From contig CP060223.1 of assembly GCA_023898465.1 (NCBI GenBank), forward strand, positions 544,001 through 608,000: a stretch of DNA of 64,000 nucleotides, in the 5' to 3' direction. This document shows positions 1 to 64,000 of this stretch, piece after piece; positions within the stretch are counted from its first letter, which is position 1; each line of letters opens with the position of its first letter. The notes beneath the pieces were generated by a model that ran no database searches, had not been told where the DNA came from, and saw nothing but the letters and a program-made list of their open reading frames with translations. Source of the DNA: Candidatus Nomurabacteria bacterium. Its GTDB lineage: Bacteria > Patescibacteriota > Patescibacteriia > HK-STAS-PATE-3. The position numbers and the translations under genes are program-made.

Positions 1-111
1 TCGATAGCGCTTCTTGCCCCAATGAAAAGCAATCGGCGTAACCTGACGGTCGCGAAAGGCTACTAAGACGCCGATGGGATCAGCTTCCTGGGTATATGCT
101 TCGGATTGCAT
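1..111 (-). CDS. Possible 5' fragment of a minus-strand gene that continues off the left edge (starts MQSEAYTQEADPIGVLVAFRDRQVTPIAFHWGKK). Function unknown.
   Basis: ATG at 111..109 with an open frame to the window edge. No SD. No recognisable motif. Confidence 0.2.
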   Translation of the reverse strand, partial: MQSEAYTQEADPIGVLVAFRDRQVTPIAFHWGKKRYR

Positions 112-281
112 GGCTTTTTCGCTTTTACTTACCTTTCTAGTATAACCGAAGAAAAACCGAAAGTCAACCCCGAGTGCAAACGAGGAGGGTGACTTTCGTC
201 TCGCCCTTGCCTATCCCCCGCCTTTGCTCTAGGCTACACTGCAGACCTTTGCTCTTTACCGTCCTGACCAAAGGAGGCACT

Positions 282-680
282 ATGGTCATCGGAAACGTCG
301 GAGCAGCGCTACTGCACCAACGTCATGGTGTCCGAGTCTTTCTCTATGTTTTGCATGCAACGCGAAAGTGCGTGATCGTGCCACTGCAAACCGAGTCAGC
401 CATCCTCACCACGGCCGAAGTTCCAACGGTCATTAGGAGAGTCCTGGAAGTCGAAACCAGCCTCACGAAGGGTGCGGCTAGCTTCAGTCTACTTCTCCGC
501 TCTCGCCGAAACCCTGATCGTCTGGAAACCTGGGATATCGAAAATCCTGAAGGAGATATCACCTTCAAGCCCGGAGCTACAGCAACGGAAGTCACCAACC
601 GTGTGAGAACAGCGATCATGGCACACCAAGATCGGGAACGCGTGTTTCCCGAGCTCGAACAATCTACCACCGCGGCCTAG
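282..680 (+). CDS. Hypothetical 132-aa protein encoded in a GC-rich patch.
   Basis: AAGGAGG sits 6 nt upstream of ATG 282, inside the longer ORF 174..680. Local GC is clearly above the flanks. No family recognised. The opposite-strand ORF 344..670 is also open, a GC effect. Confidence 0.35.
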   Translation: MVIGNVGAALLHQRHGVRVFLYVLHATRKCVIVPLQTESAILTTAEVPTVIRRVLEVETSLTKGAASFSLLLRSRRNPDRLETWDIENPEGDITFKPGATATEVTNRVRTAIMAHQDRERVFPELEQSTTAA

Positions 681-695
681 TGCTGCGGTGGCTTC

Positions 696-2465
696 TTATG
701 TAAATTTGATAACCTGCCCAGGTTGAAGAGACTTACCTGATTGCGTCTGTGGCTGACTATGTTTCTCTTGTGCCTGAACAGACTTTGACTGCTCAGCTTG
801 CTTCGGAGTATTTTTGGCTGGCTGACTCTTTTCCTGAGGTTGCTTCTTCTTAGGCTTCGCTGTGAATTGCACAGGACCTTTACTCAGCGCCTCGTGTAAG
901 CTAATTTCTTTTGGTGGCTCAGGAGCTACTTCACGCAACTGCTCAGGCTCAGGTGCCGTTTGTGTAAAATTCGGTCGATCGTTTCTTCCCTGCTCTCGCT
1001 CATTGCGTGGACGGGAGCTGTTTTGATTACCTTGAGGATTTGGTTGACGATTTCGGTCATTCCCGCCTGATCGTTGTCGAGATCCGCCGCCTTGATTTTG
1101 ACGCGGTCCACTTCCCCCTCGACGATCATTTCCACCCCTATTACCGCCGCTACGATTTCCGCCACCCTGGGAACCCTGTCCGAGGAAGATTTCATCAACT
1201 CCAGTCCATCGGCGGATTTTATCTTCTACAATCTCTCGCTTCTTAGCATAGCGCTCACGTGACACCTCAATCACTTTTTGCCCATTACCGGTTGGACCGC
1301 TCACTGGCTCCAGAGTTGTAGCGGAAAAAGGCTCAGAAGCTACTCCATCAATCATTAAGCGGAGATAAATATCGTACTTGGTCAGGTTTACTAAATCAGT
1401 CTCAGTGAAGGTGGGATCAAACTCTTTAGCCAAAAACTCTGCATCAGCGGCACCAACACGGAAACACACGATCGATCCGACGTTGCCAAAAACAGCCGCG
1501 CGAACTTGCTCATCTAACTGCTCAATATACTGGTGAGCCATGATAAGATTTAAGCGATACTTACGCGCCTCTGACAAAATGTTGGCAAAGCTCTCAGTGG
1601 CAAAGTTTTGAAATTCGTCAACATAGAGGAAAAAATCTTTACGATCTTTTTCCGCAATGTCTACGCGACTCATGGCCGCCAACTGAATCTTGGTAATCAT
1701 CATACCACCCAGCAAAGCTGCATTATCTTCACCAATACGGCCTTTGGAAAGGTTCAGTAAGACAATCTTTTGCTCGTCCATCAATTGCCGCAAATCAAAA
1801 GTACTCTTCGGCTGGCCAATGATATTACGAATCATTGATGAGGAAAGAAATTGACCAATCTTGTTTTGGATAGGTGAAACAGCTTCGGTACGGAATTGGT
1901 TAGCGTATTGGCCGAATTCCTCATGCCAGAAAGCCTTCACAATAGGATCAGTTAGCTTCTCCACCACTTTTGATCGATAGTCGTTGTCGACGAGAATACG
2001 AGGAATACCCAAAAGTGTTGACCCAGGATACTCAATCAAGGAGAGAATACTATTGCGCAAAATGTATTCCAATCGAGGTCCCCATGAGTCGCTCCACATT
2101 TTTTTAAACACCGAAACAAGACCCGAGGCTACTAAGTGGCGGTGGGCAGGGTTTACACTTTCTAAGACGTTGAAGGCTACCGGATAATCTACATCAGCCG
2201 GATTAATATACACCACATCATTAATTCGATGTGAAGGAATGTAATCTAAAATCTTTTCCACAAAGTCACCGTGCGGATCAATCACAGCTAAGCCATGACC
2301 AGCTCGCACATCCTGGATCATCATATTTTCAAGCACCGTCGTCTTACCCATACCGGTCTTACCGATAAAGTACATGTGACGGCGTCGATCATCTATTCTA
2401 ATACCAAAGCGCCGCTGCTGATTGCGGAAATTCGTTTTAGCAAAAAAATTAATATCTTCACTCAT
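696..2465 (-). CDS. VirD4/TraG/TraD-like type IV coupling-protein ATPase (FtsK/HerA superfamily). It has no N-terminal TM segment and carries a long disordered RGG/KQ-rich C-terminal tail.
   Basis: Walker A is YFIGKTGMGKTT and Walker B/DEFQ is LYVDEFQNF. The block ...RKYRLNLIMAHQYIEQLDE...GNVGSIVCFRVG matches the T4CP C-terminal (TraM-recognition) region. The tail (about 190 aa) is GGNRGG/RQ-rich then KQ-rich. Confidence 0.7.
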   Translation of the reverse strand: MSEDINFFAKTNFRNQQRRFGIRIDDRRRHMYFIGKTGMGKTTVLENMMIQDVRAGHGLAVIDPHGDFVEKILDYIPSHRINDVVYINPADVDYPVAFNVLESVNPAHRHLVASGLVSVFKKMWSDSWGPRLEYILRNSILSLIEYPGSTLLGIPRILVDNDYRSKVVEKLTDPIVKAFWHEEFGQYANQFRTEAVSPIQNKIGQFLSSSMIRNIIGQPKSTFDLRQLMDEQKIVLLNLSKGRIGEDNAALLGGMMITKIQLAAMSRVDIAEKDRKDFFLYVDEFQNFATESFANILSEARKYRLNLIMAHQYIEQLDEQVRAAVFGNVGSIVCFRVGAADAEFLAKEFDPTFTETDLVNLTKYDIYLRLMIDGVASEPFSATTLEPVSGPTGNGQKVIEVSRERYAKKREIVEDKIRRWTGVDEIFLGQGSQGGGNRSGGNRGGNDRRGGSGPRQNQGGGSRQRSGGNDRNRQPNPQGNQNSSRPRNEREQGRNDRPNFTQTAPEPEQLREVAPEPPKEISLHEALSKGPVQFTAKPKKKQPQEKSQPAKNTPKQAEQSKSVQAQEKHSQPQTQSGKSLQPGQVIKFT

Positions 2466-2468
2466 GGA

Positions 2469-3887
2469 TTATATTGGGAGATTACTGGGCGGTTGATCCT
2501 TTTCCTCGGCGTCCGAACTGAGCACCTCTTGATCAGGGTCCACCGGCACGGACTGAACTTGCTTTGCTCGACGAATTGGCACCACTTCAACTGGTAAACT
2601 GCTTGGAGGTTCAGCGCGGCGAGCTTCTGTCTTCTGCACTAATGGAGCTTTCACGTTCACTACTGGGAAGTGATAAATGGTGGCAAGCTCTTCAATGTTC
2701 AGCACATAGGGATCAGCACCGGTCGACATGTCACGATTTTGGAAGGCTCGTAAAATTCGCTTCTTCTTAGTGGCAATCCGTTTTTCTTTACCCAAGTATT
2801 TTGCTTTTGGCTTTGTCTTCTTATCGACTTTGAAGCCATTCATGTCCAGGGTATTAAATTGCTTTAAGGCTCCGGTAATACCTGGCACGCGATCCTTGGA
2901 AAAAGAATCGCCTTCGCCTAAGTATACAATACGCATTTTACAATCGAAATAGAGCTTGGCGGTCTTGTACGAAATCGCTTCAATAACTGCTTTATCGTTT
3001 GGCGTTAAGTGACTCATGATAGAAGCCTCTTTTGAATCCGAGGATTCCTCTTTACCAAAAGGACTGACAAGGTCAGCGGTAAAGGTTTCAGTCAAGCCAC
3101 TGGCAACCTGTTTTGGTAGCCAAAGCACATTATCAAGCAAGCCTCCACCACCTCCACTTGATCCATAGGTTGCCTTAGCGAGCTTCTTAATAATTCCCCG
3201 AGCTCCATCCAGCCACGAATCATCATCTGGTGGCACAATCATTGTCTGAATCCAAAGCTGCTCACCTGGTCGTAAGCGGCTCATATATTCAAGCAGTGAT
3301 GCCATCGGATCAAGCAGCTGCTGCGTCATCGTATGCTCAAAAGCCGGATAGGTGCGGATCGGGTAATAATCCTTTTGACGCAACACAATATCCGCTCCCC
3401 AGAGATCGTACTCTTCGTTTGGAAACTGGGCGACAAACTGCTGGGTGTAGTCCTCTACTTCGCTAATTTCCGCGTCTGGATACTGTGCGTAAAAAGCCGA
3501 CTCAACTAAATCACGATATTGAATAGGAATCCGCACGAGATATTGGATAAAGCCGCCGATGCTGATAATTTCAAAGCTGAGCGGTGGCTGAAACTCTCCC
3601 TTAATATTTTTTTCGTACCAGGAGGGTGCTGACTCAACACCATGGATGTGCGCAAAAGCTGACTCGAGCGCCTTCGGTGTCTGCTCAGTTTCACGTGGTA
3701 CATCAATCGCTAAAATGACGTACTCAATAGTAGACGCAAAACGCTCCTGGGCGTAACCAGTCCATAGCTTGAAGCCTCCCCAAAACAACGCAACGATAAT
3801 AATAAGCCAGCCGCCATGTGTAAAGAGAAACCAGGTGATGGCGAAAGGGTTAGAAAATTCGCTGAGGAAGGAAAAATCAATTGTCAT
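2469..3887 (-). CDS. Hypothetical membrane protein with N-terminal TM helices and a soluble domain of about 430 aa. Probable partner of the downstream ATPase.
   Basis: Hydrophobic FAITWFLFTHGGWLIIIVALFWGGF near the N-terminus. There is a 3-nt gap to the ATPase gene, on the same strand. No family recognised. Confidence 0.6.
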   Translation of the reverse strand: MTIDFSFLSEFSNPFAITWFLFTHGGWLIIIVALFWGGFKLWTGYAQERFASTIEYVILAIDVPRETEQTPKALESAFAHIHGVESAPSWYEKNIKGEFQPPLSFEIISIGGFIQYLVRIPIQYRDLVESAFYAQYPDAEISEVEDYTQQFVAQFPNEEYDLWGADIVLRQKDYYPIRTYPAFEHTMTQQLLDPMASLLEYMSRLRPGEQLWIQTMIVPPDDDSWLDGARGIIKKLAKATYGSSGGGGGLLDNVLWLPKQVASGLTETFTADLVSPFGKEESSDSKEASIMSHLTPNDKAVIEAISYKTAKLYFDCKMRIVYLGEGDSFSKDRVPGITGALKQFNTLDMNGFKVDKKTKPKAKYLGKEKRIATKKKRILRAFQNRDMSTGADPYVLNIEELATIYHFPVVNVKAPLVQKTEARRAEPPSSLPVEVVPIRRAKQVQSVPVDPDQEVLSSDAEEKDQPPSNLPI

Positions 3888-3920
3888 TTGCGTGTTTGTT
3901 TGAGCACGGACGGAAAAGGG

Positions 3921-5087
3921 CTAGGCTGTGGGTATTTCGGGTGGTGTTTGCGTTAAGGTATAGTCCCCGTTATCTAATCGAGTAAACATTTGTCGATTGG
4001 TCAGCGCCAAATGAATGGTGTTCTTTTTCACGACACGCTGAGAAAGCACCTCAGCAACCAGTGCTTCTCGGCTCATCGGCTCACCTTTTTTGCGAAGAAT
4101 GTCAGCTAACACTTCAGCTACCACACCTTCTTTGTAGCCCCACTCGCGCAAGGCATAAATTCCACGGCCAACTAACACATATTCCTTATTGAGAATCAGC
4201 TCATTATGCACGGTCGGCGGATATGCTTTACGAGGATCAAAGCCGGCGGTATTAATCCGCTTTGCAATTTCAGTGAAGTGAAGAGGTTGGCCCTCTTTCT
4301 TTAGGATAAGGTAAATCTTATCATTCATACGACGAGGAGAAATGCTTCCCCAGCTCGTCAAACCATATTCGTCAAAAGGATTGCGTCCTAAATCCTTACC
4401 CAGCTGCAAGGCTGAATGCAACATATCATCTGACAACGCATGCTCATGAATTTTTGCAAACTCTGTCTGGCGAAACTCTTGGAGTAAGTCTGGCAACTCA
4501 ACCGGGTGTCCGATCTTGGTAACCACGCTGACTAACTCACGAACAGTCTGTCGCAAGAGATCGAGTCCGGCACCCTTTAGTTTCCAGGCCCGGCGCATTG
4601 TTTCGCTCTCAGGCATCAATTCAACAGTATCTTTTAGTAATTCACTCAAGACAAAAATAACCGCTCGGCGATTCATGTCGCTTGGACCAGAAAAGCTGAG
4701 TAAGTGTTCGAGGAGCGCTTCCTCTTCCATAATGCCGCCCCGAGCAGTCAGCGTGGTAGTCAAAAGCTGCTGCACCTGGTGCATTACCTGATCAAAGACC
4801 TTGGCTCGGCGGATTTTCTTTACCGCAGTTCCCTCAATCTGGCGAATACGCTCACGAGTAACCTGATAAAGCGCACCAATCTCTTCTAGGGTCTGCGTTT
4901 CTTTGCCGCTTAAACCGTGTCGGCGACGTAAAATATCCTCTTCCTTTCCTGTTAGCTCTTTGAGTAACAAAGAAATGGTTTCAGAGGGGTTAAATTGCTC
5001 CATATCAGTTTGCTGCTTGGAGCTGAGGATTTTGTCCAAAATTGAGTTGGACTCGTTTGTATCCATTGACGTATTGCTTACAATCAA
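3921..5087 (-). CDS. DNA-binding protein with a sigma-70 region-4 HTH followed by two HARE-HTH-like winged helices. The start may be the second Met, at 5066.
   Basis: LTGKEEDILRRRHGL..TLEEIGALYQVTRERIRQIEGTAVKKIR is sigma-70 region 4. KIYLILKKEGQPLHFTEIAKRIN..HNELILNKEYVLVGRGIYALREWGY is a HARE-HTH, with a second copy earlier in the protein. A strong sigma-70 promoter lies immediately upstream. Confidence 0.7.
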   Translation of the reverse strand: MIVSNTSMDTNESNSILDKILSSKQQTDMEQFNPSETISLLLKELTGKEEDILRRRHGLSGKETQTLEEIGALYQVTRERIRQIEGTAVKKIRRAKVFDQVMHQVQQLLTTTLTARGGIMEEEALLEHLLSFSGPSDMNRRAVIFVLSELLKDTVELMPESETMRRAWKLKGAGLDLLRQTVRELVSVVTKIGHPVELPDLLQEFRQTEFAKIHEHALSDDMLHSALQLGKDLGRNPFDEYGLTSWGSISPRRMNDKIYLILKKEGQPLHFTEIAKRINTAGFDPRKAYPPTVHNELILNKEYVLVGRGIYALREWGYKEGVVAEVLADILRKKGEPMSREALVAEVLSQRVVKKNTIHLALTNRQMFTRLDNGDYTLTQTPPEIPTA

Positions 5088-5100
5088 GCGTACTAACGAT

Positions 5101-5129
5101 AATATAGCACATTAGCAAAAATATGTCAA
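5101..5129 (-). promoter_or_regulatory. Sigma-70-type promoter for the sigma-r4/HARE-HTH operon: TTGACA-N17-TATATT on the minus strand.
   Basis: Revcomp of 5124-5129 is TTGACA. Revcomp of 5101-5106 is TATATT. Spacer 17 nt. Confidence 0.6.
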
Positions 5130-5177
5130 GCTATTTGACCAAAACAAAAAACCTTTCAATCCGTCCCCTATCTTAGC

Positions 5178-6089
5178 TTAACGAAAGCGTCGCGCTCGCC
5201 AATTATGCCACTCAACCAATAACGTGCTGGCAATGAAAATTGAGGAGTAAGTTCCCACGATAATACCCGCAATCAGCGCTATCACAAACATACGAATTGA
5301 CTCTCCTCCCAGTACCGCCAGAGCAACTAATACAAACAATGTCGTCATCGAGGTATTAATAGAGCGCGACATGGTCTCATTAATACTCCGGTTAGCGATT
5401 TCTTCAAAAGGCTCATTATGATAACGCTGGATACCCTCACGAATACGATCAAAAACAACAATGGTATCGTGCACTGAGAATCCTAGCACCGTAAGTAAAG
5501 CTGTTACAAAAAGTGAATCAACCTCTGTGCCAAATATCTGACCAAAGAGCACAAAGAGACCTACGATAATAGAAATATCATGAATCAATGCAACAATCGC
5601 GCCAACGCCAAATACCCAACTGGGCACCGGTCCGCCACGAGAAATCTTACGGAAGGCCCAAGTGATATACGCGATGATACCTATGAGAACTAAAGCAATG
5701 GCTGAATACGCTTTCTTGCGCAACTCTTGACCAATACTCGGTCCAATCGCAGTAAATGAATCTTCACTCACCTGCTCTTCTTGTAAAGCGCTTAAGGCAT
5801 CTAGGACTGATTGGCGCTCGTCATTGCTTAAGGCGCGTGTTTTTAGGATGAGGCTTTTTTCGTTAGAAGGAACTGCTTGATAAGAACCCAGGTCTAGAGG
5901 ATTCAATGCGTCTTGTATCGTCGAAAGTTCTGGACGAAGTTCTGGGAAGCTTATCTCCAATCGAGAACCGCCAGTGAAATCAATACCAGGCTTCAAGCCC
6001 CAAATCAAAGCACCGACAATAGAGGCCACAACAAGTATCGCGGAAATGATAGTAAAATATTTTCGCTTTTGGATAATCTTTAGCGTCAT
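5178..6089 (-). CDS. secF: Protein translocase subunit SecF.
   Basis: GIDFTGG motif and SecD/F TM architecture. The start ATG at 6089 overlaps the secD stop (ATGA). Upstream Met in the ORF is an extension artefact. Confidence 0.9.
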   Translation of the reverse strand: MTLKIIQKRKYFTIISAILVVASIVGALIWGLKPGIDFTGGSRLEISFPELRPELSTIQDALNPLDLGSYQAVPSNEKSLILKTRALSNDERQSVLDALSALQEEQVSEDSFTAIGPSIGQELRKKAYSAIALVLIGIIAYITWAFRKISRGGPVPSWVFGVGAIVALIHDISIIVGLFVLFGQIFGTEVDSLFVTALLTVLGFSVHDTIVVFDRIREGIQRYHNEPFEEIANRSINETMSRSINTSMTTLFVLVALAVLGGESIRMFVIALIAGIIVGTYSSIFIASTLLVEWHNWRARRFR

Positions 6090-7750
6090 ACTTGTTCCTT
6101 CTTCCGTACTCCATACAGCCAGGCCACACTCACCCATCGTTGAGTGAGACGTAAGAATGTGCGCGTAACTACAATGGCTGAAAACATACTTACTAAAATA
6201 CCAATCGCTAAGGTAATCGCGAATCCTTTAATGATACTTGTACCAAACCAGGCCAAGATAAAAGTGGTAATTAAACTTGAAATGTTTGAATCGCGAATAG
6301 ACAACCAAGCGCGTCGGAAACCCTCTTCAATCGCTTGATTAAGTGGTCGACCTTCACGCAACTCTTCTTTCATGCGTTCAAAAATAAGCACGTTTGCGTC
6401 TACTGCCATTCCGATGGAAAGAATAAATCCAGCAATTCCAGCTAGAGTCAAAGTCACTGGCCAGAGAATAAAGATGGCAAAAACTACGGCGGAGTATACC
6501 CCTAAAGCCAAAACTGAGATAAGGCCAGGCAAGCGATAATAGAGAATCATAAAGAGCGCAACTAAGCCGAGCCCAATTATGCCAGCAACAAAACTAGACT
6601 GCACTGAACGCTCACCAAGGGTTGGTCCTACATTCTGTTGAGAAACAAGCGTAATTGGTACTGGCAGTGCACCAGCATTTAAATTACGAGCTAAGTCTCG
6701 CGCTTCTTGCAAGGTAAAATCACCTGAGATAACCGCTTCTCCACTCGTGATAGCCTGCTGAACTGTTGGTAAGCTTAATGGGAAGCCATCTAAATAAATA
6801 GCCACCACCTTGCCAACATTGCGCTCAGTAATTTCTTTAAAAAGCTGTGTACCCTCGCTATTGAAATTCAAACTAATCTCTGGAGTATTGGTAGTTTGAT
6901 CAAACACGACTGAAGCTCGTTCCAAATCCTTACCCGATAGCCCAGTTGCCACAAAATCGGTTGAGGGTTCAGTTGACTGCAGTATAAAAAGAATATGACT
7001 ACCTTGAACTTCTCGCACATCTTGCCCATCTTGATTCGCTGTACGCTCGTCGGTCTTCTTAATAATATGCAGACCGAATTGCGATTCAACCAGCTCCGGA
7101 TACACCTGCCCGACCGCTAAATCACCGAAGAGAACGTCATCGAATTCTTGCACGAAAGTGCCTTGTTGCGCAAAACCGAGATCGCCCCCATTATCTTTAC
7201 TACCCGGATCTTCGGAATAGAGTTGGGCCAATTGAGCAAAATCAGCGTCAGGTTGAAGCGCTTGTGCTAATACGTCTTGTGCTTTTTTTCGCACTTCTTC
7301 GTTTTGCGCCTCTATGGCTGCTGGATCCTCTGGTGTGGTCTCAATCTGTTCACGAAATTCTAAGGTTGGAGTTTGACCAATCTGCGCGATTGCCTGGTTC
7401 ACGTCAGTGACACCTGGTAATTCAATCGAGACTCGCCATTGATCGCCAGCCTTTTGCGTTTGGACAACTGGCTCGGATACACCAAAGGCATTCACTCGAC
7501 GCTCAATAACATCGCGAACACCTTCTACAGCGTCTTGCGCCTCAGCTGGAGCTACTTGCGATAGATCAGCGTCATAGAGCAATGACACGCCGCCTTGCAA
7601 ATCCAAACCCAGCTGAACAGGTAAATCAATAGTCCAGTCTACTGGCCCTACGTGAATCCGGATTGGTTTTTGATAGTCAATGGTACCAGCTAGCAGGGTG
7701 AGCAATAGAATCCCGGCAAAACTGAGCCAAACTTTCTTCCGTACGGTCAT
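6086..7750 (-). CDS. secD: Protein translocase subunit SecD.
   Basis: LGLDLQGGVSLLY motif, large periplasmic domain, C-terminal RND-like 6-TM bundle. 4-bp overlap with secF. Confidence 0.9.
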   Translation of the reverse strand: MTVRKKVWLSFAGILLLTLLAGTIDYQKPIRIHVGPVDWTIDLPVQLGLDLQGGVSLLYDADLSQVAPAEAQDAVEGVRDVIERRVNAFGVSEPVVQTQKAGDQWRVSIELPGVTDVNQAIAQIGQTPTLEFREQIETTPEDPAAIEAQNEEVRKKAQDVLAQALQPDADFAQLAQLYSEDPGSKDNGGDLGFAQQGTFVQEFDDVLFGDLAVGQVYPELVESQFGLHIIKKTDERTANQDGQDVREVQGSHILFILQSTEPSTDFVATGLSGKDLERASVVFDQTTNTPEISLNFNSEGTQLFKEITERNVGKVVAIYLDGFPLSLPTVQQAITSGEAVISGDFTLQEARDLARNLNAGALPVPITLVSQQNVGPTLGERSVQSSFVAGIIGLGLVALFMILYYRLPGLISVLALGVYSAVVFAIFILWPVTLTLAGIAGFILSIGMAVDANVLIFERMKEELREGRPLNQAIEEGFRRAWLSIRDSNISSLITTFILAWFGTSIIKGFAITLAIGILVSMFSAIVVTRTFLRLTQRWVSVAWLYGVRKKEQV

Positions 7751-7870
7751 ACGGGAAGATTGTAGGACAAAAAGAGTAAGTAATCAAGTGGCGAAAAACA
7801 AAACTCGGCATGACCATTAGGCATCACGCACCTGTTACTATTTGGCTTTTACCGCCTGCTCGTCCCCAGC

Positions 7871-9292
7871 TTAATCCTGCACTACCACTTTGGTTCCTAT
7901 TGGCGCCCACTCATACACCCACTTTGCATTCGATTCTGAGATATTAATGCAGCCATGGCTCATAGGATGACCAAAGTTATTATGCCAATACGCGGTGTGC
8001 AGATAGTAATGTGGAGTGAAATTAAGATTCCACTTCACGTCCTTAATATCGTAGTTGTCCGGATGCTGCGGGCCGTAGGTCCACTCATAGTCCATGACCG
8101 GCACTTTGCGATAAATCGCGAACTCACCTTTTGGTGAAGGATAGCGCGCTACTCCGCTGGAGATGAGGAAGCTATTTTGGAGGACTCCATCGTCATAGGC
8201 ATATAAGCGCTGCTCAGAAAGATCCACCACAATGCGTTTCCCTACCTGATCCACACTTGCAACGACCAAGCGATTTGGCCCAGTCACAATTTCGTCTTCA
8301 CCATCTGCATCAATATCGCCAGCGGCAATGAAGAGGCCGCCACGGAAATCTCCACTATAGGCAAAGAAGTCGCGCAGGTATTCGCCCTGCGCAGTGAAGG
8401 CACGTACGTGTGGTCCACCGTTTCCATTGGCTGCTACGAGTAATTCATCGCGACCATCAAAATCTAAATCCGCTCCAGCAATATTTACCCCACCACGGAA
8501 CGCTAGCGGAAAGGCGATGAACTCACTAATGATAGGGCGATCTGGTGCTACGTCATATACCTTCACCCAAGCATGGCCAAAGCGATGCAGCGCGAAAAGA
8601 ATTTCGTCATCACCATCACCATTCACATCCGCAGTAGCCACACTTAACCCGCCGCGTTCGTATTTTGCAAATGGCCAAAAGTCCAGACCTTGATATTCAC
8701 CATCAAGTGAAAAAAGTCTAGCTTGGTTTCCGCTATCAAAACCCGAAGCAGTAATAATCATACCAGTGCCGCTACCATTGAGATCGCCACAAGCAACAGT
8801 AACTCCGCCACGAAAAGCGCTGTCGTAGGCCATGAAGCTAGAAAGCTCCTCGCCTTCCATGGTGTAGACCTTCACATTTGGTCCGCCGCCGCGACGTGGA
8901 CCGGTCACGATTTCTGCAATACCGTCATTATTCAAATCACAACTCGCCACGTAAATACCTTTTCGGAACGCATCCATATACGCATAGAAGCTGCTGAGCT
9001 TTACTCCCTCGCTCGTGAAGACTTGCACGTTTGGTCCGCCGCCTGGACCCGCTCCCACAATTATTTCATCTTTACCATCTCCGTTTACATCTCCAGTCGC
9101 TACGCTTGCTCCACCTTGAAAGGCTTCAGTGAAACCGTAAAACTGATTTACCTGACTAAAGTGCGTATCAAAAATTCTTATCTCAGGTGAAAGAGAGAGC
9201 TGCACTGCCTGAGCGCCTGAAACAAAAAACACCCCGAAGAGGAGCGTCGTTATGAGTAAGGTATACTTCTGAGCTAGAAAATACTTTTGCAT
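7871..9292 (-). CDS. Secreted FG-GAP repeat protein fused to a C-terminal L,D-transpeptidase (YkuD) domain.
   Basis: Signal peptide from MQKYFLAQKYTLLITTLLFGVFFVSGAQA. Repeated GDVNGDGKDEIIVGAGPGGGPNVQVF-type FG-GAP units. C-terminal HxxxxxxxSHGCINI catalytic motif of L,D-transpeptidases. Confidence 0.8.
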   Translation of the reverse strand: MQKYFLAQKYTLLITTLLFGVFFVSGAQAVQLSLSPEIRIFDTHFSQVNQFYGFTEAFQGGASVATGDVNGDGKDEIIVGAGPGGGPNVQVFTSEGVKLSSFYAYMDAFRKGIYVASCDLNNDGIAEIVTGPRRGGGPNVKVYTMEGEELSSFMAYDSAFRGGVTVACGDLNGSGTGMIITASGFDSGNQARLFSLDGEYQGLDFWPFAKYERGGLSVATADVNGDGDDEILFALHRFGHAWVKVYDVAPDRPIISEFIAFPLAFRGGVNIAGADLDFDGRDELLVAANGNGGPHVRAFTAQGEYLRDFFAYSGDFRGGLFIAAGDIDADGEDEIVTGPNRLVVASVDQVGKRIVVDLSEQRLYAYDDGVLQNSFLISSGVARYPSPKGEFAIYRKVPVMDYEWTYGPQHPDNYDIKDVKWNLNFTPHYYLHTAYWHNNFGHPMSHGCINISESNAKWVYEWAPIGTKVVVQD

Positions 9293-9300
9293 TTGTTTGT

Positions 9301-9422
9301 CTTTCCAAAAGAAAAGGGAGAACGGGTGAGGAATCAATTTGGACTCGCTAGAAAGCTAGTAAACCCGAAGTGATTCCTCACCCGATAAGACTCTTTTTGT
9401 GTCTCTTTTTGTTTTTGGAAAG
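9301..9422. repeat. Nested imperfect inverted repeat (13-bp perfect core GGGTGAGGAATCA/TGATTCCTCACCC plus outer CTTTCCAAAA/TTTTGGAAAG arms) in the divergent intergenic region.
   Basis: Read directly. Core arms at 9324-9336 and 9371-9383. The outer arm at 9301-9310 is mirrored at 9413-9422. Confidence 0.6.
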
Positions 9423-9473
9423 AGCCGACTGCATACATCATAGCACACTTTTCGCTTCTCGTCAACATATATC

Positions 9474-9501
9474 TTGAGTTCGCTGCTCCTTTTGCTACAA
9501 T
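9474..9501 (+). promoter_or_regulatory. Sigma-70-type promoter TTGAGT-N16-TACAAT upstream of sodN.
   Basis: TTGAGT at 9474-9479 and TACAAT at 9496-9501. ATG at 9534. Confidence 0.5.
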
Positions 9502-9533
9502 AGCAGCACTCAGCATTTACTCTCGACACTTCT

Positions 9534-9986
9534 ATGAAGAAAAAAATTAAGAGCATTTTCTCTAAAGTACTATTTGGCGAGGAGGCTTCGGCCCACTGTG
9601 ATGGACCTTGTGGAGTATACGATGGTGCCTCCGCGGAAATTGCCGCGCGAGCAGCAGTGAGCATGACTAAGAAGCTCCTTGAGCTCACAACGCCCACTCC
9701 GCAATCAAGTCCAGAAGATAAACTCAACTACCACCACACCGTTGCCCGCTATACACTGATCAAAGAGGAGCAAAGTGAAATTGCCAAGCGCGAACTTCTC
9801 ATACTCTGGACTGATTTTTTCAAACCAGAGCATCTCGATGCTTTTCCTGATTTGCATGAGTTCATTTGGAAGCTTGCCAAACAGTGTTCATATGTGAAGC
9901 AGCACGTTGATCTCGAAGCAGCTGAAAAAATGCACGCTGATATCATGAAGCTGGCTGAGATGCATCATCAGGCCTCTCACCACTAA
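9534..9986 (+). CDS. sodN: Nickel superoxide dismutase precursor (NiSOD).
   Basis: Ni-hook motif HCDGPCGVYDGA follows a 20-aa propeptide. The four-helix-bundle length is right. The SodX-like peptidase is immediately downstream. Confidence 0.85.
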   Translation: MKKKIKSIFSKVLFGEEASAHCDGPCGVYDGASAEIAARAAVSMTKKLLELTTPTPQSSPEDKLNYHHTVARYTLIKEEQSEIAKRELLILWTDFFKPEHLDAFPDLHEFIWKLAKQCSYVKQHVDLEAAEKMHADIMKLAEMHHQASHH

Positions 9987-9987
9987 A

Positions 9988-10287
9988 ATGCATTTTAATC
10001 TACCTCGACATATTGTTGTGCGAGGTGAAAGTATGCTGCCTGCGCTAAAGCCCGGGCAGCATTGCTTTGTGCTCCCCTACTACTTTAGCTCTCCAAAAAT
10101 AAATGATGTGGTGCTGGCTCGCGATCCACGAAATAATGCCTTGATCATAAAACGCATCGCTGAAGTACAAAAAATGGGTGAACACAATTTGTATACACTG
10201 CATGGTGACAACGCTGCGAAAAGTACTGACAGTCGCCAGCTTGGTCAATGGGATAGGAAGAATATCCTAGGTAGAATTTTTGTCTAA
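9988..10287 (+). CDS. sodX: S26-family signal-peptidase-like NiSOD maturation protease (SodX-like).
   Basis: GESMLP..L serine box (compare SGSMEPTL) and an S26 lysine region. There is a 1-nt gap after sodN. Confidence 0.7.
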   Translation: MHFNLPRHIVVRGESMLPALKPGQHCFVLPYYFSSPKINDVVLARDPRNNALIIKRIAEVQKMGEHNLYTLHGDNAAKSTDSRQLGQWDRKNILGRIFV

Positions 10288-10821
10288 GCGCTGCTTCTTA
10301 TGTCTACCTTGCAGCACGATAACAAAGCCTATAGTGAAAGCTAACAAGACTCCTCCAGCAATACTGAGAATAAGCACTCCCCGGGCAATTTCTTCCGGGT
10401 CAGAAGCTTTTGCCGCAACACGAAATGAAAAAGTTTTTTCTACCAACTCGCCATCAGCGGCAATTACTTTTACATTCAGGTCATAGGTCCCGGGCAAGCT
10501 AAAGCGATAAAGGAAATCAGGACTATTCGCACTCATATTAACAGCTGCTAAAACGATGTCATCTTGAGAAAGACTAACCTGTACGTTCTGGGCTAACTGA
10601 TCACGAATTTCTTCACCGTCCAAGACAAAAACAAACTTGGTGCTTTGCAGTATCATCACATCTTCTGCATCAGAACGTAGATCAAGCGTATGTGTCTGAG
10701 CAAAGACCAATTGTCCCCACAACAATCCGAGCATTAAACTGATAAGCAACAGTAGTCCCGGATATACACGGGTAAGAAAAAAAATATCTTGTCGACCTAA
10801 TCTCATAATAATCTCTTTCAC
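10267..10821 (-). CDS. Hypothetical secreted, membrane-anchored protein (signal/TM, beta-rich domain, C-terminal TM).
   Basis: Hydrophobic N- and C-terminal segments. No motif recognised. Confidence 0.5.
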   Translation of the reverse strand: MKEIIMRLGRQDIFFLTRVYPGLLLLISLMLGLLWGQLVFAQTHTLDLRSDAEDVMILQSTKFVFVLDGEEIRDQLAQNVQVSLSQDDIVLAAVNMSANSPDFLYRFSLPGTYDLNVKVIAADGELVEKTFSFRVAAKASDPEEIARGVLILSIAGGVLLAFTIGFVIVLQGRHKKQRLDKNST

Positions 10822-10822
10822 G

Positions 10823-11290
10823 CTAACGCTTTAACCAATCGTATGGGTGATCGATGTATTGCGATGCGGTAAAACCAAGCTTGCGACAAATACCCTCTAC
10901 TCCAGCCTGATCTTTGCCTTGAATCTCTAAAAAGGTTCCCAGGTCATGTACGTGATCAATCGCCACCTCGACACCATCTTGTTTAAATAACTCGCGATGC
11001 TTTTCAATCTTTACCAAGTTTTCATCCTGCTTCACTTTGCCATCGCGATCTGCGGCACTAAGGTGCTCCTGCGTAAGCTTGAAAAGTGCACCTTCCTTTT
11101 CAATAAATTCATGAAGAGTGGTACGACCTGAGACGGTAATTTTCTCAGTTTTACCACTATCTCCACCAGACCCCAAATAGTAGTCGACTTCATCAACTTC
11201 AGTCCCATCTCCTAAGTCAAGCTTCTCCTTGATCATTGGAATAAAGGAGTCCTTGATGCGGATCATGATTTGGAAATAGGTCTCTGTCAT
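10823..11290 (-). CDS. CYTH-like domain protein (CyaB/thiamine-triphosphatase fold), tentative.
   Basis: C-terminal LGTFLEIQGKD...ICRKLGF...QYIDHPYDWL resembles the CYTH G-F-[LV]-E-I-E block. The N-terminal ExExK motif is not canonical. Confidence 0.4.
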   Translation of the reverse strand: MTETYFQIMIRIKDSFIPMIKEKLDLGDGTEVDEVDYYLGSGGDSGKTEKITVSGRTTLHEFIEKEGALFKLTQEHLSAADRDGKVKQDENLVKIEKHRELFKQDGVEVAIDHVHDLGTFLEIQGKDQAGVEGICRKLGFTASQYIDHPYDWLKR

Positions 11291-11355
11291 AACATCCCTA
11301 GTATAGCATAAAACCGATAGCACTTGAACCCCGACTCAGTGCTACAGGTATATTC

Positions 11356-12054
11356 CTAACTTTGTGGAATACGCGCTTTTATTTTAGGACTTTGGAGCTC
11401 GCGCAACGCATCTAAGGCTATCCAGCGACCACTCTTACTTGGTGAATCTTTGAGGATTTTAGCAGTCTCAATAGCTAAGCTATGCAAAGTACGATTTCGT
11501 TTACCAATCTGACGCAGGGCCCAATTCACTGCTTTTTTCACAAAGTTACGCTCATCGCCTGATTGCGCAATGCAGGCCCGTAGGAAAGGCACGAATTGCC
11601 TGTCTTCTGCTGTTTTATGATGCCAAGCCAAAGCAGCCATGAGCGCAAACCCGGCTCGACGGACAAATTCTTCTTTACGCTTAGCCCATTGCAGAGCAAT
11701 CGCAAATGCATATGGGGTCTTATCAAATAAACTCGCGCAGACCTGATCACACACGTCCCATGAATCAAAATCTTTTACCCAAGCATTCATCTGAGCTTTA
11801 CTTACCCTACTCGGTTCATCGATGAAAGCAGCCAGAATACGTGCTTCATGTTTAGCGCTTTTCCAGAGAGCCAGCGCCAGGGCATGATCTTTGCCGTACT
11901 GCTTAGCGTATTTGCGTAACCAAACTACCGACACACCAAAAGCGCTTTGCGTTTTAATACCAAAGCGACTCATGCCGGCTCGATTCTTCGCGCTCCCCTG
12001 CTTCTTTAGATCTGATAATATTTTTTGTACTTGCGCTTGAGTAGACATATTCAT
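11356..12054 (-). CDS. DNA alkylation repair enzyme (AlkD-like HEAT-repeat glycosylase family).
   Basis: Typical N-terminus (QKILSDLKKQGSAKNRAGMSRFGIKT...FGVSVVWLRKYAK) and a HEAT-like repeat pattern with conserved W/R positions. Confidence 0.8.
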   Translation of the reverse strand: MNMSTQAQVQKILSDLKKQGSAKNRAGMSRFGIKTQSAFGVSVVWLRKYAKQYGKDHALALALWKSAKHEARILAAFIDEPSRVSKAQMNAWVKDFDSWDVCDQVCASLFDKTPYAFAIALQWAKRKEEFVRRAGFALMAALAWHHKTAEDRQFVPFLRACIAQSGDERNFVKKAVNWALRQIGKRNRTLHSLAIETAKILKDSPSKSGRWIALDALRELQSPKIKARIPQS

Positions 12055-12111
12055 ATTGCGCGGCCGAAGAATTCATTTTCGGCGAAGATACATTCTTCGC
12101 CTACGGGAAGT

Positions 12112-12891
12112 TTATAACAATTTTTGTTGGCCGGGTTTGCGCTCTACCTCTCTGGCTGCTGCACGATACGCACAGTAGTCACAATCCTCGGCAGAGTCAG
12201 GTATATGTGAGCTGGATAAACAATCTTTTGCTTCTACCAGCACTTCGTCTACCCATCCATCATTTCCTTTGTATGGAATCACCTTCACATCAAACTCAAG
12301 CTTGGCATCAAAGGCCTTTGCATCAGTTTTACCATTGCAATAGACAAAGTAAGCGGTCGGAGAAACTTTAAAACCATTTTGACGCAGAAGCCATTGATAC
12401 ACTTCAACCTGCCGCTTATACCCAATCTGCCAATCAGCGTCTAATGAAACCTCGCCGTCTTTTGCCGTCGCCTTGTAATCAACCACGTGCAACTCATCTT
12501 TATCATTCACCCAGATGTCATCTACACCACCGGTTACCAGGAAACCACTTGGCACGTGATGAAAAGCAACTCCGCCTCGCAGCGCATCACGCCATTCATC
12601 CATTTTTGCATGGGCAAAAGGAATCGCTTTGATGCCATAGGCCGCTAACATGGGATGAGCAGTTTTTTTCACCCGATGCAGGTCAAATTCCTTTTTTAAT
12701 AATGCATCAACTGCGGAGTTGAGATTAAAGGGAAATCCTGGTGGCTGTGCTACGCCTAATCGCCGATCAAGATAAAAACATCTTTGACAATTGAGAAAAA
12801 GGTCAATCTTTGATCGACTAAGTCGGAAAGGACGAGTACTTTTTGGATCGTAGAGATTAGATTTCCGACGCGGATTATAGTATTGACTCAT
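12112..12891 (-). CDS. PD-(D/E)XK nuclease with Fe-S-type cysteines (Cas4/RecB-like domain).
   Basis: hhhD...VVDYKAT (D-x-D/E-Y-K) core. N-terminal CQRC and C-terminal C-x13-C-x2-C. No CRISPR context. Confidence 0.65.
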   Translation of the reverse strand: MSQYYNPRRKSNLYDPKSTRPFRLSRSKIDLFLNCQRCFYLDRRLGVAQPPGFPFNLNSAVDALLKKEFDLHRVKKTAHPMLAAYGIKAIPFAHAKMDEWRDALRGGVAFHHVPSGFLVTGGVDDIWVNDKDELHVVDYKATAKDGEVSLDADWQIGYKRQVEVYQWLLRQNGFKVSPTAYFVYCNGKTDAKAFDAKLEFDVKVIPYKGNDGWVDEVLVEAKDCLSSSHIPDSAEDCDYCAYRAAAREVERKPGQQKLL

Positions 12892-12986
12892 GTAGTAAAA
12901 GCATAGCGTGAAAAGGGCCTCAAGGCAACCAATTCAAGTGGTAAAAGTAAAACGCCTGGCAAATAAGTATTCACCAGGCGTCTCAT

Positions 12987-13670
12987 TCAGCTCAGCGGAT
13001 GAGCCTCCAGGTAGGCATTGAGCTCCTGGATACCGCTCGCAACACGTCTCCCTTCATCAGGGGTGATTTCTTCTTCCTCCTCCAGTAGCGAGAGGAGTCC
13101 GGAGAGTGTGAAGAGGGAGTGGAGTTGAATTCCGTTCTTGGCCAAATCCCGCATCCCTCCGCCTTCCCGATCCACCACCACGAGACAGTCGGTCACTACC
13201 AGACCCTTCTCTCGCAGAGCCTGTGCTGCCTCTAGCTTGGAGTCAGCCGCTGTGACGACATCATCAAGCATGAGGCAAGCAGCACCAGCTTGCATGCTCC
13301 CATGCACGATCGAAGCAATCTTCCGCTTCCCTCCCGCCTCACCCTTCTCCATCCGAAGGAGTCGGTCAGCTGGCAAATCAGCTGAGAAGACAAAACTCTC
13401 AGCAAGCGGTTCCGCCGCCGTTGGCAAACCCACGACATGAAAGAAAGCCAGCTCCCTCCGCTGTGCACAGAGACGAAACTCACGGGCAATCTCTGTGATC
13501 AGCAGGGCGGTAAGCTCGCCCCGAGGTGCTACACGCAGGTTGATGTAGATTGGAGAAAGCGGAGCTTCGGGCAAACGATCGTGCACCTTCAGTCTGAATT
13601 CACCCGTCTGCACAATCCCCTTACGGTAGAGCTGCACCCCCAAACGCCTGAGTCTCGATTCCGTAGTCAT
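12987..13670 (-). CDS. pyrE: Orotate phosphoribosyltransferase-like (PyrE), encoded in a GC-rich patch.
   Basis: LMLDDVVTAADSKLEAAQALREKG...LVVVDREGGG parallels E. coli PyrE MLVDDVITAGTAIRE...LISLDRQERG. N-terminal FRLKVHDRLPEAPLSPIYINLR. No other pyr genes nearby. Confidence 0.6.
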   Translation of the reverse strand: MTTESRLRRLGVQLYRKGIVQTGEFRLKVHDRLPEAPLSPIYINLRVAPRGELTALLITEIAREFRLCAQRRELAFFHVVGLPTAAEPLAESFVFSADLPADRLLRMEKGEAGGKRKIASIVHGSMQAGAACLMLDDVVTAADSKLEAAQALREKGLVVTDCLVVVDREGGGMRDLAKNGIQLHSLFTLSGLLSLLEEEEEITPDEGRRVASGIQELNAYLEAHPLS

Positions 13671-13759
13671 CGCGCCTCCCCTCTTCTTGCCTGTAGAAAA
13701 AAGTGCAATAAATCGGCCTCACGCTAACATGAAGTTAATCCTTGGTCAACTAAAAACTA

Positions 13760-14296
13760 CTATGGCCTTTGGTAATACCCTAGCAGCTGAGCCTGCGCCA
13801 ATATATGTCCTTGCATTACCTGCTCTAAATCATCCTTGGTAGCACCCTCCTCCAAATCTAAAAAGGTATCTAGAGCATATAAGGTAAAAATATACCGATG
13901 TGTTCCATTTGGTGGACAGGGGCCGCCCCATTGCAAACGCTGAAAATCATTCGTGCCTTGTCGGGCATTAGGCGGAACACTATTTTCTACTATCTCATTG
14001 GTATCTGGTGAAATATCCCAAACTATCCAATGATCCCAAGTGCTTCCCGGCGCATCAGGGTCATCCATCACTAGCGCAAAACTGACCGTGCCGTCCGGAG
14101 TTTCACTAATATGCAAAGGTGGATTCACATCATCTCCATCGCATGTATACTGTGAAGGAATTTTTTCACCTTCTTGAAAGGCTGTACTCGTAAGTCGCAT
14201 ATCTCCCTCCTTGCTAGCATCTTTCTTGCTAGCTATGAAATAAAGAAGTACTGCGCCGCAAAAAAGAGCAATAACTATTATGAGACGAATACGCAT
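13760..14296 (-). CDS. YbhB/YbcL-type PEBP (Raf-kinase-inhibitor-like) family protein, membrane anchored.
   Basis: CDGDDVNPPL...DPDAP...WDHW...GPCPPNGTHRYIFTLYALD signature. Confidence 0.8.
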   Translation of the reverse strand: MRIRLIIVIALFCGAVLLYFIASKKDASKEGDMRLTSTAFQEGEKIPSQYTCDGDDVNPPLHISETPDGTVSFALVMDDPDAPGSTWDHWIVWDISPDTNEIVENSVPPNARQGTNDFQRLQWGGPCPPNGTHRYIFTLYALDTFLDLEEGATKDDLEQVMQGHILAQAQLLGYYQRP

Positions 14297-14358
14297 GCAT
14301 CCTCACTATACACCTGATGAGCGAACAAGCAAGCTATACATAGAGAAGATAAAGGGCG

Positions 14359-14399
14359 TGTAAAGTCAACTTGACGTGCTAAAAAGAAAGCAGTAGGCT
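14359..14399 (+). promoter_or_regulatory. Promoter TTGACG-N17-TAGGCT, overlapped by an 18-bp near-palindrome TGTAAAGTCAACTTGACG (candidate XRE operator). The mRNA is predicted leaderless.
   Basis: Read directly. The same palindrome recurs at 15051-15068. Confidence 0.5.
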
Positions 14400-14405
14400 A
14401 GCGCT

Positions 14406-14609
14406 ATGGAAAAGGTATTGAATAAAGTGGCTGAGTACCGGCAGAAAAATGAAGAGACCCAAGAGGAACTTGCGGCAGCTGTTGGCGTCACCCGCCAAAC
14501 GGTTATTGCTATTGAGCGAGGTAACTACACCCCTTCGGTTCGGCTTGCGTTAAAAATCGCCCAGCATTACAGTAAAAAGACTGATGATATTTTTTCACTC
14601 GACGAATAA
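14406..14609 (+). CDS. XRE-family (Cro/CI-type) HTH transcriptional regulator.
   Basis: QEELAAAVGVTRQTVIAIERGNYTPSVRLALKIAQ is a canonical XRE HTH. Confidence 0.8.
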   Translation: MEKVLNKVAEYRQKNEETQEELAAAVGVTRQTVIAIERGNYTPSVRLALKIAQHYSKKTDDIFSLDE

Positions 14610-14612
14610 CGT

Positions 14613-14966
14613 ATGAATACGCGCGCCACGCTTATCCTCGCCATAATCATTATTTTACTGAGTCTAGGCCTGCTTAATCCTTTTGATTGGTGGATGCCGA
14701 GTACCCTAGAAATGTCTTTCATCGTTATTTTAGCGCTGATCGGTTTTGCTTATGCTGCTTTTTTCTGGAAAGAGCGTCCGCGAGATGAGCGAGAAGAACA
14801 TGTACAACGAAAAGCCGGACGCAGCGCCTTCTTAGCTGGCATCCTCATCGGTATTACAGGCATCATTGTACAAGGCCTGCAACATGCCTTAGATGCTTGG
14901 CTCATTGCCACCGTAGCCGTTATGTTGCTAGCAAAGATTATTGCAACACTCCAGCAGGAAAAATAA
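14613..14966 (+). CDS. Small membrane protein partner of the XRE regulator (DUF2178-like arrangement).
   Basis: 3-4 predicted TM helices. 3-nt gap after the HTH gene. Confidence 0.5.
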   Translation: MNTRATLILAIIIILLSLGLLNPFDWWMPSTLEMSFIVILALIGFAYAAFFWKERPRDEREEHVQRKAGRSAFLAGILIGITGIIVQGLQHALDAWLIATVAVMLLAKIIATLQQEK

Positions 14967-15050
14967 TCAGCTTATAGCATAATTCGTCCAATAGCACCCA
15001 ACATGCTTGCGTGCCGAACCCCCGCACCATGTTAGATGCGGGGAAAGGCA

Positions 15051-15091
15051 TGTAAAGTCGACTTGACATATAAAAACTTGCCGTTTACACT
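15051..15091 (+). promoter_or_regulatory. Promoter TTGACA-N17-TACACT, overlapped by the 18-bp palindrome TGTAAAGTCGACTTGACA (second copy of the XRE operator).
   Basis: Read directly. The block is 22/25 identical to 14351-14376. Confidence 0.5.
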
Positions 15092-15122
15092 AAGGGCAAT
15101 TACTTTTAAACCCGGAGATCCC

Positions 15123-15758
15123 ATGCTTAACATCAAAGATCAACGAGGCCTCAGCGGTCTAACCATTGCAGCGATAATCACCATTATTGCAGTTGCTTTG
15201 GGGTTAATTATTTATTTTACCAGCACAAATTCAAGCAACAGCAACGAAAACGAATCCATGATGCAAGATGAAAATACAAACGAAGCGATGATGGATGACC
15301 ACATGGATGACAATACAAATGAGGCCATGGTGGACGACGAAGAACACATGATGGAAGACGACACAAACACCAATAGCGACGCCATGATGGAGGATGACGA
15401 GCATGCAATGGAAAAAGATGGCAGCGCAAACACTAACTCGGTTAGCGCCGCTCCTGGTCAATACATTGATTACACGCCAGCTGCTTTTGCTAGCGCCAGC
15501 GATGAAAAGCGTGTGCTTTTTTTTCACGCCACCTGGTGTCCAACCTGCAAAGCTGCGAACGAAGCATTTACATCGCGGCTTGATGAGATCCCTTCAGGAG
15601 TTGTCATTTTAAAAACTGATTACGATTCCCAAACTGCCTTAAAAAATAAGTACGACATCACCTACCAGCACACTTTTGTACAGGTCGATGCCGATGGAAA
15701 TGAATTAGCAAAATGGAATGGTGGAGACGTTGACCTCTTAGCAAGGAAGCTGCAATAA
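15123..15758 (+). CDS. Membrane-anchored thioredoxin-family protein (WCPTC) with a Met/Asp/Glu/His-rich low-complexity linker.
   Basis: TM helix LTIAAIITIIAVALGLIIYF. Linker NEAMMDDHMDDNTNEAMVDDEEHMMEDD... C-terminal thioredoxin fold RVLFFHATWCPTCKAA. Confidence 0.7.
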   Translation: MLNIKDQRGLSGLTIAAIITIIAVALGLIIYFTSTNSSNSNENESMMQDENTNEAMMDDHMDDNTNEAMVDDEEHMMEDDTNTNSDAMMEDDEHAMEKDGSANTNSVSAAPGQYIDYTPAAFASASDEKRVLFFHATWCPTCKAANEAFTSRLDEIPSGVVILKTDYDSQTALKNKYDITYQHTFVQVDADGNELAKWNGGDVDLLARKLQ

Positions 15759-15762
15759 ATCC

Positions 15763-17496
15763 ATGCTATTACTTATTGGATTTGCCTTTCTCGCCGGTGT
15801 CGTCACCGTCCTCTCACCCTGTATTCTGCCAATACTACCGGTTATCCTGACTGGATCAGTGACTGGCAGTAAACGGAGGCCGCTCGGAATTGTTCTCGGC
15901 TTTATTTTAAGCTTCAGCTTTTTTACACTTTTCCTGGCCACCATTGTGCAGTCTACTGGAATCTCAGCCGGGGCTTTACGGACCTTCTCAATTGTCGTGC
16001 TCTTCGGCTTTGGGGTTAGCCTCCTCTTCCCTCGAGTCCAAGTCTGGCTAGAGCAACTTTTCTCGCGCCTTTCTAGCCGAGCACCCCGTCAAGCAAATCG
16101 AACTGGCTTTTGGGGCGGCATCCTCATCGGACTTAGTATTGGCTTGCTATGGACGCCTTGTGTCGGCCCAATCTTGGCATCGGTTATTTCACTCGCGCTC
16201 ACCGGCTCAGTAAGCAGCGGCGCCGCATTTATCACCCTAGCCTATGCTATCGGAACAGCTATTCCAATGCTGGCGATCATGTATGGCGGACGTCATCTCT
16301 TGCAGCGAGTGCCTTGGCTAATGCAAAACACCGGTCGCATCCAAAAGGCTTTTGGTGTGTTCATGATTATTACGGCAATTGGTATTTCAGCCAACCTTGA
16401 TAGGAAATTTCAAACCTTTATTCTCGATACCTTCCCAAACTATGGCATTGGCTTAACTAAGATTGAGGACAACGAGCAAGTCCAGCAAGAATTAGATAAG
16501 CTTAATGCTGAGCCAAATGAAGATATCCAAGGCAAGCCTATGAACGAAGCAACCCAGAGCAAAAAAGAAGACACGCCCGCGCCTGAGCTCATCCCAGGCG
16601 GTGAATGGTTTAATTCCGATCCACTAAGCTTAAAAGAGCTGCGTGGTAAAGTGGTACTGGTTGATTTTTGGACCTACAGTTGCATTAATTGCCAGCGCAC
16701 CCTCCCCTACCTCAGGGACTGGTGGGAGAAATACAAGGATGATGGACTGGTCATCATTGGCGTACACACACCTGAATTTGAATTTGAAAAAGATCCTGAT
16801 AACGTGGCAAAAGCATTGCGGGATTACGAGATTGATTATCCGGTCATGCAGGATAACAACTTCGCTACCTGGTCAGCATATAAAAATCGCTATTGGCCCA
16901 GGAAGTATTTAGTCGATCAAAATGGTAACATCATCTATGATCACATTGGCGAAGGTGGCTATGAAGAAACTGAACGACAAATCCAAGAGGCATTACAAAA
17001 CGCAGGCAAGTCAGTCAATGCAAGTATTAGCACCGAAACAACGGATACTGATTTCACCCAAATTGCTACACCGGAGCTTTATTTTGGCTCAGCTCGAAAT
17101 CAATACCTCGGCAACGGTACTCAATTTCAAACTGGATCCCAAGAGCTCACTCTGCCGGATGATATGAAAAAAAATATGCTCTACCTAAGCGGAACTTGGA
17201 ACTTCCAGGACGAGTACGCAACAAATTCAAATACGGCAAGTATTACACTTCCCTATCAAGCGAAGAATGTCTACATGGTGGCAGCAGCGGATAACGCTGT
17301 GCAGCTGCAACTCAAGTTGGATGGAGAAAACCTTAGCTCAACTCAAACAGGTGCAGATGTCGATAAAAACGGTCAGGTTACCATACAAGCCCACACCCTT
17401 TATCATCTCATTAGCACAGAAAACTACGGCAGCCATACACTGACGATTGAAATCCCAGCCGCTGGACTAGAGGCTTACACTTTTACCTTCGGGTAA
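15763..17496 (+). CDS. CcdA/DsbD-type transmembrane electron-transfer domain fused to a TlpA/ResA-like thioredoxin domain, plus an extra C-terminal domain of about 170 aa.
   Basis: N-terminal LSPCILPILPV (CcdA Cys motif) and 6 TM helices. VVLVDFWTYSCINCQRTLPYL is a TlpA-type CxxC. 4-nt gap from the upstream thioredoxin gene. Confidence 0.8.
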   Translation: MLLLIGFAFLAGVVTVLSPCILPILPVILTGSVTGSKRRPLGIVLGFILSFSFFTLFLATIVQSTGISAGALRTFSIVVLFGFGVSLLFPRVQVWLEQLFSRLSSRAPRQANRTGFWGGILIGLSIGLLWTPCVGPILASVISLALTGSVSSGAAFITLAYAIGTAIPMLAIMYGGRHLLQRVPWLMQNTGRIQKAFGVFMIITAIGISANLDRKFQTFILDTFPNYGIGLTKIEDNEQVQQELDKLNAEPNEDIQGKPMNEATQSKKEDTPAPELIPGGEWFNSDPLSLKELRGKVVLVDFWTYSCINCQRTLPYLRDWWEKYKDDGLVIIGVHTPEFEFEKDPDNVAKALRDYEIDYPVMQDNNFATWSAYKNRYWPRKYLVDQNGNIIYDHIGEGGYEETERQIQEALQNAGKSVNASISTETTDTDFTQIATPELYFGSARNQYLGNGTQFQTGSQELTLPDDMKKNMLYLSGTWNFQDEYATNSNTASITLPYQAKNVYMVAAADNAVQLQLKLDGENLSSTQTGADVDKNGQVTIQAHTLYHLISTENYGSHTLTIEIPAAGLEAYTFTFG

Positions 17497-17501
17497 AGTA
17501 G

Positions 17502-17948
17502 CTATACGGTTGTTTGCATTTTGCGCATTTCGTTACGGCGCAGAAGCAGGCTCACTACAAAAATTCCGAGGTAGAAAAAGAATCCATACACACAAGCTGG
17601 GAGGGATTCTGGCTTCTCCGCAGCCAACCACAATTCGTATACCGAGAGACTCAGTGCAAAAAGCGTGCCCACCAAACCTAACCAAACTAAAGCATTGGCG
17701 ATACCTTTTGAACTTCCCTTCACCCAATAGATTGCGGATAAAATTCCAATAGCCACATACATGGCAAATCCATATACGCAGTTTGGTAAGCCAACAATAT
17801 ATACAGGGTTCACTCCGCAGCTAATAATGGTTTGACCACATCCGTTCGCAAACAAATTTACATAGCTTAAATAGCCTGACAAGAGACCGCCCAACACCAC
17901 GAAAAGCAAAATCAAAGTTAAGGCCAACGAAGATTTCATATGTTTCAA
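17502..17948 (-). CDS. 4-TM membrane protein with four conserved Cys (C-x7-C loop pair and two LP[NA]CVYGF repeats). Possible thiol-disulfide oxidoreductase.
   Basis: NGCGQTIISCG. GLPNCVYGFAMY and SLPACVYGFFFY form an internal repeat. No CxxC, so not a canonical DsbB or VKOR. Confidence 0.5.
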   Translation of the reverse strand: MKHMKSSLALTLILLFVVLGGLLSGYLSYVNLFANGCGQTIISCGVNPVYIVGLPNCVYGFAMYVAIGILSAIYWVKGSSKGIANALVWLGLVGTLFALSLSVYELWLAAEKPESLPACVYGFFFYLGIFVVSLLLRRNEMRKMQTTV

Positions 17949-18035
17949 AGTTAAGGAATCTTTAACACCTCGGCTTGCAGCGCGCGACAGTTTTTTAGAC
18001 CGTGAGCCCGCTGCAAAACAAGTTTCAAAGAAATA

Positions 18036-18284
18036 CTATTGCTGAGGCATCGAAGGCATGCTCGATGAACCTGACTTGCCTTTTGCTGGCAAGGTAACAA
18101 GCACGTACAACGCTGAGAGACCAACGAGGACGTAGACGATCTTGGAAACCACTGAGAGATCGCCAAAAATAGTTGCTACCAAATCAAATTCAAAAGCACC
18201 GTATAGACCCCAGTTAAGGCCACCAATGACGAGAAGGATCATTGCGATCCAATCCATTACATTCATTTTCATAACGTTACTCAC
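18036..18284 (-). CDS. DUF378 family small membrane protein.
   Basis: WIAMILLVIGGLNWGLYGAFEFDLV...IVYVLVGLSALYVL matches the DUF378 pattern. Confidence 0.7.
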   Translation of the reverse strand: MSNVMKMNVMDWIAMILLVIGGLNWGLYGAFEFDLVATIFGDLSVVSKIVYVLVGLSALYVLVTLPAKGKSGSSSMPSMPQQ

Positions 18285-18363
18285 CCCCTTTCTTGTTATG
18301 CTGTGAATAAGTATAGCACTGAATGAAAAATAGTGCTATATATTGGGATTTATTACTAGAATA

Positions 18364-18394
18364 CAAAAACCCCGCTTTCACGGGGCTTTTGTTT
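18364..18394 (-). terminator. Rho-independent terminator (bidirectional type) after the DUF1761 gene.
   Basis: AAAAACCCCGCTTTCACGGGGCTTTTGTTT: 5-6 bp GC stem with A-run and T-run flanks. Confidence 0.6.
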
Positions 18395-18407
18395 AGTGCA
18401 ATACAAA

Positions 18408-18836
18408 TTACTGCCACACGGCTAAAATAGCCCCCATAACAAGGAGCTGAACCAGGTGATAGCCAGTGGTAATGGCAAAGTGGCCAAACTTCTTAAACTC
18501 AAATAAGTAGTTTGTACCAACAGTGGCAAAGACAAATCCTAGCCACATCCAAAAACCGGTAAGCAACCCATCTACCAATGTGGTAACTTTTACATACCCA
18601 ATGACATGCGCAAGTACATAAGCTACAACTAAAGAAAGAATAAAGGCAAAGAACATTGATCTTGCCGGATTCCCCTCTTTAATTTGCTCCTCGGTTTTTC
18701 CTACAAAGCCCATCCAGGCCTTACCAAAAACGCTTCGTGCGTACCAAATACTACCAACCAACATGGATGAGGCACCAGCAACTAAAACCGCCCAATAATT
18801 AATAGCTACATCGAACACATAATCACCCCCTTTCAA
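18408..18836 (-). CDS. DUF1761 family membrane protein.
   Basis: INYWAVLVAGASSMLVGSIWYARSVFGKAWMG... is the typical DUF1761 N-terminus. 4 TM helices. Confidence 0.65.
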   Translation of the reverse strand: MKGGDYVFDVAINYWAVLVAGASSMLVGSIWYARSVFGKAWMGFVGKTEEQIKEGNPARSMFFAFILSLVVAYVLAHVIGYVKVTTLVDGLLTGFWMWLGFVFATVGTNYLFEFKKFGHFAITTGYHLVQLLVMGAILAVWQ

Positions 18837-18865
18837 AACTTGTGCATAGTATATACGATTGGGGT

Positions 18866-19996
18866 TTAGGCGTCATCTGCCGTTTGGGTAGTGCAGGGAC
18901 AAGCAACCTTATCGAGTTGTAAGCGCTCGAGGATAGGCTCCGCTTCTTTATCTGTAGCCGGACGAGGCCTCGCATAGTCATCAATAATAACCGGTACGAA
19001 GTCTAAACCAGTGACACCCTCCTGGCTATCGATTTCGATATCAGCCAGCATCCCCTCCCTGGTTGGTTGTGACCACATTTGATCAAAAATAAAATTACCT
19101 AGACTGTAGAGAATATACTTCCCCTTATACGCTTCGATATTTTGCACCACATGAGGATGATGACCAATCACTAGCTCTGCTCCAGCGTCAATTGCTGCAT
19201 GAGCGAAATCAATCTGCTGCTGTGTTGGCGTGTAAGTATATTCAATACCAGAGTGCATCGAAACAAACACATAGTCAGCCATCTCTTGCGCTCGCTGCAC
19301 AGCGGACTGCATATTTGCTATGTCCATAAACGCAGTCCCAGGCTGCGTGTCGCTTGCGCCATAGCTGGCTGGAACTAAGGAGCTCCAGGTGTACGCAACG
19401 ATGGCGATGGTAATTCCATTACGCGTCAGCAAGGCCGGCTGCTCCGCCTGATCTAAATCTTCGCCTGCCCCGGTCGAGGCGATCCCGGCTGCGTCCAGAT
19501 AGCTTATCGTATCTAACAATCCATCATTTCCAAAGTTAGGACTGTGATTATTTGCCAAGGAAACTGCGGAAATATTTGCGTCAGCCATTAGCTCTTCAAC
19601 CCCAGGGTTAGCCCGGAAGCTTAACTCTTCTGCTTCAATATGCCGACCGGCTGTAATAGGACACTCCAGGTTTGCGAACACTGCATCGGCCTGCTGTAAA
19701 ATATCTTTCATGCCAGAGAAGGGATAGTCATTTCCCTTTTTCGCCATCTTATCTGCCACAGTACGAGAAAGCATAATATCCCCCACAGCATAGAGATGCA
19801 TGCTTTGTGACGATTCTTCAGGCACCTCACTCAAGTCTGTTGAGGGCTCATAGACAAGCTGATCTTGTAGTGAAGCGTATACCCTCGGTGCTCGCCCGGC
19901 AATCTTATTTGCCACCTGAGCAATACAAAACCAACCTGCGCCTAAGACCAGGATGATAACAACTACGGGATAAAAGTAACGGGCAGACATACCCAC
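18866..19996 (-). CDS. CapA/PgsA-family metallophosphoesterase (poly-gamma-glutamate synthesis-like).
   Basis: AVGDIMLSR...ADAVFANLECPIT...SLANNHSPNFGNDGLLDTISYLDAAGIASTGAG is the CapA signature. N-terminal TM helix. Confidence 0.8.
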   Translation of the reverse strand: MGMSARYFYPVVVIILVLGAGWFCIAQVANKIAGRAPRVYASLQDQLVYEPSTDLSEVPEESSQSMHLYAVGDIMLSRTVADKMAKKGNDYPFSGMKDILQQADAVFANLECPITAGRHIEAEELSFRANPGVEELMADANISAVSLANNHSPNFGNDGLLDTISYLDAAGIASTGAGEDLDQAEQPALLTRNGITIAIVAYTWSSLVPASYGASDTQPGTAFMDIANMQSAVQRAQEMADYVFVSMHSGIEYTYTPTQQQIDFAHAAIDAGAELVIGHHPHVVQNIEAYKGKYILYSLGNFIFDQMWSQPTREGMLADIEIDSQEGVTGLDFVPVIIDDYARPRPATDKEAEPILERLQLDKVACPCTTQTADDA

Positions 19997-20071
19997 ACGA
20001 TACCCTATTTTCCAAAAACGAGGAATAAGAAAGGCCTGCCGACACCGAAAGATGACGACAGGCCATAGTGG

Positions 20072-20494
20072 TCAACGAGGATTGACCGGCTGCTTGGGCG
20101 AAGACTTGGGCTTCGAAGAAGGCTTTTTGTCCACTCCATTGGACCGAGGCCTTCTCGACTTTCCGGTCCTTGTGGACGGCAGTCTGAAAGCTTCTTTCAC
20201 TCGCCCCGCCGCCAATTCCAGCTTGCTGGGCTTGGCAGACGAGCTATTCACCTCGGGTGCTTGCTTGGCGTCAGCGAAGTTCTGTGCGACCTCGCCATGA
20301 GCTTGAGCTGAAACACCGGATGCCCGACGATTCTCATCGCGCACCCGATCGTAGATCTCTTCCCGGTGGACAGCGACATTCTTCGGCGCATCAACGCCAA
20401 TCTTGACCTGTCCACCCTTCACATCCAGGATGATGATCTTGACCCGATCACCTACCCGGATATTCTCCCCCAACTTCCTTGTCAAAATGAGCAT
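20072..20494 (-). CDS. csrA: CsrA-like carbon storage regulator with a basic K/S/P-rich C-terminal extension of about 75 aa. GC-rich patch.
   Basis: [48 protein letters not shown] is near-canonical CsrA. The ORF's 25 upstream residues are an extension artefact. The tail is PKQPVNPR-rich. Confidence 0.7.
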
Positions 20495-20665
20495 GACTCT
20501 TGTACTCCATTGCTTGGCTGTGTGGCCATCCTTGGTTTCTCGGGCGCCAAAAACGCCCTCCTGTTGCAAACGGAGATACTACGCGAGTCTCTCTATTTTG
20601 TCAACCATGCACCGAACCTGGTACGGAGTGAGTCCCACACCAAACTTGGTGTGGGGTCAACCACT

Positions 20666-21010
20666 CTAGAGACGGTCTATCTTAACGGCCAGAATAAAAT
20701 CGTTTTCATGCAAACCGCGAATGGCATGAGTAAACAAGGTGAAATCGACTTTATTATAGTGAACGCAAAAGTCAGGGTGATGTCCTTCGGACTCGGCTAG
20801 CCCTTCAACCTTACGTAGGAATGCCATAGCAGCTCGGAAGTCGTCAAAAGTGAAACGCTTTTGCAGTGTCTTCATTTCCACACCATTCTTCTCTATTACT
20901 TTCACTTCCCAGTTAGAAAGCTGCGGGAGAAGCTGAGCTATCTCTTCATCAGTTGCCGGCGGTATACCGCCCTCGCATGGAACGCATTTCTTCGCTAGGA
21001 GCTCACTCAT
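20666..21010 (-). CDS. Pterin-4a-carbinolamine dehydratase (PCD/DCoH).
   Basis: E-x-E-GHHPD-x(5)-Y-x(9)-H-x(3)-GL signature: SEGHHPDFCVHYNKVDFTLFTHAIRGL. Confidence 0.85.
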   Translation of the reverse strand: MSELLAKKCVPCEGGIPPATDEEIAQLLPQLSNWEVKVIEKNGVEMKTLQKRFTFDDFRAAMAFLRKVEGLAESEGHHPDFCVHYNKVDFTLFTHAIRGLHENDFILAVKIDRL

Positions 21011-21251
21011 CTTTTTTCTCCACCACGATAGTGCATTCGGTCACCAATGCTGCTAAAGCACCAACTGCGGCAAAAACTGGCGCAATCACCGCGCCGACCG
21101 CTGCCCAGGTAACTGGAATTTCCAGCATGGTTTTATCATCTTGCCGTATGCTAATGCGACGAACATTGCCTTCGTGGATGAGTTCCTTGATCTTGCGAAC
21201 AAGGTCCTCACCATTGACTTTAAATTCTTCAGTCATTGCTTTGTTCTCCAA
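21003..21251 (-). CDS. DUF4342 domain protein.
   Basis: GEDLVRKIKELIHEGNVRRISIRQDDKTMLEIPVTWAAVGAVIAPVFAAVGALAALVTECTIVVEK matches the DUF4342 pattern. Confidence 0.65.
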   Translation of the reverse strand: MENKAMTEEFKVNGEDLVRKIKELIHEGNVRRISIRQDDKTMLEIPVTWAAVGAVIAPVFAAVGALAALVTECTIVVEKKDE

Positions 21252-22047
21252 ATTGTTGCTTAAGAGTCTTGGTAGCTTGCGCTAAAGTGGATGTATAGGC
21301 CTCACCGGCTGCCACAACTGCACTTCGCCGTGCTTCGCTTAGCTGTTGTAGGTCATCGCTACTTGCTCGTAAATCACTAAGTGCAATTTGTAAAGTTCGC
21401 TTCGCAGCGGCAAAAGCATCAAGAAGTGTGCTCTTCACCGCGCTCGCATTTACACCACTAACACAATCAATTTTCGCTGCATCTAGAGCAACTGCAATTT
21501 CGCTTTTATACTCATCAGTTGCTGCGGCAGTAATGCTTTTACGTTCAGCCAATAAATCCTCAAGCCCTTTACGATATGTCGCCAACGCTGCATCAACGGC
21601 TGCACGACGAATCTCTATCGCGTCTTCAACATTTTGGATAAATGCTTCCACCGCTTGCTTCTGAATTTCCGTATTTGCCCTTGCACGTAAGCGAGTAAAT
21701 TGTTGTAGACGATTTTTATCCCAGGTATCCCGATGCTCATCAAGCGATTGCTCGCGACTTTCCACCCGGGTATTCCAGCTTTGCTCACGACGATTTTGTA
21801 CGAGGCTTACCGCATCCTCCTTAGCAGAGAAACGCTGGCTTTGCTGTACAAGTAAAGTATCAAGCCGCGTACATAGCGCTGATTCCACTTGCTCTTGTAA
21901 TTCCGCGCTACGTGCGTTTGTAGCGTCAGCCACATTTCGCGCTTTATTTACCGCAGATCCGAAATTTACTTGAGCCAAAGCGAGTGTTGGCAAAACAGCT
22001 AACACGATTAGGGCAACTATTGAAATGCGATGCGTGGTGTAGCGCAT
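21229..22047 (-). CDS. Secreted A/Q/E-rich coiled-coil protein, hypothetical.
   Basis: Signal peptide IVALIVLAVLPTLALAQ. The rest is heptad-like and low complexity. Confidence 0.5.
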   Translation of the reverse strand: MRYTTHRISIVALIVLAVLPTLALAQVNFGSAVNKARNVADATNARSAELQEQVESALCTRLDTLLVQQSQRFSAKEDAVSLVQNRREQSWNTRVESREQSLDEHRDTWDKNRLQQFTRLRARANTEIQKQAVEAFIQNVEDAIEIRRAAVDAALATYRKGLEDLLAERKSITAAATDEYKSEIAVALDAAKIDCVSGVNASAVKSTLLDAFAAAKRTLQIALSDLRASSDDLQQLSEARRSAVVAAGEAYTSTLAQATKTLKQQFGEQSND

Positions 22048-22048
22048 A

Positions 22049-22396
22049 TTAAGGCAAGTCACTTTCAGTATAAGCCTGACCTAAATCAGTCAACGCTTGT
22101 TCGTCCTCGCTCAAAAGAGCTGCGTCGTCGGTTTTTAACGTAGTCGTTTCCTCAACCTGTGCATCTGAGGCTAATGCGTTAGCAATACTATCAATATCAT
22201 CGCTAGGCTCTGGTGGCACTGCTGAGAGCTCAGTGGTCTCAATATTTACATTTAATTGACCTGCAGTATTTGTACTATGTGGACTTGAGTTAGTATTATC
22301 CTCAGATACACTCTTTGACGAGCTAAAAAAATATACACCGCCAAAGGCAAGCGTTGCCAGAAAGAGTATGAGAATAATGAGGGTTGAAGCTCGCAT
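22049..22396 (-). CDS. Small membrane-anchored acidic protein, hypothetical.
   Basis: N-terminal TM then a D/E/S/T-rich region. Confidence 0.4.
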   Translation of the reverse strand: MRASTLIILILFLATLAFGGVYFFSSSKSVSEDNTNSSPHSTNTAGQLNVNIETTELSAVPPEPSDDIDSIANALASDAQVEETTTLKTDDAALLSEDEQALTDLGQAYTESDLP

Positions 22397-22451
22397 AGCA
22401 AAAAGTAGCTAGCTACAGCATAGCAAACCTCAAGGTGAATGGAAACCTGGC

Positions 22452-23801
22452 CTAATAGGGCTGCACGTCTAGAGGAAGATCTGTCGCAGTCGGGACTGCA
22501 TTACCTGCAACACTCTCATCATCATTCATCGGCACTACCAGGTAATAGGCAAATGAGGTAGCAGTATCAGCGTCGTCAATTGAACCAATAAAACGATAGG
22601 ATGGCTCGTAAAGGCGCTTACCGTCTGTGGTCGGCGTCCAAACCTGCACGTACGCTGGCTCAACTGATTGCACAGCTATATTCTGGGTATGTACTTGAGC
22701 GTTTTCGTTCGGTTGAGCAACTTGATCACGCCCTGGTCCCCATTTATTATCCTGCAGCTCATCCCAGGCCTGTGAAGCGCTCTTAGCAAAAATCTTCTGA
22801 TCTGATTCCTGTAAAAGCACTGGAATAACTGGGCCGGTAACATTTATCACTTTTGCCTCTGCGCCAAATTCAATTGTCACATAACGAATCAATTCACCAC
22901 TCTGATCGATGACTGGTACGCCATTTATTTCTTGGGTGTAATACACGGAGATAAAGGGCGTGTTCTCTGTCGCATTGGCAACATAAGGACCTACTGCGTC
23001 GGCTGGCAAAAGATTTCTCGACTTTAGGTAGTCTTCAGCTAGCTGCTTAGCCTCGTCTGCTGTTGGGACTGCGCTCTGATGCGTTGACAACCAATCTGCG
23101 CTTGAGAGTAAGGAATACCAATAGCGATTATCCTGAGCATAGGCATAAAGCTGATACGCATTTGGATCGCTCAATACAGTGGCGTCTGGCGGAGTTAAGG
23201 TATCTCCACTATTCTCTACGCTAGGAGTAACCACGCCGGCCTCAAAAGAAACGTTATCTTCATCAAAGACGGTAGAGCGAATAGTATCAGCTAAACCGAA
23301 TTGCTGCGCGATGGCAGTAAAATCTTCTTCTGTAACATTTCTAACGTTTTCAGAGTAAGTGCTTTGCTCTGATGTCTCCTGATCAAGAGTATTCCCATTC
23401 CAAGTATATGCATATTGCCAAACACTGAGCTGCGAAGTTTCTAAGCTAGGATTCACTGCATCAGATTCACCTAAAGTTATGCCCTGACTTGAATCGGTGT
23501 CTTGATATTTTGGTGCGCCAAAGAGCATCGCGCCAGTAACCGCTAAAGCGATTAACGCGAGTCCGCCAAAGTATGGCGCCCATCGAGGCCATTGACGAGC
23601 AACCGGCAAAGCAGCTTTGATTGGAGCCGATGGTAAACTAGGTGTTGTTTGTGCCTGTGGTAAAATTTTTGCAGCCGAAACTTGTCGAGATTTGGCTCGA
23701 GGCTTTTTCTGGCTAGGTTTTTTCACGCTGGTTGTTTTTCGAGCTGCTTTTGCTGTTGTCTTCTTCGTTCGTTTTTGTGTTACAGGCATGGAATACTGCA
23801 A
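22452..23801 (-). CDS. Membrane protein with a histone-H1-like basic N-terminal tail, one TM helix and a large extracytoplasmic domain.
   Basis: KRTKKTTAKAARKTTSVKKPSQKKPRAKSRQ tail. TM helix YFGGLALIALAVTGAMLFG. No family recognised. Confidence 0.55.
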   Translation of the reverse strand: MQYSMPVTQKRTKKTTAKAARKTTSVKKPSQKKPRAKSRQVSAAKILPQAQTTPSLPSAPIKAALPVARQWPRWAPYFGGLALIALAVTGAMLFGAPKYQDTDSSQGITLGESDAVNPSLETSQLSVWQYAYTWNGNTLDQETSEQSTYSENVRNVTEEDFTAIAQQFGLADTIRSTVFDEDNVSFEAGVVTPSVENSGDTLTPPDATVLSDPNAYQLYAYAQDNRYWYSLLSSADWLSTHQSAVPTADEAKQLAEDYLKSRNLLPADAVGPYVANATENTPFISVYYTQEINGVPVIDQSGELIRYVTIEFGAEAKVINVTGPVIPVLLQESDQKIFAKSASQAWDELQDNKWGPGRDQVAQPNENAQVHTQNIAVQSVEPAYVQVWTPTTDGKRLYEPSYRFIGSIDDADTATSFAYYLVVPMNDDESVAGNAVPTATDLPLDVQPY

Positions 23802-23808
23802 AAATTAA

Positions 23809-25050
23809 TTATTCGTAGCGAAGTGCGTCGATTGGATTTAGTCGGGCGGCTCGGATAGCCGGAGCAACTCCGAATATCACGCCAATAAGTACCGAGAAGG
23901 CTATTCCGATAAAGGCGATCCTGATGTCCAGGAATGTGCTCAAGCCCAGCTTGGCTTGAATAAATATCCCGGCAATGATCGACAAGCCTATACCTATCAA
24001 TGCACCAACAATGCTTAATATTACCGATTCTATGAGAAATTGTAAAAGGATGTTTGCTCCTGAAGCGCCAATCGCCTTTCGTAGGCCGATTTCCTTTGTT
24101 CGCTCAGTCACTGACACGAGCATAATATTCATAATGCCAATTCCTCCGACGATCAGTGAAATAGCAGCAATGCCCGCTACCGCGCCAGTGAGAATGCCGA
24201 AAAACTGATCAAACAAATCAAGAATATCGTCTGCGGTTAAGACTGAAAAATCTTTCACTCCTTTGTGATTGGCAAGTAGCTTTTCTTGAATAGCATCAAC
24301 ACCAGGTTGCACTTGCTCGGTTTTATCAAAGCGAGCAACAATTCGGAAAATGTTTAAGGTATCAAGCACGTCCTCAGCTGTAGAGACCGGAATGAGAATT
24401 GATTCATTGAAGTTAGGAACCTTGCCGAGTACGCCATTAGACTCACCGCTAAACAATTCTGAAGAGCTCGCGTAAGTACCAACAATCGTAAATTTCTCGT
24501 CGAGAAGCATAAAATCCTGACCTAGTGCGCCATCTGGGAAATACATATCCGCAAAATCACTTCCCACGATCGCCACCCTAGCGCTGTCAGTCATTTCACT
24601 ACTAGAAAAACCTCGACCATTCACGAAGTTAAACTCAAGCAAGGTATCAATGTCCGAAGTCGTTGCCATAATCAAGGGTTGGAATGGCGTATCCTCATTA
24701 ATACTTACCGCTCCAGGAACGATCATCATGGGTGCTACAACACTCGCCCCATCAATCGTACGTATGCTGGCAACATCCTCGAGACTAAGGGAAGAGAGAC
24801 TGGCAAAACTGGTAATCGCTCCCCCGCCTTCCTCTCCACCGAGGTCACCTGAAATGACTGCGGCAATATTTGCACCAAAATCAGAAATTGAGCTTTCAAA
24901 TTCCTTCTGCACACCGGTACCGATGCTTACCAGAGTTACCACCGAAAAAACACCGATGACTATGCCAAGCATGGTTAAGAAGCTACGTAAGCGACTGTTC
25001 CAGATAGCACTTAGGGCTAATCGTAAATTCTCCCAAATGAGATTAAGCAT
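23809..25050 (-). CDS. ABC transporter permease, FtsX/MacB type.
   Basis: N-terminal TM, large periplasmic domain, C-terminal 3-TM FtsX-like bundle with the ...GIGIMNIMLVSVTERTKEIGLRKAIGA motif. Confidence 0.8.
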   Translation of the reverse strand: MLNLIWENLRLALSAIWNSRLRSFLTMLGIVIGVFSVVTLVSIGTGVQKEFESSISDFGANIAAVISGDLGGEEGGGAITSFASLSSLSLEDVASIRTIDGASVVAPMMIVPGAVSINEDTPFQPLIMATTSDIDTLLEFNFVNGRGFSSSEMTDSARVAIVGSDFADMYFPDGALGQDFMLLDEKFTIVGTYASSSELFSGESNGVLGKVPNFNESILIPVSTAEDVLDTLNIFRIVARFDKTEQVQPGVDAIQEKLLANHKGVKDFSVLTADDILDLFDQFFGILTGAVAGIAAISLIVGGIGIMNIMLVSVTERTKEIGLRKAIGASGANILLQFLIESVILSIVGALIGIGLSIIAGIFIQAKLGLSTFLDIRIAFIGIAFSVLIGVIFGVAPAIRAARLNPIDALRYE

Positions 25051-25708
25051 CGCGCACCTCCCCATCACGGATAAGTATTCTACGCTGAGCGTAGGCCGCC
25101 ACTTCATCATCATGAGTAACCATTACAAGGGTTCGGCCCTGTGCATGCAGCTTGGCAAAGAGGTTCATAATATCTACACCGGTTTTAGAATCCAAATTAC
25201 CAGTTGGCTCATCGGCAAAAATAACTTTAGGGTCATTCACAAGCGCCCGCGCAATCGCAACGCGTTGCATCTCTCCGCCTGATAACTGACGCGGTGCATG
25301 ATGCGCCCGATCAACCAAGCCAACCTGCTCGAGGATCTCCATTACCTTTTCTTTGCGATTCTTTTTCCGACTATAGGTTAAAGGTAGCTCCACATTTTTC
25401 ATCGCACTATAGCGAGGTAAGAGATTAAAACTCTGGAATACGAAACCGATTTCCTCTAAGCGAATCTTGGCTAAGGCGTTTGAGCCTAAGCCCTGGATTA
25501 AACGTCCATCAAAATGGTATTCCCCACTGCTTGGTAAATCCAAACAACCTAGGATATTTAAAAGCGACGACTTACCTGACCCAGAGGGTCCCATAATGGC
25601 GACAAACTCCCCTTTGGCGACCGATAGATTTACACTGTGCAGAACCTCAAGTGAGTGATCACCTAACTGATACGCCTTAACTACATTTTTTAACTCAAGT
25701 AGTGCCAT
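25043..25708 (-). CDS. ABC transporter ATP-binding protein (MacB/LolD-like).
   Basis: Walker [10 protein letters not shown], signature [15 protein letters not shown], Walker [12 protein letters not shown]. Confidence 0.9.
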
Positions 25709-25711
25709 AAC

Positions 25712-26518
25712 TTATTCCAAAATTCGACTTAAGACTACACCAATAAGGTAAGCTGATCCAGAAGCAATTGCGCCGACCGCTAACATCTCTAAGCCACCCT
25801 TCCAAAACGTGATGGTGGAAATTTTTGATCGAAAGGCGCCAGTAAAAAACATGGTTAATCCGGTCAGCACCATAGAGGCAGTGAAGGCAAACATACCAGC
25901 ATAGCCAAAGAGGAAAGGAAGTAGAGGAACGAAACCAGCCAGCGCAAAAGCAATAAAAGTGGCTAGACCGTGTTTAGCTGGATGGTAATCATCGTCTTTA
26001 AAAATACCTAATTCCTCTTTCATCATTATTTCAATCCATATCTCACGATTGCTGCACACGGTAGCAACCGCGTTATCAAGTGCCTGACCCTGAAATCCCC
26101 AATGCGCAAAAATCTCCTTGATCTCGTGTTGCTCAATTTCAGGAAAGTTATCAATTTCCCAGTTCTCTTTTTCGTGCTGCTTTTTTTCGTATTCACCCTC
26201 TGAGCGTTTACCTAAGTAATTACCTAAGCCCATTGATAAGCCATCACCGAGAAGATTGGCCGCACCAATGATGATAATTACCGTAGCAGCTAAATCGGCG
26301 CCCGCGGCACCAGCCACTACTGCAAAAGTCGTGACGAGACCATCGCTGGCTCCAAATACAATATCAGCCAGGTAGCGCCCTGTAGCTCGCTGGTGAAAAA
26401 CATCCTCTACCTGATGGTGGGTATAATTTTCCGGTAAGTTTAGCACCTGCTTCTTACGCTGCAGCGCTTCTTCTAGCTCTTTAGGAAATGTGTTTGGGAT
26501 ATTTTTCATAGCAGGCAC
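25712..26518 (-). CDS. VIT1/CCC1-family iron/manganese transporter.
   Basis: IVFGASDGLVTTFAVVAGAAGA, a soluble metal-binding helical insert (EEYEKKQHEKE), C-terminal TM helices. Confidence 0.75.
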   Translation of the reverse strand: MPAMKNIPNTFPKELEEALQRKKQVLNLPENYTHHQVEDVFHQRATGRYLADIVFGASDGLVTTFAVVAGAAGADLAATVIIIIGAANLLGDGLSMGLGNYLGKRSEGEYEKKQHEKENWEIDNFPEIEQHEIKEIFAHWGFQGQALDNAVATVCSNREIWIEIMMKEELGIFKDDDYHPAKHGLATFIAFALAGFVPLLPFLFGYAGMFAFTASMVLTGLTMFFTGAFRSKISTITFWKGGLEMLAVGAIASGSAYLIGVVLSRILE

Positions 26519-26560
26519 GTAGCACTATAACGCGTACAGGCTAAGCTAGCAATATCTTGA

Positions 26561-27157
26561 TTATTGGCACAATACTGTCGGCACCCCGCCTTGCAGCTCA
26601 GTTAAACAACCAGCCACTCGGGCGCGGGTAGTGCAATGGGCAGTCACGTTTTGCAAATCATCATCAGTTCTATCCCCTTGCGGAATATCGCCTTCTTGCA
26701 CGATGCAACGACCGATGCAATCACCGCTGTCACTGCACTCATTACCGCCGTCCTCAGCCCAGAGAGAGCACCCATCAGGAATAGTGGTACCACTCGGTCC
26801 CCATAGCCCGTCAAAAGCCAAGCACGCGCTCTGCGTTGAGGGCAGACAAAATCCATCTTGCCAAATCCATTCGCCTTCGGCTACTTCACAGGCACTCTGA
26901 CTCTGCGGTGCGTCAGCGCTTGTCTTTGGTGCTGGTGGCGCTACCGTTTCAGGAATCTCTTGCTCTGGCTGTAAGGCGAAGTTGTTGTTTGAGGAGTTTA
27001 CCGCATTAGTATTTTGCAGAAGCGCTGGGGCATTTTCATTTACTACAGTCTCATTTGCATTATACAGCTTCCATAAAATCCCCAAACCAACCACTAAGAT
27101 AAAAATACTGACGATAAGTAGGGGGCCGCTTAGATTTTTATGGCGCGGACGAAACAT
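26561..27157 (-). CDS. Secreted Cys-rich protein (TM anchor plus 12 Cys in about 110 aa), hypothetical.
   Basis: Cysteine spacing read from the translation. No family recognised. Confidence 0.45.
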   Translation of the reverse strand: MFRPRHKNLSGPLLIVSIFILVVGLGILWKLYNANETVVNENAPALLQNTNAVNSSNNNFALQPEQEIPETVAPPAPKTSADAPQSQSACEVAEGEWIWQDGFCLPSTQSACLAFDGLWGPSGTTIPDGCSLWAEDGGNECSDSGDCIGRCIVQEGDIPQGDRTDDDLQNVTAHCTTRARVAGCLTELQGGVPTVLCQ

Positions 27158-27158
27158 A

Positions 27159-27374
27159 TTATTCTTGATCTACTTTCTTCTTCATTTGTTTCACCGTATT
27201 CTCCATTTCCCCTAAGCGTTTCTTCAACTCTTTAGCCAGGGTGAGGCCCCGCTCAAATAGCTGCATTGCTTCGTCTAAATCTAAATCGCTTGATTCGAAA
27301 CGGTCGGTAATTTTTTGTAGCTCCTGAAATGATGATTGGAAGCTTATTTTTTTCTGTGATCGTTTTGTAGTCAT
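27159..27374 (-). CDS. xseB: Exodeoxyribonuclease VII small subunit.
   Basis: SFQELQKITDRFESSDLDLDEAMQLFERGLTLAKELKKRL is the XseB pattern. 4-bp overlap with xseA. Confidence 0.8.
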   Translation of the reverse strand: MTTKRSQKKISFQSSFQELQKITDRFESSDLDLDEAMQLFERGLTLAKELKKRLGEMENTVKQMKKKVDQE

Positions 27375-28639
27375 GTGTGTGAAGTGTTAACCGTTGAGTC
27401 AATATTTCCTTGATGAACTTGGGTGCGAATGCGCTGTCCCTTTTGAATACCTTTTGCATTGCGGATGACTGCGCCTGTTTTAGCATCGCGAGTAATGCTA
27501 TATCCCCGATCCAAAGTCGACTGCGGGGATAAGGATATGAGTAGCTGCTCGCTATGCTCTACACGCTGCCGCCAAGAAGTAAGCATATTCATAAAGCCCT
27601 GTTCTTGTTGCGAGGCTAAATGACTTAACTCTTGATCAGCTTGTGAAAGTGCTAAAGAGAAGCGGCGAAAGCTTGAGGTAAAGACTTGCAAAAGATTGCG
27701 CAATTCCTCGGTCTGCACTTGGGAACGATCAAGTATGCTTTGGATTGCTTCTTGGATTCGCGCTTCTTGTGCACGCAAGAGTGCCGTATATCGCACATCT
27801 ATAGTATCAAGCATTGCATCAAGTGCAAAGTTGATTTCTCGTCGATCTGGCACAGCCAACTCCGCCGCGTTTGAAGGTGTAGCCGCTCTTTTATCAGCTA
27901 CTAAATCGGCGATAGTCCAATCGCGCTCATGACCTACTCCACAGATTACCGGCACCTCGCTGGCGAAAACAGCTCGAGCAACCTGTTCATCATTAAAGGC
28001 GTGGAGGTCCTCGATTGAGCCTCCTCCTCGAGTCAAAATAATCACATCGGGTTTGAGACTTTGCATACCTCGCAGAGCAGCCACGATGTGATTTGCTGAG
28101 CCCGTCCCCTGTACTGGCACTGGGGCGAAGTGAATATCTGCGCCACCCCAACGATTACCTAGCACACGCAGGACATCATTATAGGCTGCGGCATCAGGAG
28201 AGGTAATCAGCCCGATGCTCTCAGGGAAACGTGGCAGCGCCCGCTTCCGTGCCTCGCTAAAAAGTCCTTCACCTTCCAGCTTGGCTTTTAACTTTTCCAG
28301 GGCTTGTTGTATTGCCCCAGCGCCCACCGGCCGGATTTCCATAACCTTGAAATGAAAACTACCACGACGTTGAAAAAGGGAGGGATAGCCAACCACCTGC
28401 ACTTCCATGCCATTCTCAATCGGCACATTCATTTCCCAGGTCATCGCGAAACAGAGCACCGCGCTCTTGGCATCCTTAATTTCAAAGTAGACTAAATTAC
28501 CCTTTGGCTCACGATAGGCCGTCACCTCACCCTGGACAGTGACCACGCCGACTGCTTGTTTCAAAAGCTCGCGAACGCCCTGGACCAGCTCGTGGACTGA
28601 GTAGATTCGTTGAGCGTTTTTTATGCGCATCTCAGGCAT
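27371..28639 (-). CDS. xseA: Exodeoxyribonuclease VII large subunit.
   Basis: N-terminal OB fold (VTVQGEVTAYREPKGNLVYFEIKD), catalytic core, C-terminal coiled coil. The start is taken at the MPEM Met (28639); the Met at 28630 (MRIK) is equally plausible. Upstream residues are an extension artefact. Confidence 0.8.
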   Translation of the reverse strand: MPEMRIKNAQRIYSVHELVQGVRELLKQAVGVVTVQGEVTAYREPKGNLVYFEIKDAKSAVLCFAMTWEMNVPIENGMEVQVVGYPSLFQRRGSFHFKVMEIRPVGAGAIQQALEKLKAKLEGEGLFSEARKRALPRFPESIGLITSPDAAAYNDVLRVLGNRWGGADIHFAPVPVQGTGSANHIVAALRGMQSLKPDVIILTRGGGSIEDLHAFNDEQVARAVFASEVPVICGVGHERDWTIADLVADKRAATPSNAAELAVPDRREINFALDAMLDTIDVRYTALLRAQEARIQEAIQSILDRSQVQTEELRNLLQVFTSSFRRFSLALSQADQELSHLASQQEQGFMNMLTSWRQRVEHSEQLLISLSPQSTLDRGYSITRDAKTGAVIRNAKGIQKGQRIRTQVHQGNIDSTVNTSHT

Positions 28640-28735
28640 AGGGGTAGTATAGCATTTTGGATAAGAAAAACCGCGCCATCCTCCTTCGCATAAAGCGATG
28701 GTCGATAACGCGGTCTGCACGAGCTCAAAGGCGAG

Positions 28736-29452
28736 CTAGCCACATGGCGGACGCTCGACCAGTAGACTGGCCAAAGCGACCTGTTCGCCCCAACTCAACC
28801 AAGTCGGCATAATAACCGCTTGGCGTTCCCAATGGGTACCGGCGCAGTCTTCCTGAACAGGAAGAGACTGAAGATAGTTCAGGATAGCCCTAGCCTTGTC
28901 CTCAGCCGACTGTCTCGTGTTCAGAATCTCACCGATGCGATCCATCGAAAGACCAAGGAAGCCTGGCCCAGACAGATTGATGAAAAACACCGTGGGCCGA
29001 TTCTCAGGTTCCCGACCGAAGTAGACGTTGTCTTGCATCCCCGGATCTTGAATATCCAAGAGAGCGAAGTTGACATCGCCACGAACATCGAAGACGCCGT
29101 CTGTGATCACTTCGTCACCTTGACATCGACGACCTTGGTCAACGTAATCCACTCTACCCAGGTAGCCTACCACCCTCACGTTGATGAGGCTGGAGAACTG
29201 GATCTCGTCCGAAACCATGCCGATGAGGTGGTCCGGTTGGTTACGATACAGCGCCTGATCAGCCATGTCTTTGATCAAGGCCTGACGCTTATCGCGATTC
29301 CAGTCCGTATGTACGAACACGGGTCCGGTTGCATCGACGAGCGTCGGTCGTTCTTGCGAAGACTCGGGTGGCGTTGGCTCTTTCCCACCACAAGCAAAGT
29401 TGCTGAAGGACAGGGCCAACAGTGTAACCAAAGAAAAAATCCACGAACGCAT
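28736..29452 (-). CDS. Hypothetical lipoprotein (GC-rich patch).
   Basis: MRSWIFSLVTLLALSFSNFACGG is a signal plus lipobox-like Cys. No family recognised. Confidence 0.5.
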   Translation of the reverse strand: MRSWIFSLVTLLALSFSNFACGGKEPTPPESSQERPTLVDATGPVFVHTDWNRDKRQALIKDMADQALYRNQPDHLIGMVSDEIQFSSLINVRVVGYLGRVDYVDQGRRCQGDEVITDGVFDVRGDVNFALLDIQDPGMQDNVYFGREPENRPTVFFINLSGPGFLGLSMDRIGEILNTRQSAEDKARAILNYLQSLPVQEDCAGTHWERQAVIMPTWLSWGEQVALASLLVERPPCG

Positions 29453-29557
29453 CAGATACCCCCAGTTATTGGAACTCTTGTAAGTGATTCCACTCTCGCA
29501 GAATCGTGAAATGAGCCTGTTTCTGCCGCGAAAACATCCGGCATGAAACACCGTAAC

Positions 29558-29869
29558 CTAGCATCTGCAGGTGATTTTGTCAACCATTAGCCCCAGGCGA
29601 AAATGGTCATCTTCGCCTGGGGTATACATATTTTGCAAAAGTAAAGACGCGATGCCCTCTCCATCGCGTCTGTATAGCTCTTCATCCGGATCTTCCGGGA
29701 AATCACAGCTAGGATTAATATGCGTCTTCCAAACGATCAATCGATGCTCCTGATTCGGTAAGACCTGGACCACTCCCTCATACATCTCACCGGGATAAAT
29801 CGGTTGACAGCAACGATCGCACCAATGCGCAACTTGAGCAACGCTATGATAAGAGCGTAGGCAAATCAT
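29558..29869 (-). CDS. Hypothetical small Cys/His-containing protein.
   Basis: HWCDRCC...C...C..C. Possible Zn binding, speculative. Confidence 0.4.
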   Translation of the reverse strand: MICLRSYHSVAQVAHWCDRCCQPIYPGEMYEGVVQVLPNQEHRLIVWKTHINPSCDFPEDPDEELYRRDGEGIASLLLQNMYTPGEDDHFRLGLMVDKITCRC

Positions 29870-29908
29870 TACTCCCTCCTTCTTGCCTATCTCACTATAA
29901 TGCGAAAA

Positions 29909-30823
29909 CTAACTGTCTCGCAAGCGCAGTCTACCCTTTACCCTTTCCACAATCCTTTCTTTGCCCAAAGCATCCAGCGCGGTGGTGAAGCGCGTACGTT
30001 CAGCTTTTGGGTATGATTTTTGTATGTGTCGAAAAAGCTGCGCCGCACTCATCGCTTCAACAGTTAGTAGGGCGACGATACGACCGCGATAAAAACGACT
30101 TGAGTCGTGGAAGGGACTGGCCGGGCGCTTTGTGCGCGGTAAAGCTTTTCCCTGCTGACGTAACTTCTGAATCTGGGGAAAGGCCTGACAGGTATTGCGT
30201 AGCGGGCAGGTTTCGCATAAGGGATCACGCGCGATACAAACAGTAGCACCAAAATCCATCATAGCATGTCCCCATTTCCAAGCTTGGGTGGACGGGAGCA
30301 CCGAGGCAGCTAAGACTGCCATTTCCTTTGTGCTCAATTTTGGCTGCGTGTCTAAGCCGACAAAAAAACGAGTCAACACACGCTCAACATTCGTATCAAC
30401 CATTGCTACGGATATCTCAAAGGCAAAGGCAGCAACCGCTCGAGCAGTATAGGGCCCGATACCCGGTAGCGCTTCAAGCAACTCCACATCGGCCGGAAAC
30501 TTACCTTTGTATTCACGGACTAGCTCCTGCGCGCTTCGTTGTAAGTTTATAGCGCGACGATTATAACCCAAGCCTGACCATTGCCGTAGAACACTTGAAC
30601 GAGGAGCTGCAGCCAAGGCGCGTACCGTAGGAAATTCTTGTAAGAAAGCAAAGTAGCGCGGAATCACCCGACTGACCTGCGTTTGCTGCAACATAATTTC
30701 AGAGACGAGTATGCGATAAGGGTCACGAGTTTTCCGCCATGGTAAATCGCGCTGATGGGCCGCGAACCATGCTAAAATTCGTTGTTGAAATTTCTTTCGC
30801 CGGGTTGTGCTGGGTAGCTTCAT
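29909..30823 (-). CDS. mutY: A/G-specific adenine glycosylase (MutY-like HhH-GPD glycosylase with 4Fe-4S loop).
   Basis: EIMLQQTQVSRV, HhH-GPD region, C-x6-C-x2-C-x5-C (CIARDPLCETCPLRNTC). No obvious C-terminal NUDIX-like domain. Confidence 0.75.
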   Translation of the reverse strand: MKLPSTTRRKKFQQRILAWFAAHQRDLPWRKTRDPYRILVSEIMLQQTQVSRVIPRYFAFLQEFPTVRALAAAPRSSVLRQWSGLGYNRRAINLQRSAQELVREYKGKFPADVELLEALPGIGPYTARAVAAFAFEISVAMVDTNVERVLTRFFVGLDTQPKLSTKEMAVLAASVLPSTQAWKWGHAMMDFGATVCIARDPLCETCPLRNTCQAFPQIQKLRQQGKALPRTKRPASPFHDSSRFYRGRIVALLTVEAMSAAQLFRHIQKSYPKAERTRFTTALDALGKERIVERVKGRLRLRDS

Positions 30824-30951
30824 CGCGCCCAGTATAGCATGAATAAAGACCCAGAATTATACATCTATAGATCCTAAAAGTTGACAGAAAGCATAAAGTG
30901 TTTTTAGCTCTGCATACAGTTCTTTATCCAACCGTCCAGAAGGAGTTGCCT

Positions 30952-31320
30952 ATGTGTACGACTCTGGAACAGCCTTCCGCGATTTCAGTCACAGTCAATT
31001 GCACCTTCCAGCTTGAGCCGCCTGAGTCGCTTCCAAGGGAATGTGTGCAACAAGGCCTGGTACTCAGATACACCATCAGCATCGACTCGGCACCGGGAAA
31101 TCTCAAAGATGGATCTCAAGTTCATCTCAAAGACCTGCCGCCCGAGCATCGCCAGTTCTGGGATGAGGTCGAGCGCGAGATCGAGGCCTTCCTGGGGCGA
31201 ATCAAACCCGCTCTACCAGGCTGGATAGTGAACCACATCTCCTGCTTCGTGCACGACCAGGATGCGTCTCCTAGCGTGATCACCAATCGGAATCTTCCAG
31301 CGCGAATAATCCCTGGTTGA
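30952..31320 (+). CDS. Hypothetical protein (GC-rich patch, AGGAG RBS).
   Basis: AGGAG sits 7 nt before ATG 30952. No family recognised. Confidence 0.4.
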   Translation: MCTTLEQPSAISVTVNCTFQLEPPESLPRECVQQGLVLRYTISIDSAPGNLKDGSQVHLKDLPPEHRQFWDEVEREIEAFLGRIKPALPGWIVNHISCFVHDQDASPSVITNRNLPARIIPG

Positions 31321-31373
31321 TACTCAAAGACCCTCGACATGTTCGGGGGTCTTCCTTTTATGCTATGAAGTTT

Positions 31374-32357
31374 TTAGTCCCAATGAATATTGAGACTGGA
31401 AACGCCAAGGTCGAGAGTTAAGCTGAGATGTTTTTCTGCAGTGTCGTAATTGTCTGAGCGATAGGTTTTCTCACCTGTCTTACTGAAGCCATCCAGATTC
31501 TTCGAAGATAATCCAGCATCAACGTTTACATCTACTCCTAGGGTACTTGGCACGCTAATATCAACTGAGCTAGCTCCAGCATCAATAGCTACTTCACTCT
31601 CATCAAGTAAATCCCCTAGCGTGAGATTAAGACTTGAAGCTCCCGTAGCAATAGTCAACTTGCGCAGCATCACTTCAGTGAAATCTAAATCCATACTCAT
31701 GGCACCGCTCTTGATCAAAAGATCAATTGGCAACTCTCGCGTTAAGGAAAGATCAAGCTGATTAATGTGTGATCCAAGGCCGCTCCAATTTCCTTGAGTC
31801 TTCCATTCTACCGTCTGCACACTATCCGCATTCACATCGCTTACTTGTGACAGGCTCGTAAAGTCCGATTTAAAAGTTCCTTGGGCTAATTCAGCATCGC
31901 CAGCTTGCATATCTAATGAACCTGCTCCCATATCAATAGTCAGGTCTGCTGCAACCACGTCCGTTGCGCGCGCTAAGTCAATGTCTTTTAGTTCAACTTC
32001 TCGCTCATTAATCCAAAGCGAGGAAGTGCCGACTCCGGCTGCAACGAGAATTATCACAATCACCATAACCCAGGTCCCCCAGGATGACTTGGTGATGAGT
32101 GATATTCCTAAGAAGACGATAGCCAGAGGCCACAGCTCCCAGAGATTGAAATGCACATCAACCCAACCGGTCGTCTCTGCTAGATAGAGAAACCCAACAA
32201 TAACTAAGGTGATGCCAAAAAGTATGCGCCCAGGATTATGACGATGCAAACGCGACTCGCGCTGCTCCGGTTTTACCTCTGGCTTTGGCGGTGGAGGCGG
32301 TGGAGCCTCTTTTCCTAAGGTAGGTGTTTCGTGATTTTGAAGCGGTGTCTCTGTCAT
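31374..32357 (-). CDS. LiaF-like / DUF4097 (toastrack) membrane protein with a Pro-rich N-terminus.
   Basis: N-terminal double-TM domain (ILFGITLVIVGFLYL...) and a C-terminal repetitive beta-rich domain. Adjacent to pspC. Confidence 0.55.
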   Translation of the reverse strand: MTETPLQNHETPTLGKEAPPPPPPKPEVKPEQRESRLHRHNPGRILFGITLVIVGFLYLAETTGWVDVHFNLWELWPLAIVFLGISLITKSSWGTWVMVIVIILVAAGVGTSSLWINEREVELKDIDLARATDVVAADLTIDMGAGSLDMQAGDAELAQGTFKSDFTSLSQVSDVNADSVQTVEWKTQGNWSGLGSHINQLDLSLTRELPIDLLIKSGAMSMDLDFTEVMLRKLTIATGASSLNLTLGDLLDESEVAIDAGASSVDISVPSTLGVDVNVDAGLSSKNLDGFSKTGEKTYRSDNYDTAEKHLSLTLDLGVSSLNIHWD

Positions 32358-32360
32358 AGC

Positions 32361-32804
32361 TTAGCTCCGTTTCATAAGAATAAAAATGCCGAGAAAAATA
32401 AACGTCAAAGGCCAAATACTATGCCACTGCAACCAGGTAAAGGAAAAGAGTTGCCGACTCAACAATACTACACCAAACACCACTACAATGACCCCGAGAA
32501 AATTTTGCAACTGATTTGCCTGTCCAGCGTTTTGTACCGCATCAACCTTTTCTTGAATTTCGTTTCCCACCTGTTGCGCGCGCTCACTTAGTGTTGTAGC
32601 AGCGTGCGTTGCGCCTTCTAGTGGTATAAGCAGCCAAAGCACAACATAAATAAGCACGCCCGCCCCATCAAAGATGGTAAGCAAGAGAAAGACGATACGA
32701 AAAATAACTGGGTCAATGCCAAAGTAGTGTCCTAATCCACCGCAGACGCCTGCCAGCATCCGATGAGTCCGTGATCGTACTAATAGTCGCGTTGAATTAG
32801 ACAT
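32361..32804 (-). CDS. PspC-domain protein (phage-shock protein C family).
   Basis: LVRSRTHRMLAGVCGGLGHYFGIDPVIFRIVFLLLTIFDGAGVLIYVVLWLLIP is a canonical PspC domain. Confidence 0.75.
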   Translation of the reverse strand: MSNSTRLLVRSRTHRMLAGVCGGLGHYFGIDPVIFRIVFLLLTIFDGAGVLIYVVLWLLIPLEGATHAATTLSERAQQVGNEIQEKVDAVQNAGQANQLQNFLGVIVVVFGVVLLSRQLFSFTWLQWHSIWPLTFIFLGIFILMKRS

Positions 32805-32877
32805 GAATTTCCTTTGTCTTTATCCTAGCACAGCTCTATGGACTGGCAATAGGGCTAAAATTGGCGCAAAAAATGAC

Positions 32878-33071
32878 TTGACAAAGATTTTAGCAAGTCT
32901 TAATGTCTCTATGTTGTCACAAGTACAACAGGCTCCCTGCGGTGCTCCGCGGGTACAATACACAAGAGATCAATCAGATTTGCGAAGTCGCCCTGCGGGG
33001 TGAATTCACCTGCAAAAGCAGGCTCTCTCGTGTGTTGGCCCAACGTGTATTGCGTGGGGGCCTTTTTCTTT
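32878..33071 (+). ncRNA. Candidate small RNA: TTGACA-N17-TAATGT promoter, about 150-nt GC-rich body, intrinsic terminator GGCCCAACG...CGTGGGGGCC plus TTTTTCTTT.
   Basis: Promoter at 32878-32906 and terminator at 33037-33071, read directly. The only ORF here (32903..33247) is implausible. It lies between the pspC and mscL genes on the opposite strand. Confidence 0.3.
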
Positions 33072-33471
33072 ACTCAAGTTGTGAAGTACAACTTGGACAA
33101 CGAGTTGCCTGTAGAGGAATTTCTGAAATGCAAAAGCGGCAAGACTTCGTGCTTACTTCTACTTCTTTTGGCTTTTGTAATTTGCTTAACAAGCGAATCA
33201 TAAAGAAAATGACTGCCGCAATAATCAAGAAGTCAATAGCCGCTTGAATAAACATCCCGTAAGTCAAATATACTGGCTCAGCTTCTGTACCGCCAATTTT
33301 TACTTGTAGACCAGAAAAATCTATCCCTCCGCTAATCAAACCAATCACCGGCATAATAATATCAGCGACTAAAGAGCTGACAATCTTACCAAAAGCAGCA
33401 CCAATGATGACCGCAACTGCCAGGTCCATCACGTTGCCGCGCATAATGAAGGCCTTAAAATCCTTTAACAT
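33070..33471 (-). CDS. mscL: Large-conductance mechanosensitive channel MscL with a C-terminal CxxC...CxxC zinc-ribbon-like extension.
   Basis: MLKDFKAFIMRGNVMDLAVAVIIGAAFGKIVSSLVADIIMPVIG is canonical MscL. C-terminal CRFCISEIPLQATRCPSC. Confidence 0.85.
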   Translation of the reverse strand: MLKDFKAFIMRGNVMDLAVAVIIGAAFGKIVSSLVADIIMPVIGLISGGIDFSGLQVKIGGTEAEPVYLTYGMFIQAAIDFLIIAAVIFFMIRLLSKLQKPKEVEVSTKSCRFCISEIPLQATRCPSCTSQLE

Positions 33472-33492
33472 ACTTTTTCACGATTAATAACA

Positions 33493-35181
33493 CTAACCGG
33501 CACTCGACCCGCCACCGCCGCCTCCGCCACCTGCAAATCCCCCGCCGCCAAATCCTGAGCTCGAAGATGGCGAACTGGCAAGGCTAGTTGCGACGCTGCT
33601 GTTCATAACTGAGACAAGGTGGTCAGTAAAACTCACTGCATTAAATGCTGCGAGTGGGTGTGTTGAATGAAACCACTTCGGCGGCTCAGTATAAATATCA
33701 CGGAAGCGATTCGCCCATTGCTTCTCCACATTAAATACCATGGCATAGGGTAAGAAACGCTCAAAGGTTTGCGGAGTCATGGCAGCAACTCTGAATCGCT
33801 CAGCAGTATGTAAGTAAAGCTTAAATCCTTCAGACCATTCCAACGCATGAATACCCTTCTTGGTTTTTTTAGGCATGACTCGACCAAAAATTACCAGCAG
33901 CAGCGCATACACCCAAGGTACGAAAAGGGTGAAAAAACCGATAGGAATCAAGGCTATAGCTACATAATAATATCGACGACGTATACTGTCTGGACGCACC
34001 GGGAAATAACCATACTCATCTGTGGTAACGCTATAAATACTGCTGGTGATTTCCTTCATATCCTTATAAAAGGAATTCTTCAAATCAGAAAGTGCAACTC
34101 GCTCTCCTGTGCTAAAGAGCTTCTCCATTAATAAAAGCTCATAGGGTTTCAAACTCGTATCATGCGCTACACTCTTGAGGCGAACAAAAGTATACTCCTT
34201 TTTCTTAAACAGTCCCCCTTCTTCATCCTCTTCAATGCGTAAATAACCCCGCACTGCTAAATCAATAATTGTGGCAATAAAATCACGTCGATCCGCCTGC
34301 TCATCGATTAAAGTACCGACGACTGCCGGCGGCGCACCATCGGGTGCTTCATATTGCGGGATAATTGTTACCCTACCCTCGGGGTCACGTCCATGCGCTC
34401 GCCAGCGTGAAATAAGCCAAAGAAGTAATACAAGTGGTGAGGCAATATATATCCAACGGAACCAGTCCCAAAAACTTGACCAAAGGCTGGTTTCCTCCTT
34501 GATAGTTTCAAAAGTTACTTCTCCTTTTGGCCAGCCTGCTACAATCGTCATTTCATCTGATGGTCCAACATCAGAGGTAGTAAAGGTTAACGTATCGCCT
34601 TCTTGCGTATAGGTTGTCCGATCTGCCGTACTGCCTCTGGGTCCGACTAATAATCGCTGCTGCGTATCTTCACTGCCATAGGATTTCGGTAGCACGACTT
34701 TAGCGCTGGCATAATGAATGGGTACTCCACGTTGTGCAGAAACTACATTCCAGTAGAGCTCGTCATGGTCAGCAAAATCACCGATTGCATTATGGGCTCG
34801 GTAATGAAAAGTAATGGATTTTTGTGTAATACCGGCATCTGGTGTTTTAGAGAAATACGCTCGAATGCGTACTTCCTTCGAAGTATTTTGTATATCAACA
34901 TCTGAGGAGGCAAATGCTTTACCGTCCTGGTCGTAAACCTCAATCTCGTCATACCAAATGCCTTTTGTTTTTGGTAGCGTCCTGCCTACCCACGTAAAAG
35001 CACCATGAAAATCAATATCCTGCTGCTCATCTACAATAATACTGGAATCCGTTTCAATAGTAATAGTCGAATCCCATGAACGGAACTCCCAAGTCTTGAT
35101 TTGCGCCTGAACCTGTGAGGTCCATAATAGTCCAATAAGGAGAATAGGAATGAAGCGAAATCGATGGAAAATATTTTGCAT
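33493..35181 (-). CDS. DUF2207-family membrane protein with a Gly-rich C-terminus.
   Basis: Signal peptide, large N-terminal beta domain, TM helices, C-terminal SSGFGGGGFAGGGGGGGGSSAG typical of DUF2207. Confidence 0.65.
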   Translation of the reverse strand: MQNIFHRFRFIPILLIGLLWTSQVQAQIKTWEFRSWDSTITIETDSSIIVDEQQDIDFHGAFTWVGRTLPKTKGIWYDEIEVYDQDGKAFASSDVDIQNTSKEVRIRAYFSKTPDAGITQKSITFHYRAHNAIGDFADHDELYWNVVSAQRGVPIHYASAKVVLPKSYGSEDTQQRLLVGPRGSTADRTTYTQEGDTLTFTTSDVGPSDEMTIVAGWPKGEVTFETIKEETSLWSSFWDWFRWIYIASPLVLLLWLISRWRAHGRDPEGRVTIIPQYEAPDGAPPAVVGTLIDEQADRRDFIATIIDLAVRGYLRIEEDEEGGLFKKKEYTFVRLKSVAHDTSLKPYELLLMEKLFSTGERVALSDLKNSFYKDMKEITSSIYSVTTDEYGYFPVRPDSIRRRYYYVAIALIPIGFFTLFVPWVYALLLVIFGRVMPKKTKKGIHALEWSEGFKLYLHTAERFRVAAMTPQTFERFLPYAMVFNVEKQWANRFRDIYTEPPKWFHSTHPLAAFNAVSFTDHLVSVMNSSVATSLASSPSSSSGFGGGGFAGGGGGGGGSSAG

Positions 35182-35190
35182 GGATGGTCT

Positions 35191-35805
35191 TTATATTTCT
35201 TGTCTACGCTTGCGCTGGAGCCAGGATTGAAACTCTTTATCCTGTTTCATTATCTCTTCAATCTCTCCGCGTAAGTAGTCAGCTTTTTTAAGTTTCGTAT
35301 TTTGAGTTTTCCAATCAAGATAGTGATCAATGGTCGGAGTAATGCGCAAAGTAAATTTAATGCGCGGAATCTCTTTCACTTCCCGCTTCCCAACTGTTTT
35401 GAGGAAGTCACCCAATAACCATTGTAATGAGTCATCCGTATAATAACGTATCTGACAAGTTTTTGGAACCTGCTTTTGATTGAGATATTTCAAGATTTGC
35501 CGGCCAGGACTACCGCGCTCTGATAAAAAGATGGTTGGCTTCTTCTGGGCGACTGCATAGGCAAGTAAATATCCAACTTCCGAGTCAGGAGTTGAGCCCT
35601 CAATCACAATTGCATCCATTGCATCAAGCAAGGTGCCACCTTTTGCTTCTATTTCTTGGGCTGAGGCTGGATCTAGGCTTGTTTCTGGGTGAATAGTGTT
35701 TGAGGAAAGTGCAATATCTGCCTCACGCAAAATGCGTCGTATCATGGCGTAGGCCTGTCGCAATCGTTGAGTGGTCGTATCTGGTCCGTAAAAATACACG
35801 TGCAT
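35191..35805 (-). CDS. Nucleoside 2-deoxyribosyltransferase-like (NDT/Rossmann-like) protein.
   Basis: VYFYGP...LDAMDAIVIEGSTPDSEVGYLLAYAVAQKKPTIFL resembles the NDT family core (G/Y-rich loop, D..E, KP). Confidence 0.45.
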   Translation of the reverse strand: MHVYFYGPDTTTQRLRQAYAMIRRILREADIALSSNTIHPETSLDPASAQEIEAKGGTLLDAMDAIVIEGSTPDSEVGYLLAYAVAQKKPTIFLSERGSPGRQILKYLNQKQVPKTCQIRYYTDDSLQWLLGDFLKTVGKREVKEIPRIKFTLRITPTIDHYLDWKTQNTKLKKADYLRGEIEEIMKQDKEFQSWLQRKRRQEI

Positions 35806-35806
35806 A

Positions 35807-36805
35807 CTAGTGGTGCAGAATTTCCTTTATCTTTTCTTTAAGTAAGCGCTGCACTTGAGTGGTATTTTTTGCTTGAGCAAAAATCCATGAGCTCAACACA
35901 AAAGCACTGTGATATGGCAGGGTGTGGAGAAGTGGTAAAGAGCTCAATCGATCTTGTTGAGCTTCTTGCTGATAAACTATCACAGGAACTTTACTTTTTT
36001 GCAGTTTTTCTAACGCCGAAACATGAGCTGAACTAAGCTGACTAGCTGGATCAAGCTTCACGAGAACTCCCGGTGCTTTCATTACCTCGCCGCTCAATCG
36101 ATCGGTGATTTGCATACCTGGATGCACATCAATCACCACCATGTCTGAGGCAAAGTCAGTGGCAAATTTCACTGCCCGATTACTCTGTTTCCTGATCGGT
36201 GGGAATAGTTTCAAGCCGAAATCAACTTTACCGAGCAAAATTCCGGACAAGGAACGGAAATACTGTGCATCGGGCGGTGCCACTGTAGTCAATTCAATCG
36301 CGCGATGAATTTGATTACCAAAGACCGCACACACATCACCGAAGGAGTATTCAGCTACATGCAGGGCATTCAAGAGATTATCCTTTTGTCCTAAGCCTCG
36401 TGCATGGGCGAACAGCGCCCGTATGTTTGCCGGCACTTTTGGACGCAGCAAATCATGCGGTGAGGCAGTTAATACGACTGGCTTACCTGTGTTTCCCAGT
36501 GCTGCGCCCAGGGCGGGTGCGGTATAGTGCAGCGTTTCTACTTCATGGCTAATCACAAAGCCGTCGAACTTGGTATAGTTGTCGCTAATCACCCGACCGA
36601 TTGACTGCCACAAGGCTGGCGAAACCCCGGACCCTTCGGCGTTTGCCACGTAGGTTGCATCGATTTCTGCCATGATGCTCAACTCTTGCATTTCTCGCAT
36701 CCAAGCAGCCACCTCGCGCTCACTCTGCACCAGGCGCTTTTTGCCTGGACCATACGACAGCGCTGATCCGCTGACGAGAAGTATAAGAATGCGTGCACGT
36801 TGCAT
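35807..36805 (-). CDS. L-asparaginase-fold homolog with degenerate catalytic motifs (pseudo-asparaginase).
   Basis: Aligns to type I asparaginase (YTKFDGFVISHEVETLHYTAPALGAALGNTGKPVVLTASPHDLL...NLLNALHVAEY), but TGGTIAG is VSGSALS and HGTDTM is SHEVETL. Confidence 0.5.
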   Translation of the reverse strand: MQRARILILLVSGSALSYGPGKKRLVQSEREVAAWMREMQELSIMAEIDATYVANAEGSGVSPALWQSIGRVISDNYTKFDGFVISHEVETLHYTAPALGAALGNTGKPVVLTASPHDLLRPKVPANIRALFAHARGLGQKDNLLNALHVAEYSFGDVCAVFGNQIHRAIELTTVAPPDAQYFRSLSGILLGKVDFGLKLFPPIRKQSNRAVKFATDFASDMVVIDVHPGMQITDRLSGEVMKAPGVLVKLDPASQLSSAHVSALEKLQKSKVPVIVYQQEAQQDRLSSLPLLHTLPYHSAFVLSSWIFAQAKNTTQVQRLLKEKIKEILHH

Positions 36806-36897
36806 GAGGTGTGTATTTACGCCGTCGTAACTATTTTAGAGACGGCGCTTTATTATACCCAAAAACTCCCCCTTTGGTCAAAACACTATACTTTACG

Positions 36898-38268
36898 TTA
36901 TGACCTCAGCCACTCTCTCCCCTGTCGTACGAGCAGCTCTTCTGCTTCCTCGGGGTCCTGGAGAAGCTCACGTACCACGCGCTCAAGTCGCACTGATTGC
37001 GAACCCTTCACCAATACGATGTCATGCAGACCTACTACCGAGCGGAGAAAAACCACTGCAGCTTTTGCGTCGGGAAACTCGTGCACTTCCTCCTCAGGAA
37101 AACCTGCTTCACGTGCTGCAGCTGCGATCTTGGCACCCAGCTTGCCAACGGTCACGAGAATATCGGCATGTCCTTTTACCGTCTTTCCAATTTCAGCATG
37201 TGCGTCATCAGTGTATTCCCCCAGCTCAGCCATATCACCTAACACCACAATACGGCGGAAAAAAGTAGCGGATTCAATGGTCTCAGATTTTTTTAATGGT
37301 CCAGTTGTAAGGTGATGTCGCAAATCCTTGGACAAATCACTGATCAACTGAAGTGCCGCAGTCACTGCACGTGGCGAGGCATTATATGAATCATCAATCA
37401 GGAGAGAACGCTTCTGACCTTTGAGTAAACGAGTGCGGCCACGTGGCGGGACGAAATGACGAAAGGCCTCAGCGATGTCGCGCAGATCCATACCATAGGC
37501 AAGTGCCACGCATGTTGCAGCTAGGGCGCTGGAAATAATTGCCTGCCCTACACTTCCTCGCAGCTCCAATGTTGCACTCTTATCCTCAAAATGTACTACG
37601 CAGCGCATGCCCTCGATGCTGGGAAACGCTTCAAATGATTCCTGCTTCCCATACAAGAAACCTACCTCGGTTGCCTGAACGTCAGCTTCTGCGTGAATGC
37701 CATAGCTCAGCACCCGCGACTTGGTCAGTTTATGAAATTCTAAGACTCGCTCATCATCTGCATTGAGAATGGTGTAGCCATCATCTTCTGTGCTTTTTGC
37801 CAGGACCGACTTTTCCTCTGCTACCTTCTCAACTGATCCAAAAAATTCCGTGTGCACTGGAGCAACTGCGGTGACAACACTTACCCGTGGTCGCGCAATG
37901 CTACAGAGATAGCTAATATCGCCCGGATGATCAGCGCCCATTTCTAGTATCAAGACTTCAGGGAAAGGACGACGTTGCAAAAGTAGCTTTGTCGCTTTGA
38001 TAAAAATTCCTAGCCAGGCAAAAGGGTTCCGACCGCCGCTCTTCGCGTCAATAATCGCCAGAGGTAAGCCAAGCTCGTTATTCAAGTTACCCTGACTCCG
38101 TCGCACCGCAAAAGCCCCGCTCATGACAGTGAAAATTGCTTCTTTGGTACTGGTTTTTCCAACGCTGCCCGTAATCGCCACCACATCGGGTTGATACTTA
38201 GCTAGGATTTTCCGTGCATACCAGGCTAGGATGCGCTGCACATACTGCTGGAGCTTTGAGATAGACAT
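36898..38268 (-). CDS. murF: UDP-N-acetylmuramoyl-tripeptide--D-alanyl-D-alanine ligase MurF.
   Basis: Mur ligase P-loop ITGSVGKTSTKE, DDSYNASP motif, C-terminal domain. Confidence 0.85.
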   Translation of the reverse strand: MSISKLQQYVQRILAWYARKILAKYQPDVVAITGSVGKTSTKEAIFTVMSGAFAVRRSQGNLNNELGLPLAIIDAKSGGRNPFAWLGIFIKATKLLLQRRPFPEVLILEMGADHPGDISYLCSIARPRVSVVTAVAPVHTEFFGSVEKVAEEKSVLAKSTEDDGYTILNADDERVLEFHKLTKSRVLSYGIHAEADVQATEVGFLYGKQESFEAFPSIEGMRCVVHFEDKSATLELRGSVGQAIISSALAATCVALAYGMDLRDIAEAFRHFVPPRGRTRLLKGQKRSLLIDDSYNASPRAVTAALQLISDLSKDLRHHLTTGPLKKSETIESATFFRRIVVLGDMAELGEYTDDAHAEIGKTVKGHADILVTVGKLGAKIAAAAREAGFPEEEVHEFPDAKAAVVFLRSVVGLHDIVLVKGSQSVRLERVVRELLQDPEEAEELLVRQGREWLRS

Positions 38269-38388
38269 ATAGAGTAGTATAGCATTATCACCCTAGCGAT
38301 AAATGCACATCTTGACAATTCTCAGGAAAATATATAGTATACGGCCGAAAACCAAAAAAAGAATACGCTCTCTTCTACTCCCCCGGCG

Positions 38389-38430
38389 GGCCTCCAGACT
38401 ACTTCTCTGGAGGCCCCCTTTCTTTATTCT
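38389..38430 (+). terminator. Plus-oriented stem-loop GGCCTCCAGA-N7-TCTGGAGGCC followed by CCCTTTCTTTATTCTTT. Terminator-like, transcript unknown.
   Basis: 10-bp perfect stem at 38389-38415 and a T-rich tail, read directly. Confidence 0.35.
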
Positions 38431-38453
38431 TTACTAAAAAGACTTTGCATGGT

Positions 38454-38670
38454 TTGACAGTAAAAAAGTGAAAGGTATAAGCTGACAACGGAAACGGCCC
38501 GGACGTGTGGAGATGCTTCAAGATAGGGGTCGTAGTCCATGCCCAAAAATCGCACATTCGCATGGAGGAGGGGTAGAGGGTAATTCAGAAGCCGTCCGGG
38601 CACTTTGCCGGATCGTGAACCCTCCAGTCGGAGCCTCGGAATCGGTGTGCGTGATTGCCGGGGCTTTTTT
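38454..38670 (+). ncRNA. Candidate sRNA A: TTGACA-N16-TATAAG promoter, about 180-nt GC-rich structured body, GCCGGGGC plus TTTTTT terminator.
   Basis: Promoter at 38454-38481. Long-range pairing GCCCGGACG/CGTCCGGGC and CCATGC/GCATGG. T6 at 38665-38670. The overlapping ORFs 38424..38798 and 38507..38740 look non-protein-like. Confidence 0.3.
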
Positions 38671-38671
38671 A

Positions 38672-38878
38672 TTGACAAAAAATTTCCATTTGTTACTATG
38701 GCTGCATCGCACCTTCCCGCTCCTTTTTTCAACTTCCTAGCAGCTGATTCAGCTGCATTCGCGTTCGCTCTACGGACTTCCCCTTTCTCTGTTCTCACTG
38801 CTCCCTCCTGTCTTCCGTGTTCTGGCTTCGCGTCTCGTTCTCCCAGCCAGGTGCAACATTGTACCTGGCTTTCTTTTT
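38672..38878 (+). ncRNA. Candidate sRNA B: TTGACA-N16-TACTAT promoter, about 170-nt C/U-rich body, GCCAGGT-N10-ACCTGGC plus TTTCTTTTT terminator.
   Basis: Promoter at 38672-38699 and terminator at 38846-38878. Internal GCAGCTG-att-CAGCTGC hairpin. CU-rich tracts (CCTTCCCGCTCC, CTCCCTCCTGTCTTCC). Confidence 0.3.
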
Positions 38879-39410
38879 AAAAATCTACAGCAGCCAAATA
38901 TCTCGCTGTATTCACATTTCGTACAGTCATGTACTTATACAGCTTTGACCCAATCACTTTACTCAACTGACTTTTATTCAGGTTCTCTTTTTTTACGTGC
39001 CAGACAATCGCACCTTTTATATAACGCAAGTCCATATACTCTTTTTTCATTGGTAACTCATCAAGAGTTTTCTTATCATCAACTTCAGGGAAAAGGAAAG
39101 CTACATCGGTCTTTTGTGTCTGATGATCGTTCTGCCAAGTCTGAGGAATTGCTGCCACGATTTTCTTCACCTCAGCTTGTGTCTTGATTAACACGGGGAT
39201 AGGAAAGCCAAATTCATTTACTAGGGCTTTTGTCAGCGCTGACTGAATATCCTTACTCTTCCCTTTTGCATTAAAAAGAATGTTGCCAGAATTTATGTAA
39301 GTTGAAACATCCGTGTAACCCAAACTCCCACACAACTCCTTGAGTCGCTTCATTTCTACTTTGTTATTCCCGCCAACATTAATGCCGCGGAGGAGGGCTA
39401 TGTATCTCAT
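38877..39410 (-). CDS. DUF1697 family protein.
   Basis: MRYIALLRGINVGGNNKVEMKRLKELCGSLGYTDVSTYINSGNILF is a canonical DUF1697 N-terminus. AT-richer than the flanks. Confidence 0.8.
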   Translation of the reverse strand: MRYIALLRGINVGGNNKVEMKRLKELCGSLGYTDVSTYINSGNILFNAKGKSKDIQSALTKALVNEFGFPIPVLIKTQAEVKKIVAAIPQTWQNDHQTQKTDVAFLFPEVDDKKTLDELPMKKEYMDLRYIKGAIVWHVKKENLNKSQLSKVIGSKLYKYMTVRNVNTARYLAAVDF

Positions 39411-39973
39411 TGATTGATCACCAAAAACTTCTGCTCAGGAATTTTAAGAATTTCGCACGGCTCTCCAAAACTCTCAAGACCTTCAAGCTTATCTTGTTTG
39501 TCTTCCGACCAATGGACAAACACTTTCACATTTAAGATCCCCAAACCTTGGTGAAATTTCTGACTATCAACATGATAAAAATATCGCGATAACATTTGCG
39601 CCCCAGCGGATGATCCTGCTACTGTTTTTCCCTGCCACAACTCTACCAGCATAGGCACCTTCCGCATATGTTCCAAAAGTACTAATGTCTCACCGCCAAT
39701 AGTATAAATTGCATCAGCGTTCTTAATCTGCTCAATAAAAGTCTGTGTATTCTCGGACGCCATAACAAAGTGTATAGATTTCTCCAGAGCAACTACAGAA
39801 AATCGTTCTTTGGTTAAATCAAAAAATTCTTTCCAGAGGCTTTTATCACGTGCAAAGGGAATAAACAACACAGTAGGCTCGCTCGGTACATCCTTTAAAA
39901 TTTCCTGCACGTAAGCTCGATTATCTACAGTATCATATTTTAGCGCACCACCGTGCAGTATATATTTTGTCAT
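39407..39973 (-). CDS. Peptidase S51 (peptidase E / cyanophycinase-like, class-I glutamine-amidotransferase-like) family protein.
   Basis: GKTVAGSSAGAQML is a GxSAG nucleophile elbow in the expected position. 4-bp overlap with the DUF1697 gene. Confidence 0.6.
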   Translation of the reverse strand: MTKYILHGGALKYDTVDNRAYVQEILKDVPSEPTVLFIPFARDKSLWKEFFDLTKERFSVVALEKSIHFVMASENTQTFIEQIKNADAIYTIGGETLVLLEHMRKVPMLVELWQGKTVAGSSAGAQMLSRYFYHVDSQKFHQGLGILNVKVFVHWSEDKQDKLEGLESFGEPCEILKIPEQKFLVINQ

Positions 39974-39993
39974 ACGTTAAACCTTTTCGACAT

Positions 39994-40512
39994 TTATTTT
40001 CTCCCGACATTCTCATCCATGTCTTTGCCTCCAATAAAAGACAAAACATCAAAATCAGGATCAAGCAACTTTACTAAATCAAGGTCAGGACGATTCATTA
40101 TTTCCACGCCTGGCATTTTTTCACCTCTAGACAACGCCTTTTTTAGTTCTTCAAATTCCTCTTTATCCAAGACAAAATCAACATCGCCCACCTCGGTGTG
40201 CTGATCTGGTTTACGAATATAGAGATAGGTATAGGTGGTCTCCGGAATATCACCTTGGGCAGGAATAACAATGGGCTCATGGAGACGATAATATTTTTGA
40301 TTCCAATTATCAGATTCTTTTGTCAGCTCCTGGCGAACTTTTGTGAGATAGCTATACTCGTCATCGTCATGGCAAAATATTCCGAGATTACCTGCCACTG
40401 GTAAATATCTGCCAAAATTTTTTTTACATAACTCAAAACACTTAAGGTGAGTATATGTTATCGCTTGTATCAATTGCTCTTTGTCTTGGATTGGACTAAA
40501 TCGATACTGCAT
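39994..40512 (-). CDS. Hypothetical protein.
   Basis: Intact ORF, AT-richer composition. No motif recognised. Confidence 0.5.
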   Translation of the reverse strand: MQYRFSPIQDKEQLIQAITYTHLKCFELCKKNFGRYLPVAGNLGIFCHDDDEYSYLTKVRQELTKESDNWNQKYYRLHEPIVIPAQGDIPETTYTYLYIRKPDQHTEVGDVDFVLDKEEFEELKKALSRGEKMPGVEIMNRPDLDLVKLLDPDFDVLSFIGGKDMDENVGRK

Positions 40513-40578
40513 GATTTCTGCTATAGAACTTCCTTTACAATACGCAGCTGAAGATGGCCATCTTCAGCTGCGGTTGAG

Positions 40579-42336
40579 TTACTCCCCAACTACACTCGGC
40601 GGAACTTCGAAGTAATTCAAGAGGAACTTCGCAATATCGCCGAATAAAGGCGCAGCAGTGCTCTCGGCAAATTTCACGTCCTTAGGATCCACAATCTTGG
40701 TCACCATGACAAACTTCGGGTCCTCGACCGGACCGAAACCGGCGAAGGAGCCAATGGTGCGATTAGGATCATAGCCCGGACCGTCAGTGCGTGGAATCTG
40801 CGCCGTACCTGTTTTACCGGCAATGTAATATCCTGGCACAGCCGCTCTCGTACCGTGACCATTCTTCACTACATTTACGAGCATGGCTGATACTGTGGTT
40901 GAGGTTTTTGGATCCAACACTTGTCGTACAGCTGTGGGGTGAGTTTTCACATGGAAGTCATTTGGCTTCACAATTTCATCAACGATGTATGGTTTATACA
41001 AAGTTCCCCCATTTGCAATAGCTGCATAGGCCGCGGCCAGCTGCAAAGGCGTGGCGGTGATACCTTGACCAAAAGAAGCGGTGTCAACGTAAATGTCACG
41101 TCCGCTGGCCAGCTCTCCGAGATTACCAGCCGACTCATTACCAAGCTCAACACCAGTCTGCTCACCAAAACCAAAGCGCTTCACATAGTCATAAAAAACG
41201 TCGTTCCCGGCCTGTTGCGCAGCAAAAATTGCTCCGGTGTTTAGAGATTTTTCCAACACCTCGGTCATTGTTTGCGTACCGTATGTTTTATCGTCGGAAT
41301 TCCGAATCGTGAAGCCGCCAACCTCTACACTTCCTTCATCAACATAAGTGGTTTCCGGTGTAACCTTGCCAGTATCAACCGCGGTCGCCATGGTAATGGG
41401 CTTGAAAATCGATCCAGGCTCATAAGGACTAATGGCCGGATTAAGAAAAACATCCAAGTCAGTCACCTCGTTGTAATGATTCGGATCAAAGTCAGGATAA
41501 CCGCACATGGCCAATATGGCACCGCTATCTGGATCAAGTATAACCACCGCCCCACTCTCAGCCCCGTGCTTCAGTACGGCTTCTTGAAGCTTCGTGCACA
41601 CAGTGTATTCCAGGGTACGGTCAATGGTAAGGATGAGATCATCACCATCTTTAGCATCTTGGATAAATCGATCGCCGACGGTAATCCAACGACCGGCCGC
41701 GTCGCGCTCAGCTTGCAAATAACCCTGTTGACCAGCCAGCTCTTCATCAAAATAACCTTCCAGTCCATACTGTCCTTTTTTCACATCCTCTGACATGCCA
41801 AGGAAACCAAGGATTTGGCTGGCCAGACTTCCCTCTGGATAAAGGCGTCCCTTTTCACTAATGAAAGAGATGCCATCAATCTCTAATGCCTCAATTTTTT
41901 CTTTGGTAGCAACGCTTATATTATGCTCAATCGGTTCATAGACATCGTCGCTTTTTGATAATCGAGCAAGTAATGTTTCTTTATCAAGCGTGATGAAACT
42001 TTCAAGCTTTTCGGTCACATCCTCCGGATCTTCAATTCGCTTTGGCACAGCATATACTAGGAAGCGTTCCTCATTGGTAGCCAGTGGAAAAAGCTGCCCA
42101 TCTGAATAGCGATCGTGCGCGTAAATTTCTCCACGATCTGGTAAAAGCCGTTGCTCAATTTCGTGCTGACCAGAGGCCAGCGCTTCGTAGAACCCGTGCG
42201 CTAAAACCTGCAGCGTGAATAGACGAACTACTAAAATACTCGAAAAGCCAAATAACAAAATAAGCAGCACGGTGAGACGATCAAGTCGCCATCTTGGCTG
42301 CTGTTGTCGTGGTCGATTGCGTCCGTACCGCGTCAT
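40579..42336 (-). CDS. ftsI: Penicillin-binding protein 2/FtsI (class B PBP, septal transpeptidase).
   Basis: N-terminal TM, dimerisation domain, transpeptidase motifs SIFK (SxxK), SLN (SxN), KTGT (KTG). Confidence 0.85.
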   Translation of the reverse strand: MTRYGRNRPRQQQPRWRLDRLTVLLILLFGFSSILVVRLFTLQVLAHGFYEALASGQHEIEQRLLPDRGEIYAHDRYSDGQLFPLATNEERFLVYAVPKRIEDPEDVTEKLESFITLDKETLLARLSKSDDVYEPIEHNISVATKEKIEALEIDGISFISEKGRLYPEGSLASQILGFLGMSEDVKKGQYGLEGYFDEELAGQQGYLQAERDAAGRWITVGDRFIQDAKDGDDLILTIDRTLEYTVCTKLQEAVLKHGAESGAVVILDPDSGAILAMCGYPDFDPNHYNEVTDLDVFLNPAISPYEPGSIFKPITMATAVDTGKVTPETTYVDEGSVEVGGFTIRNSDDKTYGTQTMTEVLEKSLNTGAIFAAQQAGNDVFYDYVKRFGFGEQTGVELGNESAGNLGELASGRDIYVDTASFGQGITATPLQLAAAYAAIANGGTLYKPYIVDEIVKPNDFHVKTHPTAVRQVLDPKTSTTVSAMLVNVVKNGHGTRAAVPGYYIAGKTGTAQIPRTDGPGYDPNRTIGSFAGFGPVEDPKFVMVTKIVDPKDVKFAESTAAPLFGDIAKFLLNYFEVPPSVVGE

Positions 42337-42348
42337 AGCACCTAGGCT

Positions 42349-42708
42349 TTAACGACGGGCAAAGGCGGAATCGGTCGGACTAAGATATTCAATATGCGCC
42401 ACTTCGGTTAAGCCGAGCTGGCCACTTGCTTCCTGGACTGCACTCAGAGATTGCAGCTCAGTCGCCTCTACTTCCAGGCGACGATTTTCTTTACGCAACT
42501 CATCTACTCGATTTTCCAGCGTCTTGATTTCGAAACCAGTTGTCGCCACATTGTTAATCAACGCTAAATAGGCTCCCCCACCAATCACTGCGAGCGTCAC
42601 CGTTAACACGGTAATTGCAGTGAGGCGCAGCTTCAATGTACGAAGCAGCGTACCTGCTAAGCGTTGAGAAATGGTGCTTTGTTGAGTTGTGCGATCGTAA
42701 TAGGTCAT
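42349..42708 (-). CDS. ftsL: FtsL/DivIC-like cell-division protein (single TM plus coiled coil).
   Basis: TM helix LTAITVLTVTLAVIGGGAYLALI followed by a leucine-zipper-like ENRVDELRKENRRLEVEATELQ. Positioned between rsmH and ftsI. Confidence 0.6.
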   Translation of the reverse strand: MTYYDRTTQQSTISQRLAGTLLRTLKLRLTAITVLTVTLAVIGGGAYLALINNVATTGFEIKTLENRVDELRKENRRLEVEATELQSLSAVQEASGQLGLTEVAHIEYLSPTDSAFARR

Positions 42709-43658
42709 TGGATTTTTTCTGCTACTCGGAGTTTAGCGCTCCTGGAACGTGAATTGTGCGCAATCTCATCCTGACCCGGCACGACTGGTTTCTTGGTCAG
42801 CACCTGCAATGAAGCATGGTGATTGCACGTGCAGACCGGTTGTTGGGCAGGACAGATGCAGTCTGTTGATTCGCGCCGGAAGAAACGCTTCACGATCCTA
42901 TCCTCTAGCGAGTGATAACTGAGGACCGCGATGCGACCGCCGGGTTGAAGCAAGTGAACTACTTCTGGTAAAACGCGCGCGAGGACGTCGAGCTCGTCAT
43001 TGACTTTAATGCGAAGCGCTTGGAAGACTTGCGTCGCAGGGTGAATGCGCGATCGCCCTCGCTTGGGTTTTACCTTATCTATACAGGCGACAAGTTGTGG
43101 AATGTGCGTGAAGGGATTTTTTTGACGCTCGGTAACGATTGCTCGAGCAATGCGACCAGCTGCTGACTCTTCCCCGTACTCTTTGAATATTTTTTTTAGC
43201 TCTTGCTCAGATGCGGTATTGAGGATATCGGCAGCCGTTGCTTGTGCGCTGGTCGGATCAAAGCGGAAATCGAGAGGCGCGGAACTTAGAAAGGAAAATC
43301 TTGATGCGAGAGCTTCGATTGCCAGTGAAGAGAGACCAAGGTCCAATAGAACACCGCGTAGTTGAATATCTGGGAATTGTTCATGGATGCGCTGTGCTGC
43401 GTGAACAAAATTATCATGCAGGAGATGAGTGCGCTGGCTATACTTCTGTAAACGCGCCTTGGCTATATCCAGTGTGACTGGATCCGCCTCTACTCCAATG
43501 AGTATTCCCTTTGGAGCTGTGCGCTCAAGCATTGCTTCAGCGTGCCCTCCCCCACCTAGAGTCAGATCAAGCACCGTATCGCCTGAACCTAGGTTGAGGA
43601 GCGCTAATGTTTCGTTGAGAAGAACAGGAATGTGTCCGCGGCCGGATTGGGCAGGCAT
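42705..43658 (-). CDS. rsmH: 16S rRNA (cytosine1402-N4)-methyltransferase RsmH (MraW).
   Basis: HIPVLLNETLALL...DLTLGGGGHAEAM SAM-binding signature. Upstream ORF residues are an extension artefact. Confidence 0.85.
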   Translation of the reverse strand: MPAQSGRGHIPVLLNETLALLNLGSGDTVLDLTLGGGGHAEAMLERTAPKGILIGVEADPVTLDIAKARLQKYSQRTHLLHDNFVHAAQRIHEQFPDIQLRGVLLDLGLSSLAIEALASRFSFLSSAPLDFRFDPTSAQATAADILNTASEQELKKIFKEYGEESAAGRIARAIVTERQKNPFTHIPQLVACIDKVKPKRGRSRIHPATQVFQALRIKVNDELDVLARVLPEVVHLLQPGGRIAVLSYHSLEDRIVKRFFRRESTDCICPAQQPVCTCNHHASLQVLTKKPVVPGQDEIAHNSRSRSAKLRVAEKIQ

Positions 43659-43659
43659 C

Positions 43660-44103
43660 TTAGACACCGATTTCACCAAGCGCCTCGGCAATATCACCGC
43701 TGGACTTCTCGGTTTTGGTCTTATAAGCGGCCCAAGCAGTTTCATCCCAGAGTTCCAGGCGGTTGTACAAGCCAGCTACCACTACCTTCTTCTTCATAGT
43801 GGCGTACTTGCGCAAGTAATCAGGCAACATGATGCGCCCCTGCTTATCAATCTCCACATCCATGGCCCCAGCCAGCATTAAGCGTGAAAAAGCGCGGGTG
43901 TTTGCTTGAGCAATTGGCAAATTCGCTAACTTGTCAGCTAACTTCTCCCACTCTTGTTGTGGATACAAGAAAAGACAGTTGTCCAAGCCTCGGGTGACGA
44001 CTGCCCCTTTGCTGAGTGCTTCACGGAATTTTCGAGGTACTGCGAGGCGACCTTTTTCATCAATCGCGTGGTAGTACTCTCCGATAAACATGCTGGTGGT
44101 CAT
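43660..44103 (-). CDS. mraZ: Transcriptional regulator MraZ.
   Basis: MFIGEYYHAIDEKGRLAVPRKFRE... with duplicated SpoVT/AbrB-like halves. The start may be 44091. Confidence 0.85.
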   Translation of the reverse strand: MTTSMFIGEYYHAIDEKGRLAVPRKFREALSKGAVVTRGLDNCLFLYPQQEWEKLADKLANLPIAQANTRAFSRLMLAGAMDVEIDKQGRIMLPDYLRKYATMKKKVVVAGLYNRLELWDETAWAAYKTKTEKSSGDIAEALGEIGV

Positions 44104-44118
44104 TTCTGGCTTTTTTCG

Positions 44119-44159
44119 TTATCCACATTAGGGAAGGGTTATCCCCACATTTATCCACT
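44119..44159. promoter_or_regulatory. Three direct repeats TTATCCACA / TTATCCCCA / TTATCCACT (DnaA-box consensus; GTGG[AG] on the mraZ strand) immediately upstream of mraZ. Candidate MraZ operator and/or DnaA sites.
   Basis: Boxes at 44119-44127, 44139-44147 and 44151-44159, read directly. Period 10-11 bp with one skipped unit. Confidence 0.5.
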
Positions 44160-44421
44160 TCTCACCCTTCTTTAACCATTTTACCCCACTTCCTGGTTTT
44201 CGTCAACCACTTTAAAAACCACAAGAATTAGGCGTATTGGTCAAGAAAATGGTGAAATAGCACAATTTCAAGAAATAACGTTACACTTAGGCACTTCCCC
44301 ACTTCGACCTCAGGAAGATGTACGTCAAAAATGACAAACTTGACCTTTTGCTGAGCCTTTGTAAACTGCCGACACTAAGGAATTCTTTGCACTTTCACAA
44401 TCTACTAGGAGGAGAGCGACA

Positions 44422-53339: not shown

Positions 53340-54527
53340 ATGAAACCCTCCCCTCTTATCAAGCGTTATATCCACGTCCGTTTAAATAGTTTTCTCGCTA
53401 GTATTGTTGAGAGAGAAAACCCCAAACTACAGGGTCGGCCTATTGTAATAAGCGAAATGCATAATAATGAAGAACGCGTGCTGAGTTGTAATATCCCAGC
53501 AAAAAAGCTAGGCATCCAAAAGGGCGATACAATTTTACAGGCAAAGAAGCGCTGTACTTGGGTGGCGGTATTTCCTAGTGACATTGAATTAGCAAAAACC
53601 TATGCGAAAGAGTTTATTGCCCTACTCTGTCGATTTTCCACTAAGGTCTATCCGCATAATCGTTTAGACGAAGCCTACATTGAGCTAGACGTCAGTGGAA
53701 TTGCTGCAAGCTCTCCAGAGGAGTTTGCGGCAACTATCCAGCGAAGCATTAAGGTACAACTTGGTTTAAATGCTAGCATTGGAATTGCACGCACTCGTTC
53801 GGTTGCCTGGAGCGCTGCACTGCATAAGCAGCCCGAAGGGATTACCAGTGTGCCTATTGGTAGTGAGCGCGCTTTTCTTTACCCTCTTCCACTTACTCAG
53901 CTCTACTCGCTGGGACAGCGCTCACGCGAATACCTCCTCTCGCATGGTATTCGGACTATTGGCCAACTAGCTGCTTGCTCCAGTAATTGGTTAGTGGAAC
54001 AGTTTGGCAGTGCAGGATATGAGCTACTTCAGTTAGGTCATGGCCAGGATATAAAAGAAGTGAAAACGCCAACTTTACAGAAGTCTATTTCGCGCTCACT
54101 TCGCTTCGAGGCTCCAACAAGTAATCCTGCATTAATTGAAACTACAGTAGCTCACTTAAGTGAAAAGGCTCTTCGTACGCTCCAAAAGCAGGGTCGACGT
54201 GCTGAGACCGTGGTGCTGCAAGTGACCGACATTTACGGTCGCTCACACCAAAGTCATGCAAAACTTTCTAGCTCACGAAACTCATTCCAAAAAGGACTTT
54301 ACAGTGTTTTTCGTCATCTTACCGCTCAGGTGAGCGCTATTCGTTCTATTGCCGTGCAGCTGCACACGTTGCTAGAAACACCGCAGGAGCAACCAAATCG
54401 TGTATGGCAAAGTCAGCCGGTACAATCAGCTATTTTAGGTCTAGAGTGGAGATCGGGTCAGCGGGCCAGAAAAGCAGCAAGATCAGGCAGCTTGGTGCAG
54501 TTACCACTACTCGGTATGAGCGCTTAG
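53340..54527 (+). CDS. Y-family DNA polymerase homolog lacking the N-terminal catalytic aspartates (ImuB-like, predicted catalytically inactive).
   Basis: IHVRLNSFLASIVEREN aligns to DinB IHVDMDAFFASVE (D to R and D to N). RLDEAYIELDVSG retains DE. Fingers, palm, thumb and little-finger length are appropriate. Confidence 0.65.
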   Translation: MKPSPLIKRYIHVRLNSFLASIVERENPKLQGRPIVISEMHNNEERVLSCNIPAKKLGIQKGDTILQAKKRCTWVAVFPSDIELAKTYAKEFIALLCRFSTKVYPHNRLDEAYIELDVSGIAASSPEEFAATIQRSIKVQLGLNASIGIARTRSVAWSAALHKQPEGITSVPIGSERAFLYPLPLTQLYSLGQRSREYLLSHGIRTIGQLAACSSNWLVEQFGSAGYELLQLGHGQDIKEVKTPTLQKSISRSLRFEAPTSNPALIETTVAHLSEKALRTLQKQGRRAETVVLQVTDIYGRSHQSHAKLSSSRNSFQKGLYSVFRHLTAQVSAIRSIAVQLHTLLETPQEQPNRVWQSQPVQSAILGLEWRSGQRARKAARSGSLVQLPLLGMSA

Positions 54528-54925
54528 CGTTTTTTGGGAAGTATTATGTTTGGCTCCCCACTATAGCGTGGAGTGAGCGCTTGCTTCTTTGCTAAGCGAG
54601 CCAATCCGCTATGCAATGTTTCGGGATCTACACCATCTACGGTAGCGATCGGAATTTTATGCACATAACCTAAAGACAAGGCAACGCTCATACATGCGCG
54701 CATGAGCGAGAAGCGACCAACCCCTTCAGTAACAAAAATTCCTGAGAGTGTTTTTGGTTCTACTTTTGCTTTTTTTAAAAGCGCTTCAACTAACTTTAGT
54801 GCGCTGGCGCTTTTTTCGCGAGACAGCAAGAAAGAATCCTTATAGATAATCTTCTGACCATCGTAAAGACTAGCAATGATATATTCAGACTGACTGCTGT
54901 CGAGTACTAGATACTTTTTCTTCAT
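54524..54925 (-). CDS. TsaB/YeaZ-like (inactive Kae1 paralog) protein, short form, tentative.
   Basis: YLVLDSSQSEYIIASLYDGQKII...LSGIFVTEGVGRFSLMRACMSVALSLGYVHKIPIATVDG resembles TsaB LALDTS...GPGSFTGLRIG... Confidence 0.45.
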   Translation of the reverse strand: MKKKYLVLDSSQSEYIIASLYDGQKIIYKDSFLLSREKSASALKLVEALLKKAKVEPKTLSGIFVTEGVGRFSLMRACMSVALSLGYVHKIPIATVDGVDPETLHSGLARLAKKQALTPRYSGEPNIILPKKR

Positions 54926-55577
54926 GCGCTTTAACTGCATCATCTTTCTTTATCTCTGTCTTTTGTCGCATCGTTACACCTAAACGATCAATCATAACTA
55001 TGCGTTTATTTTCCAGAATATGGAAAATGAAGCGATCAGTTAAATCATTGCGATACTGAAACTCACGGGCCGAGAAAACAGTATAGCGTAATTGCGAGCT
55101 AACTTCCTTTTGCAATACCCCAAGCAACTTCTTTAACTTTGCTTTATTTATCTTACCTACAAGTAAAACATCTGTGAGCGTATTTGGAATTCCGGTAAAT
55201 ACTCCAGTAAGTACTAATAGTTTAACTGAACCTATCTTACTAATCGCATCCAGGAAGCTTTTTTGCAGAACTACCTGCGACTTAAGGAAGAGAGATTGCA
55301 GCTCACTGTAGAGAACAAAATCGGTGTTCACGCGGTAGTATTTTTTCCTATCTTCCACCTTTGACTCCAGTATATCTAATCGCTCCAAATGCTCTAGCTC
55401 CCGTCTGATTGAGTTCATGTGCTCATCTAAGGTGCGACAAATTTCCCGCACAAAGTACCATTCCTCTGGATGTAGGAAGAAAAGCCGTAGTAGCTTGGCT
55501 CGAGTTCTTGATCCAAATATGTGTTCAAGCATGGTTTTGACTGACTTGTCGGGAATAAGCGTTTTTAGTATAGTCAA
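54885..55577 (-). CDS. Winged-HTH transcriptional regulator (ArsR/MarR-like N-terminal wHTH) with a C-terminal domain of unknown function.
   Basis: FGSRTRAKLLRLFFLHPEEWYFVREICRTLDEHMNSIRRELEHLERLDILESKVEDRKKYYRVN. Confidence 0.5.
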   Translation of the reverse strand: MTILKTLIPDKSVKTMLEHIFGSRTRAKLLRLFFLHPEEWYFVREICRTLDEHMNSIRRELEHLERLDILESKVEDRKKYYRVNTDFVLYSELQSLFLKSQVVLQKSFLDAISKIGSVKLLVLTGVFTGIPNTLTDVLLVGKINKAKLKKLLGVLQKEVSSQLRYTVFSAREFQYRNDLTDRFIFHILENKRIVMIDRLGVTMRQKTEIKKDDAVKAHEEKVSSTRQQSV

Positions 55578-55641
55578 AAGCGGTTATAGCCGCAAGGAGG
55601 ACCTAGCTGTCGCTTCAGCGGAATACGCCTGAAATAGCCTT

Positions 55642-57879
55642 ATGGCGCAGCTATCACATACACTAGAAAAAGTACTACTTTGCGACCCGGAGCGAAATAC
55701 CTCTTTGGTCCATATTCATGTACCAGAAAGCACCCCTGTCGAATTCCGTACACTGGGGCAGCTTTTCTTTATTGTAGAAATCGATCGGCAGCTCCCAATT
55801 AACCAAGAGCTGGTAGGTGTTGTCGAGGAAGAAATGCAAAAAGCCTACTATCAGACTGCTCAGCTCAGAGTAGAGCCGGCCTTTGAACAAGCTCTACAGC
55901 ACGTGAACGAACAACTCTACCAACTTATTGAGGGTGGCGTTACTGAATGGCTAGAGCACTTCAATATTGTGGTCGGTATAGTGAAGGATGATCTCATCCT
56001 TTTTGCCCATCTCGGCAATATCAGCGCAGTGCTTATACATGGAGGTCGCGTAACTGACATCATTGCGAACGCGGGACGTGAGCGTGAAAAAGTGAATCCT
56101 TTAAAAATCTTTTCAACGGTAGTATCGGGCACAATTACCGATGGCGACCACATCCTCTTCTATACTCCTAGCGTCCTTGACTATCTCTCGCAGGAAAAAT
56201 TAAAGAGAATTGTGCTTGAACGAACACCGGACGAAGCCGTGCATCAGCTTGATGTGCTACTTGATGAGGCTTCACACCACGCCGCTTTTGGGCTCCTGTT
56301 ATTACACTCGACTCGAGAGCGAGAAACCGTACATCTGCAAACCACTCGGACCACTACCCCACGCGCTCCGATGCATACACAGTCCTCAATGGAGCACTTG
56401 ATCGCCCGAGAACGTTCGACTGATCGCTTGCTTGCACCGTCCTTCTGGTTAACGGCACGACAAATCACCAGCGCAATTACGCAAAATATTCGATCAACAT
56501 TTGGACGCATTCGATCAACGCAGAAAACAACTCGTCGACCCTACTTAGGCACGGAACATAGCTCCCCTGCTTCAGAGTATGCTATGCCGCAGCGTGAGAG
56601 CTCCGGCACAAAAGCTGGATTACAATCAATTGCTCGTATATCGACTCGTAGCGGTAAAGCAGTAGGTCGATCATTGCAAAGTACTTTTGCCAAGCGACAA
56701 CAATGGTTTGATTTCTTGAAGGCGGTACCGAGCGGGCTAGGTCGAGTAACGAACCGTTTTGTACGAAACTTTTTAGCATGGAGCTTTACTCGAAAAGCAA
56801 TTTTCTTTGCAATTATCATTGTGCTCTTCTTTTTTGCCCAGAGCATCGTGAGTATTGGTCGGCGCGGAGCAGTAGAAGAAGCTCAACGACAAGAAACTGA
56901 GGCGGTGGCAGCAATTGAAGAAAAGACTTTTCAAGCCGAGGCATCACTTAGCTACGAAGATGAGGCACGAGCCAATACCCTACTCGATGAAGCCGAGGCC
57001 CTGATTGCTGCGCTAGAAAATAAAGACACTGACGCGGTGCGTAGTGCACAGAATGAAATAAATACCTTACGCGAACAAGCGAACCGAGTAGTACGAATCA
57101 GCGAGCCAACAACGCTGGCCGATCTTAGTCAGCAAGACGGCTTTACCTCTACTCGCTTTATCAACGCGCTAGCAGATACCCTTTATCTGCCAGACCAGAA
57201 TGGTTCGAAGATGTGGGCCGTTGATGGTAATGGCAACGTTGTAGGGATTGATACAGGAATAGATGGTCTAGGGGCGCCAACAATGTCGGCCCTCCAGGGC
57301 GGTCAAAGCATTATTGTGTATCACGACAACGGTGCGGTCTATGCAATAAACGCTGCAAATACCATTCAACTTCTCAGCTTTACTCCCCCGTCGGAAAGTA
57401 AAGACTTTGTCGCGATGTCTACGTATCAATCGCGAGTATACATTCTCGACAAACTAAATAATCAAATTTATCGCTCACTCCAGGGTAGTGCTGCTATTGG
57501 GACTGCAAGTGAATGGCTCGATGCTAACTATGATCTTTCTCAAAGCGTCGATCTAGCAGTTGATGGCACAATCTATGTTGCTGATGAATCTGGTGCAGTG
57601 CGAGAATTCTCTCAAGGAACTCAAGACGACTTCACTCTGCAAGACATCACACCGGCCGTGAATCACATTGATCGAATTTGGACTGATGCTGAGGCAAACA
57701 ATCTGTACATCCTTGATCGTAATGAAAAGCGTTTACTAGTCTTCACGAAGAATGGTCGACTCCGACAGCAATACACCTCGGAGGCTTGGGATGATCTGAG
57801 GGCTATGAGTATAGATGAGGCGAATGATATCGCCTATCTCCTCAGCGGTACTAAAATATATACACTCGAACTACAGTAA
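55642..57879 (+). CDS. Large hypothetical membrane protein: N-terminal cytoplasmic domain, S/T/R-rich linker, one TM helix, coiled coil, C-terminal beta-propeller-like repeats.
   Basis: TM helix FFAIIIVLFFFAQSIVSI. Repeated ...YILD.../...YVAD.../...YLLS... blade-like units. No catalytic motif recognised. Confidence 0.55.
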   Translation: MAQLSHTLEKVLLCDPERNTSLVHIHVPESTPVEFRTLGQLFFIVEIDRQLPINQELVGVVEEEMQKAYYQTAQLRVEPAFEQALQHVNEQLYQLIEGGVTEWLEHFNIVVGIVKDDLILFAHLGNISAVLIHGGRVTDIIANAGREREKVNPLKIFSTVVSGTITDGDHILFYTPSVLDYLSQEKLKRIVLERTPDEAVHQLDVLLDEASHHAAFGLLLLHSTRERETVHLQTTRTTTPRAPMHTQSSMEHLIARERSTDRLLAPSFWLTARQITSAITQNIRSTFGRIRSTQKTTRRPYLGTEHSSPASEYAMPQRESSGTKAGLQSIARISTRSGKAVGRSLQSTFAKRQQWFDFLKAVPSGLGRVTNRFVRNFLAWSFTRKAIFFAIIIVLFFFAQSIVSIGRRGAVEEAQRQETEAVAAIEEKTFQAEASLSYEDEARANTLLDEAEALIAALENKDTDAVRSAQNEINTLREQANRVVRISEPTTLADLSQQDGFTSTRFINALADTLYLPDQNGSKMWAVDGNGNVVGIDTGIDGLGAPTMSALQGGQSIIVYHDNGAVYAINAANTIQLLSFTPPSESKDFVAMSTYQSRVYILDKLNNQIYRSLQGSAAIGTASEWLDANYDLSQSVDLAVDGTIYVADESGAVREFSQGTQDDFTLQDITPAVNHIDRIWTDAEANNLYILDRNEKRLLVFTKNGRLRQQYTSEAWDDLRAMSIDEANDIAYLLSGTKIYTLELQ

Positions 57880-57932
57880 AGCAAACGCCGGGCATCTTGC
57901 CCGGCGTTTTTTGATTCGAGATTGAAGTGGAA

Positions 57933-58376
57933 TTACTTCAGAGTTACCTTAGCTCCGGCTTCTTCCAATTTCTTCTTCAGATCGTCAGCCTCTTCTTTGG
58001 TAGCACCTTCTTTGATCATCTTTGGTGCACCGTCGACGAGATCCTTGGCTTCTTTCAAGCCCTTCTGGGTCACTTCACGGACGACCTTGATGACAGCAAT
58101 CTTGTTGCCACCGGCTTCGGTCAACTCGACATCAAAGGAGGACTTCTCCTCTGCAGCACCGGCGTCTCCACCGGCAGCTGGCATACCAGCCATCATGACT
58201 GGAGCAGCTTGAGCTGATACTCCGAATTTATCTTCCAGCACTTTGACGAGCTCAGAGAGTTCAACCACGTTGAGCTTCTCGATTTGCTCGACCAATGCCT
58301 TAAACTTTTCTGGTACTTCAACAGCCTTGTCTTCCTTTGATTCCTCGGCTGCTGGTGTTGCGTTTTCTTCTGACAT
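57933..58376 (-). CDS. rplL: 50S ribosomal protein L7/L12 with a 22-aa acidic N-terminal extension.
   Basis: [31 protein letters not shown] (dimerisation domain) and a C-terminal ...[23 protein letters not shown]...[10 protein letters not shown]. Confidence 0.9.
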
Positions 58377-58410
58377 AGTCGTAGTAAGAATAAATTAGCG
58401 AATAAAAATG

Positions 58411-58938
58411 TTAAGCTGATTTTTGATCTTTGATTGCACTGAGGACAGTGACCAAACCGCGGATATTGCCTTGGAGTACATTGACGAATCCAGACAATGG
58501 AGCTTGGATCGTGCGAACCAATTGGCCAAGGAGCTGCTGCCGTGATGGCAACTTAGACAAGGCTTCAATTGATGCGGCATTGATAAGATTTCCTTCGAGG
58601 TAGCCGCCCAAGAATTGGACGCTCTCGTGCTCTTTACGGAAATCAGCCAAGGCTTTTGCGGTTTCCACTTCATCACCGAATCCAAAAGTGATACTGATCG
58701 GCTGGTTAATTTCCTCGATACCCAGCGTCTCGTGTCCCTTTTCACCAAACACCTTTTTTAATAAGGTCTTTTTGGCTACGTGATACTCTCCACCAACATC
58801 GTAAACTGCTTGACGAAGTTTTTGCTCATCTCCAACTTGGAGTCCAGAGAATGAGGTGAAAACGGCCAAACTTGCTCGGTCGAGCTGCTCACGCAATTCG
58901 GCTAAATCCTGCTCTTTTTTGGCTTTTGATTTGCTCAT
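58411..58938 (-). CDS. rplJ: 50S ribosomal protein L10.
   Basis: MSKSKAKKEQDLAELREQLDRASLAVFTSFSGLQVGDEQKLR... canonical L10. Upstream ORF residues are an extension artefact. Confidence 0.85.
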   Translation of the reverse strand: MSKSKAKKEQDLAELREQLDRASLAVFTSFSGLQVGDEQKLRQAVYDVGGEYHVAKKTLLKKVFGEKGHETLGIEEINQPISITFGFGDEVETAKALADFRKEHESVQFLGGYLEGNLINAASIEALSKLPSRQQLLGQLVRTIQAPLSGFVNVLQGNIRGLVTVLSAIKDQKSA

Positions 58939-59112
58939 AGTGAGATAAGATGAATAAAGAAGCGGTCTTCCGAGACCGCCTGCACTTCCCCACATTTGGG
59001 GAGAAGATTGGCTACCTCGGTAAGGTGATGGTTGAATCCGCCCTAGAGCGGACCTTACGGTCTTTGGTAGATAAATTGTCAAAACCTAGACTAGCAATCT
59101 CTCCGTATACTG

Positions 59113-59811
59113 TCAAGTAAAAATGCGTGTACCATGAAATGCCTTACCCTGGAGGGCTAATTTTACCTGCTCTAAACGCTTCCCCTGCAAAATATCCACT
59201 TCTAAGCCGTGCTTTTGGGCCAAAGCACTTGCTCGAGGATCAAATGGCGAGCTTAAACGCGGTGTCCACTTCTTAGGGATTATTTTCCTATACTCTTTCC
59301 AGTTCACTTGCCCAAGCGCTTTTGCGTCCTTATACTTCTTGGGATCCTTGGTATACACATAGGGAATGTCGGACAAATTGAGAATACGAGTGGCCCCTAG
59401 AGCAATTGCCATCTGCACAGCATCCATATCTGTTGAATGCCCTGGGACATAGCCTCCCCCTAGGAGAATCGGCCGCAACATCTTTGGCGGCTTCTCAGGA
59501 TTATCAATGAGGGTGGTATTTGCGTATGCACCAAAAATGCTACGGAGAAGATGCGCATGTACCTTCGTCGTGGCAATACCTATCCAGTCCAGATCAACTG
59601 CTTTGACGGTGGCGAGCTTCCGAGCTGCTTCATTGTAACGTTTGTTTGTCTTCCCTCCCCCGGTAATAATAACAAAGCGCTGACCTTGCCGTACAAAGCT
59701 CAAAATCAATTGACGAAACTTTTTTAAAAACGTGACATCTATTTCATCAGGCACAATCAGTGACCCGCCTAGTGAAATAATGCTTACTGGTTGTGTGGGC
59801 TGTTTTTTCAT
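59113..59811 (-). CDS. Amino-acid-kinase-fold protein, most similar to archaeal-type UMP kinase (PyrH).
   Basis: VSIISLGGSLIV...FVIITGGGKTNKRYNEAARKLATVKAVDLDWIGIATTKVHAHLL. Confidence 0.55.
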   Translation of the reverse strand: MKKQPTQPVSIISLGGSLIVPDEIDVTFLKKFRQLILSFVRQGQRFVIITGGGKTNKRYNEAARKLATVKAVDLDWIGIATTKVHAHLLRSIFGAYANTTLIDNPEKPPKMLRPILLGGGYVPGHSTDMDAVQMAIALGATRILNLSDIPYVYTKDPKKYKDAKALGQVNWKEYRKIIPKKWTPRLSSPFDPRASALAQKHGLEVDILQGKRLEQVKLALQGKAFHGTRIFT

Positions 59812-60824
59812 TCTAGGTATTTCTGAACATTTACTGAATGCTCGGCAAATGTTTTTGCAAAATGCGCAACGTCATCTGCATCGGTTAAGAAATAGTAGTA
59901 CTCATTTGGAATGGGCTGAAGGGCTGAGGTGATTGCATCGAGACCGGGATTGGAAATAGGACCAGGCGGCAATCCTTGATATTTATAAGTGTTGTATGGA
60001 CTATCAACCGAGGTATCAAAACCATCATTGCCGGTAACATACTTCACCGTTACATCCGACTGAAGCGCTTGCCCAATCTCTAAACGACGGAGGAATAAAT
60101 CTGCCGCCAATCTCCTATCCTCGGTTTTTTGTAATTCTTTTTCAATAATTGAGGCAAGTGTCAGCATTTCGTAAAAACTATATCCGTATTGATCAGCTTC
60201 AGCACGTAATTCAACCGGGACTTTTTCCGCAAAAGTATCAAGTAATTTTACTGTCACATCCTCTGCTGTTGCATTCTTAAAGAAGCGATAAGTATCTGGA
60301 AAGAGAAAGCCTTCAAGCGTGCCATTCACTGGTACATCAGCCAAGAAATCGTATGGACGATTTGCATCATTAAAAGCAAGGAGAAAGGTCTTGCGTAACT
60401 CATCAGCTGACTTGTCCTGCACTTCGGCAAATGCATCGCCGAGCTGCTGAGCGATTTGTTCCTTTGTTAAGCCCTCTCGTAATCGCACAAGGATTTCATC
60501 AGCCAACACATCCCCGTCGCTTAACCTCTCCGTGATTTCAGCAACACTCAAATCAGTATTTAGGACATAGGTGCCTGCCTGCAAGTCACTTTGCACGCCT
60601 TGCAGCTTCACATAGAGACGAAAAACATTTGTGCTGCGAATAAGGCCAGCCCCTTTTAAGGTGTCAGCGATATTTTGCACACTATCCCCTTGCGCAATCA
60701 CAATAGTCTTATCCTCTGCTTCACTAGAAACTGCGCGTAAACCATTTTGATACCAAAACACACCGGTAAGTGTCAGTAGAATAACAGCGCTAAGAAAAAA
60801 AAGAAGCCTAAAACGTGTATGCAT
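59808..60824 (-). CDS. mltG: Endolytic murein transglycosylase MltG (YceG family).
   Basis: N-terminal TM, GTYVLNTDLSVAEI, SPYNTYKYQGLPPGPISNPG signature. Confidence 0.85.
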   Translation of the reverse strand: MHTRFRLLFFLSAVILLTLTGVFWYQNGLRAVSSEAEDKTIVIAQGDSVQNIADTLKGAGLIRSTNVFRLYVKLQGVQSDLQAGTYVLNTDLSVAEITERLSDGDVLADEILVRLREGLTKEQIAQQLGDAFAEVQDKSADELRKTFLLAFNDANRPYDFLADVPVNGTLEGFLFPDTYRFFKNATAEDVTVKLLDTFAEKVPVELRAEADQYGYSFYEMLTLASIIEKELQKTEDRRLAADLFLRRLEIGQALQSDVTVKYVTGNDGFDTSVDSPYNTYKYQGLPPGPISNPGLDAITSALQPIPNEYYYFLTDADDVAHFAKTFAEHSVNVQKYLE

Positions 60825-60835
60825 AGCGTGACAAC

Positions 60836-61921
60836 TTAAAGGTAACGTTCAAGCGAGCGATCTTTCAAAACCTCAACTAAGTTTTTTACCTCCGCGGAAA
60901 GCTGCTTCGGCACCACCAAAACCGCATCCTTCGTATCAACTACCACCATATCACGCAAGCCTACTCCGGCAACTAATCGTCCACTATCGGAAAAAAGAAG
61001 ACTGCGTTTCGTATCGTGAGTCACAACTTTACCGCGCGTAGCGTTTTGTTGTGCACCCTGCAGGAGTAAGTCGTGAATAAGATACCACTTACCGGTATCA
61101 CTCCAACCTAGATTGCCGGACACCACACCCATTTGTTCAACATATTGCGCAATCGCCTCCTCGATTGAAGCGGCGCGCATTGCCGTGTATTCCCTCTTCA
61201 GCACTGAAGCAAAACGACGAGTCCCCTGCGCTGCACTTATCCGACGCAAGCGCGAAGTCATTAAGGGTTGGTAAGTTTCAAAGTAAGAAAGTATGGTCGA
61301 GGACTTCCATATGTACTGACCAGTGTGCGCAAAAAACTTTGGATTGCGCATAATTCGATTCAACATGGTCGACTTTGGCTTTTCAACCCACCGTTTTGCA
61401 AGATGAAAGGATTGACCATATATTTTGCCAATACTTTTTCCTAGCTCGATATAACTTAAGCCTGAATCAGGTTTTTCAACTTGGGCCGCTACCGCTAAGG
61501 CGTAAAAAGGTTTTTCGTGTAAAAATTTCTCTGCAGCGCGCAAAAGATTGCGAAACTTTTCCACATTGGTAAACACATCGTCAACAGTTAAGCTGGCAAT
61601 GACTGGATCCTCTTCTTTTGACAGTTTTTGAATAAGGACCGATTCGAGCCCAATAGCCGGACCGGTATTACGACTTACCGGCTCGACAATAATATTATCT
61701 TTGGGTAAACGAGGAAGGATTTTGCGGACAGTCGACTCAAATCCTGGACCAATAGAGACAAAGAGATCACGGGATGAGCCCAATAATGGCTTAATTTCCT
61801 CGTATTTTTGCCGTAAAAGCGAATGTTGGCCTAATAATGGGAGAAACTGCTTAGGATGTTTTTTCCGGGATAATGGCCACAATCGAGTACCAGAACCGCC
61901 GGCGCGAATAACTATTTTCAT
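60836..61921 (-). CDS. Mannose-1-phosphate guanylyltransferase-like nucleotidyltransferase.
   Basis: MKIVIRAGGSGTRLWPLSRKKHPKQFLPL is an NTP-transferase G-loop. The length is consistent with ManC lacking the cupin domain. Confidence 0.7.
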   Translation of the reverse strand: MKIVIRAGGSGTRLWPLSRKKHPKQFLPLLGQHSLLRQKYEEIKPLLGSSRDLFVSIGPGFESTVRKILPRLPKDNIIVEPVSRNTGPAIGLESVLIQKLSKEEDPVIASLTVDDVFTNVEKFRNLLRAAEKFLHEKPFYALAVAAQVEKPDSGLSYIELGKSIGKIYGQSFHLAKRWVEKPKSTMLNRIMRNPKFFAHTGQYIWKSSTILSYFETYQPLMTSRLRRISAAQGTRRFASVLKREYTAMRAASIEEAIAQYVEQMGVVSGNLGWSDTGKWYLIHDLLLQGAQQNATRGKVVTHDTKRSLLFSDSGRLVAGVGLRDMVVVDTKDAVLVVPKQLSAEVKNLVEVLKDRSLERYL

Positions 61922-62463
61922 ATGAGTTTCCTTCGCATAATGATTTCATAGGCTCGGAGGATAGGAAGCGCCCAATCAGCGCTAGGGATCTCGCCGTCTA
62001 ATGCCAGACGGGCTGCTTTTCGCAATGGAATACAGCGCAAGACATTAGGTTCATCGTCTGGATTCTCTCGTTGTTTCAGAGTAATGTCCCTGGCTAAATA
62101 CAAAAAGCGATCCCATTTCCACGACCCTCCGCCGTGGTAATCATAAAGCAAACTAAGTTTTTTCGCCTTAATGCCCGTTTCCTCATAGAGTTCACGAAGT
62201 GCGGCATGGCGCGGTGTCTCCCCTTGTTCCACCTTCCCGCCCGGCAGACGTAGAGCCGTCTTCTGAATTCCTATTCGGTATTCCTCTATCAAATACACGT
62301 TTTTCTTCTTATCCACCGCTACAACATTCACTGACGATGGTCGCTCCATCACCTCACGTGTTACTCGACGACCATCTGGCAATGTGACAAAAGCAGTACG
62401 GAGTGTAAATAAGGAACCCCGGAAGACTACTTTTGACGAAAGTTCTTGTTCAATGTTTGGCAT
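61918..62463 (-). CDS. NUDIX hydrolase (ADP-ribose pyrophosphatase-like).
   Basis: Nudix box GGKVEQGETPRHAALRELYEETGI. 4-bp overlap with the upstream gene. Confidence 0.8.
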   Translation of the reverse strand: MPNIEQELSSKVVFRGSLFTLRTAFVTLPDGRRVTREVMERPSSVNVVAVDKKKNVYLIEEYRIGIQKTALRLPGGKVEQGETPRHAALRELYEETGIKAKKLSLLYDYHGGGSWKWDRFLYLARDITLKQRENPDDEPNVLRCIPLRKAARLALDGEIPSADWALPILRAYEIIMRRKLI

Positions 62464-62551
62464 AGGCGCTGAGTATCTTAGTATACCAGAATTTTATGCA
62501 CTCACCTATTTTACCTACTAGCGCTTCGCGATATTAAAGACGCTTAAGCTA

Positions 62552-62582
62552 GGGTTGACAAAAATAGTAATGTTGTGCTATA
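62552..62582 (+). promoter_or_regulatory. Promoter TTGACA-N18-TATAAA upstream of the surface-protein gene (5'UTR about 125 nt).
   Basis: Read directly from GGGTTGACAAAAATAGTAATGTTGTGCTATAAACC. Confidence 0.4.
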
Positions 62583-62708
62583 AACCTATGTCATGCTATG
62601 CTATTTACCAGCGTGAATTCCATGTTGTACGTGGTACTCAACATTCACTCTCAATTACACATTTCGGCATCATAGCCGCCTTTTTCAATACCATTAACTC
62701 TGTAAATT

Positions 62709-64000
62709 ATGCGAATCTTCGCACTAAAAACACTACGTCTCCTTAGTACTCCAGCCCGCAGCATTCTTGTGGGTGGACTTATTTTCGGTTTAATCGCCCA
62801 GCCACTGCTATCGGCTGCTGCGGTCCTGCCTCTTGATCAGGATGGTTCTGAGGGCGGTGGCGGTGGAATCGCCCCACAAACACAAGGCACTGACCAGCTT
62901 GTATTCGAAAAAACCTTTGATACAAACAGCCCTGCTGGAATGGCGAACTACATTCTTTCTTATGAGAATACAGGCGCTGTGCCGGTCTATAACGCTGTAG
63001 TCACTGACACCTTGCCTGATGAATTGCAATATCTCAGCTCAACTCCAAGCGGAAATGAAGCCGGTGGGGTTATTAAGTGGGATTTAGGCACTTTGGGCGC
63101 TGGTGTTTCGGGTGAAATTTATCTAAGCACAGTCATCGATAATGAAGCACTTGAGAACTGCGCTGACCTAACCAACACGGCCAATTTACAGGCAAAGCGA
63201 CCCGACACAACTCCGGTTGATCATCGTTTTGATATTACGGTCACTTCCACGGAAAATTTCTGCCCAATGGCGCCAGATCTCAGCATTACCAAGACCATTG
63301 TTGAGGAACAGCTTGGCTACATCGATTACACTCTCACCTATGAGAATAACGGTGACTGGCCAGCTTACAATGTGGAGATTCGGGATGTCCTGCCAAGCGG
63401 TTTAGCTGATATGGAAATCGATCCCCAACCAACTTTGGATGGAAATGACGCCGTATGGAACATTGATGCTATTCAGCCTGGTGATGGCGATACGATTTCA
63501 TTCCGCGTATGGTTTGACGCAAGTCAAGCTACTTGTGGTCCAATCGTAAATACCGCAACCATTACTCAACAAGACGGTCCTACACTGCAGGCCCAATATC
63601 GTGAGCGCAACCTCTCAAACAACGAGAGTCAAGTCAGCACTCAGCAGATCTATGGCATCTGTACTGGCACCATCCAGGGTCAGAAATGGAATGATGAAGA
63701 TGCAAATGGCATCTGGGACAATGCTGAAACAGGACTTGAGGGTTGGACTATCAACCTCCTGACTTCCTGCTCTCAGGATTTTGACGACTATAATTACGAC
63801 AGCACGAATGATGTTATTGATCTCGGTGACTTTGTTGGCTGGACCGATCACTACGTGCACAACATGGCTGATGCCGATCTTAACCAAGATGGCATCCTCA
63901 GTAAGCTTGACTTAAGCTGTCTCGGGATTTGGTTTAATAACGGACCAATCACTGATAGCATGTCTCTCGTCGCAAGTGACGTTACTGATGCTAATGGCAA
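62709..64000 (+). CDS. Large secreted surface protein (5' partial, runs off the window): signal peptide, Gly-rich linker, DUF11-type repeats, SdrD-B-like domain, dockerin/EF-hand-like Ca-binding motifs.
   Basis: Frame-3 ORF, absent from the track because it has no stop. MRIFALKTLRLL...LIAQPLLSAAAV. Repeats YILSYENTGAVPVYNAVVTDTLPDELQYLSSTPSG and YTLTYENNGDWPAYNVEIRDVLPSGL. GQKWNDEDANGIWDNAETGLEGWTINL (SdrD B-like). DLNQDGILSKLD. Confidence 0.6.
   Translation, partial: MRIFALKTLRLLSTPARSILVGGLIFGLIAQPLLSAAAVLPLDQDGSEGGGGGIAPQTQGTDQLVFEKTFDTNSPAGMANYILSYENTGAVPVYNAVVTDTLPDELQYLSSTPSGNEAGGVIKWDLGTLGAGVSGEIYLSTVIDNEALENCADLTNTANLQAKRPDTTPVDHRFDITVTSTENFCPMAPDLSITKTIVEEQLGYIDYTLTYENNGDWPAYNVEIRDVLPSGLADMEIDPQPTLDGNDAVWNIDAIQPGDGDTISFRVWFDASQATCGPIVNTATITQQDGPTLQAQYRERNLSNNESQVSTQQIYGICTGTIQGQKWNDEDANGIWDNAETGLEGWTINLLTSCSQDFDDYNYDSTNDVIDLGDFVGWTDHYVHNMADADLNQDGILSKLDLSCLGIWFNNGPITDSMSLVASDVTDANG

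What the first reader, a model, noticed from the sequence alone, without database searches (positions are those of the whole stretch)
174..680. Compositional mosaic: GC-rich islands carrying strong Shine-Dalgarno sequences in an SD-poor genome
Most genes here sit at mid-40s % GC with weak or absent SDs. Several discrete patches are visibly GC-rich and their genes have textbook AGGAGG sites. These are 174-680 (hypothetical), 12987-13700 (pyrE-like, no other pyr genes nearby), 20050-20570 (csrA-like), 28736-29551 (lipoprotein), 30900-31320, 44420-46323 (glmS) and the non-coding 51281-52638. This pattern points to relatively recent acquisition from a higher-GC, SD-using donor. It may include housekeeping replacements (glmS, pyrE).
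Basis: seen in the sequence. Interest (0 to 1): 0.55.

Follow-up and report, generated by a model that had tools for sequence, protein, structure and literature searches.

The report
Foreign GC-rich gene cassettes in CPR genome
About a tenth of this stretch of a tiny "candidate phyla radiation" bacterium's chromosome consists of single-gene inserts with their own base composition, codon dialect and classic ribosome-binding sites, which is best read as ordinary horizontal gene transfer, including an in-place swap of the cell-wall precursor gene glmS.

Summary
The window is chromosome from a Patescibacteria (CPR) MAG, labelled Ca. Nomurabacteria, with 47% GC. The GC-rich patches are real. Five genes have GC3 z-scores of 3.8-7.8; the anchor ORF (true start 282) reaches only 2.3. 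All islands share a non-host dinucleotide signature (pooled delta* 107, null 31±10) and one codon dialect (r=0.80). That dialect uses codons the host's ribosomal-protein genes avoid. Strong SD sites occur in 5 of 6 GC-rich genes against 6 of 63 others (p=2e-4). Several backbone genes look leaderless.

Foreign origin is supported. A ~90%-identical relative lacks the glmS module. A more distant relative carries a compositionally normal glmS at the same site that is only 44% identical, while neighbouring genes are 52-80% identical. This points to xenologous replacement at a hot spot.

No donor was found. GlmS is a long branch but carries CPR-type indels, so the donor is probably another CPR lineage, not a distant high-GC phylum. 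"pyrE" is only a divergent phosphoribosyltransferase. The "non-coding" 51.3-52.6 kb region holds small transcription units. HGT at this scale is already documented in Patescibacteria, so interest is moderate to low.

The parts
175..692 (+). Island 1. It holds ORF132 (ATG 282 to stop 680), an AGGAGG SD at 272-277, a putative promoter TTGCCT-N17-TAGGCT near 222-250, and a hairpin over the stop codon. It is the right-hand edge of a GC-rich block of at least 5 kb that continues left of the window.
   Evidence: GC 0.556, GC3 z=2.3. Rho GC 0.98, TA 0.59, GA/TC 1.21. One homologue (48% identity, 130 aa, E=9e-30) among 1.84 billion representatives. Logan contigs L088/L089 are 99.99-100% identical to window 1-12465. 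They carry further GC-rich SD-led genes to the left, with GC3 0.57-0.69.
12987..13670 (-). Island 2. A 227-aa type-I phosphoribosyltransferase, OPRT-like but divergent. SD GGGGAGG. Promoter TTGACC-N17-TAGCGT at about 13749-13721. Terminator hairpin at about 12980-12945.
   Evidence: GC 0.570, GC3 0.597, z=4.5. NCBIfam OPRT models score 81 bits against a 208-bit cut-off; Pfam Pribosyltran E=0.0018. Delta* 190 against a null of 86±26. One partial homologue in a 38%-GC metagenome contig.
20072..20494 (-). Island 3. CsrA domain (residues 1-57) followed by a Lys/Pro/Ser-rich tail of about 80 aa. Promoter TTGACA-N17-TAGTAT at 20604-20576. The 5' UTR is roughly 75 nt and contains AGGAGG followed by a hairpin. 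The real SD is GGAG.
   Evidence: NCBIfam CsrA 93.9 bits against a 73-bit cut-off. GC3 0.626, z=4.7. Sequences. The upstream junction is reproduced in L092 and L093.
28736..29452 (-). Island 4. A 238-aa predicted lipoprotein with signal peptide and lipobox (...SNFAC). SD GGGGGT. Promoter TTGACA-N17-TAGGTT at 29583-29555.
   Evidence: GC3 0.589, z=4.8. Translation; upstream sequence. No Pfam, NCBIfam, PHROG or PADLOC family.
30952..31320 (+). Island 5. ORF122, a 122-aa protein with no known family. SD AAGGAG. Promoter TTGACA at about 30882. Terminator hairpin at about 31330-31355.
   Evidence: GC3 0.603, z=3.8. Sequences. No family hits.
44263..46460 (+). Island 6. The glmS expression module: promoter TTGACC-N16-TAAACT (44340), 5' UTR, AGGAGG SD (44407), glmS ORF 44422-46323, intrinsic terminator, and an AT-rich tail. 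It lies between the conserved mraZ regulatory region and yibE/F.
   Evidence: GC3 0.598, z=7.8. TIGR01135 577 bits against a 418-bit cut-off. The indel against L086 is bounded at about 44260/46482. Absent in L082. A syntenic but only 44%-identical glmS sits in L090. Long branch with CPR-type indels.
51305..51804 (-). Island 7a. A small module with promoter TTGACC-N17-TAGGAT (51802), hairpin/T-run terminators, and a 38-aa ORF (51572 to 51456) with a GAGGAGG SD.
   Evidence: Absent from L086. The 38-aa ORF has a positional homologue next to uvrD in L083 (motif FDxV..G..CPxxDC...MxL). GC 0.53.
51805..52572 (-). Island 7b. A GC-rich (59.6%) transcription unit of about 740 nt. Promoter TTGACA-N17-TAGTGT (52572). 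Strong terminator at 51860-51810. It contains only tiny ORFs, some SD-led. Candidate structured RNA or small-protein mRNA.
   Evidence: Present in L086 at about 89% identity; the central block of about 265 nt has only a handful of substitutions. MFE z=-4.5. No Rfam match. No match in the viral or metagenome scans.
29558..29869 (-). A 103-aa gene with a strong AAGGAGGGAG SD but host-like GC, directly upstream of island 4. Possibly an older or different-source acquisition.
   Evidence: SD -12.7 kcal/mol; GC 0.478.
38424..40512 (-). A variable block absent from relatives L082 and L090. It holds an SD-led 124-aa ORF (38424-38798) and three low-GC (0.38-0.40) genes: DUF1697, peptidase S51, and one of unknown family.
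   Evidence: This shows that inserts of lower GC also occur.

Best explanation
The window is a conserved, syntenic Patescibacteria chromosomal backbone of about 46% GC. Its genes mostly start without an SD, and several are apparently leaderless. The backbone is interrupted at intergenic hot spots by self-contained single-gene expression modules.

Each module has a promoter with a -35 element, a 5' UTR of tens of nucleotides, a strong or near-consensus SD, an ORF and an intrinsic terminator. The modules are 53-60% GC. All carry the same non-host dinucleotide signature and codon dialect.

The best reading is that these modules were acquired horizontally from one kind of donor: a GC-richer, SD-using and fast-evolving lineage, most likely an unsampled CPR relative. 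They probably entered by DNA uptake or T4SS-mediated transfer, followed by illegitimate or flank-homology recombination into intergenic DNA. At the mraZ-adjacent site the incoming module replaced, or re-filled, a resident glmS (xenologous displacement).

The genes keep their donor-style SD-dependent translation because the host ribosome can still use SD sites. A few host-composition genes and one translationally coupled gene also have strong SDs.

Shown here: the compositional anomaly, the shared signature, the module anatomy, presence/absence in relatives for glmS and 51302-51804, and the anomalous GlmS divergence.
Inferred: donor identity, transfer route, direction (gain versus loss) for the other islands, and actual transcription and translation start sites.
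For: GC segmentation and GC3 z-scores.

Dinucleotide signature: pooled delta*x1000 is 107, against a null of 31±10 with a maximum of 61. Each island shows the same shifts in rho GC, TA and GA/TC.

Codon dialect: the codon-usage shift of glmS correlates with that of the other five GC-rich genes at r=0.80. It includes changes that GC level does not explain: CGC goes down, CGG and AGA go up, and TTA falls to about 0. The dialect also uses GGG, GCG, TCG, CCC and CGG, which the L10 and L7/L12 genes avoid. In 4/6-fold codon families the correlation with the ribosomal-protein shift is only 0.08.

SD enrichment: Fisher p=2.3e-4. In the 33-62 kb stretch where synteny with L082 is known, the full-length genes with a strong SD (glmS, the 124-aa ORF) and the 38-aa ORF all lack an L082 counterpart.

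The glmS module and 51302-51804 are missing from the ~90%-identical L086, with clean junctions.

GlmS is 44% identical to the syntenic copy in L090, whereas MraZ is 80%, PBP 69%, MraW 62% and Mur ligase 52%. The L090 copy is compositionally ordinary.

Independent assemblies confirm the junctions.

Literature: up to 13% of Patescibacteria genome length is attributed to HGT, and 83% of events are intra-phylum (PMC12455944).
Against: No donor or close homologue was found for any island gene: GlmS at most 47% identity, ORF132 with one 48% homologue, and nothing in IMG/VR.

No integrase, transposase, tRNA or clear target-site duplication flanks the islands.

glmS sits at the same locus in a 68%-UvrD relative and also has an AGGAGG SD there. 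An old resident gene with later loss in L086 and L082 is therefore not excluded.

GlmS shares indels with the GlmS of the host's own wider clade.

The 38-aa ORF is positionally conserved in L083.

In two-fold codons the islands resemble ribosomal-protein genes (r=0.82).

The anchor ORF's GC3 deviation is weak (z=2.3).
Confidence: 0.65

Rival explanations
1. Native, highly expressed genes. On this view translational selection produces both the strong SDs and the C-ending codon bias, which raises GC3. No transfer is involved.
For: Strong SDs are a high-expression feature (established knowledge). In two- and three-fold codon families the shift of the GC-rich genes tracks that of the L10/L12 genes (r=0.82). 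C/(C+T) is 0.59 in the GC-rich genes and 0.58 in the ribosomal-protein genes, against about 0.32 in the backbone. The glmS of a relative also has AGGAGG.
Against: In 4/6-fold families the correlation is 0.08. The islands use GGG, GCG, TCG, CCC and CGG, which the ribosomal-protein genes avoid. L10 and L12 themselves have GC3 of only 0.44 and 0.51, and no SD. GC1, GC2 and the dinucleotide signature also differ. The gene set (ORFans, a lipoprotein, CsrA) is not a plausible top-expression set. The glmS module is dispensable in a near relative.
Confidence: 0.08
2. Old resident accessory genes kept GC-rich by a local process. That process could be GC-biased gene conversion at recombination-prone intergenic hot spots, or repeated allele exchange within the species. 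The relatives would then have lost them.
For: glmS occupies the same site in a distant relative. The 38-aa ORF is positionally conserved. 51805-52572 is shared with L086 and is GC-rich in both. The same intergenic sites vary in content among four genomes.
Against: gBGC should raise all G/C-ending codons, but CGC falls, AGA rises, and the GC dinucleotide is depleted relative to expectation. The syntenic glmS in L090 is compositionally ordinary. GlmS divergence (44%) is far beyond that of its neighbours. This scenario needs several independent losses against one gain.
Confidence: 0.17
3. Assembly or binning artefact, in which reads from a GC-richer organism were chimerically joined into the MAG.
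For: The genome is a MAG. Two independent short contigs end inside csrA.
Against: Logan contigs from SRR12358676 and SRR12358675 are 99.99-100% identical across the ORF132 island and its flanks. Logan and ENA contigs run from backbone genes through the csrA promoter and 5' UTR into the first codons. A related species carries 51805-52572 in the same place. The islands sit precisely in intergenic gaps and have host-type promoters.
Confidence: 0.02

Closest known systems
Horizontally transferred genes and genomic islands in Patescibacteria (mSystems 2025, PMC12455944)
   Same: A streamlined CPR genome with roughly 10% of its DNA compositionally atypical. The transfers are inferred to be mostly within the phylum, and donors are often unrecovered.
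   Different: Here the units are single-gene modules inserted at many intergenic sites, not multi-gene islands or prophages. They share one signature, and they differ from the backbone in translation-initiation style. That paper does not mention Shine-Dalgarno sites or glmS.
Xenologous (in situ) gene displacement of housekeeping genes
   Same: A universal enzyme gene (glmS) sits at a conserved chromosomal position. Its sequence is far more divergent than that of its neighbours, and its composition is foreign.
   Different: The sister lineage L086 has no glmS at the site at all. The event may therefore be loss followed by re-acquisition and not a direct swap. The donor is unknown, and I could not check whether a second glmS exists elsewhere in the genome.
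GeneMarkS-2 'group C' genomes and 'atypical' gene class (PMC6028130)
   Same: A mix of leaderless first genes (Pribnow box 6-9 nt before the start codon) and SD-led genes. Atypical-composition genes average about 8-9% of a genome.
   Different: In group C genomes SD sites typically serve operon-internal and leadered native genes. Here the strong SDs are concentrated in compositionally foreign or relative-absent single genes. CPR genomes are not among the taxa mentioned in the passages I read.
Amelioration model of acquired DNA
   Same: Retained donor GC, GC3 and signature imply acquisition recent enough that composition has not yet drifted to the host's.
   Different: One island (51805-52572) predates the split from the ~90%-identical relative.

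Membership tests
Horizontally acquired genomic island / atypical gene | Base composition (GC, GC3) significantly different from the rest of the genome | tested here: met
   HMM segments are 53.7-58.5% GC against 46.1% elsewhere. GC3 z is 3.8-7.8 for five genes and 2.3 for ORF132.
Horizontally acquired genomic island / atypical gene | Oligonucleotide and codon signature different from the host, independent of GC level | tested here: met
   Delta* is 107 against a null of 31±10. The per-island shifts are consistent. The codon dialect is shared at r=0.80. The TETRA correlation was not discriminating with only 6.6 kb (z=-0.7).
Horizontally acquired genomic island / atypical gene | Patchy distribution: absent at the syntenic site in close relatives | tested here: inconclusive
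   Met for the glmS module and for 51302-51804 (absent in L086; glmS and the whole element absent in L082). Not met for 51805-52572, which L086 shares. The sites of csrA, PRTase, lipoprotein, ORF122 and ORF132 were not covered by any relative's contig.
Horizontally acquired genomic island / atypical gene | Mobility hallmarks: integrase or transposase, tRNA target, flanking direct repeats | tested here: not met
   No tRNA in the window. No integrase or transposase domain in the 50 proteins scanned against Pfam. Only a 7-bp CACTTAG recurs at the glmS junctions. A VirD4/TrwB-like coupling protein lies next to island 1.
Horizontally acquired genomic island / atypical gene | Phylogenetic incongruence with an identifiable donor clade | tested here: inconclusive
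   GlmS is 42-47% identical to everything and forms a long branch in an NJ tree. It shares four indels with the CPR-type GlmS proteins P0002-P0009. No ML tree was made, and no donor was found.
GlmS (glutamine--fructose-6-phosphate transaminase) | Score above the curated family cut-off, with the N-terminal catalytic Cys after Met | tested here: met
   TIGR01135 577.6 bits against 418; NF001484 599.6 against 381. The protein starts MCGIIGY.
PyrE (orotate phosphoribosyltransferase) | Score above the curated equivalog cut-off | tested here: not met
   The best match is NF010382 at 81.4 bits against 208. TIGR00336 scores 58.4 against 106.8. Pfam Pribosyltran scores 18.1 against 26.3. The protein is a divergent type-I PRTase of unknown substrate.
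CsrA (carbon storage regulator) | Score above the curated cut-off over the full CsrA domain | tested here: met
   NF002469 93.9 bits against 73; TIGR00202 86.1 against 70.1; residues 1-62. The extra C-terminal tail of about 80 aa is atypical.
Leaderless-plus-SD ('group C'-like) genome organisation | A -10 box ending about 6-10 nt before the start codon of first-in-operon genes, with SD used by other genes | tested here: met
   TGCTATACT lies 6-9 nt before the ATG at 38268, 30823, 28639 and 11290; other candidates are at 7750, 22062, 23801 and 26518. Real transcription start sites cannot be tested with these tools.

The most novel reading that the evidence does not exclude
All GC-rich modules share one dinucleotide and codon dialect. 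They may therefore come from a single partner lineage with which this episymbiotic CPR bacterium is physically associated: its host, or a co-resident GC-richer CPR. If so, the backbone is SD-independent or leaderless, and SD-led translation marks a continuing stream of ready-to-express single-gene cassettes from that partner. These cassettes can even replace housekeeping genes at fixed intergenic hot spots. The island signature could then serve as a fingerprint to find the unknown partner in the source metagenomes.
Probability: 0.2. Interest if true: 0.6.

Novelty: new member of a known kind. Interest (0 to 1): 0.35.

Why it matters
The result documents, with nucleotide-level junctions, that a roughly 1-Mb streamlined CPR genome still turns over single genes at intergenic hot spots, including the peptidoglycan-precursor enzyme GlmS. 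It also suggests a practical marker. In this lineage a strong Shine-Dalgarno site combined with the island codon dialect flags acquired genes, while native genes are largely SD-less or leaderless. If the shared signature traces to one partner organism, it could help identify who these uncultured symbionts live with. In other respects this is a normal instance of horizontal transfer as already described for Patescibacteria.

Tried and rejected
Searches that found nothing useful:
- Rfam at gathering threshold on the whole window, and at E<=10 on 51100-52800: nothing credible. No tRNA or tmRNA.
- The genome-contig scan with GlmS returned only 37-43% hits from many phyla, because the 8-mer seeds were idiosyncratic. 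It gave no information on the donor.
- IMG/VR scans with the PRTase, CsrA, lipoprotein and ORF132: no relatives, so there is no evidence for a phage source.
- An exact 23-mer from the conserved core of 51805-52572: no match in viral or JGI metagenome contigs.
- The metagenome scan with the PRTase found one 28-residue partial match in a 38%-GC contig, which says nothing about the donor.
- PADLOC and PHROGs: no defence or phage assignment beyond a generic CsrA-like and a PRTase family.

Analyses that were uninformative:
- AlphaFold2 on ORF132 from a single sequence gave pLDDT 46, so no fold search was attempted.
- The TETRA correlation was not discriminating at 6.6 kb.
- L082 as donor type was rejected. 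It is 53.7% GC and resembles the islands in rho GC, TA and GA, but differs strongly in CG, CA and AA (delta* 162).
- RNAalifold on the two available copies of 51805-52572 found only 3 compensatory pairs, too few to call a structure.
- The exact-protein look-up for xseB found nothing. The look-up for the Pterin-4a protein gave only same-strain contigs.
- The published Patescibacteria SOS-network paper (pmid 28618189) is not held in the library, so the candidate LexA box could not be compared with it.
Full report
**What the window is.** The GlmS protein encoded at 44422-46323 is 100% identical to an NCBI protein from 'MAG: Candidatus Nomurabacteria bacterium' on a 1,082,586-bp contig. UvrD and an ABC permease have their closest non-self relatives among unnamed Patescibacteria and Kerfeldbacteria MAGs. 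Pfam annotation shows ordinary chromosomal genes: secDF, the mraZ-mraW-PBP-mur cluster, xseA, lexA, a Y-family polymerase, uvrD, rplJ and rplL, plus a VirD4/TrwB-like coupling protein. There is no tRNA and no Rfam family in the window.

**Checking the observation: composition.** Window GC is 47.1%. These run at 53.7-58.5% GC, against 46.1% elsewhere. Most edges sit within about 15-40 nt of single-gene borders; the 27840-29417 segment also extends into the 5' part of xseA. I compared each gene's GC3 with the value expected from the pooled synonymous usage of all other genes. This gave z=4.5 (PRTase), 4.7 (csrA), 4.8 (lipoprotein), 3.8 (ORF122) and 7.8 (glmS). The anchor ORF, whose real start is the ATG at 282, reaches only z=2.3.

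**Checking the observation: Shine-Dalgarno sites.** AGGAGG is exact for ORF132, glmS and a 38-aa ORF. The PRTase (GGGGAGG), ORF122 (AAGGAG) and the lipoprotein (GGGGGT) are near-consensus. csrA has only GGAG; its AGGAGG lies about 60 nt upstream in the 5' UTR. A strong SD occurs in 5 of 6 GC-rich genes against 6 of 63 others (Fisher p=2.3e-4). Most backbone starts have no SD. Several have a TGCTATACT box 6-9 nt before the ATG, which is the geometry of leaderless mRNAs. This matches the GeneMarkS-2 'group C' description (PMC6028130).

**The anomaly is more than GC level.** Dinucleotide relative abundances, which are normalised for base composition, differ between the pooled islands and the backbone by delta*x1000 = 107. 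Size-matched backbone samples give 31±10, with a maximum of 61. Every island shifts the same way: rho(GC) 0.81-1.03 against 1.30, rho(TA) 0.35-0.64 against 0.78, and rho(GA/TC) 1.13-1.37 against 0.99. Variable genes of host-like GC (yibE/F, an asparaginase) carry the host signature.

The codon-usage shift of glmS relative to the backbone correlates at r=0.80 with that of the other five GC-rich genes. It includes changes that GC cannot explain: CGC falls, CGG and AGA rise, and TTA almost disappears. The islands therefore look like products of one kind of source.

**The high-expression rival.** The L10 and L7/L12 genes also prefer C over T in two-fold codons, as the islands do (r=0.82 over 2/3-fold families). 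In 4/6-fold families the correlation is 0.08. The islands use GGG, GCG, TCG, CCC and CGG freely, whereas the ribosomal-protein genes avoid them. The ribosomal-protein genes have GC3 of only 0.44-0.51 and no SD. Translational selection is therefore not the explanation.

**Relatives and synteny.** UvrD homologues led to three related genomes:
- L086: UvrD 99% aa, about 90% nucleotide identity overall.
- L082, from GCA_964637345.1: UvrD 70%, 53.7% GC.
- L083, L087 and L090, from GCA_043800725.1: UvrD 68%, about 42-44% GC.

Gene order from manC-like, yceG, rplJ and rplL through lexA, uvrD, mraZ, mraW, PBP and murC-like is conserved in L082. L082 lacks glmS, yibE/F, one asparaginase, the whole 51.3-52.6 kb element and the four genes at 38424-40512.

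L086 lacks 44260-46482, which is glmS with its promoter and terminator. There yibE/F abuts the conserved mraZ regulatory region, and the junction is clean. L086 also lacks 47662-49072 and 51302-51804, but it has 51805-52638 at 89% identity. The backbone is therefore punctuated by gene-sized indels, of higher GC and also of lower GC (38877-40512 is 39% GC).

**glmS in detail.** The best non-self hits among 5.8 billion proteins are 43-47% identical. In an alignment of 120 GlmS proteins, the window protein shares four rare insertions only with P0002-P0009, a group that includes Kerfeldbacteria (CPR) proteins. It is nevertheless a long branch: 42-47% identical to everything, while GlmS proteins from different phyla are 50-55% identical to each other.

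Its nearest neighbour in the NJ tree, P0005 (about 44-46% identical, depending on the method), turned out to be the glmS of relative GCA_043800725.1. That copy sits at the same place, divergently adjacent to mraZ, and also has an AGGAGG SD. Its GC3 excess (+0.065) is within the normal range for glmS against its neighbours (+0.03±0.06 over 73 loci). The flanking orthologues are 52-80% identical to the window's, against 44% for GlmS.

The simplest reading is that the clade had a glmS at this hot spot, and that the window lineage now carries a xenologous, GC-richer, very divergent copy. L086 either lost the gene or never regained it. The donor, however, looks like an unsampled member of the CPR radiation and not a distant high-GC phylum.

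**The other islands.**
- The 'pyrE-like' protein scores far below every OPRT cut-off (81 bits against 208). It is a divergent phosphoribosyltransferase.
- CsrA passes its cut-offs and carries an unusual basic tail of about 80 aa.
- ORF132 has a single 48% homologue among 1.84 billion representatives.
- The lipoprotein and ORF122 have no family.
- None has a relative in IMG/VR.
- Each sits between a TTGAC-type promoter and a hairpin/T-run terminator. That promoter type is also used by backbone genes such as the L10 operon, so the promoters do not set the islands apart.
- I could not obtain relatives' contigs covering these five sites. Their foreign origin therefore rests on composition, signature and SD style only.

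**Assembly artefact is excluded for the junctions checked.** Logan contigs L088 and L089 are 99.99-100% identical to window 1-12465. They extend about 5 kb further left and reveal more GC-rich, SD-led genes (GC3 0.57-0.69) and a second Y-family polymerase. ORF132 is therefore the edge of a larger island next to the T4SS coupling protein. Logan and ENA contigs also cross the csrA upstream junction.

**The 'non-coding' 51281-52638 region.** It splits in two.

51305-51804 holds a promoter, terminators and a 38-aa SD-led ORF. A positional homologue of that ORF lies beside uvrD in L083.

51805-52572 is a minus-strand unit of about 740 nt, running from a TTGACA-N17-TAGTGT promoter to a strong terminator. 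It is 59.6% GC. Its central block is almost invariant between the window and L086, while the flanking genes differ by 8-11%. Its MFE z-score is -4.5, and it contains only tiny ORFs. It may be a structured RNA or a small-protein mRNA. With only two copies, covariation is uninformative.

Horizontal acquisition from a GC-richer, SD-using source is the best explanation (about 0.65). It is directly supported for glmS and for 51302-51804. For the rest it is inferred from a shared foreign signature.

The main rival is that these are old accessory genes kept GC-rich by a local process and then lost in relatives (about 0.17).

HGT covering up to 13% of Patescibacteria genomes, mostly within the phylum, is already published (PMC12455944). 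This is therefore a new example of a known kind. Two features add modest interest: SD-led translation marks the acquired genes in a largely SD-less or leaderless CPR backbone, and all the islands share a single dialect.

Noticed in passing
window 146-162 (-), 52644-52660 (+), 53320-53336 (+); also L082 9133-9148 and 9868-9883, L083 6700-6715, L086 230-245 and 906-921: A conserved 16-17-nt motif, TTCGGTTTTTCTTCGG (a TTCGG-N6-TTCGG direct repeat), lies inside the promoters of lexA, of the Y-family polymerase gene, and of an 86-aa gene that starts at window 112. There are 4 matches in the window against 0.16 expected. It is a candidate LexA (SOS) box for this CPR clade. I could not compare it with the published Patescibacteria SOS study because that paper is not held.
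   Followed up: partly
window 51805-52572 (-): A GC-rich transcription unit of about 740 nt with no convincing ORF. MFE z=-4.5. Its core block of about 265 nt is almost invariant against L086. No Rfam family matches. It is a possible novel structured RNA.
   Followed up: partly
L088 12355-17502 (left of window position 1): Beyond the window's left end lie an SOS-box-controlled 86-aa gene and a 58-aa zinc-ribbon-like gene, a second Y-family polymerase, and four more GC-rich SD-led genes (172, 107, 480 with CBM_4_9, and 199 aa). Island 1 is therefore part of a block of at least 5 kb next to the VirD4/TrwB-like gene.
   Followed up: partly
window 38877-40512 (-): Three adjacent low-GC genes (0.38-0.40): DUF1697, peptidase S51, and one of unknown family. 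They are absent from relatives L082 and L090. Their dinucleotide signature is not distinguishable from the backbone, so they may be acquisitions from a lower-GC relative.
   Followed up: partly
window 47662-49072 versus L086 about 4003-4171: L086 lacks the asparaginase and the 87-aa ORF found between yibE/F and uvrD. In their place it carries an unrelated GC-rich non-coding stretch of about 170 nt. This is another variable intergenic hot spot.
   Followed up: no
window 20495-20575 (-): The csrA 5' UTR contains CAGGAGGG followed directly by a GGGCG-loop-GCGCCC hairpin, well upstream of the real start. It is a possible CsrA autoregulatory GGA site. The CsrA protein has an unusual Lys/Pro/Ser-rich C-terminal tail of about 80 aa.
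   Followed up: no
window 6086-7750 (-): SecD carries an inserted PPIC-type peptidyl-prolyl isomerase (rotamase) domain between its N-terminal P1 segment and the P1 head. This is an unusual SecD architecture.
   Followed up: no
L083 6687-8983: In the 41%-GC relative, the lexA-uvrD spacer is 2.3 kb with no called genes. It is full of TTGACA promoters, hairpin/T-run terminators and small SD-led ORFs. This spacer seems to be a clade-wide nursery of small transcription units.
   Followed up: partly
window 20461-20484: Two independent short-read contigs (Logan L092, ENA L093) both terminate within about 35 nt of the csrA start codon. This may reflect strain heterogeneity or a coverage change at this island.
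   Followed up: no

What the first reader, a model, noticed from the sequence alone, without database searches (positions are those of the whole stretch)
696..5130. Operon of a sigma-r4/HARE-HTH DNA-binding protein, a membrane protein and a TM-less VirD4-like ATPase
A textbook sigma-70 promoter (TTGACA-N17-TATATT at 5101-5129) heads three minus-strand genes with gaps of 33 nt and 3 nt. The first protein combines a sigma-70 region-4 HTH with two HARE-HTH winged helices. The second is a 472-aa protein with N-terminal TM helices. The third is a VirD4/TraG-family coupling-type ATPase that has no TM helices of its own. The membrane anchor may therefore have been split into the upstream gene. It sits immediately downstream of secDF. 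In host-dependent CPR-type bacteria such modules are candidates for DNA or effector transfer. A dedicated DNA-binding protein with a sigma-r4 fold at the operon head is unusual.
Basis: partly seen in the sequence, partly recalled or inferred. Interest (0 to 1): 0.7.

Follow-up and report, generated by a model that had tools for sequence, protein, structure and literature searches.

The report
Split coupling-ATPase module of CPR bacteria
Three co-oriented genes of an ultra-small (CPR/Patescibacteria) bacterium encode a DNA-binding protein, a membrane-tethered scaffold and a motor ATPase; the last two are the separated halves of a protein that sits in the DNA-transfer "coupling protein" position on Bacillus-group plasmids, which gives the unexplained orphan coupling-ATPases of these bacteria a partner set that can be tested.

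Summary
Three minus-strand genes sit behind a near-consensus promoter: A at 3921-5066, B at 2469-3887 and C at 696-2465. The promoter recurs in 62 of 71 related loci. The contig is a Patescibacteria MAG.

B and C are collinear with single-chain proteins: Bacillus phage G gp156 and ~870-aa proteins of Bacillaceae plasmids. The plasmid proteins head Tcp-type conjugation operons, next to a relaxase and a separate VirB4. B-C is therefore a split coupling-protein-type motor, and B is more than an anchor.

The B-C gap has a median of 8.5 nt. Where A exists, B follows it in 49 of 53 loci, so A looks dedicated to the module. A has a complete sigma region 4 with an invariant -35-recognition helix, plus two HARE-HTH-like winged helices.

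The substrate is unknown, and so is any link to the T4SS. No T4SS genes lie in the window. I call this a new variant of a known kind.

The parts
5101..5129 (-). Sigma-70-type promoter: -35 TTGACA (5129-5124), 17-nt spacer with TG at 5109-5108, -10 TATATT (5106-5101)
   Evidence: It is one of only 5 sites scoring at least 11/12 in 64 kb, against 1.5 expected. It is conserved upstream of A orthologues in 28/41 and 62/71 loci.
3921..5066 (-). Gene A, 381 aa (388 aa if the TTG at 5087 is used): sigma region 4 + helical linker + two HARE-HTH-like winged helices. NCBI names it 'sigma factor-like HTH DNA-binding protein'.
   Evidence: More than 5,300 homologues, all carrying Patescibacteria names where a name is given.
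4809..4967 (-). Sigma-70 region 4 (4.1 + 4.2) of A. The recognition helix VTRERIRQIE lies at 4833-4862.
   Evidence: Pfam Sigma70_r4 E 2.4e-11. The profile hits only RpoD/SigA region 4 in the PDB, E 1e-16. T-R-E-R-x-R-Q-x-E is invariant across 29 homologues.
4137..4328 (-). HARE-HTH winged helix 1 of A
   Evidence: Pfam HARE-HTH 31.5 bits (cutoff 25.9). NCBIfam RNAP delta-subunit model 33.6 bits, below its cutoff of 42.
3924..4133 (-). Second winged-helix (HARE-HTH-like) domain of A; weak support
   Evidence: Second stretch of the NCBIfam delta model. Internal BLASTP match to winged helix 1 at E 0.004. Only sub-threshold Pfam hits.
2469..3887 (-). Gene B, 472 aa, Pfam DUF8128 (PF26449): an N-out TM helix plus a cytoplasmic VirB4-N-terminal-domain-like scaffold
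3771..3848 (-). Single TM segment of B (residues 14-39)
   Evidence: Kyte-Doolittle 19-residue window 1.93. Conserved in 46/46 homologues. The N-tail holds 0.13 K+R against 2.8 K+R in the 20 aa after the TM, which indicates N-out/C-in topology.
2640..3728 (-). Globular alpha/beta domain of B (residues ~54-416)
2475..2612 (-). Disordered C-terminal tail of B with two conserved proline motifs: EPPSSLP (2592-2612) and terminal PPSNLP (2475-2492)
   Evidence: [EV]PP..LP occurs in 45/46 homologues, and P.N[LI]P in the last 15 aa of 42/46. The region has low pLDDT.
696..2465 (-). Gene C, 589 aa: TM-less VirD4/TrwB-type ATPase
1206..2465 (-). ATPase core of C (residues 1-420): Walker A GKTGMGKT (2340-2363), all-alpha insertion at residues ~106-230, Walker B LYVDE (1614-1628)
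699..1205 (-). Low-complexity tail of C (residues 421-589) with two conserved short motifs: ISLHEAL (885-905) and terminal LQPGQVIKFT (699-728)
   Evidence: Composition. The motifs occur in 26/31 and 21/31 homologues. The fused plasmid relatives end in ASLEDALF and ISIDDLLV.
667..691 (.). GC-rich hairpin shared by the end of C and a convergent small ORF; likely a bidirectional terminator
   Evidence: 10-bp stem, 8 GC pairs. Folded energy -18.8 kcal/mol, z -2.85. The U-tract on the minus strand is poor.

Best explanation
B and C are the two subunits of one membrane-tethered, coupling-protein-type (VirD4-like) ATPase. A is its dedicated DNA-binding partner.

Shown:
- C is an intact P-loop ATPase of the VirD4/VirB4 clade with no TM helix.
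- B has one N-out TM helix and a cytoplasmic domain with the fold of the VirB4 N-terminal domain.
- B and C are collinear with single polypeptides elsewhere. On Bacillaceae plasmids that polypeptide occupies the coupling-protein position of a Tcp-type conjugation operon, beside the relaxase, with a separate VirB4 present.
- The B and C genes are usually separated by only a few nucleotides.
- A is almost never found without B-C downstream.

Inferred:
- B tethers and scaffolds a C hexamer at the cytoplasmic face of the membrane.
- C's disordered basic tail, with its conserved ISLxEAL and C-terminal motifs, recruits a substrate or adaptor, as coupling-protein tails do.
- A binds DNA through a sigma-A-like region 4 (predicted to read TTGACA-like hexamers) and through its HARE-HTH domains. 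It either autoregulates the conserved consensus promoter or hands DNA to the motor, as relaxosome accessory proteins do.
- The motor most likely feeds the chromosomal monoderm-type T4SS that most Patescibacteria encode elsewhere.
For: C as a coupling-type ATPase:
- Pfam TrwB_AAD_bind 48.7 bits, T4SS-DNA_transf 28.0 and TraG-D_C 23.5, all above their cutoffs.
- The only PDB sequence relatives are TrwB and DotL.
- Walker A and B are invariant.

B:
- It is DUF8128.
- The model has pLDDT 81.5.
- Topology is N-out/C-in.

Fused single-chain relatives:
- PHROG phrog_5156 matches B at profile positions 68-358 and C at 407-804.
- Phage G gp156 matches with hhalign probabilities of 97% (B) and 99.9% (C).
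- The 867-aa Niallia plasmid protein matches at 96% and 99.9%.
- That protein is the first gene of the operon [fusion]-Replic_Relax relaxase-TcpC-TcpE-AAA_10 VirB4-TrbL/VirB6.

Gene linkage:
- B-C are adjacent in 58 of 80 loci, with a median gap of 8.5 nt.
- From A, B follows directly in 49 of 53 loci, and C follows B in 34 of 35.
- The promoter is conserved.
- A's region-4 recognition helix is invariant.

Precedent: TM-less coupling proteins with a separate membrane partner are a recognised subfamily, TraJ/TraI of pIP501 (PMC7434980, PMC13037476).
Against: - No T4SS, relaxase or pilin genes lie in the 64-kb window.
- Published survey (PMC12102498): only 148 of 5,713 Patescibacteria T4CP homologues lie near virB4. 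T4CP homologues occur in more genomes (2,918) than VirB4 does (2,417). Relaxases are rare (109). The T4CP homologue of S. epibionticum was not essential although the T4SS was.
- C's core is more conserved than SecD. That is unusual for coupling proteins and suggests a housekeeping role.
- The resemblance of B to the VirB4 N-terminal domain is structural only. No sequence or profile match was found to TrwK, TrsD, TrsE, a Tcp-type VirB4 or any PDB sequence.
- The B-C complex itself was not modelled.
- 18 of 80 B loci with room downstream lack C next to B.
Confidence: 0.55

Rival explanations
1. The pair is a coupling-type motor that now works independently of any T4SS, as a housekeeping DNA translocase at the membrane. 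It might act in chromosome segregation or septal clearance, like FtsK or the TM-less SftA, or as a DNA-uptake or export pump. A would be its DNA-loading or regulatory factor.
For: - C's core has 66% median identity across lineages, higher than SecD and SecF.
- The module is embedded in conserved chromosomal synteny (L,D-transpeptidase-secD-secF-A-B-C) and has uniform base composition.
- It lies far from virB4. T4CP homologues occur in more genomes than VirB4 does, and relaxases are almost absent. The authors of PMC12102498 themselves raise exaptation.
- The tail is Arg/Gly-rich, and some homologues carry a CxxC...CxxC zinc ribbon there.
- Phage relatives sit among DNA-metabolism genes.
Against: - The closest single-chain relatives with an informative context are in conjugation operons next to a relaxase.
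- FtsK and HerA score far lower than T4CPs.
- There is no evidence on localisation or phenotype.
Confidence: 0.25
2. B+C is a split paralogue of VirB4 itself, that is an assembly or energising ATPase made of an N-terminal domain plus an ATPase domain, rather than a substrate-coupling protein.
For: - pSK41 and pRE25 also place a small N-terminal-domain-like gene (trsD/traD) just upstream of virB4.
Against: - Sequence profiles favour T4CP families. The VirB4 model TIGR00929 scores only 18 bits against a cutoff of 643, and there is no PF03135 hit.
- PDB sequence hits are only TrwB and DotL.
- The plasmids that carry the fused form also carry a full, separate AAA_10 VirB4.
- The B profile does not match TrsD, TrsE or a Tcp-type VirB4.
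Confidence: 0.1
3. The genes are a defence module related to MADS mad8 or DndH-type ATPases.
Against: - The module is widespread, syntenic and apparently vertically inherited, with a very conserved core.
- No nuclease, methylase or other defence partner is adjacent, and no fourth gene is conserved downstream.
- The PADLOC hits cover only generic ATPase and region-4 parts.
Confidence: 0.04
4. The three genes are functionally unrelated neighbours kept together only by inherited gene order. A would be a general RNA-polymerase-associated factor.
For: - A combines two RNAP-related modules, sigma region 4 and a delta-like HARE-HTH.
- A-B gaps are typically ~107 nt, which leaves room for a separate promoter.
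- A is absent upstream of B in 35 of 80 B loci.
Against: - A is followed by B in 49 of 53 loci spanning 32-52% identity, and A-B stays together where secDF or C adjacency is lost.
- B-C are collinear with fused proteins.
Confidence: 0.05

Closest known systems
~870-aa 'DUF87 domain-containing' proteins heading Tcp-type conjugation operons of Bacillaceae plasmids (Niallia sp. NZ_CP137637, B. subtilis NZ_CP154917)
   Same: They are collinear with B (residues 99-416) followed by C (residues 9-401), with ~30% identity in the ATPase. They have a long disordered tail ending in an (A/I)S(L/I)xDxL motif like C's ISLxEAL.
   Different: They are one polypeptide with no TM helix and an acidic rather than basic tail. 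They are plasmid-borne, directly beside a Replic_Relax relaxase, TcpC, TcpE, an AAA_10 VirB4 and a VirB6-like gene. No A-like gene is present. Their coupling-protein role is inferred from position and has not been demonstrated.
TraJ/TraI of pIP501/pRE25 (the 'T4CP lacking TMD' subfamily)
   Same: A VirD4-like ATPase without a TM domain is encoded immediately after a separate membrane protein regarded as its anchor (PMC7434980, PMC13037476).
   Different: TraI is 143 aa, with no large cytoplasmic domain and no similarity to B. The pair lies inside a conjugation operon with a relaxase. C is only distantly alignable to TraJ.
VirB4/TrwK of R388
   Different: The architecture is split into two genes here. 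B carries its own TM helix, whereas in R388 a separate protein (VirB3) does the membrane anchoring, which I state from established knowledge. No sequence-level match exists to VirB4 models. C's sequence is closer to coupling proteins.
Bacillus phage G gp156 / PHROG phrog_5156 (also SPO1 gp27.4)
   Same: A single-chain B+C architecture that scores significantly against both halves.
   Different: It is a phage protein of unknown function with no N-terminal TM helix, and phage G has a VirB4-like gp155 next door. The SPO1 match to B is weak.
Canonical T4CPs (TrwB, VirD4, TraD, DotL)
   Same: They share the nucleotide-binding domain with an all-alpha insertion, profile matches above cutoff, and a disordered C-terminal tail with a docking motif. 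That F TraD's tail binds TraM is established knowledge.
   Different: Canonical T4CPs have an N-terminal two-helix TM domain in the same chain and are linked to a relaxase or T4SS. Here the gene is chromosomal, highly conserved and far from virB4 (PMC12102498).
Sigma-70 region 4 and the RNAP delta subunit (RpoE), as comparators for A
   Same: A has a complete region 4.1/4.2 whose recognition helix VTRERIRQIE is the same as in E. coli sigma-70 (the E. coli sequence is from memory). A also has a delta-like HARE-HTH.
   Different: A lacks sigma regions 1-3, so it cannot be an initiation factor. Its delta model score is below cutoff, and it lacks delta's acidic tail. It has two winged helices and is tied to B-C.

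Membership tests
Type IV coupling protein (VirD4/TraG/TrwB) | P-loop nucleotide-binding domain with intact Walker A and B | tested here: met
   GKTGMGKT at residues 35-42 and LYVDE at 280-284, invariant in 32 homologues.
Type IV coupling protein (VirD4/TraG/TrwB) | Matches to T4CP profile families above curated cutoffs | tested here: met
   TrwB_AAD_bind 48.7 bits (cutoff 20.5), T4SS-DNA_transf 28.0 (20.1), TraG-D_C 23.5 (22). NCBIfam TraD and VirD4 equivalog cutoffs are not reached, e.g. 46 against 366 bits.
Type IV coupling protein (VirD4/TraG/TrwB) | All-alpha domain inserted in the nucleotide-binding domain | tested here: inconclusive
   The model has eight helices between residues 106 and 230, lying between Walker A and Walker B. 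DotL and Cag-beta align over 308-323 residues. VirB4 C-terminal domains have a comparable insertion, and the model is weak at residues 285-378.
Type IV coupling protein (VirD4/TraG/TrwB) | N-terminal TM domain in the same polypeptide | tested here: not met
   C has no hydrophobic segment (maximum Kyte-Doolittle 1.29). The only TM helix is in B. A TM-less subfamily is recognised (PMC7434980).
Type IV coupling protein (VirD4/TraG/TrwB) | Genetic linkage to a relaxase and/or mating-pair-formation genes | tested here: not met
   None in the window or in the ±10-kb flanks. The feature is met by the fused plasmid relatives. The rest of the 1.08-Mb contig could not be read.
VirB4 | N-terminal domain plus C-terminal ATPase in one chain, matching VirB4 profiles | tested here: not met
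   The fold of each half resembles VirB4. But the genes are split, TIGR00929 scores 18 against a cutoff of 643, there is no PF03135 hit, and B shows no profile match to TrsD, TrsE or a Tcp-type VirB4.
Pfam DUF8128 (PF26449), for B | Match to the family model | tested here: met
   Precomputed PF26449 hits on B and nearly all homologues, named DUF8128. The local Pfam copy returned no hit for B, presumably because it lacks this model.
HerA/FtsK housekeeping translocases | Closest sequence and structure relatives are HerA or FtsK | tested here: not met
Sigma-70 family sigma factor, for A | Regions 2 and 3 (core binding, -10 recognition) in addition to region 4 | tested here: not met
   Only region 4 is matched, and every sigma equivalog is far below its cutoff.
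RNAP delta subunit (RpoE), for A | Match above cutoff to the delta model, with an acidic C-terminal tail | tested here: not met
   TIGR04567 scores 33.6 bits against a cutoff of 42. The sequence has no acidic tail.
MADS (mad8) / Dnd defence systems | Presence of the system's other components next to the ATPase | tested here: not met
   Only mad8 (E 8.6e-16) and weak HerA and DndH hits to C. B has no PADLOC hit, and the neighbours are housekeeping genes.

The most novel reading that the evidence does not exclude
The DUF8128 + TM-less VirD4-like family (split in CPR, fused in Bacillaceae plasmids and large Bacillus phages) is a distinct lineage of coupling ATPase. It keeps a VirB4-type N-terminal domain and so is an architectural intermediate between VirB4 and VirD4. 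In Patescibacteria it has become a vertically inherited, housekeeping-grade membrane DNA motor that works without a relaxase. It is loaded or controlled by a protein that reuses the primary sigma factor's -35-reading domain as a DNA adaptor.
Probability: 0.15. Interest if true: 0.8.

Novelty: new variant of a known kind. Interest (0 to 1): 0.6.

Why it matters
Patescibacteria make up a large share of bacterial diversity and depend on hosts. Their T4SS is essential in the one species tested. Their VirD4-like genes are nearly universal, lie far from virB4, and have been left unexplained (PMC12102498).

This analysis gives that orphan ATPase a defined partner set:
- a DUF8128 membrane scaffold with a VirB4-N-terminal-domain fold;
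- in many lineages, a dedicated sigma-region-4/HARE-HTH protein behind a conserved consensus promoter.

It also ties the pair to single-chain proteins that sit in the coupling-protein position of Gram-positive conjugation operons.

Three things follow. A Pfam DUF gets a structural and contextual assignment. A coupling-protein architecture not covered in the T4CP classification review I read (PMC7434980) or found in my literature searches comes into view. The question of what these ATPases do becomes a set of concrete binding, localisation and deletion experiments in the CPR strains that can now be manipulated genetically.

Tried and rejected
- An apparent natural B-C fusion in locus L053 is an artefact. 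The two ORFs are bridged by a masked run of N.
- Profile comparisons of B with pSK41 TrsD and TrsE, pRE25 TraI, the Niallia Tcp-type VirB4 and phage G gp155 found nothing, as did a search against all PDB sequences. The link between B and VirB4 therefore rests on fold only.
- Profile comparisons of C with the single sequences TrsE, TrsK and TraJ were collinear but of low significance, and do not discriminate.
- A scan of IMG/VR viral contigs with the B profile gave one marginal 40-residue match.
- The afdb50 fold library was not available.
- No B-C fusion appears among the top 150 of 3,236 representative clusters of B; lengths run 366-691 aa.
- No fourth conserved gene lies downstream of C. The commonest is an MnmA-like gene ~1.9 kb away, in 19 loci.
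- Loci where C does not follow B carry unrelated genes there, such as glycosyltransferases and DUF4012.
- The secF-A spacer folds only into a weak AU/GU hairpin that uses the U-run as an arm. It is not a convincing terminator.
- I rejected the defence-island and prophage readings because of conserved synteny, uniform composition and housekeeping neighbours.
- The window has no tRNA genes and no Rfam matches.
- Literature searches for PF26449 and DUF8128 returned nothing, and I found no paper on a sigma-r4/HARE-HTH protein in CPR.

Full report
**What is there.** The window carries three co-oriented minus-strand ORFs: A (3921-5087), B (2469-3887) and C (696-2465). The gaps are 33 nt and 3 nt. 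All three proteins are exact matches to a MAG labelled Candidatus Nomurabacteria, on a contig of 1,082,586 bp. Where homologues carry a name, the name is a Patescibacteria one. A probably starts at the ATG at 5066 (381 aa), as in the NCBI and Logan gene calls and in the alignment of homologues. secD and secF lie immediately upstream. A GC-rich hairpin at 667-691 follows C's stop codon and is shared with a convergent small ORF. The A-B spacer has no structure.

**The promoter.** TTGACA-17-TATATT with a TG extension lies at 5129..5101. Loose matches (at least 9/12) are no commoner than chance in this region. At 11/12 or better the whole window has only 5 sites against 1.5 expected, and this is the only one with the optimal spacer plus TG. 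It is also conserved. Upstream of A orthologues the best match scores at least 10/12 in 28 of 41 genome loci. It does so in 62 of 71 independent metagenome loci, mostly as TTGAC[AT]-17 with TG. Loci that lack A have much weaker matches upstream of B.

**Protein C.** C has no hydrophobic segment. It has Walker A at residues 35-42 and Walker B at 280-284, and a 169-residue Q/G/P/S/R/N-rich tail.
- Pfam places it in coupling-protein families above their cutoffs: TrwB_AAD_bind, T4SS-DNA_transf and TraG-D_C.
- The only PDB sequences it matches, alone or as a profile, are TrwB and DotL.
- An AF2 model of residues 1-425 has pLDDT 70 and is weak at 285-378.

Its core is strikingly conserved. Median identity to orthologues is 66%, against 55% for SecD, 47.5% for SecF, 41% for B and 40% for A. 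The tail carries two conserved short motifs, ISLxEAL and a C-terminal PGQ-V-F.

**Protein B.** The local Pfam, NCBIfam and PADLOC libraries gave no hit. Precomputed annotation places B in PF26449, named DUF8128. I found no literature on that family.
- The family is large, with 3,236 clusters at 50% identity.
- B has one TM segment at residues 14-39. The charge distribution in 46 homologues indicates N-out/C-in topology.
- An AF2 model has pLDDT 81.5 and pTM 0.75.
- All of the top 12 Foldseek hits are TrwK chains, including a 457-residue chain.

B has no conserved P-loop. The match is therefore to the non-ATPase N-terminal domain, which I infer because the aligned ranges were not reported. No sequence-level link to VirB4, TrsD or TrsE was found.

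**B and C are two halves of one protein.**
- PHROG phrog_5156 is an 824-position profile. It matches B at positions 68-358 and C at 407-804.
- Bacillus phage G gp156 (825 aa) aligns to B with probability 97% and to C with probability 99.9%, in that order.
- An 867-aa protein of a Niallia plasmid does the same. B residues 99-416 align to its residues 53-298 (probability 96%), and C residues 9-401 align to its residues 327-731 (probability 99.9%). An 885-aa protein of a B. subtilis plasmid sits in the same operon position; for it I tested only a tblastn match to C and a Pfam DUF87 hit, not the B half.
- These plasmid proteins are the first gene of Tcp-type conjugation operons. They are followed by a Replic_Relax relaxase, TcpC, TcpE, a separate 851-aa AAA_10 VirB4 and a VirB6-like protein.
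- The fused form therefore sits where a coupling protein sits. This is an inference from context.
- The plasmid fusions have no TM helix, and their tails end in ASLEDALF and ISIDDLLV, which resemble C's ISLxEAL. Phage G gp156 has no N-terminal TM helix but one internal hydrophobic stretch at 182-207.
- An apparent fusion in locus L053 is an artefact of masked bases.

**Gene neighbourhoods.**
- Starting from B (80 genome loci): C follows in 58, A precedes in 45 and secDF precedes in 45. Eighteen loci with room downstream lack C next to B.
- Gaps: B to C has a median of 8.5 nt (42 of 58 are 40 nt or less), A to B 107 nt, and secF to A 155 nt.
- Starting from A (80 metagenome loci at 32-52% identity): B follows directly in 49 of 53 loci with room, and two more have an insertion in between. 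C follows B in 34 of 35. secF precedes A in 31 of 47.
- A is therefore lineage-restricted, but where it is present it is almost always at the head of B-C.
- No fourth gene is conserved downstream.
- The window's other large genes are housekeeping: PBP2, UvrD, GlmS, a Mur ligase, ExoVII and a DsbD-like protein. None is a T4SS gene.

**Protein A.**
- Residues 41-93 (388-aa numbering) are a complete sigma region 4, at Pfam E 2e-11. The profile hits only RpoD/SigA region 4 in the PDB, at E 1e-16.
- The recognition helix VTRERIRQIE is invariant in the family. It is the same as the helix I recall for E. coli sigma-70; that sequence is from memory.
- A HARE-HTH follows, at 31.5 bits against a cutoff of 25.9, and then a second, weaker winged helix.
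- A lacks sigma regions 2 and 3, so it is not a sigma factor. It is below the cutoff for the RNAP delta subunit.

**Mechanism.** Most likely, B tethers and scaffolds a hexamer of C at the cytoplasmic membrane face, forming a two-gene version of the coupling-type ATPase seen as one chain on Bacillaceae plasmids. C's tail motifs would recruit a substrate or adaptor. A binds DNA, probably TTGACA-like hexamers. It either autoregulates the conserved consensus promoter or hands DNA to the motor, as relaxosome accessory proteins do. The steps shown are the domain identities, the collinearity with fusions, the topology and the gene coupling. The inferred steps are complex formation, the substrate, A's target and any connection to a T4SS.

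**Main rival.** The main alternative is that the motor has been exapted and works independently of the T4SS. The evidence comes from the published survey read (PMC12102498) and from this analysis:
- only 148 of 5,713 Patescibacteria T4CP homologues lie near virB4;
- T4CP homologues occur in more genomes (2,918) than VirB4 does (2,417);
- relaxases are rare;
- the S. epibionticum homologue is dispensable although the T4SS is essential;
- C's conservation is housekeeping-grade.

**Relation to the known.** TM-less coupling proteins with a separate membrane partner are a recognised subfamily, TraJ/TraI of pIP501 (PMC7434980, PMC13037476). But TraI is a 143-aa protein unrelated to B. The abundance of orphan VirD4-like genes in Patescibacteria is published. 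In the searchable literature I did not find the DUF8128 partner, its VirB4-like fold, the fused plasmid and phage relatives, or the dedicated sigma-r4/HARE-HTH gene. I therefore call this a new variant of a known kind, with moderate to high interest. Its function is still open.

Noticed in passing
window 6086-7750 (-): SecD carries parvulin-type PPIase hits (Pfam Rotamase and Rotamase_3) inside its extracytoplasmic head, between SecD_1st and SecDF_P1_head. It looks like a SecD-foldase fusion.
   Followed up: no
L100 791-3775: In one metagenome locus the A homologue is followed directly by the C-type ATPase, with no room for a B gene. This is an exception to the A-B-C order.
   Followed up: no
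L019 6259-9701: Two C-type ATPase ORFs lie in tandem after B in a Uhrbacteria-labelled MAG. This fits the published figure of about two T4CP homologues per Patescibacteria genome.
   Followed up: no
L053 5242-8292: The tail of this C homologue contains a CxxC...CxxC zinc-ribbon-like motif (CDNCGK...YCRDC). Several other C homologues carry a precomputed PF23477 hit, whose position I did not check. The tails thus vary between Arg/Gly-rich and zinc-ribbon forms.
   Followed up: partly
L089 8905-10092 (Sulfitobacter mediterraneus plasmid NZ_CP081110): The closest non-CPR relative of C's core (41% identity, E 6e-94) is a stand-alone 395-aa protein with no N-terminal domain or tail. It sits on an alphaproteobacterial plasmid among recombinase and transposase genes.
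   Followed up: partly
L084 3744-7281 (Bacillus phage SPO1): SPO1 gp27.4 (906 aa) has a C-like ATPase half and a weak B-like N-terminal half. It lies next to gp27.3 ('replication initiation by nicking') and near a partition protein. Phage G gp156 lies next to a VirB4-like gp155.
   Followed up: partly
search of 72,556 plasmids with C: C-like ATPases occur on 330 plasmids: 120 Streptomyces, 54 Bacillus, 33 Staphylococcus, plus haloarchaea and Sulfolobus. MOB-suite types 267 of them as non-mobilizable, including the Bacillaceae plasmids that clearly carry a Tcp-type transfer operon.
   Followed up: no
window 7871-9337 (-): A 488-aa protein with FG-GAP repeats and a C-terminal YkuD L,D-transpeptidase domain lies upstream of secD. 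The same gene holds that position in several related loci.
   Followed up: partly
window 9534-9986 (+) and 9356-9727 (-): A nickel superoxide dismutase (Sod_Ni) gene lies next to a small ORF with a faint S26 peptidase hit, possibly its maturation protease.
   Followed up: no
window 282-680 (+): A convergent small ORF (132 aa in the Logan gene calls, 168 aa from the GTG) has no family hit. It shares the 667-691 hairpin with the end of gene C.
   Followed up: partly
window 55642-57879 (+) and 22452-23801 (-): Two large ORFs (745 aa and 449 aa) have no Pfam match at E <= 1e-4.
   Followed up: no
window 36881 (-), 38454 (+), 52639 (+), 62555 (+): Four further promoter-like sites score 11/12, so such sites are about three times over-represented relative to shuffles. 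None has both the 17-nt spacer and TG.
   Followed up: no

What the first reader, a model, noticed from the sequence alone, without database searches (positions are those of the whole stretch)
9474..10287. Ni-superoxide dismutase with its SodX maturation peptidase
The mature N-terminus HCDGPCGVY (Ni-hook) follows a 20-aa leader. The S26-family peptidase that cleaves it is encoded 1 nt downstream. NiSOD is best known from actinomycetes, cyanobacteria and marine lineages. In a small, otherwise minimal genome it implies nickel availability, and it may have been acquired laterally. No Ni importer is visible in this window. The propeptide is longer than the classical 14 aa.
Basis: partly seen in the sequence, partly recalled or inferred. 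Interest (0 to 1): 0.55.

Follow-up and report, generated by a model that had tools for sequence, protein, structure and literature searches.

The report
Nickel superoxide dismutase with its protease
This is an ordinary, already annotated gene pair for a nickel-dependent superoxide dismutase and the small protease that activates it, sitting in a tiny-genome (Patescibacteria) bacterium, a group in which this enzyme has been reported before.

Summary
Window 9534-9986 (+) encodes a 150-aa NiSOD precursor: a 20-aa leader ending A-S-A, then HCDGPCGVY. It scores well above the curated cut-offs (Pfam 127 bits vs 25; TIGR02753 150 vs 90), and His21 aligns with His1 of the Streptomyces crystal structures. 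One nucleotide downstream, 9988-10287 (+) encodes a 99-aa S26 peptidase with the Ser15/Lys55 dyad. I read it as the maturation protease SodX. The side claims are weaker. A 20-aa leader is the commonest length among the top 120 homologues (81/120). No nickel importer or second SOD lies in the window. I found no sign of recent lateral transfer: composition matches the window, and synteny is identical in four further distinct relatives with SodN as low as 59% identical. The clade has 99% bootstrap support and sits beside (64%) a clade holding nearly all other Patescibacteria SodN sampled. Both proteins are in GenBank (USN53063.1, USN53064.1, Ca. Nomurabacteria, 1.08-Mb contig). NiSOD in Patescibacteria is published (bioRxiv 10.1101/2021.01.12.426412). 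Verdict: correct, already known, low interest. Seen in passing: a conserved structured leader RNA upstream of the neighbouring L,D-transpeptidase gene, and a His-rich SodN C-terminus.

The parts
9474..9501 (+). Promoter-like site for sodN-sodX: -35 TTGAGT (9474-9479), 16-nt spacer, extended -10 TG-c-TACAAT (ends 9501). The role is inferred.
   Evidence: 9 of 12 consensus matches plus TG. The number of such sites in the region does not exceed the shuffles (4 vs 2.5 +/- 1.6), so this is weak evidence. It lies back-to-back with the minus-strand ldt promoter.
9534..9986 (+). sodN, the 150-aa NiSOD precursor (GenBank USN53063.1).
   Evidence: Pfam PF09055 127.3 bits (cut-off 25). TIGR02753 150.1 bits (cut-off 90). 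PDB 1q0d/1t6u E about 4e-17. Exact GenBank match.
9534..9593 (+). 20-codon leader (propeptide) MKKKIKSIFSKVLFGEEASA, with the predicted cleavage after Ala20 (A-S-A|H).
   Evidence: Position -1 is Ala in 170/170 distinct homologue leaders and -3 is Ala or Val in 163/170. A 20-aa length occurs in 81/120 homologues.
9594..9620 (+). Ni-hook HCDGPCGVY (mature residues 1-9): His1, Cys2, Asp3, Pro5, Cys6, Gly7, Tyr9.
   Evidence: Query H21 aligns with residue 1 of mature Streptomyces NiSOD. H21, C22, D23, P25, C26, G27 and Y29 are invariant in alignment A1. The identical 9-mer occurs in 112/120 top homologues.
9963..9983 (+). His-rich C-terminal tail MHHQASHH (4 His in the last 8 residues). It is clade-specific and its function is unknown.
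   Evidence: at least 3 His in the last 12 residues in 4 of 8 clade members and in 0 of the other 112 top homologues.
9988..10287 (+). sodX, a 99-aa S26-family peptidase (GenBank USN53064.1) and the predicted NiSOD maturation protease. Ser15 codon is 10030-10032 and Lys55 codon is 10150-10152.
   Evidence: Pfam S26 46.8 bits (cut-off 22.9). The best NCBIfam hit is TIGR02754 sod_Ni_protease at 57.4 bits, below its 63.25 cut-off. A custom HMM of sodN-adjacent peptidases from other genomes gives 82.5 bits, E 3e-25. The G-x-S-M-x-P Ser is in 67/67 and the Lys in 99% of these sequences. The AF2 model matches type I signal peptidases.

Best explanation
A two-gene sodN-sodX unit in a Patescibacteria (Ca. 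Nomurabacteria-labelled) chromosome of about 1.08 Mb. The genes are probably co-transcribed from the promoter-like site at 9474-9501 and translationally coupled across the 1-nt spacer (inferred). SodN is made as an inactive 150-aa precursor. The small, anchor-less Ser15/Lys55 peptidase SodX cuts after Ala20 (A-S-A|H), which frees the alpha-amine of His21 (inferred by homology). The new N-terminus HCDGPCGVY folds around Ni as the Ni-hook, using the His1 amine and imidazole, the Cys2 amide and thiolate, and the Cys6 thiolate. This is known from Streptomyces structures 1T6U/1Q0D and rests on my own knowledge. The helical-bundle enzyme then dismutates superoxide in the cytoplasm through Ni(II)/Ni(III) cycling. 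The pair has been inherited vertically within this lineage. It gives an iron-independent, very small SOD to an organism with a reduced genome. Nickel must enter by a route not encoded in this window.
For: SodN identity: Pfam 127 bits and TIGR02753 150 bits, both far above curated cut-offs. It aligns to solved NiSOD with H21 as mature H1. All hook residues are invariant in A1. The leader ends in the family-wide A/V-x-A motif. SodX identity: it passes the S26 gathering score. The best NCBIfam match is the NiSOD maturation protease. A custom HMM gives 82.5 bits, against 17 bits for the only other hit in the window, LexA. The catalytic Ser and Lys and the GDN..STDSR box are conserved. The predicted fold matches type I signal peptidases. 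A G-x-S-M-x-P ORF follows sodN in 69/83 related loci. The nearest non-clade homologues (47% identity) also lie next to Sod_Ni genes. No predicted TM segment in SodX and a non-hydrophobic leader fit cytoplasmic processing. Vertical inheritance: synteny SecF-SecD-Ldt | sodN-sodX | membrane protein-CYTH...DNA_alkylation-PDDEXK is identical in the relatives L003, L085, L086 and L087/L088 (L001/L002 carry the identical SodN). GC, GC3 and codon usage are typical of the window. The clade has 99% bootstrap support. Prior knowledge: GenBank annotation. NiSOD in Patescibacteria is published. sodX as the maturation protease is described in PMC8346466.
Against: SodX falls 6 bits short of the TIGR02754 equivalog cut-off, and GenBank names it only 'S26 family signal peptidase'. 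There is no Shine-Dalgarno sequence before either start codon. The promoter call is a weak consensus match, and no terminator was found. Cleavage, Ni binding and activity all rest on homology. No Ni importer is visible in 64 kb. The sister relationship to the clade holding most other Patescibacteria SodN has only 64% NJ bootstrap. That sister clade also contains MAGs titled 'uncultured Gammaproteobacteria' or 'bacterium', and one Patescibacteria-labelled SodN (L036) falls outside it.
Confidence: 0.93

Rival explanations
1. The 99-aa S26 protein is the cell's general type I signal peptidase (LepB/SipS-like), placed next to sodN by chance or doing both jobs, and is not a dedicated SodX.
For: It is below the TIGR02754 cut-off, and TIGR02227 sigpep_I_bact scores 48.4 bits, just above that model's own cut-off of 47. 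GenBank names it generically. No other S26 peptidase lies in the 64-kb window. Small genomes do merge functions.
Against: It has no predicted transmembrane anchor and only 99 residues, whereas LepB-type enzymes are membrane-anchored. The best NCBIfam hit is the NiSOD protease. An HMM built only from sodN-adjacent peptidases scores it at 82.5 bits. The same pairing occurs in 69/83 loci and in every syntenic relative. The nearest outside homologues are also sodN-linked.
Confidence: 0.04
2. The sodN-sodX pair is a recent lateral acquisition into this genome, for example from marine Myxococcota, Planctomycetota or Chloroflexota, which give the highest identities outside the clade.
For: The best hits outside the clade (55-60% identity) are non-Patescibacteria MAGs, while most other Patescibacteria SodN are only 38-46% identical. 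The hook is the HCDGPCGVY type shared with those bacteria and not the HCD[I/V]PCGIY type of most Patescibacteria. The published NiSOD phylogeny infers at least 3 transfers from Chloroflexota into Patescibacteria.
Against: GC, GC3 and codon usage cannot be told apart from neighbouring genes (z between -0.95 and +0.72; 74% of same-length chunks from other genes lie further from the mean codon usage). The chromosomal position and flanking genes are the same in relatives whose SodN has diverged to 59% identity. The clade has 99% support and in the NJ tree groups with the mainly Patescibacteria clade, not inside the marine group. No mobile-element genes flank the pair.
Confidence: 0.05
3. The gene is a decayed or non-functional NiSOD relic in a mostly anaerobic organism.
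For: None directly. Patescibacteria are often described from anoxic settings.
Against: The ORFs are intact and all 25 invariant columns of A1 are retained, including the full hook. The catalytic dyad of SodX is intact. The pair is conserved across relatives spanning roughly 40% SodN divergence, which implies purifying selection.
Confidence: 0.02

Closest known systems
Streptomyces coelicolor / S. seoulensis SodN with SodX (PDB 1T6U, 1Q0D)
   Same: Precursor with an N-terminal leader ending in Ala. The mature N-terminus is H-C-D-x-P-C-G-V-Y. The alignment covers 113 residues at E about 4e-17 with H21 as His1. A dedicated S26 peptidase gene is involved.
   Different: The leader is 20 aa against 14 aa. 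Hook position 4 is Gly against Leu. There is a 13-residue insertion between the first two aligned conserved segments, a third conserved Cys (C118), and a His-rich C-terminus. Identity is only 33%. Whether a Nur/sodF-type regulatory circuit exists here was not examined.
Marine/cyanobacterial-type NiSOD (Prochlorococcus, Synechococcus, marine Myxococcota, Planctomycetota, Acidimicrobiia; about 157 aa) with adjacent sodX
   Same: Identical hook HCDGPCGVY and the modal 20-aa leader. sodX lies immediately downstream. SodN identity is 50-60%. Functional dependence on the cognate peptidase was shown for Prochlorococcus (Eitinger 2004, J Bacteriol; from my own knowledge).
   Different: The window protein lacks the C-terminal '...FW.SKGR....Y.TAS' extension and ends in MHHQASHH instead. 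It has DGA and not DPA after the hook. SodX lacks the N-terminal hydrophobic extension seen in its nearest outside homologues. No sodT/NiCoT-type transporter lies nearby.
Patescibacteria NiSOD clusters described by Sutherland et al. (bioRxiv 10.1101/2021.01.12.426412)
   Same: NiSOD encoded in reduced-genome Patescibacteria, which that paper explicitly reports as at least three clusters. In my NJ tree the window clade is sister to the main Patescibacteria clade.
   Different: Most Patescibacteria SodN in my sample carry HCD[I/V]PCGIY and are 38-46% identical. The window clade keeps the G/A-type hook. I could not tell which of the published clusters this clade corresponds to.

Membership tests
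NiSOD (SodN; Pfam PF09055, NCBIfam TIGR02753) | Profile score above the curated family thresholds | tested here: met
   PF09055 127.3 bits vs 25. TIGR02753 (equivalog) 150.1 bits vs 90.
NiSOD (SodN; Pfam PF09055, NCBIfam TIGR02753) | Ni-hook H-C-x-x-P-C-G-x-Y at the mature N-terminus, with His1, Cys2 and Cys6 as ligands | tested here: met
   HCDGPCGVY at residues 21-29. H21 aligns to residue 1 of mature 1q0d. H21, C22, D23, P25, C26, G27 and Y29 are invariant in A1.
NiSOD (SodN; Pfam PF09055, NCBIfam TIGR02753) | Made as a precursor with a cleavable N-terminal leader ending in small residues (A/V-x-A) directly before His1 | tested here: met
   The leader is 20 aa and ends A-S-A. Position -1 is Ala in 170/170 and -3 is Ala or Val in 163/170 homologue leaders.
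NiSOD (SodN; Pfam PF09055, NCBIfam TIGR02753) | Four-helix-bundle subunit that assembles into a hexamer | not tested
   Only the sequence alignment to 1q0d/1t6u over 113 residues. I made no structure prediction for SodN.
NiSOD (SodN; Pfam PF09055, NCBIfam TIGR02753) | Binds Ni and dismutates superoxide | not testable with these tools
   Needs recombinant expression with SodX and Ni, metal analysis and an activity assay.
SodX, NiSOD maturation protease (NCBIfam TIGR02754; MEROPS S26) | Reaches the TIGR02754 equivalog cut-off (an operational threshold, not a biological feature) | tested here: not met
   57.4 bits vs 63.25. It is still the best NCBIfam hit and covers profile positions 3-88 of 90. 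The shortfall goes with a clade-specific 3-4-residue insertion (MGE) and the lack of an N-terminal extension.
SodX, NiSOD maturation protease (NCBIfam TIGR02754; MEROPS S26) | S26 family membership and fold | tested here: met
   PF10502 46.8 bits vs 22.9. The AF2 model (pLDDT 74) has type I signal peptidases as its top PDB matches (4wvj, 7p2p, 4n31, 1t7d), followed by LexA.
SodX, NiSOD maturation protease (NCBIfam TIGR02754; MEROPS S26) | Ser/Lys catalytic dyad (G-x-S-M-x-P Ser; K-R Lys) and the GDN..S.DSR box | tested here: met
   Ser15 in GESMLP (67/67), Lys55 in IKRI (99%), GDNAAKSTDSRQLG. These are also invariant in A5.
SodX, NiSOD maturation protease (NCBIfam TIGR02754; MEROPS S26) | Genetic linkage to sodN | tested here: met
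   The spacer is 1 nt on the same strand. The same pairing occurs in 69/83 related loci and in all syntenic relatives, including an uncalled GTG-start ORF in L086. An HMM of sodN-adjacent peptidases gives 82.5 bits. The outside homologues P0124 and P0125 lie next to Sod_Ni genes.
SodX, NiSOD maturation protease (NCBIfam TIGR02754; MEROPS S26) | Cleaves the SodN leader at Ala|His | not testable with these tools
   Needs co-expression followed by N-terminal sequencing or intact-mass MS.

The most novel reading that the evidence does not exclude
In this Patescibacteria clade, NiSOD has swapped the usual C-terminus for a His-rich tail (MHHQASHH). A relative also carries a HypA-like Ni-chaperone N-domain about 3 kb from sodN. 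Together these could mean that the tail, and in some genomes the orphan HypA domain, capture scarce nickel for the enzyme. That would make up for the lack of a dedicated Ni importer or chaperone in a minimal genome, with NiSOD as the only SOD and possibly the only Ni enzyme of the cell.
Probability: 0.08. Interest if true: 0.4.

Novelty: already known. Interest (0 to 1): 0.12.

Why it matters
It matters little beyond correct annotation. The result confirms that this reduced-genome bacterium carries a compact, iron-independent defence against superoxide, and so probably meets oxygen and has access to trace nickel. It also shows that the downstream 'S26 family signal peptidase' in GenBank should be read as the NiSOD maturation protease. 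Two practical annotation points follow. First, an automatic gene call on the same sequence begins sodX at Met16 (84 aa), which removes the catalytic Ser15. Second, the curated TIGR02754 cut-off misses this divergent Patescibacteria SodX clade. The enzyme, the pairing and their presence in Patescibacteria are all already described.

Tried and rejected
1. I read 9474 as a CDS start and rejected it, because there is an in-frame TAG and the ORF begins at 9534.
2. The Biopython NJ tree with bootstrap timed out. I replaced it with my own numpy NJ using 200 bootstraps.
3. I looked for a nickel importer or second SOD in the window. Pfam scans of about 60 ORFs and tblastn with Fe/Mn-SOD probes found none. 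The membrane transporters present are SecDF, YibE/F, VIT1, a MacB-type ABC system, a DsbD-thioredoxin fusion and MscL.
4. The convergent 184-aa membrane protein (10267-10821) has a weak CopC hit (E 0.009, below cut-off). I rejected it as a metal-binding partner because the hit is marginal, its L086 orthologue has no Pfam hit, and the His near the predicted N-terminus is not conserved.
5. A HypA-like domain seen in relative L086 has no counterpart in the window.
6. Rfam, at gathering and at permissive thresholds, gave no family for the conserved spacer element.
7. A metagenome scan with a pattern from that element returned only two chance matches inside unrelated coding regions.
8. The word-indexed protein search for SodX returned only 9 hits, none named as a maturation protease. 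Context look-ups were needed instead.
9. I considered a Sec signal-peptide reading of the leader and rejected it. The leader is short and charged, and SodX has no TM segment.

Full report
OBSERVATION. On the + strand, the ORF 9534..9986 translates to MKKKIKSIFSKVLFGEEASA-HCDGPCGVYDGASAE... (150 aa). A second ORF at 9988..10287 (99 aa) begins one base after the sodN TAA stop. The reported start, 9474, is not a coding start, because 9474-9533 holds an in-frame TAG. It coincides with the -35 hexamer of a promoter-like site (TTGAGT, 16 nt, TG-c-TACAAT, 9474-9501). That consensus match is weak: 4 sites in the region against 2.5 +/- 1.6 in shuffles. No intrinsic terminator was found. The 3' end of sodX overlaps the stop-proximal 21 nt of a convergent membrane-protein gene (10267..10821).

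IDENTITY OF SodN. Pfam Sod_Ni scores 127.3 bits (gathering 25). The NCBIfam equivalog TIGR02753 scores 150.1 bits (cut-off 90). A phmmer search of the PDB finds only Streptomyces NiSOD chains (1q0d, 1t6u and others, E about 4e-17). Query His21 aligns to residue 1 of the mature crystallised enzyme. The leader ends A-S-A. Across 170 distinct homologue leaders, position -1 is always Ala and position -3 is Ala or Val in 163. A 20-residue leader is the mode among the 120 best homologues (81/120), and the exact hook HCDGPCGVY occurs in 112/120. So 'longer than the classical 14 aa' is true only against Streptomyces.

IDENTITY OF SodX. The 99-aa protein passes the Pfam Peptidase_S26 gathering score (46.8 vs 22.9). 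Its best NCBIfam match is TIGR02754, 'nickel-type superoxide dismutase maturation protease'. At 57.4 bits it falls short of the 63.25 cut-off, and generic signal peptidase I (TIGR02227) scores 48.4 against a cut-off of 47. I therefore tested it independently.

- In 69 of 83 related sodN loci, an ORF with G-x-S-M-x-P follows sodN on the same strand.
- In an alignment of 67 such proteins, the nucleophile Ser (window Ser15, GESMLP) is in 67/67 and the general-base Lys (Lys55, IKRI) in 99%. The GDN..STDSR..G box is also conserved.
- An HMM built from these proteins, with the window clade left out, scores the window protein at 82.5 bits (E 3e-25). The only other hit among 325 window reading frames is LexA at 17 bits.
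- The nearest database homologues outside the clade (46-47% identity) also sit beside Sod_Ni genes, in unrelated organisms that encode complex I.
- An AlphaFold2 model (9-sequence alignment, mean pLDDT 74) finds type I signal peptidases as its best PDB matches (SpsB 4wvj, SEC11 7p2p, SipA 4n31, LepB 1t7d), then LexA and UmuD.

The protein has no predicted TM segment. It also lacks the hydrophobic N-terminal extension carried by most of its outside homologues. I conclude that it works as SodX and belongs with SodX by catalytic residues, fold and linkage. The missed NCBIfam cut-off is an operational shortfall of a divergent, minimal clade. GenBank names it only 'S26 family signal peptidase' (USN53064.1). 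One automatic call on the same DNA starts it at Met16 (84 aa), which deletes the catalytic Ser.

MECHANISM (shown vs inferred). Shown: the two ORFs, their family assignments, conserved catalytic and ligand residues, the 1-nt spacer, and conserved linkage. Inferred from established NiSOD biochemistry (my own knowledge, plus PMC8346466): SodX cleaves after Ala20. The freed His1 amine and imidazole, the Cys2 amide and thiolate and the Cys6 thiolate bind Ni. The enzyme cycles Ni(II)/Ni(III) to dismutate superoxide in the cytoplasm. Co-transcription and translational coupling are inferred from the spacing. Neither start codon has a recognisable Shine-Dalgarno sequence.

GENOMIC AND EVOLUTIONARY CONTEXT. 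The exact SodN sequence is GenBank USN53063.1, 'MAG: superoxide dismutase, Ni [Candidatus Nomurabacteria bacterium]', on a 1,082,586-bp contig. The NCBI lineage is Patescibacteria group / Parcubacteria group. Seven homologues at 59-78% identity form a tight clade with it. The relatives with usable flanks are L003 from GCA_964637345.1, L085, L086 and L087/L088 (L001/L002 carry the identical SodN). All show the same order: TrwB-like, DUF8128, sigma-70, SecF, SecD, FG-GAP/YkuD L,D-transpeptidase | sodN, sodX | small membrane protein, CYTH-like ... DNA_alkylation, PDDEXK. In L086, sodX is present but was not called (8447..8830, GTG start).

GC (0.468 and 0.437), GC3 and codon usage of the pair lie within the spread of 36 window genes. 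In an NJ tree of 98 mature SodN sequences (137 columns, 200 bootstraps), the window clade has 99% support. It is sister, at 64%, to a 97%-supported clade that holds all but one of the other Patescibacteria-labelled sequences, mostly with HCD[I/V]PCGIY hooks (L036 falls outside it), along with several MAGs titled 'uncultured Gammaproteobacteria' or 'bacterium'. The window clade does not nest within the marine HCDGPCGVY group, even though raw identity to that group is higher (55-60% against 38-46%).

So I find no sign of recent lateral transfer. An ancient transfer into Patescibacteria, as argued by Sutherland et al. (at least three transfers from Chloroflexota), is neither confirmed nor excluded. 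My sample is thin for Dehalococcoidia, and NJ on 137 columns resolves deep nodes poorly.

NICKEL SUPPLY AND OTHER SODs. Pfam scans of essentially all window ORFs of 90 aa or more found no NiCoT, HupE/UreJ, CbiMNQO/NikMNQO or Nik ABC components. They also found no urease or hydrogenase and no Fe/Mn- or Cu/Zn-SOD. tblastn with Fe/Mn-SOD probes found nothing significant. The multi-pass membrane proteins are SecDF, YibE/F, VIT1, a MacB-type ABC pair, a DsbD-thioredoxin fusion, a VKOR/DsbB-like protein and MscL. It says nothing about the other roughly 1 Mb of the genome.

COMPARISON WITH KNOWN SYSTEMS AND NOVELTY. The pair is a standard sodN-sodX unit of the non-actinomycete type. Its differences from Streptomyces are the leader length, Gly4, a 13-residue insertion between the first two aligned conserved segments, a third Cys and 33% identity. 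Its differences from the 157-aa marine type are the missing C-terminal extension, DGA in place of DPA after the hook, and an anchor-less SodX. These are clade-level variations. NiSOD in Patescibacteria is explicitly reported, and SOD genes including sodN were surveyed in groundwater Patescibacteria. Both proteins are already annotated. Novelty: already known. Interest: low (0.12).

MOST NOVEL READING NOT EXCLUDED. The clade-specific His-rich C-terminus has at least 3 His in the last 12 residues in 4 of 8 clade members and in none of the other 112 top homologues. One relative (L086) has a HypA N-terminal domain fused to the DNA_alkylation protein about 3 kb from sodN (40.3 bits vs 28.9). Either could hint at built-in nickel capture in genomes without dedicated Ni trafficking. 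The tail is not conserved across the clade, and the HypA domain is absent from the window. I give this about 8%.

NOTICED IN PASSING. The 241-nt spacer between the probable ldt ATG (9292) and sodN (196 nt if ldt starts at the upstream TTG at 9337) contains a block that is far better conserved than the flanking proteins. On the minus strand it has these parts:

- A promoter: -35 TTGACG at 9465-9460 and -10 TATGAT at 9442-9437.
- A helix P1: GGCTCTTT at 9426-9419 paired with AAAGAGTC at 9396-9389, around an A-rich loop.
- A 14-bp perfect helix P2: 9384-9371 paired with 9336-9323, around a variable insert.
- The probable ldt ATG at 9292.

RNAalifold on five sequences keeps P2, with compensatory changes at four or more pairs. 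The G-U pairs are legal only on the minus strand. The motif occurs once in the window and only in the eight syntenic loci among 94 fetched. No Rfam family matches, and a metagenome pattern scan added nothing. It looks like a lineage-specific structured 5' leader of the L,D-transpeptidase gene and is unrelated to NiSOD.

Noticed in passing
window 9293-9465 (minus strand): A conserved structured leader lies upstream of the FG-GAP/YkuD L,D-transpeptidase gene. It has a promoter (-35 at 9465-9460, -10 at 9442-9437). Helix P1 pairs 9426-9419 with 9396-9389 around an A-rich loop. Helix P2 is a 14-bp perfect stem pairing 9384-9371 with 9336-9323 around a variable insert. It is conserved in all syntenic relatives, with compensatory changes in P2 and G-U pairs legal only on the minus strand. 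No Rfam match. It occurs once in the window. The 60-aa ORF called across it (9334..9516, minus) is probably spurious.
   Followed up: partly
window 9963-9983 (+): SodN ends in a His-rich tail, MHHQASHH. At least 3 His in the last 12 residues occur in 4 of 8 clade members and in none of the other 112 top homologues, which end in ...FW.SKGR....TAS instead. It may bind metal. This was not tested.
   Followed up: partly
L086 11342-12346 (minus): In a syntenic relative (SodN 59% identical), the DNA_alkylation-repair protein carries an N-terminal HypA (Ni-metallochaperone) domain. It starts MHD..., covers profile positions 1-69 of 112, and scores 40.3 bits against a cut-off of 28.9. No Cys residue follows it in the sequence, so it appears to lack the Zn site. 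It lies about 3 kb from sodN. The window has no counterpart.
   Followed up: partly
window 9988-10032 and L001/L002 10500-10754: An automatic gene call on the identical DNA starts sodX at Met16 (84 aa), which removes the catalytic Ser15. In L086 sodX (GTG start, 8447-8830) was not called at all. The curated TIGR02754 cut-off also misses this clade (57.4 vs 63.25 bits).
   Followed up: yes
window 10267-10287: sodX and the convergent 184-aa membrane-protein gene overlap by 21 nt at their 3' ends, and no terminator-like site lies between them. In relatives the two genes are separated by 14-25 nt or overlap by 4 nt.
   Followed up: partly
window 15036-17948: A thiol-redox cluster lies about 5 kb from sodN. 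It comprises a membrane-anchored thioredoxin (15036-15758), a DsbD/CcdA TM domain fused to AhpC/TSA-like and Thioredoxin_10 domains (15763-17496), and a VKOR/DsbB-like protein (17502-17948, scores below cut-off).
   Followed up: no
window 25712-26518 (minus) and 46485-47651 (+): A VIT1-family (Fe/Mn transporter family) protein and a YibE/F-family 8-TM protein are the only candidate metal-related permeases in the window. Neither family is known to import nickel.
   Followed up: no
window 20072-20569 (minus): The CsrA domain (residues 26-77) sits in a 165-aa maximal ORF, about 88 residues longer at the C-terminus than a typical CsrA. The true start and the nature of the extension were not examined.
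   Followed up: no
window 696-3887 (minus): A TrwB/TraD-like coupling ATPase and a DUF8128 protein lie next to a sigma-70-like gene and SecDF. The order is the same in all syntenic relatives, so this looks like a fixed chromosomal module and not a mobile element.
   Followed up: no
loci L040, L059, L065, L069, L070, L072, L074, L076, L081: MAGs titled 'uncultured Gammaproteobacteria' carry 137-155-aa SodN proteins with HCDVPCG[I/V]Y hooks. These nest inside the Patescibacteria SodN clade (97% bootstrap). Either the MAG titles are unreliable or there has been transfer between the groups.
   Followed up: no

Follow-up and report, generated by a model that had tools for sequence, protein, structure and literature searches.

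A CylR2-type regulator and a shared palindromic operator predicted to control an envelope thioredoxin/DipZ operon in a Patescibacteria genome

Genes, promoters and operator copies at the locus

The window, by which we mean the whole 64,000-nt (64-kb) stretch of DNA that was analyzed, contains a gene for a small XRE-type regulator, a gene for a four-TM protein and a thioredoxin/DipZ operon, and a palindromic sequence lies 5' of both the regulator gene and the operon. The features are as follows, in order of position.

14358-14377, no strand assigned: operator site 1, GTGTAAAGTCAACTTGACGT, the weaker copy, 5' of the XRE gene; it agrees with the family consensus at 15/18 positions and is self-complementary at just 12/20
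14371-14376, + strand: putative -35 hexamer TTGACG of the XRE promoter, read from the sequence as the right half of operator site 1, a fusion that is found across the family
14394-14399, + strand: putative -10 hexamer TAGGCT, 17 nt past the -35 and 6 nt ahead of the ATG; a weak hexamer (3/6)
14406-14609, + strand: 67-aa single-domain XRE/HTH_3 regulator of the CylR2 family (Pfam HTH_3, E 1.3e-12)
14613-14966, + strand: 117-aa four-TM partner with a cytoplasmic E..DERE..H..AGR loop, starting 3 nt past the XRE stop codon
15008-15054, + strand: stable hairpin (-29.4 kcal/mol, z = -3.5) between the partner gene and operator site 2
15050-15069, no strand assigned: operator site 2, ATGTAAAGTCGACTTGACAT, a near-perfect 20-bp palindrome before the thioredoxin/DipZ operon; self-complementary at 18/20 positions and agreeing with the family consensus at 17/18
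15063-15091, + strand: sigma-70-type promoter of the thioredoxin/DipZ operon, TTGACA-17-TACACT, which scored 10/12 in the promoter scan
15123-15758, + strand: membrane-anchored thioredoxin-fold protein with an N-terminal TM helix, acidic Met/His-rich repeats and a WCPTC domain (Pfam Thioredoxin, E 1e-8)
15763-17496, + strand: DipZ-type fusion of a CcdA/DsbD TM electron carrier, a TlpA/ResA-like thioredoxin and a C-terminal Thioredoxin_10 domain (Pfam)

An earlier, sequence-only reading of this DNA had proposed that the palindrome occurs twice, and the 18-mers TGTAAAGTCAACTTGACG (14359-14376) and TGTAAAGTCGACTTGACA (15051-15068) are indeed present on the + strand and constitute the sole intergenic matches in the 64 kb. 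Each copy ends in a -35-like hexamer, as had been noted, which reads TTGACG at site 1 and TTGACA at site 2. The 25-nt repeat block was credited with 22 identities, but the best block of that length has 21; the repeat shared by the two sites reaches 33 nt with 79% identity. When up to three mismatches are allowed, the only further match in the 64 kb is site 2 on itself, on the opposite strand, where shuffled sequences lead one to expect 0.20 matches. A search of the window with the family pattern TGTAAAGN4CTTTACA and up to two mismatches returned three matches (14359, 15051 and 21389; shuffle mean 0.2), and the one at 21389 was rejected as a chance occurrence, as it lies within a coding ORF of the minus strand and has a degenerate right half. 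The hairpin at 15008-15054 is not followed by a U-tract and overlaps the first bases of operator site 2. An Rfam scan of positions 13000-18500 yielded nothing relevant, its single match (18346-18425) falling far under the gathering score.

Judged by its sequence, the right half of the operator coincides with the -35 hexamer of a genuine sigma-70-type promoter. Specifically, a -10 element with at least 4/6 matches is located 16-18 nt past the right half-site in 32 of the 37 orthologous downstream sites, as compared to 15% of control positions. The XRE promoter is too weak to have been listed by the promoter scan, and was assigned because homologous loci have a like arrangement. Its mRNA had been described as looking leaderless, and the geometry fits this description, with 6 nt separating the -10 from the ATG and no Shine-Dalgarno sequence; in about ten orthologous XRE loci the -10 is positioned 6-12 nt from the start codon. 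No GGAGG-like sequence is present ahead of the XRE ATG, and the thioredoxin gene has a GGAG at 15113-15116. The XRE mRNA is thus probably leaderless. The start of the thioredoxin gene was placed at 15123 and not at 15036, because the promoter is downstream of 15036. A divergent promoter for the PEBP gene, using the left half-site as its -35, was also considered and rejected, as there is no acceptable -10 at a distance of 16-18 nt; neither the PEBP nor the VKOR-like neighbor is conserved in related loci, and the absence of a PEBP gene next to the module elsewhere counts against such a promoter as well.

The 67-aa regulator is, by homology, a member of the CylR2 family, as its profile matches CylR2 in the PDB with an E value of 2.8e-17 and BLASTP aligns the two proteins with 43% identity over 60 aa (E 1e-17). 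The protein encoded at 15123-15758 matches PDB thioredoxins with an E value of 1e-8, and the positive-inside rule predicts that its thioredoxin domain is located outside the membrane, exposed at the surface. The 577-aa fusion contains the Pfam domains DsbD_TM (E 3e-13), AhpC-TSA/Redoxin and Thioredoxin_10, and matches M. tuberculosis DipZ over its soluble part (2hyx/5cyy; E 1.2e-64) as well as CcdA (5vkv; E 5e-13). A tblastn search for msrA and msrB produced no match anywhere in the 64-kb window.

Conservation across related loci

The module was compared in 80 species-level loci, 60 of which contain the 67-aa XRE gene and the 4-TM partner gene side by side; the exact-match contigs L001-L007 share 100% identity with the window and add no independent evidence. 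The family motif is a 20-bp palindrome, A-TGTAAAGT-NN-ACTT(T/G)ACA-T. Among 75 sites drawn from the 80 loci, positions that played no part in site selection are conserved, both in the flanks (A in 58/75 and T in 66/75) and further inside (T in 56/75 and A in 60/75). The left half is as conserved as the right and reaches 12-14 bp upstream of the -35. At least one site is present in 58 of the 60 loci that have both genes: in 30 the redox operon alone is preceded by a site, in 16 the XRE gene alone, and in 12 both are. No recognizable site precedes the XRE gene in 30/60 loci; in other species, sites precede XRE genes by 19-100 nt. Some sites have no -35 nearby and are located directly ahead of start codons, and in several orthologues (L015, L022, L023, L048 and L069) a second site covers the -10/start region just before the ATG. 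The XRE-linked operator that the sequence-only reading described is one member of a conserved family palindrome that tracks the XRE family across species, which includes archaea and Firmicutes (L049, L064, L076 and L082). From the opposite direction, 41 of 80 metagenome contigs that were chosen solely by an exact match to the motif encode a CylR2-like XRE protein within 1 kb.

The connection between the regulator and the thioredoxin/CcdA-TlpA (DipZ) operon, also proposed at the outset, is retained in 55 of the 60 XRE-partner loci, in which a Met-rich membrane-anchored thioredoxin and/or CcdA/DipZ is encoded downstream; in 42/60 loci a site is located directly 3' of the partner gene, ahead of the redox operon, and DipZ is downstream in 53/80 loci overall. 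The gene past the downstream site was extracted in 30 cases, and encodes a homologue of the window's thioredoxin in 24 and a CcdA(-TlpA) protein in three. Additional genes recur in related loci, namely MsrA, MsrB and a glutaredoxin, some of them behind an operator of their own. MsrA/MsrB are encoded in at least 17/60 loci, either after DipZ or divergently with a separate site, which lies 54-96 nt upstream in L010, L014, L033 and L041. The partner is likewise retained. Its invariant residues are M28, D58, E59, R60, R70 and K108, and a small multi-TM protein is encoded by a co-directional neighbor in 41 of 55 further family members, 26 of which (CylR1 included) contain the DER tripeptide. Dozens of related species share this wiring, which holds across many CPR lineages, and it has the look of a real but conventional gene switch.

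Likeness to CylR2/CylR1 and to extracytoplasmic redox systems

In Enterococcus faecalis, CylR2 represses the cytolysin promoter and induction requires the membrane protein CylR1, a signaling step that a 2013 review still called not understood (PMC3709268, which cites Haas et al. 2002 and Rumpel et al. 2004). We read the corresponding operator from a pAD1-type plasmid sequence, in which the sole strong palindrome between cylR1 and cylLL is TTTTGTCAAGTG-T-CACTTGACAAAA. Its half-site TGTCAAGT matches the family half-site TGTAAAGT at 7/8 bases (TCTAATGT denotes an altered version of the latter), and the palindrome overlaps the -35 of the PL promoter, TTGACA-17-TAATAT. From this reading, we take the palindrome to be the probable CylR2 site.

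The two systems are alike in several respects. CylR2 (PDB 1utx) and the regulator described here both consist of a single HTH domain of about 66 aa and are 43% identical, their half-sites (TGTCAAGT for cyl and TGTAAAGT here) are nearly identical, and in both cases the inverted repeat overlaps a TTGACA -35. Moreover, each HTH gene is adjacent to and co-directional with a gene for a small multi-TM protein that has a DER motif after a TM helix, and neither system contains a kinase or receiver domain. However, the inner gap of the operator is 2 nt here (18-bp core) and 3 nt in cyl (19 bp). The HTH gene comes first here, the reverse of the order in cyl, and the partner is a 117-aa protein with 4 TM helices, whereas CylR1 has 94 aa and 3 TM helices. 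Homology of the partner to CylR1 is not supported, as hhalign gave a probability of 4.9% (E 0.008) and aligned the DER region alone. The predicted regulon also differs, being devoted to envelope thiol/methionine repair instead of a lanthipeptide toxin made in answer to a peptide autoinducer, in a Patescibacteria host genome; no lanthipeptide genes are present downstream of the XRE module, where the thioredoxin and DipZ genes are found instead.

The target operon resembles the streptococcal CcdA-Etrx-MsrAB2 pathway of S. pneumoniae (PMC3914529) and S. gordonii (PMC7034828), as both combine a CcdA-type carrier with a surface CxxC thioredoxin-fold protein in a single gene cluster for extracytoplasmic oxidative-stress resistance. 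The streptococcal cluster includes MsrA/MsrB, which here accompany the operon in related loci only, the msr gene being absent from this window. It differs further in that CcdA is fused here to TlpA-like and Thioredoxin_10 domains in a DipZ architecture, and in that the thioredoxin is TM-anchored with a Met-rich tail and is not a lipoprotein. The regulator linked to the CPR redox cluster is a CylR2-type XRE protein. M. tuberculosis DipZ (2hyx, 5cyy) shares the N-terminal CcdA/DsbD_TM domain and the soluble part including Thioredoxin_10, but belongs to another phylum and another operon context. Finally, the MrpX/YedY1 system of Azospira suillum (PMC4436054) also co-regulates an extracytoplasmic Met-rich polypeptide with methionine sulfoxide reduction. 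Azospira uses an ECF sigma/anti-sigma pair and a molybdoenzyme Msr, whereas an XRE repressor is predicted here, the Met-rich segment is fused to thioredoxin or TM-anchored, and reductant is delivered via DipZ. By analogy with that system, the Met-rich segment would act as a sacrificial oxidant sink.

Proposed regulation and competing explanations

The reading that we favor, to which we assign a probability of roughly 0.75, is that a CylR2-type dimeric repressor acts through the shared operator both on its own promoter and on an envelope thiol/methionine-sulfoxide repair operon, with the 4-TM partner as its input. In this model the 67-aa protein, a dimer by homology, would recognize the 20-bp family palindrome, and its predicted binding would lead to repression and not activation: because the right half-site doubles as the -35, the bound repressor should block sigma-70 region 4. 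Binding to the weaker site 1 would produce negative autoregulation of the bicistron encoding the XRE protein and its 4-TM partner, but in this genome autoregulation may be weak or absent, because site 1 is a poor palindrome with a weak -10. The near-consensus site 2 would place the next transcription unit, and with it the thioredoxin and the DipZ-type fusion, under the same control. The Met-rich thioredoxin and the DipZ-type CcdA-TlpA protein would then pass reducing power from the cytoplasm across the membrane to its outer side. MsrA and a membrane-anchored MsrB would come under this operator as well in related species, and because these share the operator, envelope defense and repair of oxidized methionines and thiols is the most likely function; the methionine-repair part of this reading rests on other species, since msrA and msrB are missing from the 64-kb window. 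As the regulator has no sensor domain, and by analogy with CylR1/CylR2, the co-translated 4-TM protein is presumed to be the signal input, and both this role and the nature of the inducing signal are predictions.

We consider it unlikely, though credible, that the operon serves mainly in copper or silver handling, in which case the thioredoxin would bind Cu(I) through its Met/His/Asp-rich tail and the DipZ pathway would keep envelope thiols reduced under copper stress. The tail contains motifs, among them MMDDHMDD, EEHMMEDD and DDEHAME, that are reminiscent of Met/His-rich copper-binding segments in the periplasm, and TlpA-type thioredoxins serve the assembly of copper proteins in other bacteria. 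However, no copper ATPase, CopZ, multicopper oxidase or CopC/D is encoded beside any inspected locus, whereas the recurrent extra genes encode MsrA, MsrB and glutaredoxin. A periplasmic Met-rich oxidant sink that is recycled by methionine sulfoxide reductase has, in addition, a published precedent (PMC4436054). Of the regulon that had originally been termed 'thiol-reductant or metal-handling', the thiol part is upheld, with MsrA/MsrB in related loci pointing to envelope methionine-sulfoxide/thiol repair more than to metals.

The regulator could instead bind the same palindrome as a class II-type activator and contact RNA polymerase from the -35-overlapping site of the thioredoxin/DipZ promoter, an arrangement for which we see a rather low probability. 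The center of the site is located ~38-39 bp upstream of the predicted start, as for class II activators, and positive regulation is reported for the bacteriocin regulator GakR, an XRE-type (Cro/C1) protein likened to CylR2 by its authors, despite an inverted repeat that overlaps the promoter. In contrast, the target promoters are already near consensus (TTGACA/TTTACA, a 16-18 nt spacing and TAtAcT, in 32/37 loci), which should make activation needless, the second sites over the -10/start region in several orthologues form a repressor layout, and CylR2 itself is a repressor.

It is highly improbable that the two sites merely reflect similar promoters or a chance repeat that no dedicated protein binds: 6 of the 18 bases are the -35 hexamer and site 1 is a poor palindrome, but the symmetric left half, which reaches 12-14 bp upstream of the -35, is conserved like the right, sites occur ahead of start codons away from any -35, the motif accompanies the XRE gene in archaea and Firmicutes as well, and the XRE gene adjoins the motif in about half of the motif-chosen contigs. 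Equally remote is the notion that the XRE and small membrane proteins have nothing to do with the redox genes and make up a toxin-antitoxin or phage-derived immunity module, as the best NCBIfam matches, to RstR, HipB, HigA, MqsA and PezA-type models, score at most 31 bits against curated cut-offs of ~48 to 335 bits, and, although CylR2-like genes are common on Firmicutes plasmids, synteny with thioredoxin/DipZ in 55/60 loci and the shared operator on that operon's promoter speak against it.

Returning to the repressor model, one elaboration of it is speculative and, in our estimate, doubtful: the XRE protein and its 4-TM DER-loop partner might form a phosphorelay-free, two-protein sensor of envelope oxidation that is switched by methionine oxidation at M28. 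This residue, part of a W-M-P motif in the first extracytoplasmic loop of the partner, would be oxidized by HOCl or H2O2; the change would act on the DERE..H..AGR loop on the cytoplasmic side and lead to capture or release of the repressor, and the induced MsrA/MsrB-DipZ-thioredoxin system would reduce M28 and reset the switch. If true, this principle would also explain the step by which CylR1 signals to CylR2, and would cover a large family across Patescibacteria, Firmicutes and archaea.

Patescibacteria (CPR) mostly cannot be grown alone, and we know of no experimentally characterized transcription factor regulon in this group; no relevant paper came up when the literature was searched for the motif and the regulon. 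Here, the sequence defines the 20-bp operator, the regulator and the target operon well enough for direct testing. The arrangement suggests that small-genome CPR epibionts invest in the regulated export of reducing power and in surface methionine repair. Both the half-site of CylR2 and the partnership with a small membrane protein generalize far beyond the enterococcal cytolysin, and the generalized pairing provides new, simpler models for the CylR1/CylR2 signaling step.

Some minor observations concern the partner protein. The precomputed annotation labels it PF09946 (DUF2178), but hmmscan against Pfam gave no DUF2178 match for the partner or 22 homologues, and the papers searched do not mention DUF2178. 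A word-indexed homologue search with the partner returned three proteins. The sequence-only reading had left the partner undiscussed; the regulator, a member of the CylR2 family, is consistently accompanied by a small membrane protein.

Operator sites and genes in the window

The sequence-only reading proposed that one 18-bp palindrome precedes both an XRE regulator gene and a thiol-redox operon, and both 18-mers are confirmed in the sequence. The four genes downstream of site 1 all lie on the + strand.

Features of the XRE-redox region (window coordinates)
14359-14376, site 1, TGTAAAGTCAACTTGACG, sequence match
14406-14609, +, 67-aa HTH_3 protein (XRE)
14613-14966, +, 117-aa four-TM partner, start 3 nt past the HTH stop codon
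15008-15054, hairpin, -29.4 kcal/mol, z -3.5, between the partner stop and site 2, separating two units
15051-15068, site 2, TGTAAAGTCGACTTGACA, sequence match
15123-15758, +, thioredoxin-fold protein: TM helix at the N-terminus, WCPTC motif, acidic repeats rich in Met/His
15763-17496, +, CcdA/DsbD_TM, TlpA-like and Thioredoxin_10 fusion, the domain layout of DipZ (match to M. tuberculosis DipZ, E 1.2e-64)

Each site overlaps a -35-like hexamer, in line with what had been claimed. At site 1, the terminal TTGACG is separated by 17 nt from TAGGCT, which lies 6 nt before the ATG at 14406; at site 2, the terminal TTGACA and TACACT are again 17 nt apart, and ~20 nt further on come GGAG and the ATG at 15123. 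The shared 25-nt block was credited with 22 identities; the best block gives 21. At up to 3 mismatches the 18-mers have zero other matches in the 64-kb window (shuffle expectation 0.20). The family pattern TGTAAAGN4CTTTACA, at up to 2 mismatches, has one extra match there, at 21389-21406 (TGTAAAGTTCGCTTCGCA), which we count as chance because it falls in protein-coding sequence (a - strand ORF of 277 aa) and its right half is degenerate. With one flanking base added per side, site 2 is self-complementary at 18/20 positions and site 1 at just 12/20; their fits to the family consensus are 17/18 and 15/18, respectively.

Several observations concern individual features of the region. The hairpin lacks a U-tract, overlaps the operator's first bases and is partly retained in L209, the closest relative; a terminator or RNA-stability function at the boundary of the two transcription units is conceivable. 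Within the thioredoxin gene, a set of five imperfect direct repeats of ~30 nt (15242-15400) codes for a low-complexity linker that is acidic and rich in Met and His (..ESMMQDE..EAMMDDHMDD..EAMVDDEEHMMEDD..DAMMEDDEHAME..), and thioredoxin homologues elsewhere all carry Met-rich linkers of variable length and sequence. Precomputed tables label the partner PF09946 (DUF2178), a match that hmmscan against Pfam returned neither for it nor for 22 homologues. On the - strand, a divergent gene (13760-14296) encodes a PEBP/YbhB-family protein whose N-terminus carries a signal/anchor sequence, with site 1 placed 63 nt upstream of the gene start. The search for a divergent promoter gave no convincing -10, and in other loci the gene does not adjoin the module. 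A convergent - strand gene (17502-17948) adjoins the reducing DipZ; its 148-aa product is a membrane protein that matches VKOR/DsbB below threshold and is possibly a disulfide-forming (oxidizing) counterpart to DipZ. No conservation of this gene is seen in related loci. An Rfam match to the Brucella sRNA BSnc120 (18346-18425, - strand; 24.9 bits against a gathering threshold of 114, E 0.022) is almost certainly chance.

The family motif and its link to the redox operon

An alignment of XRE homologues (A1) was used to retrieve 80 species-level loci, mostly from Patescibacteria with a few from archaea, Firmicutes, Chloroflexia and Elusimicrobia. TGTAAAG-N4-CTTTACA (up to 2 mismatches) occurs 19-100 nt upstream of many of the XRE genes, frequently in two copies, and accompanies the gene in a Methanoperedenaceae archaeon, a nanoarchaeon, a Clostridia MAG and Exiguobacterium (L049, L064, L076, L082). 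Among 75 sites, positions outside the search pattern are also conserved (preceding A 58/75, following T 66/75, inner T 56/75, inner A 60/75), which indicates that the true motif is a 20-bp palindrome, A-TGTAAAGT-NN-ACTT(T/G)ACA-T. As a specificity test, metagenome contigs were scanned for exact TGTAAAGTNNACTTKACA and 80 loci were chosen on the motif alone; a CylR2-like XRE gene lies within 1 kb of the site in 41 of them, so the motif tracks the regulator family, and redox genes are absent from most. At the level of metagenome contigs, this speaks against the motif being frequent at random positions, one of the two refutations that the sequence-only reading had named.

The connection to thiol-redox genes is likewise conserved. 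Loci with both XRE and a four-TM partner contain at least one site in 58/60 cases: directly after the partner only in 30, upstream of XRE only in 16, and at both places, the window layout, in 12. Downstream sites lie 540-680 nt past the XRE start in related loci (645 nt in the window), and of 30 genes extracted from behind them, 24 encode the window-type Met-rich thioredoxin homologue and 3 CcdA(-TlpA). Across the 80 loci, tblastn detected thioredoxin in 43 and found CcdA/DipZ in 53. Downstream sites average 0.93 mismatches to the consensus and upstream sites 1.66, a trend also seen in the window. Both of the closest relatives retain this layout, L209 (XRE identity 76%) with both sites and L210 (70%) with two ahead of its thioredoxin gene. 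We consider the link from regulator through operator to operon to have roughly a three-in-four chance of being correct, and are less confident about whether regulation is negative or positive, about the signal and about what the partner does. In the literature searched, DUF2178 goes unmentioned and no paper treats an XRE-thioredoxin/DipZ regulon; the value of the link lies in a testable phylum-wide CPR regulon and an extended CylR2/CylR1 module.

Msr genes and Met-rich proteins

Extra sites in four loci lead to msrA and TM-anchored msrB. Operator copies directly upstream of these genes are located at 3013 in L010, 3522 in L014, 2599 in L033, 163 in L041 and 6707/6740 in L142, and in these species the regulon is predicted to be wider. 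Specifically, the msr genes of L010, L014 and L033 are divergent and have an operator to themselves, 75-96 nt upstream, and those of L041 are located between the operator and the XRE gene. In further loci, msrA/msrB come after DipZ and are co-oriented with it. Msr genes fall inside the 4-kb flanks of 17/60 loci, and none were found in the 64-kb window. A small glutaredoxin gene separates the msr and XRE genes in L010 and L033.

TM-anchored Met-rich proteins that lack a thioredoxin domain are encoded in L009, L034, L047 and L073. An additional TM-anchored protein, also Met-rich, is encoded between the partner and thioredoxin genes in L020 (4867-5457), L022 (4623-5183) and L048 (~4591-4848); its unassigned C-terminal domain carries ..QPAHIHVGACP.., and no Pfam family was found for it. 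The gene composition of the related loci fits the pneumococcal CcdA-Etrx-MsrAB2 surface pathway (PMC3914529) and recalls MrpX, a Met-rich scavenger peptide recycled by periplasmic Msr (PMC4436054). Alternatively, the Met/His-rich thioredoxin tail might conceivably handle copper.

Promoter overlap and the CylR2/CylR1 module

A -10 hexamer (at least 4/6) lies 16-18 nt past the right half-site in 32 of 37 downstream sites, as compared to 15% at control positions, which indicates that the right half-site doubles as the -35 of a near-consensus promoter. A bound repressor would act by occluding this -35. Repression by occlusion is favored on the basis of this overlap with a near-consensus promoter, the second operators that several orthologues carry over the -10/start region, and the CylR2 precedent. 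Activation from the same position is conceivable, as GakR, an XRE-type bacteriocin regulator likened to CylR2 by its authors, is reported to be a positive regulator. As the XRE protein has neither a cysteine nor a sensor domain, the partner is the likeliest signal input of the switch.

At the XRE gene itself, the 6 nt from -10 to ATG would fit leaderless translation, and about ten orthologous loci have comparable spacings (6-12 nt); no Shine-Dalgarno sequence was found upstream of the ATG at 14406. Six loci (L008, L011, L016, L026, L029, L052) lack the upstream palindrome before XRE and instead have a conserved TGTAAAATACC..(8-10 nt)..ATG. This element resembles a lone left half-site, and its TAAAAT -10 is so near the start codon as to suggest a leaderless XRE mRNA in this subgroup.

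The switch design, an XRE repressor with a palindrome over the -35 and partial autoregulation, is conventional, and we therefore group it with CylR2-type regulators. Among solved structures, the closest relative is CylR2, the repressor of the enterococcal cytolysin genes (E 2.8e-17, with 43% identity across 60 aa). CylR2 represses the cylLL promoter, and induction requires the small membrane protein CylR1 through a step that a 2013 review left unexplained (PMC3709268). In a pAD1-type plasmid, the sole strong palindrome in the cylR1-cylLL interval is TTTTGTCAAGTG-T-CACTTGACAAAA, whose left arm provides the TTGACA of a promoter (TTGACA-17-TAATAT) directed at cylLL. Its half-site TGTCAAGT is one base apart from the family half-site TGTAAAGT, and the inner gap is 3 nt rather than 2 nt. 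CylR1 has KKDER past its first TM helix. In the partner, DER is invariant within a cytoplasmic loop (E..DERE..H..AGR), and a Met of the first outer loop is likewise invariant; a profile comparison of the two proteins did not establish homology. A co-directional gene for a small multi-TM protein neighbors 41 of 55 further family members, in either gene order, and 26 of these 41 neighbors contain DER.
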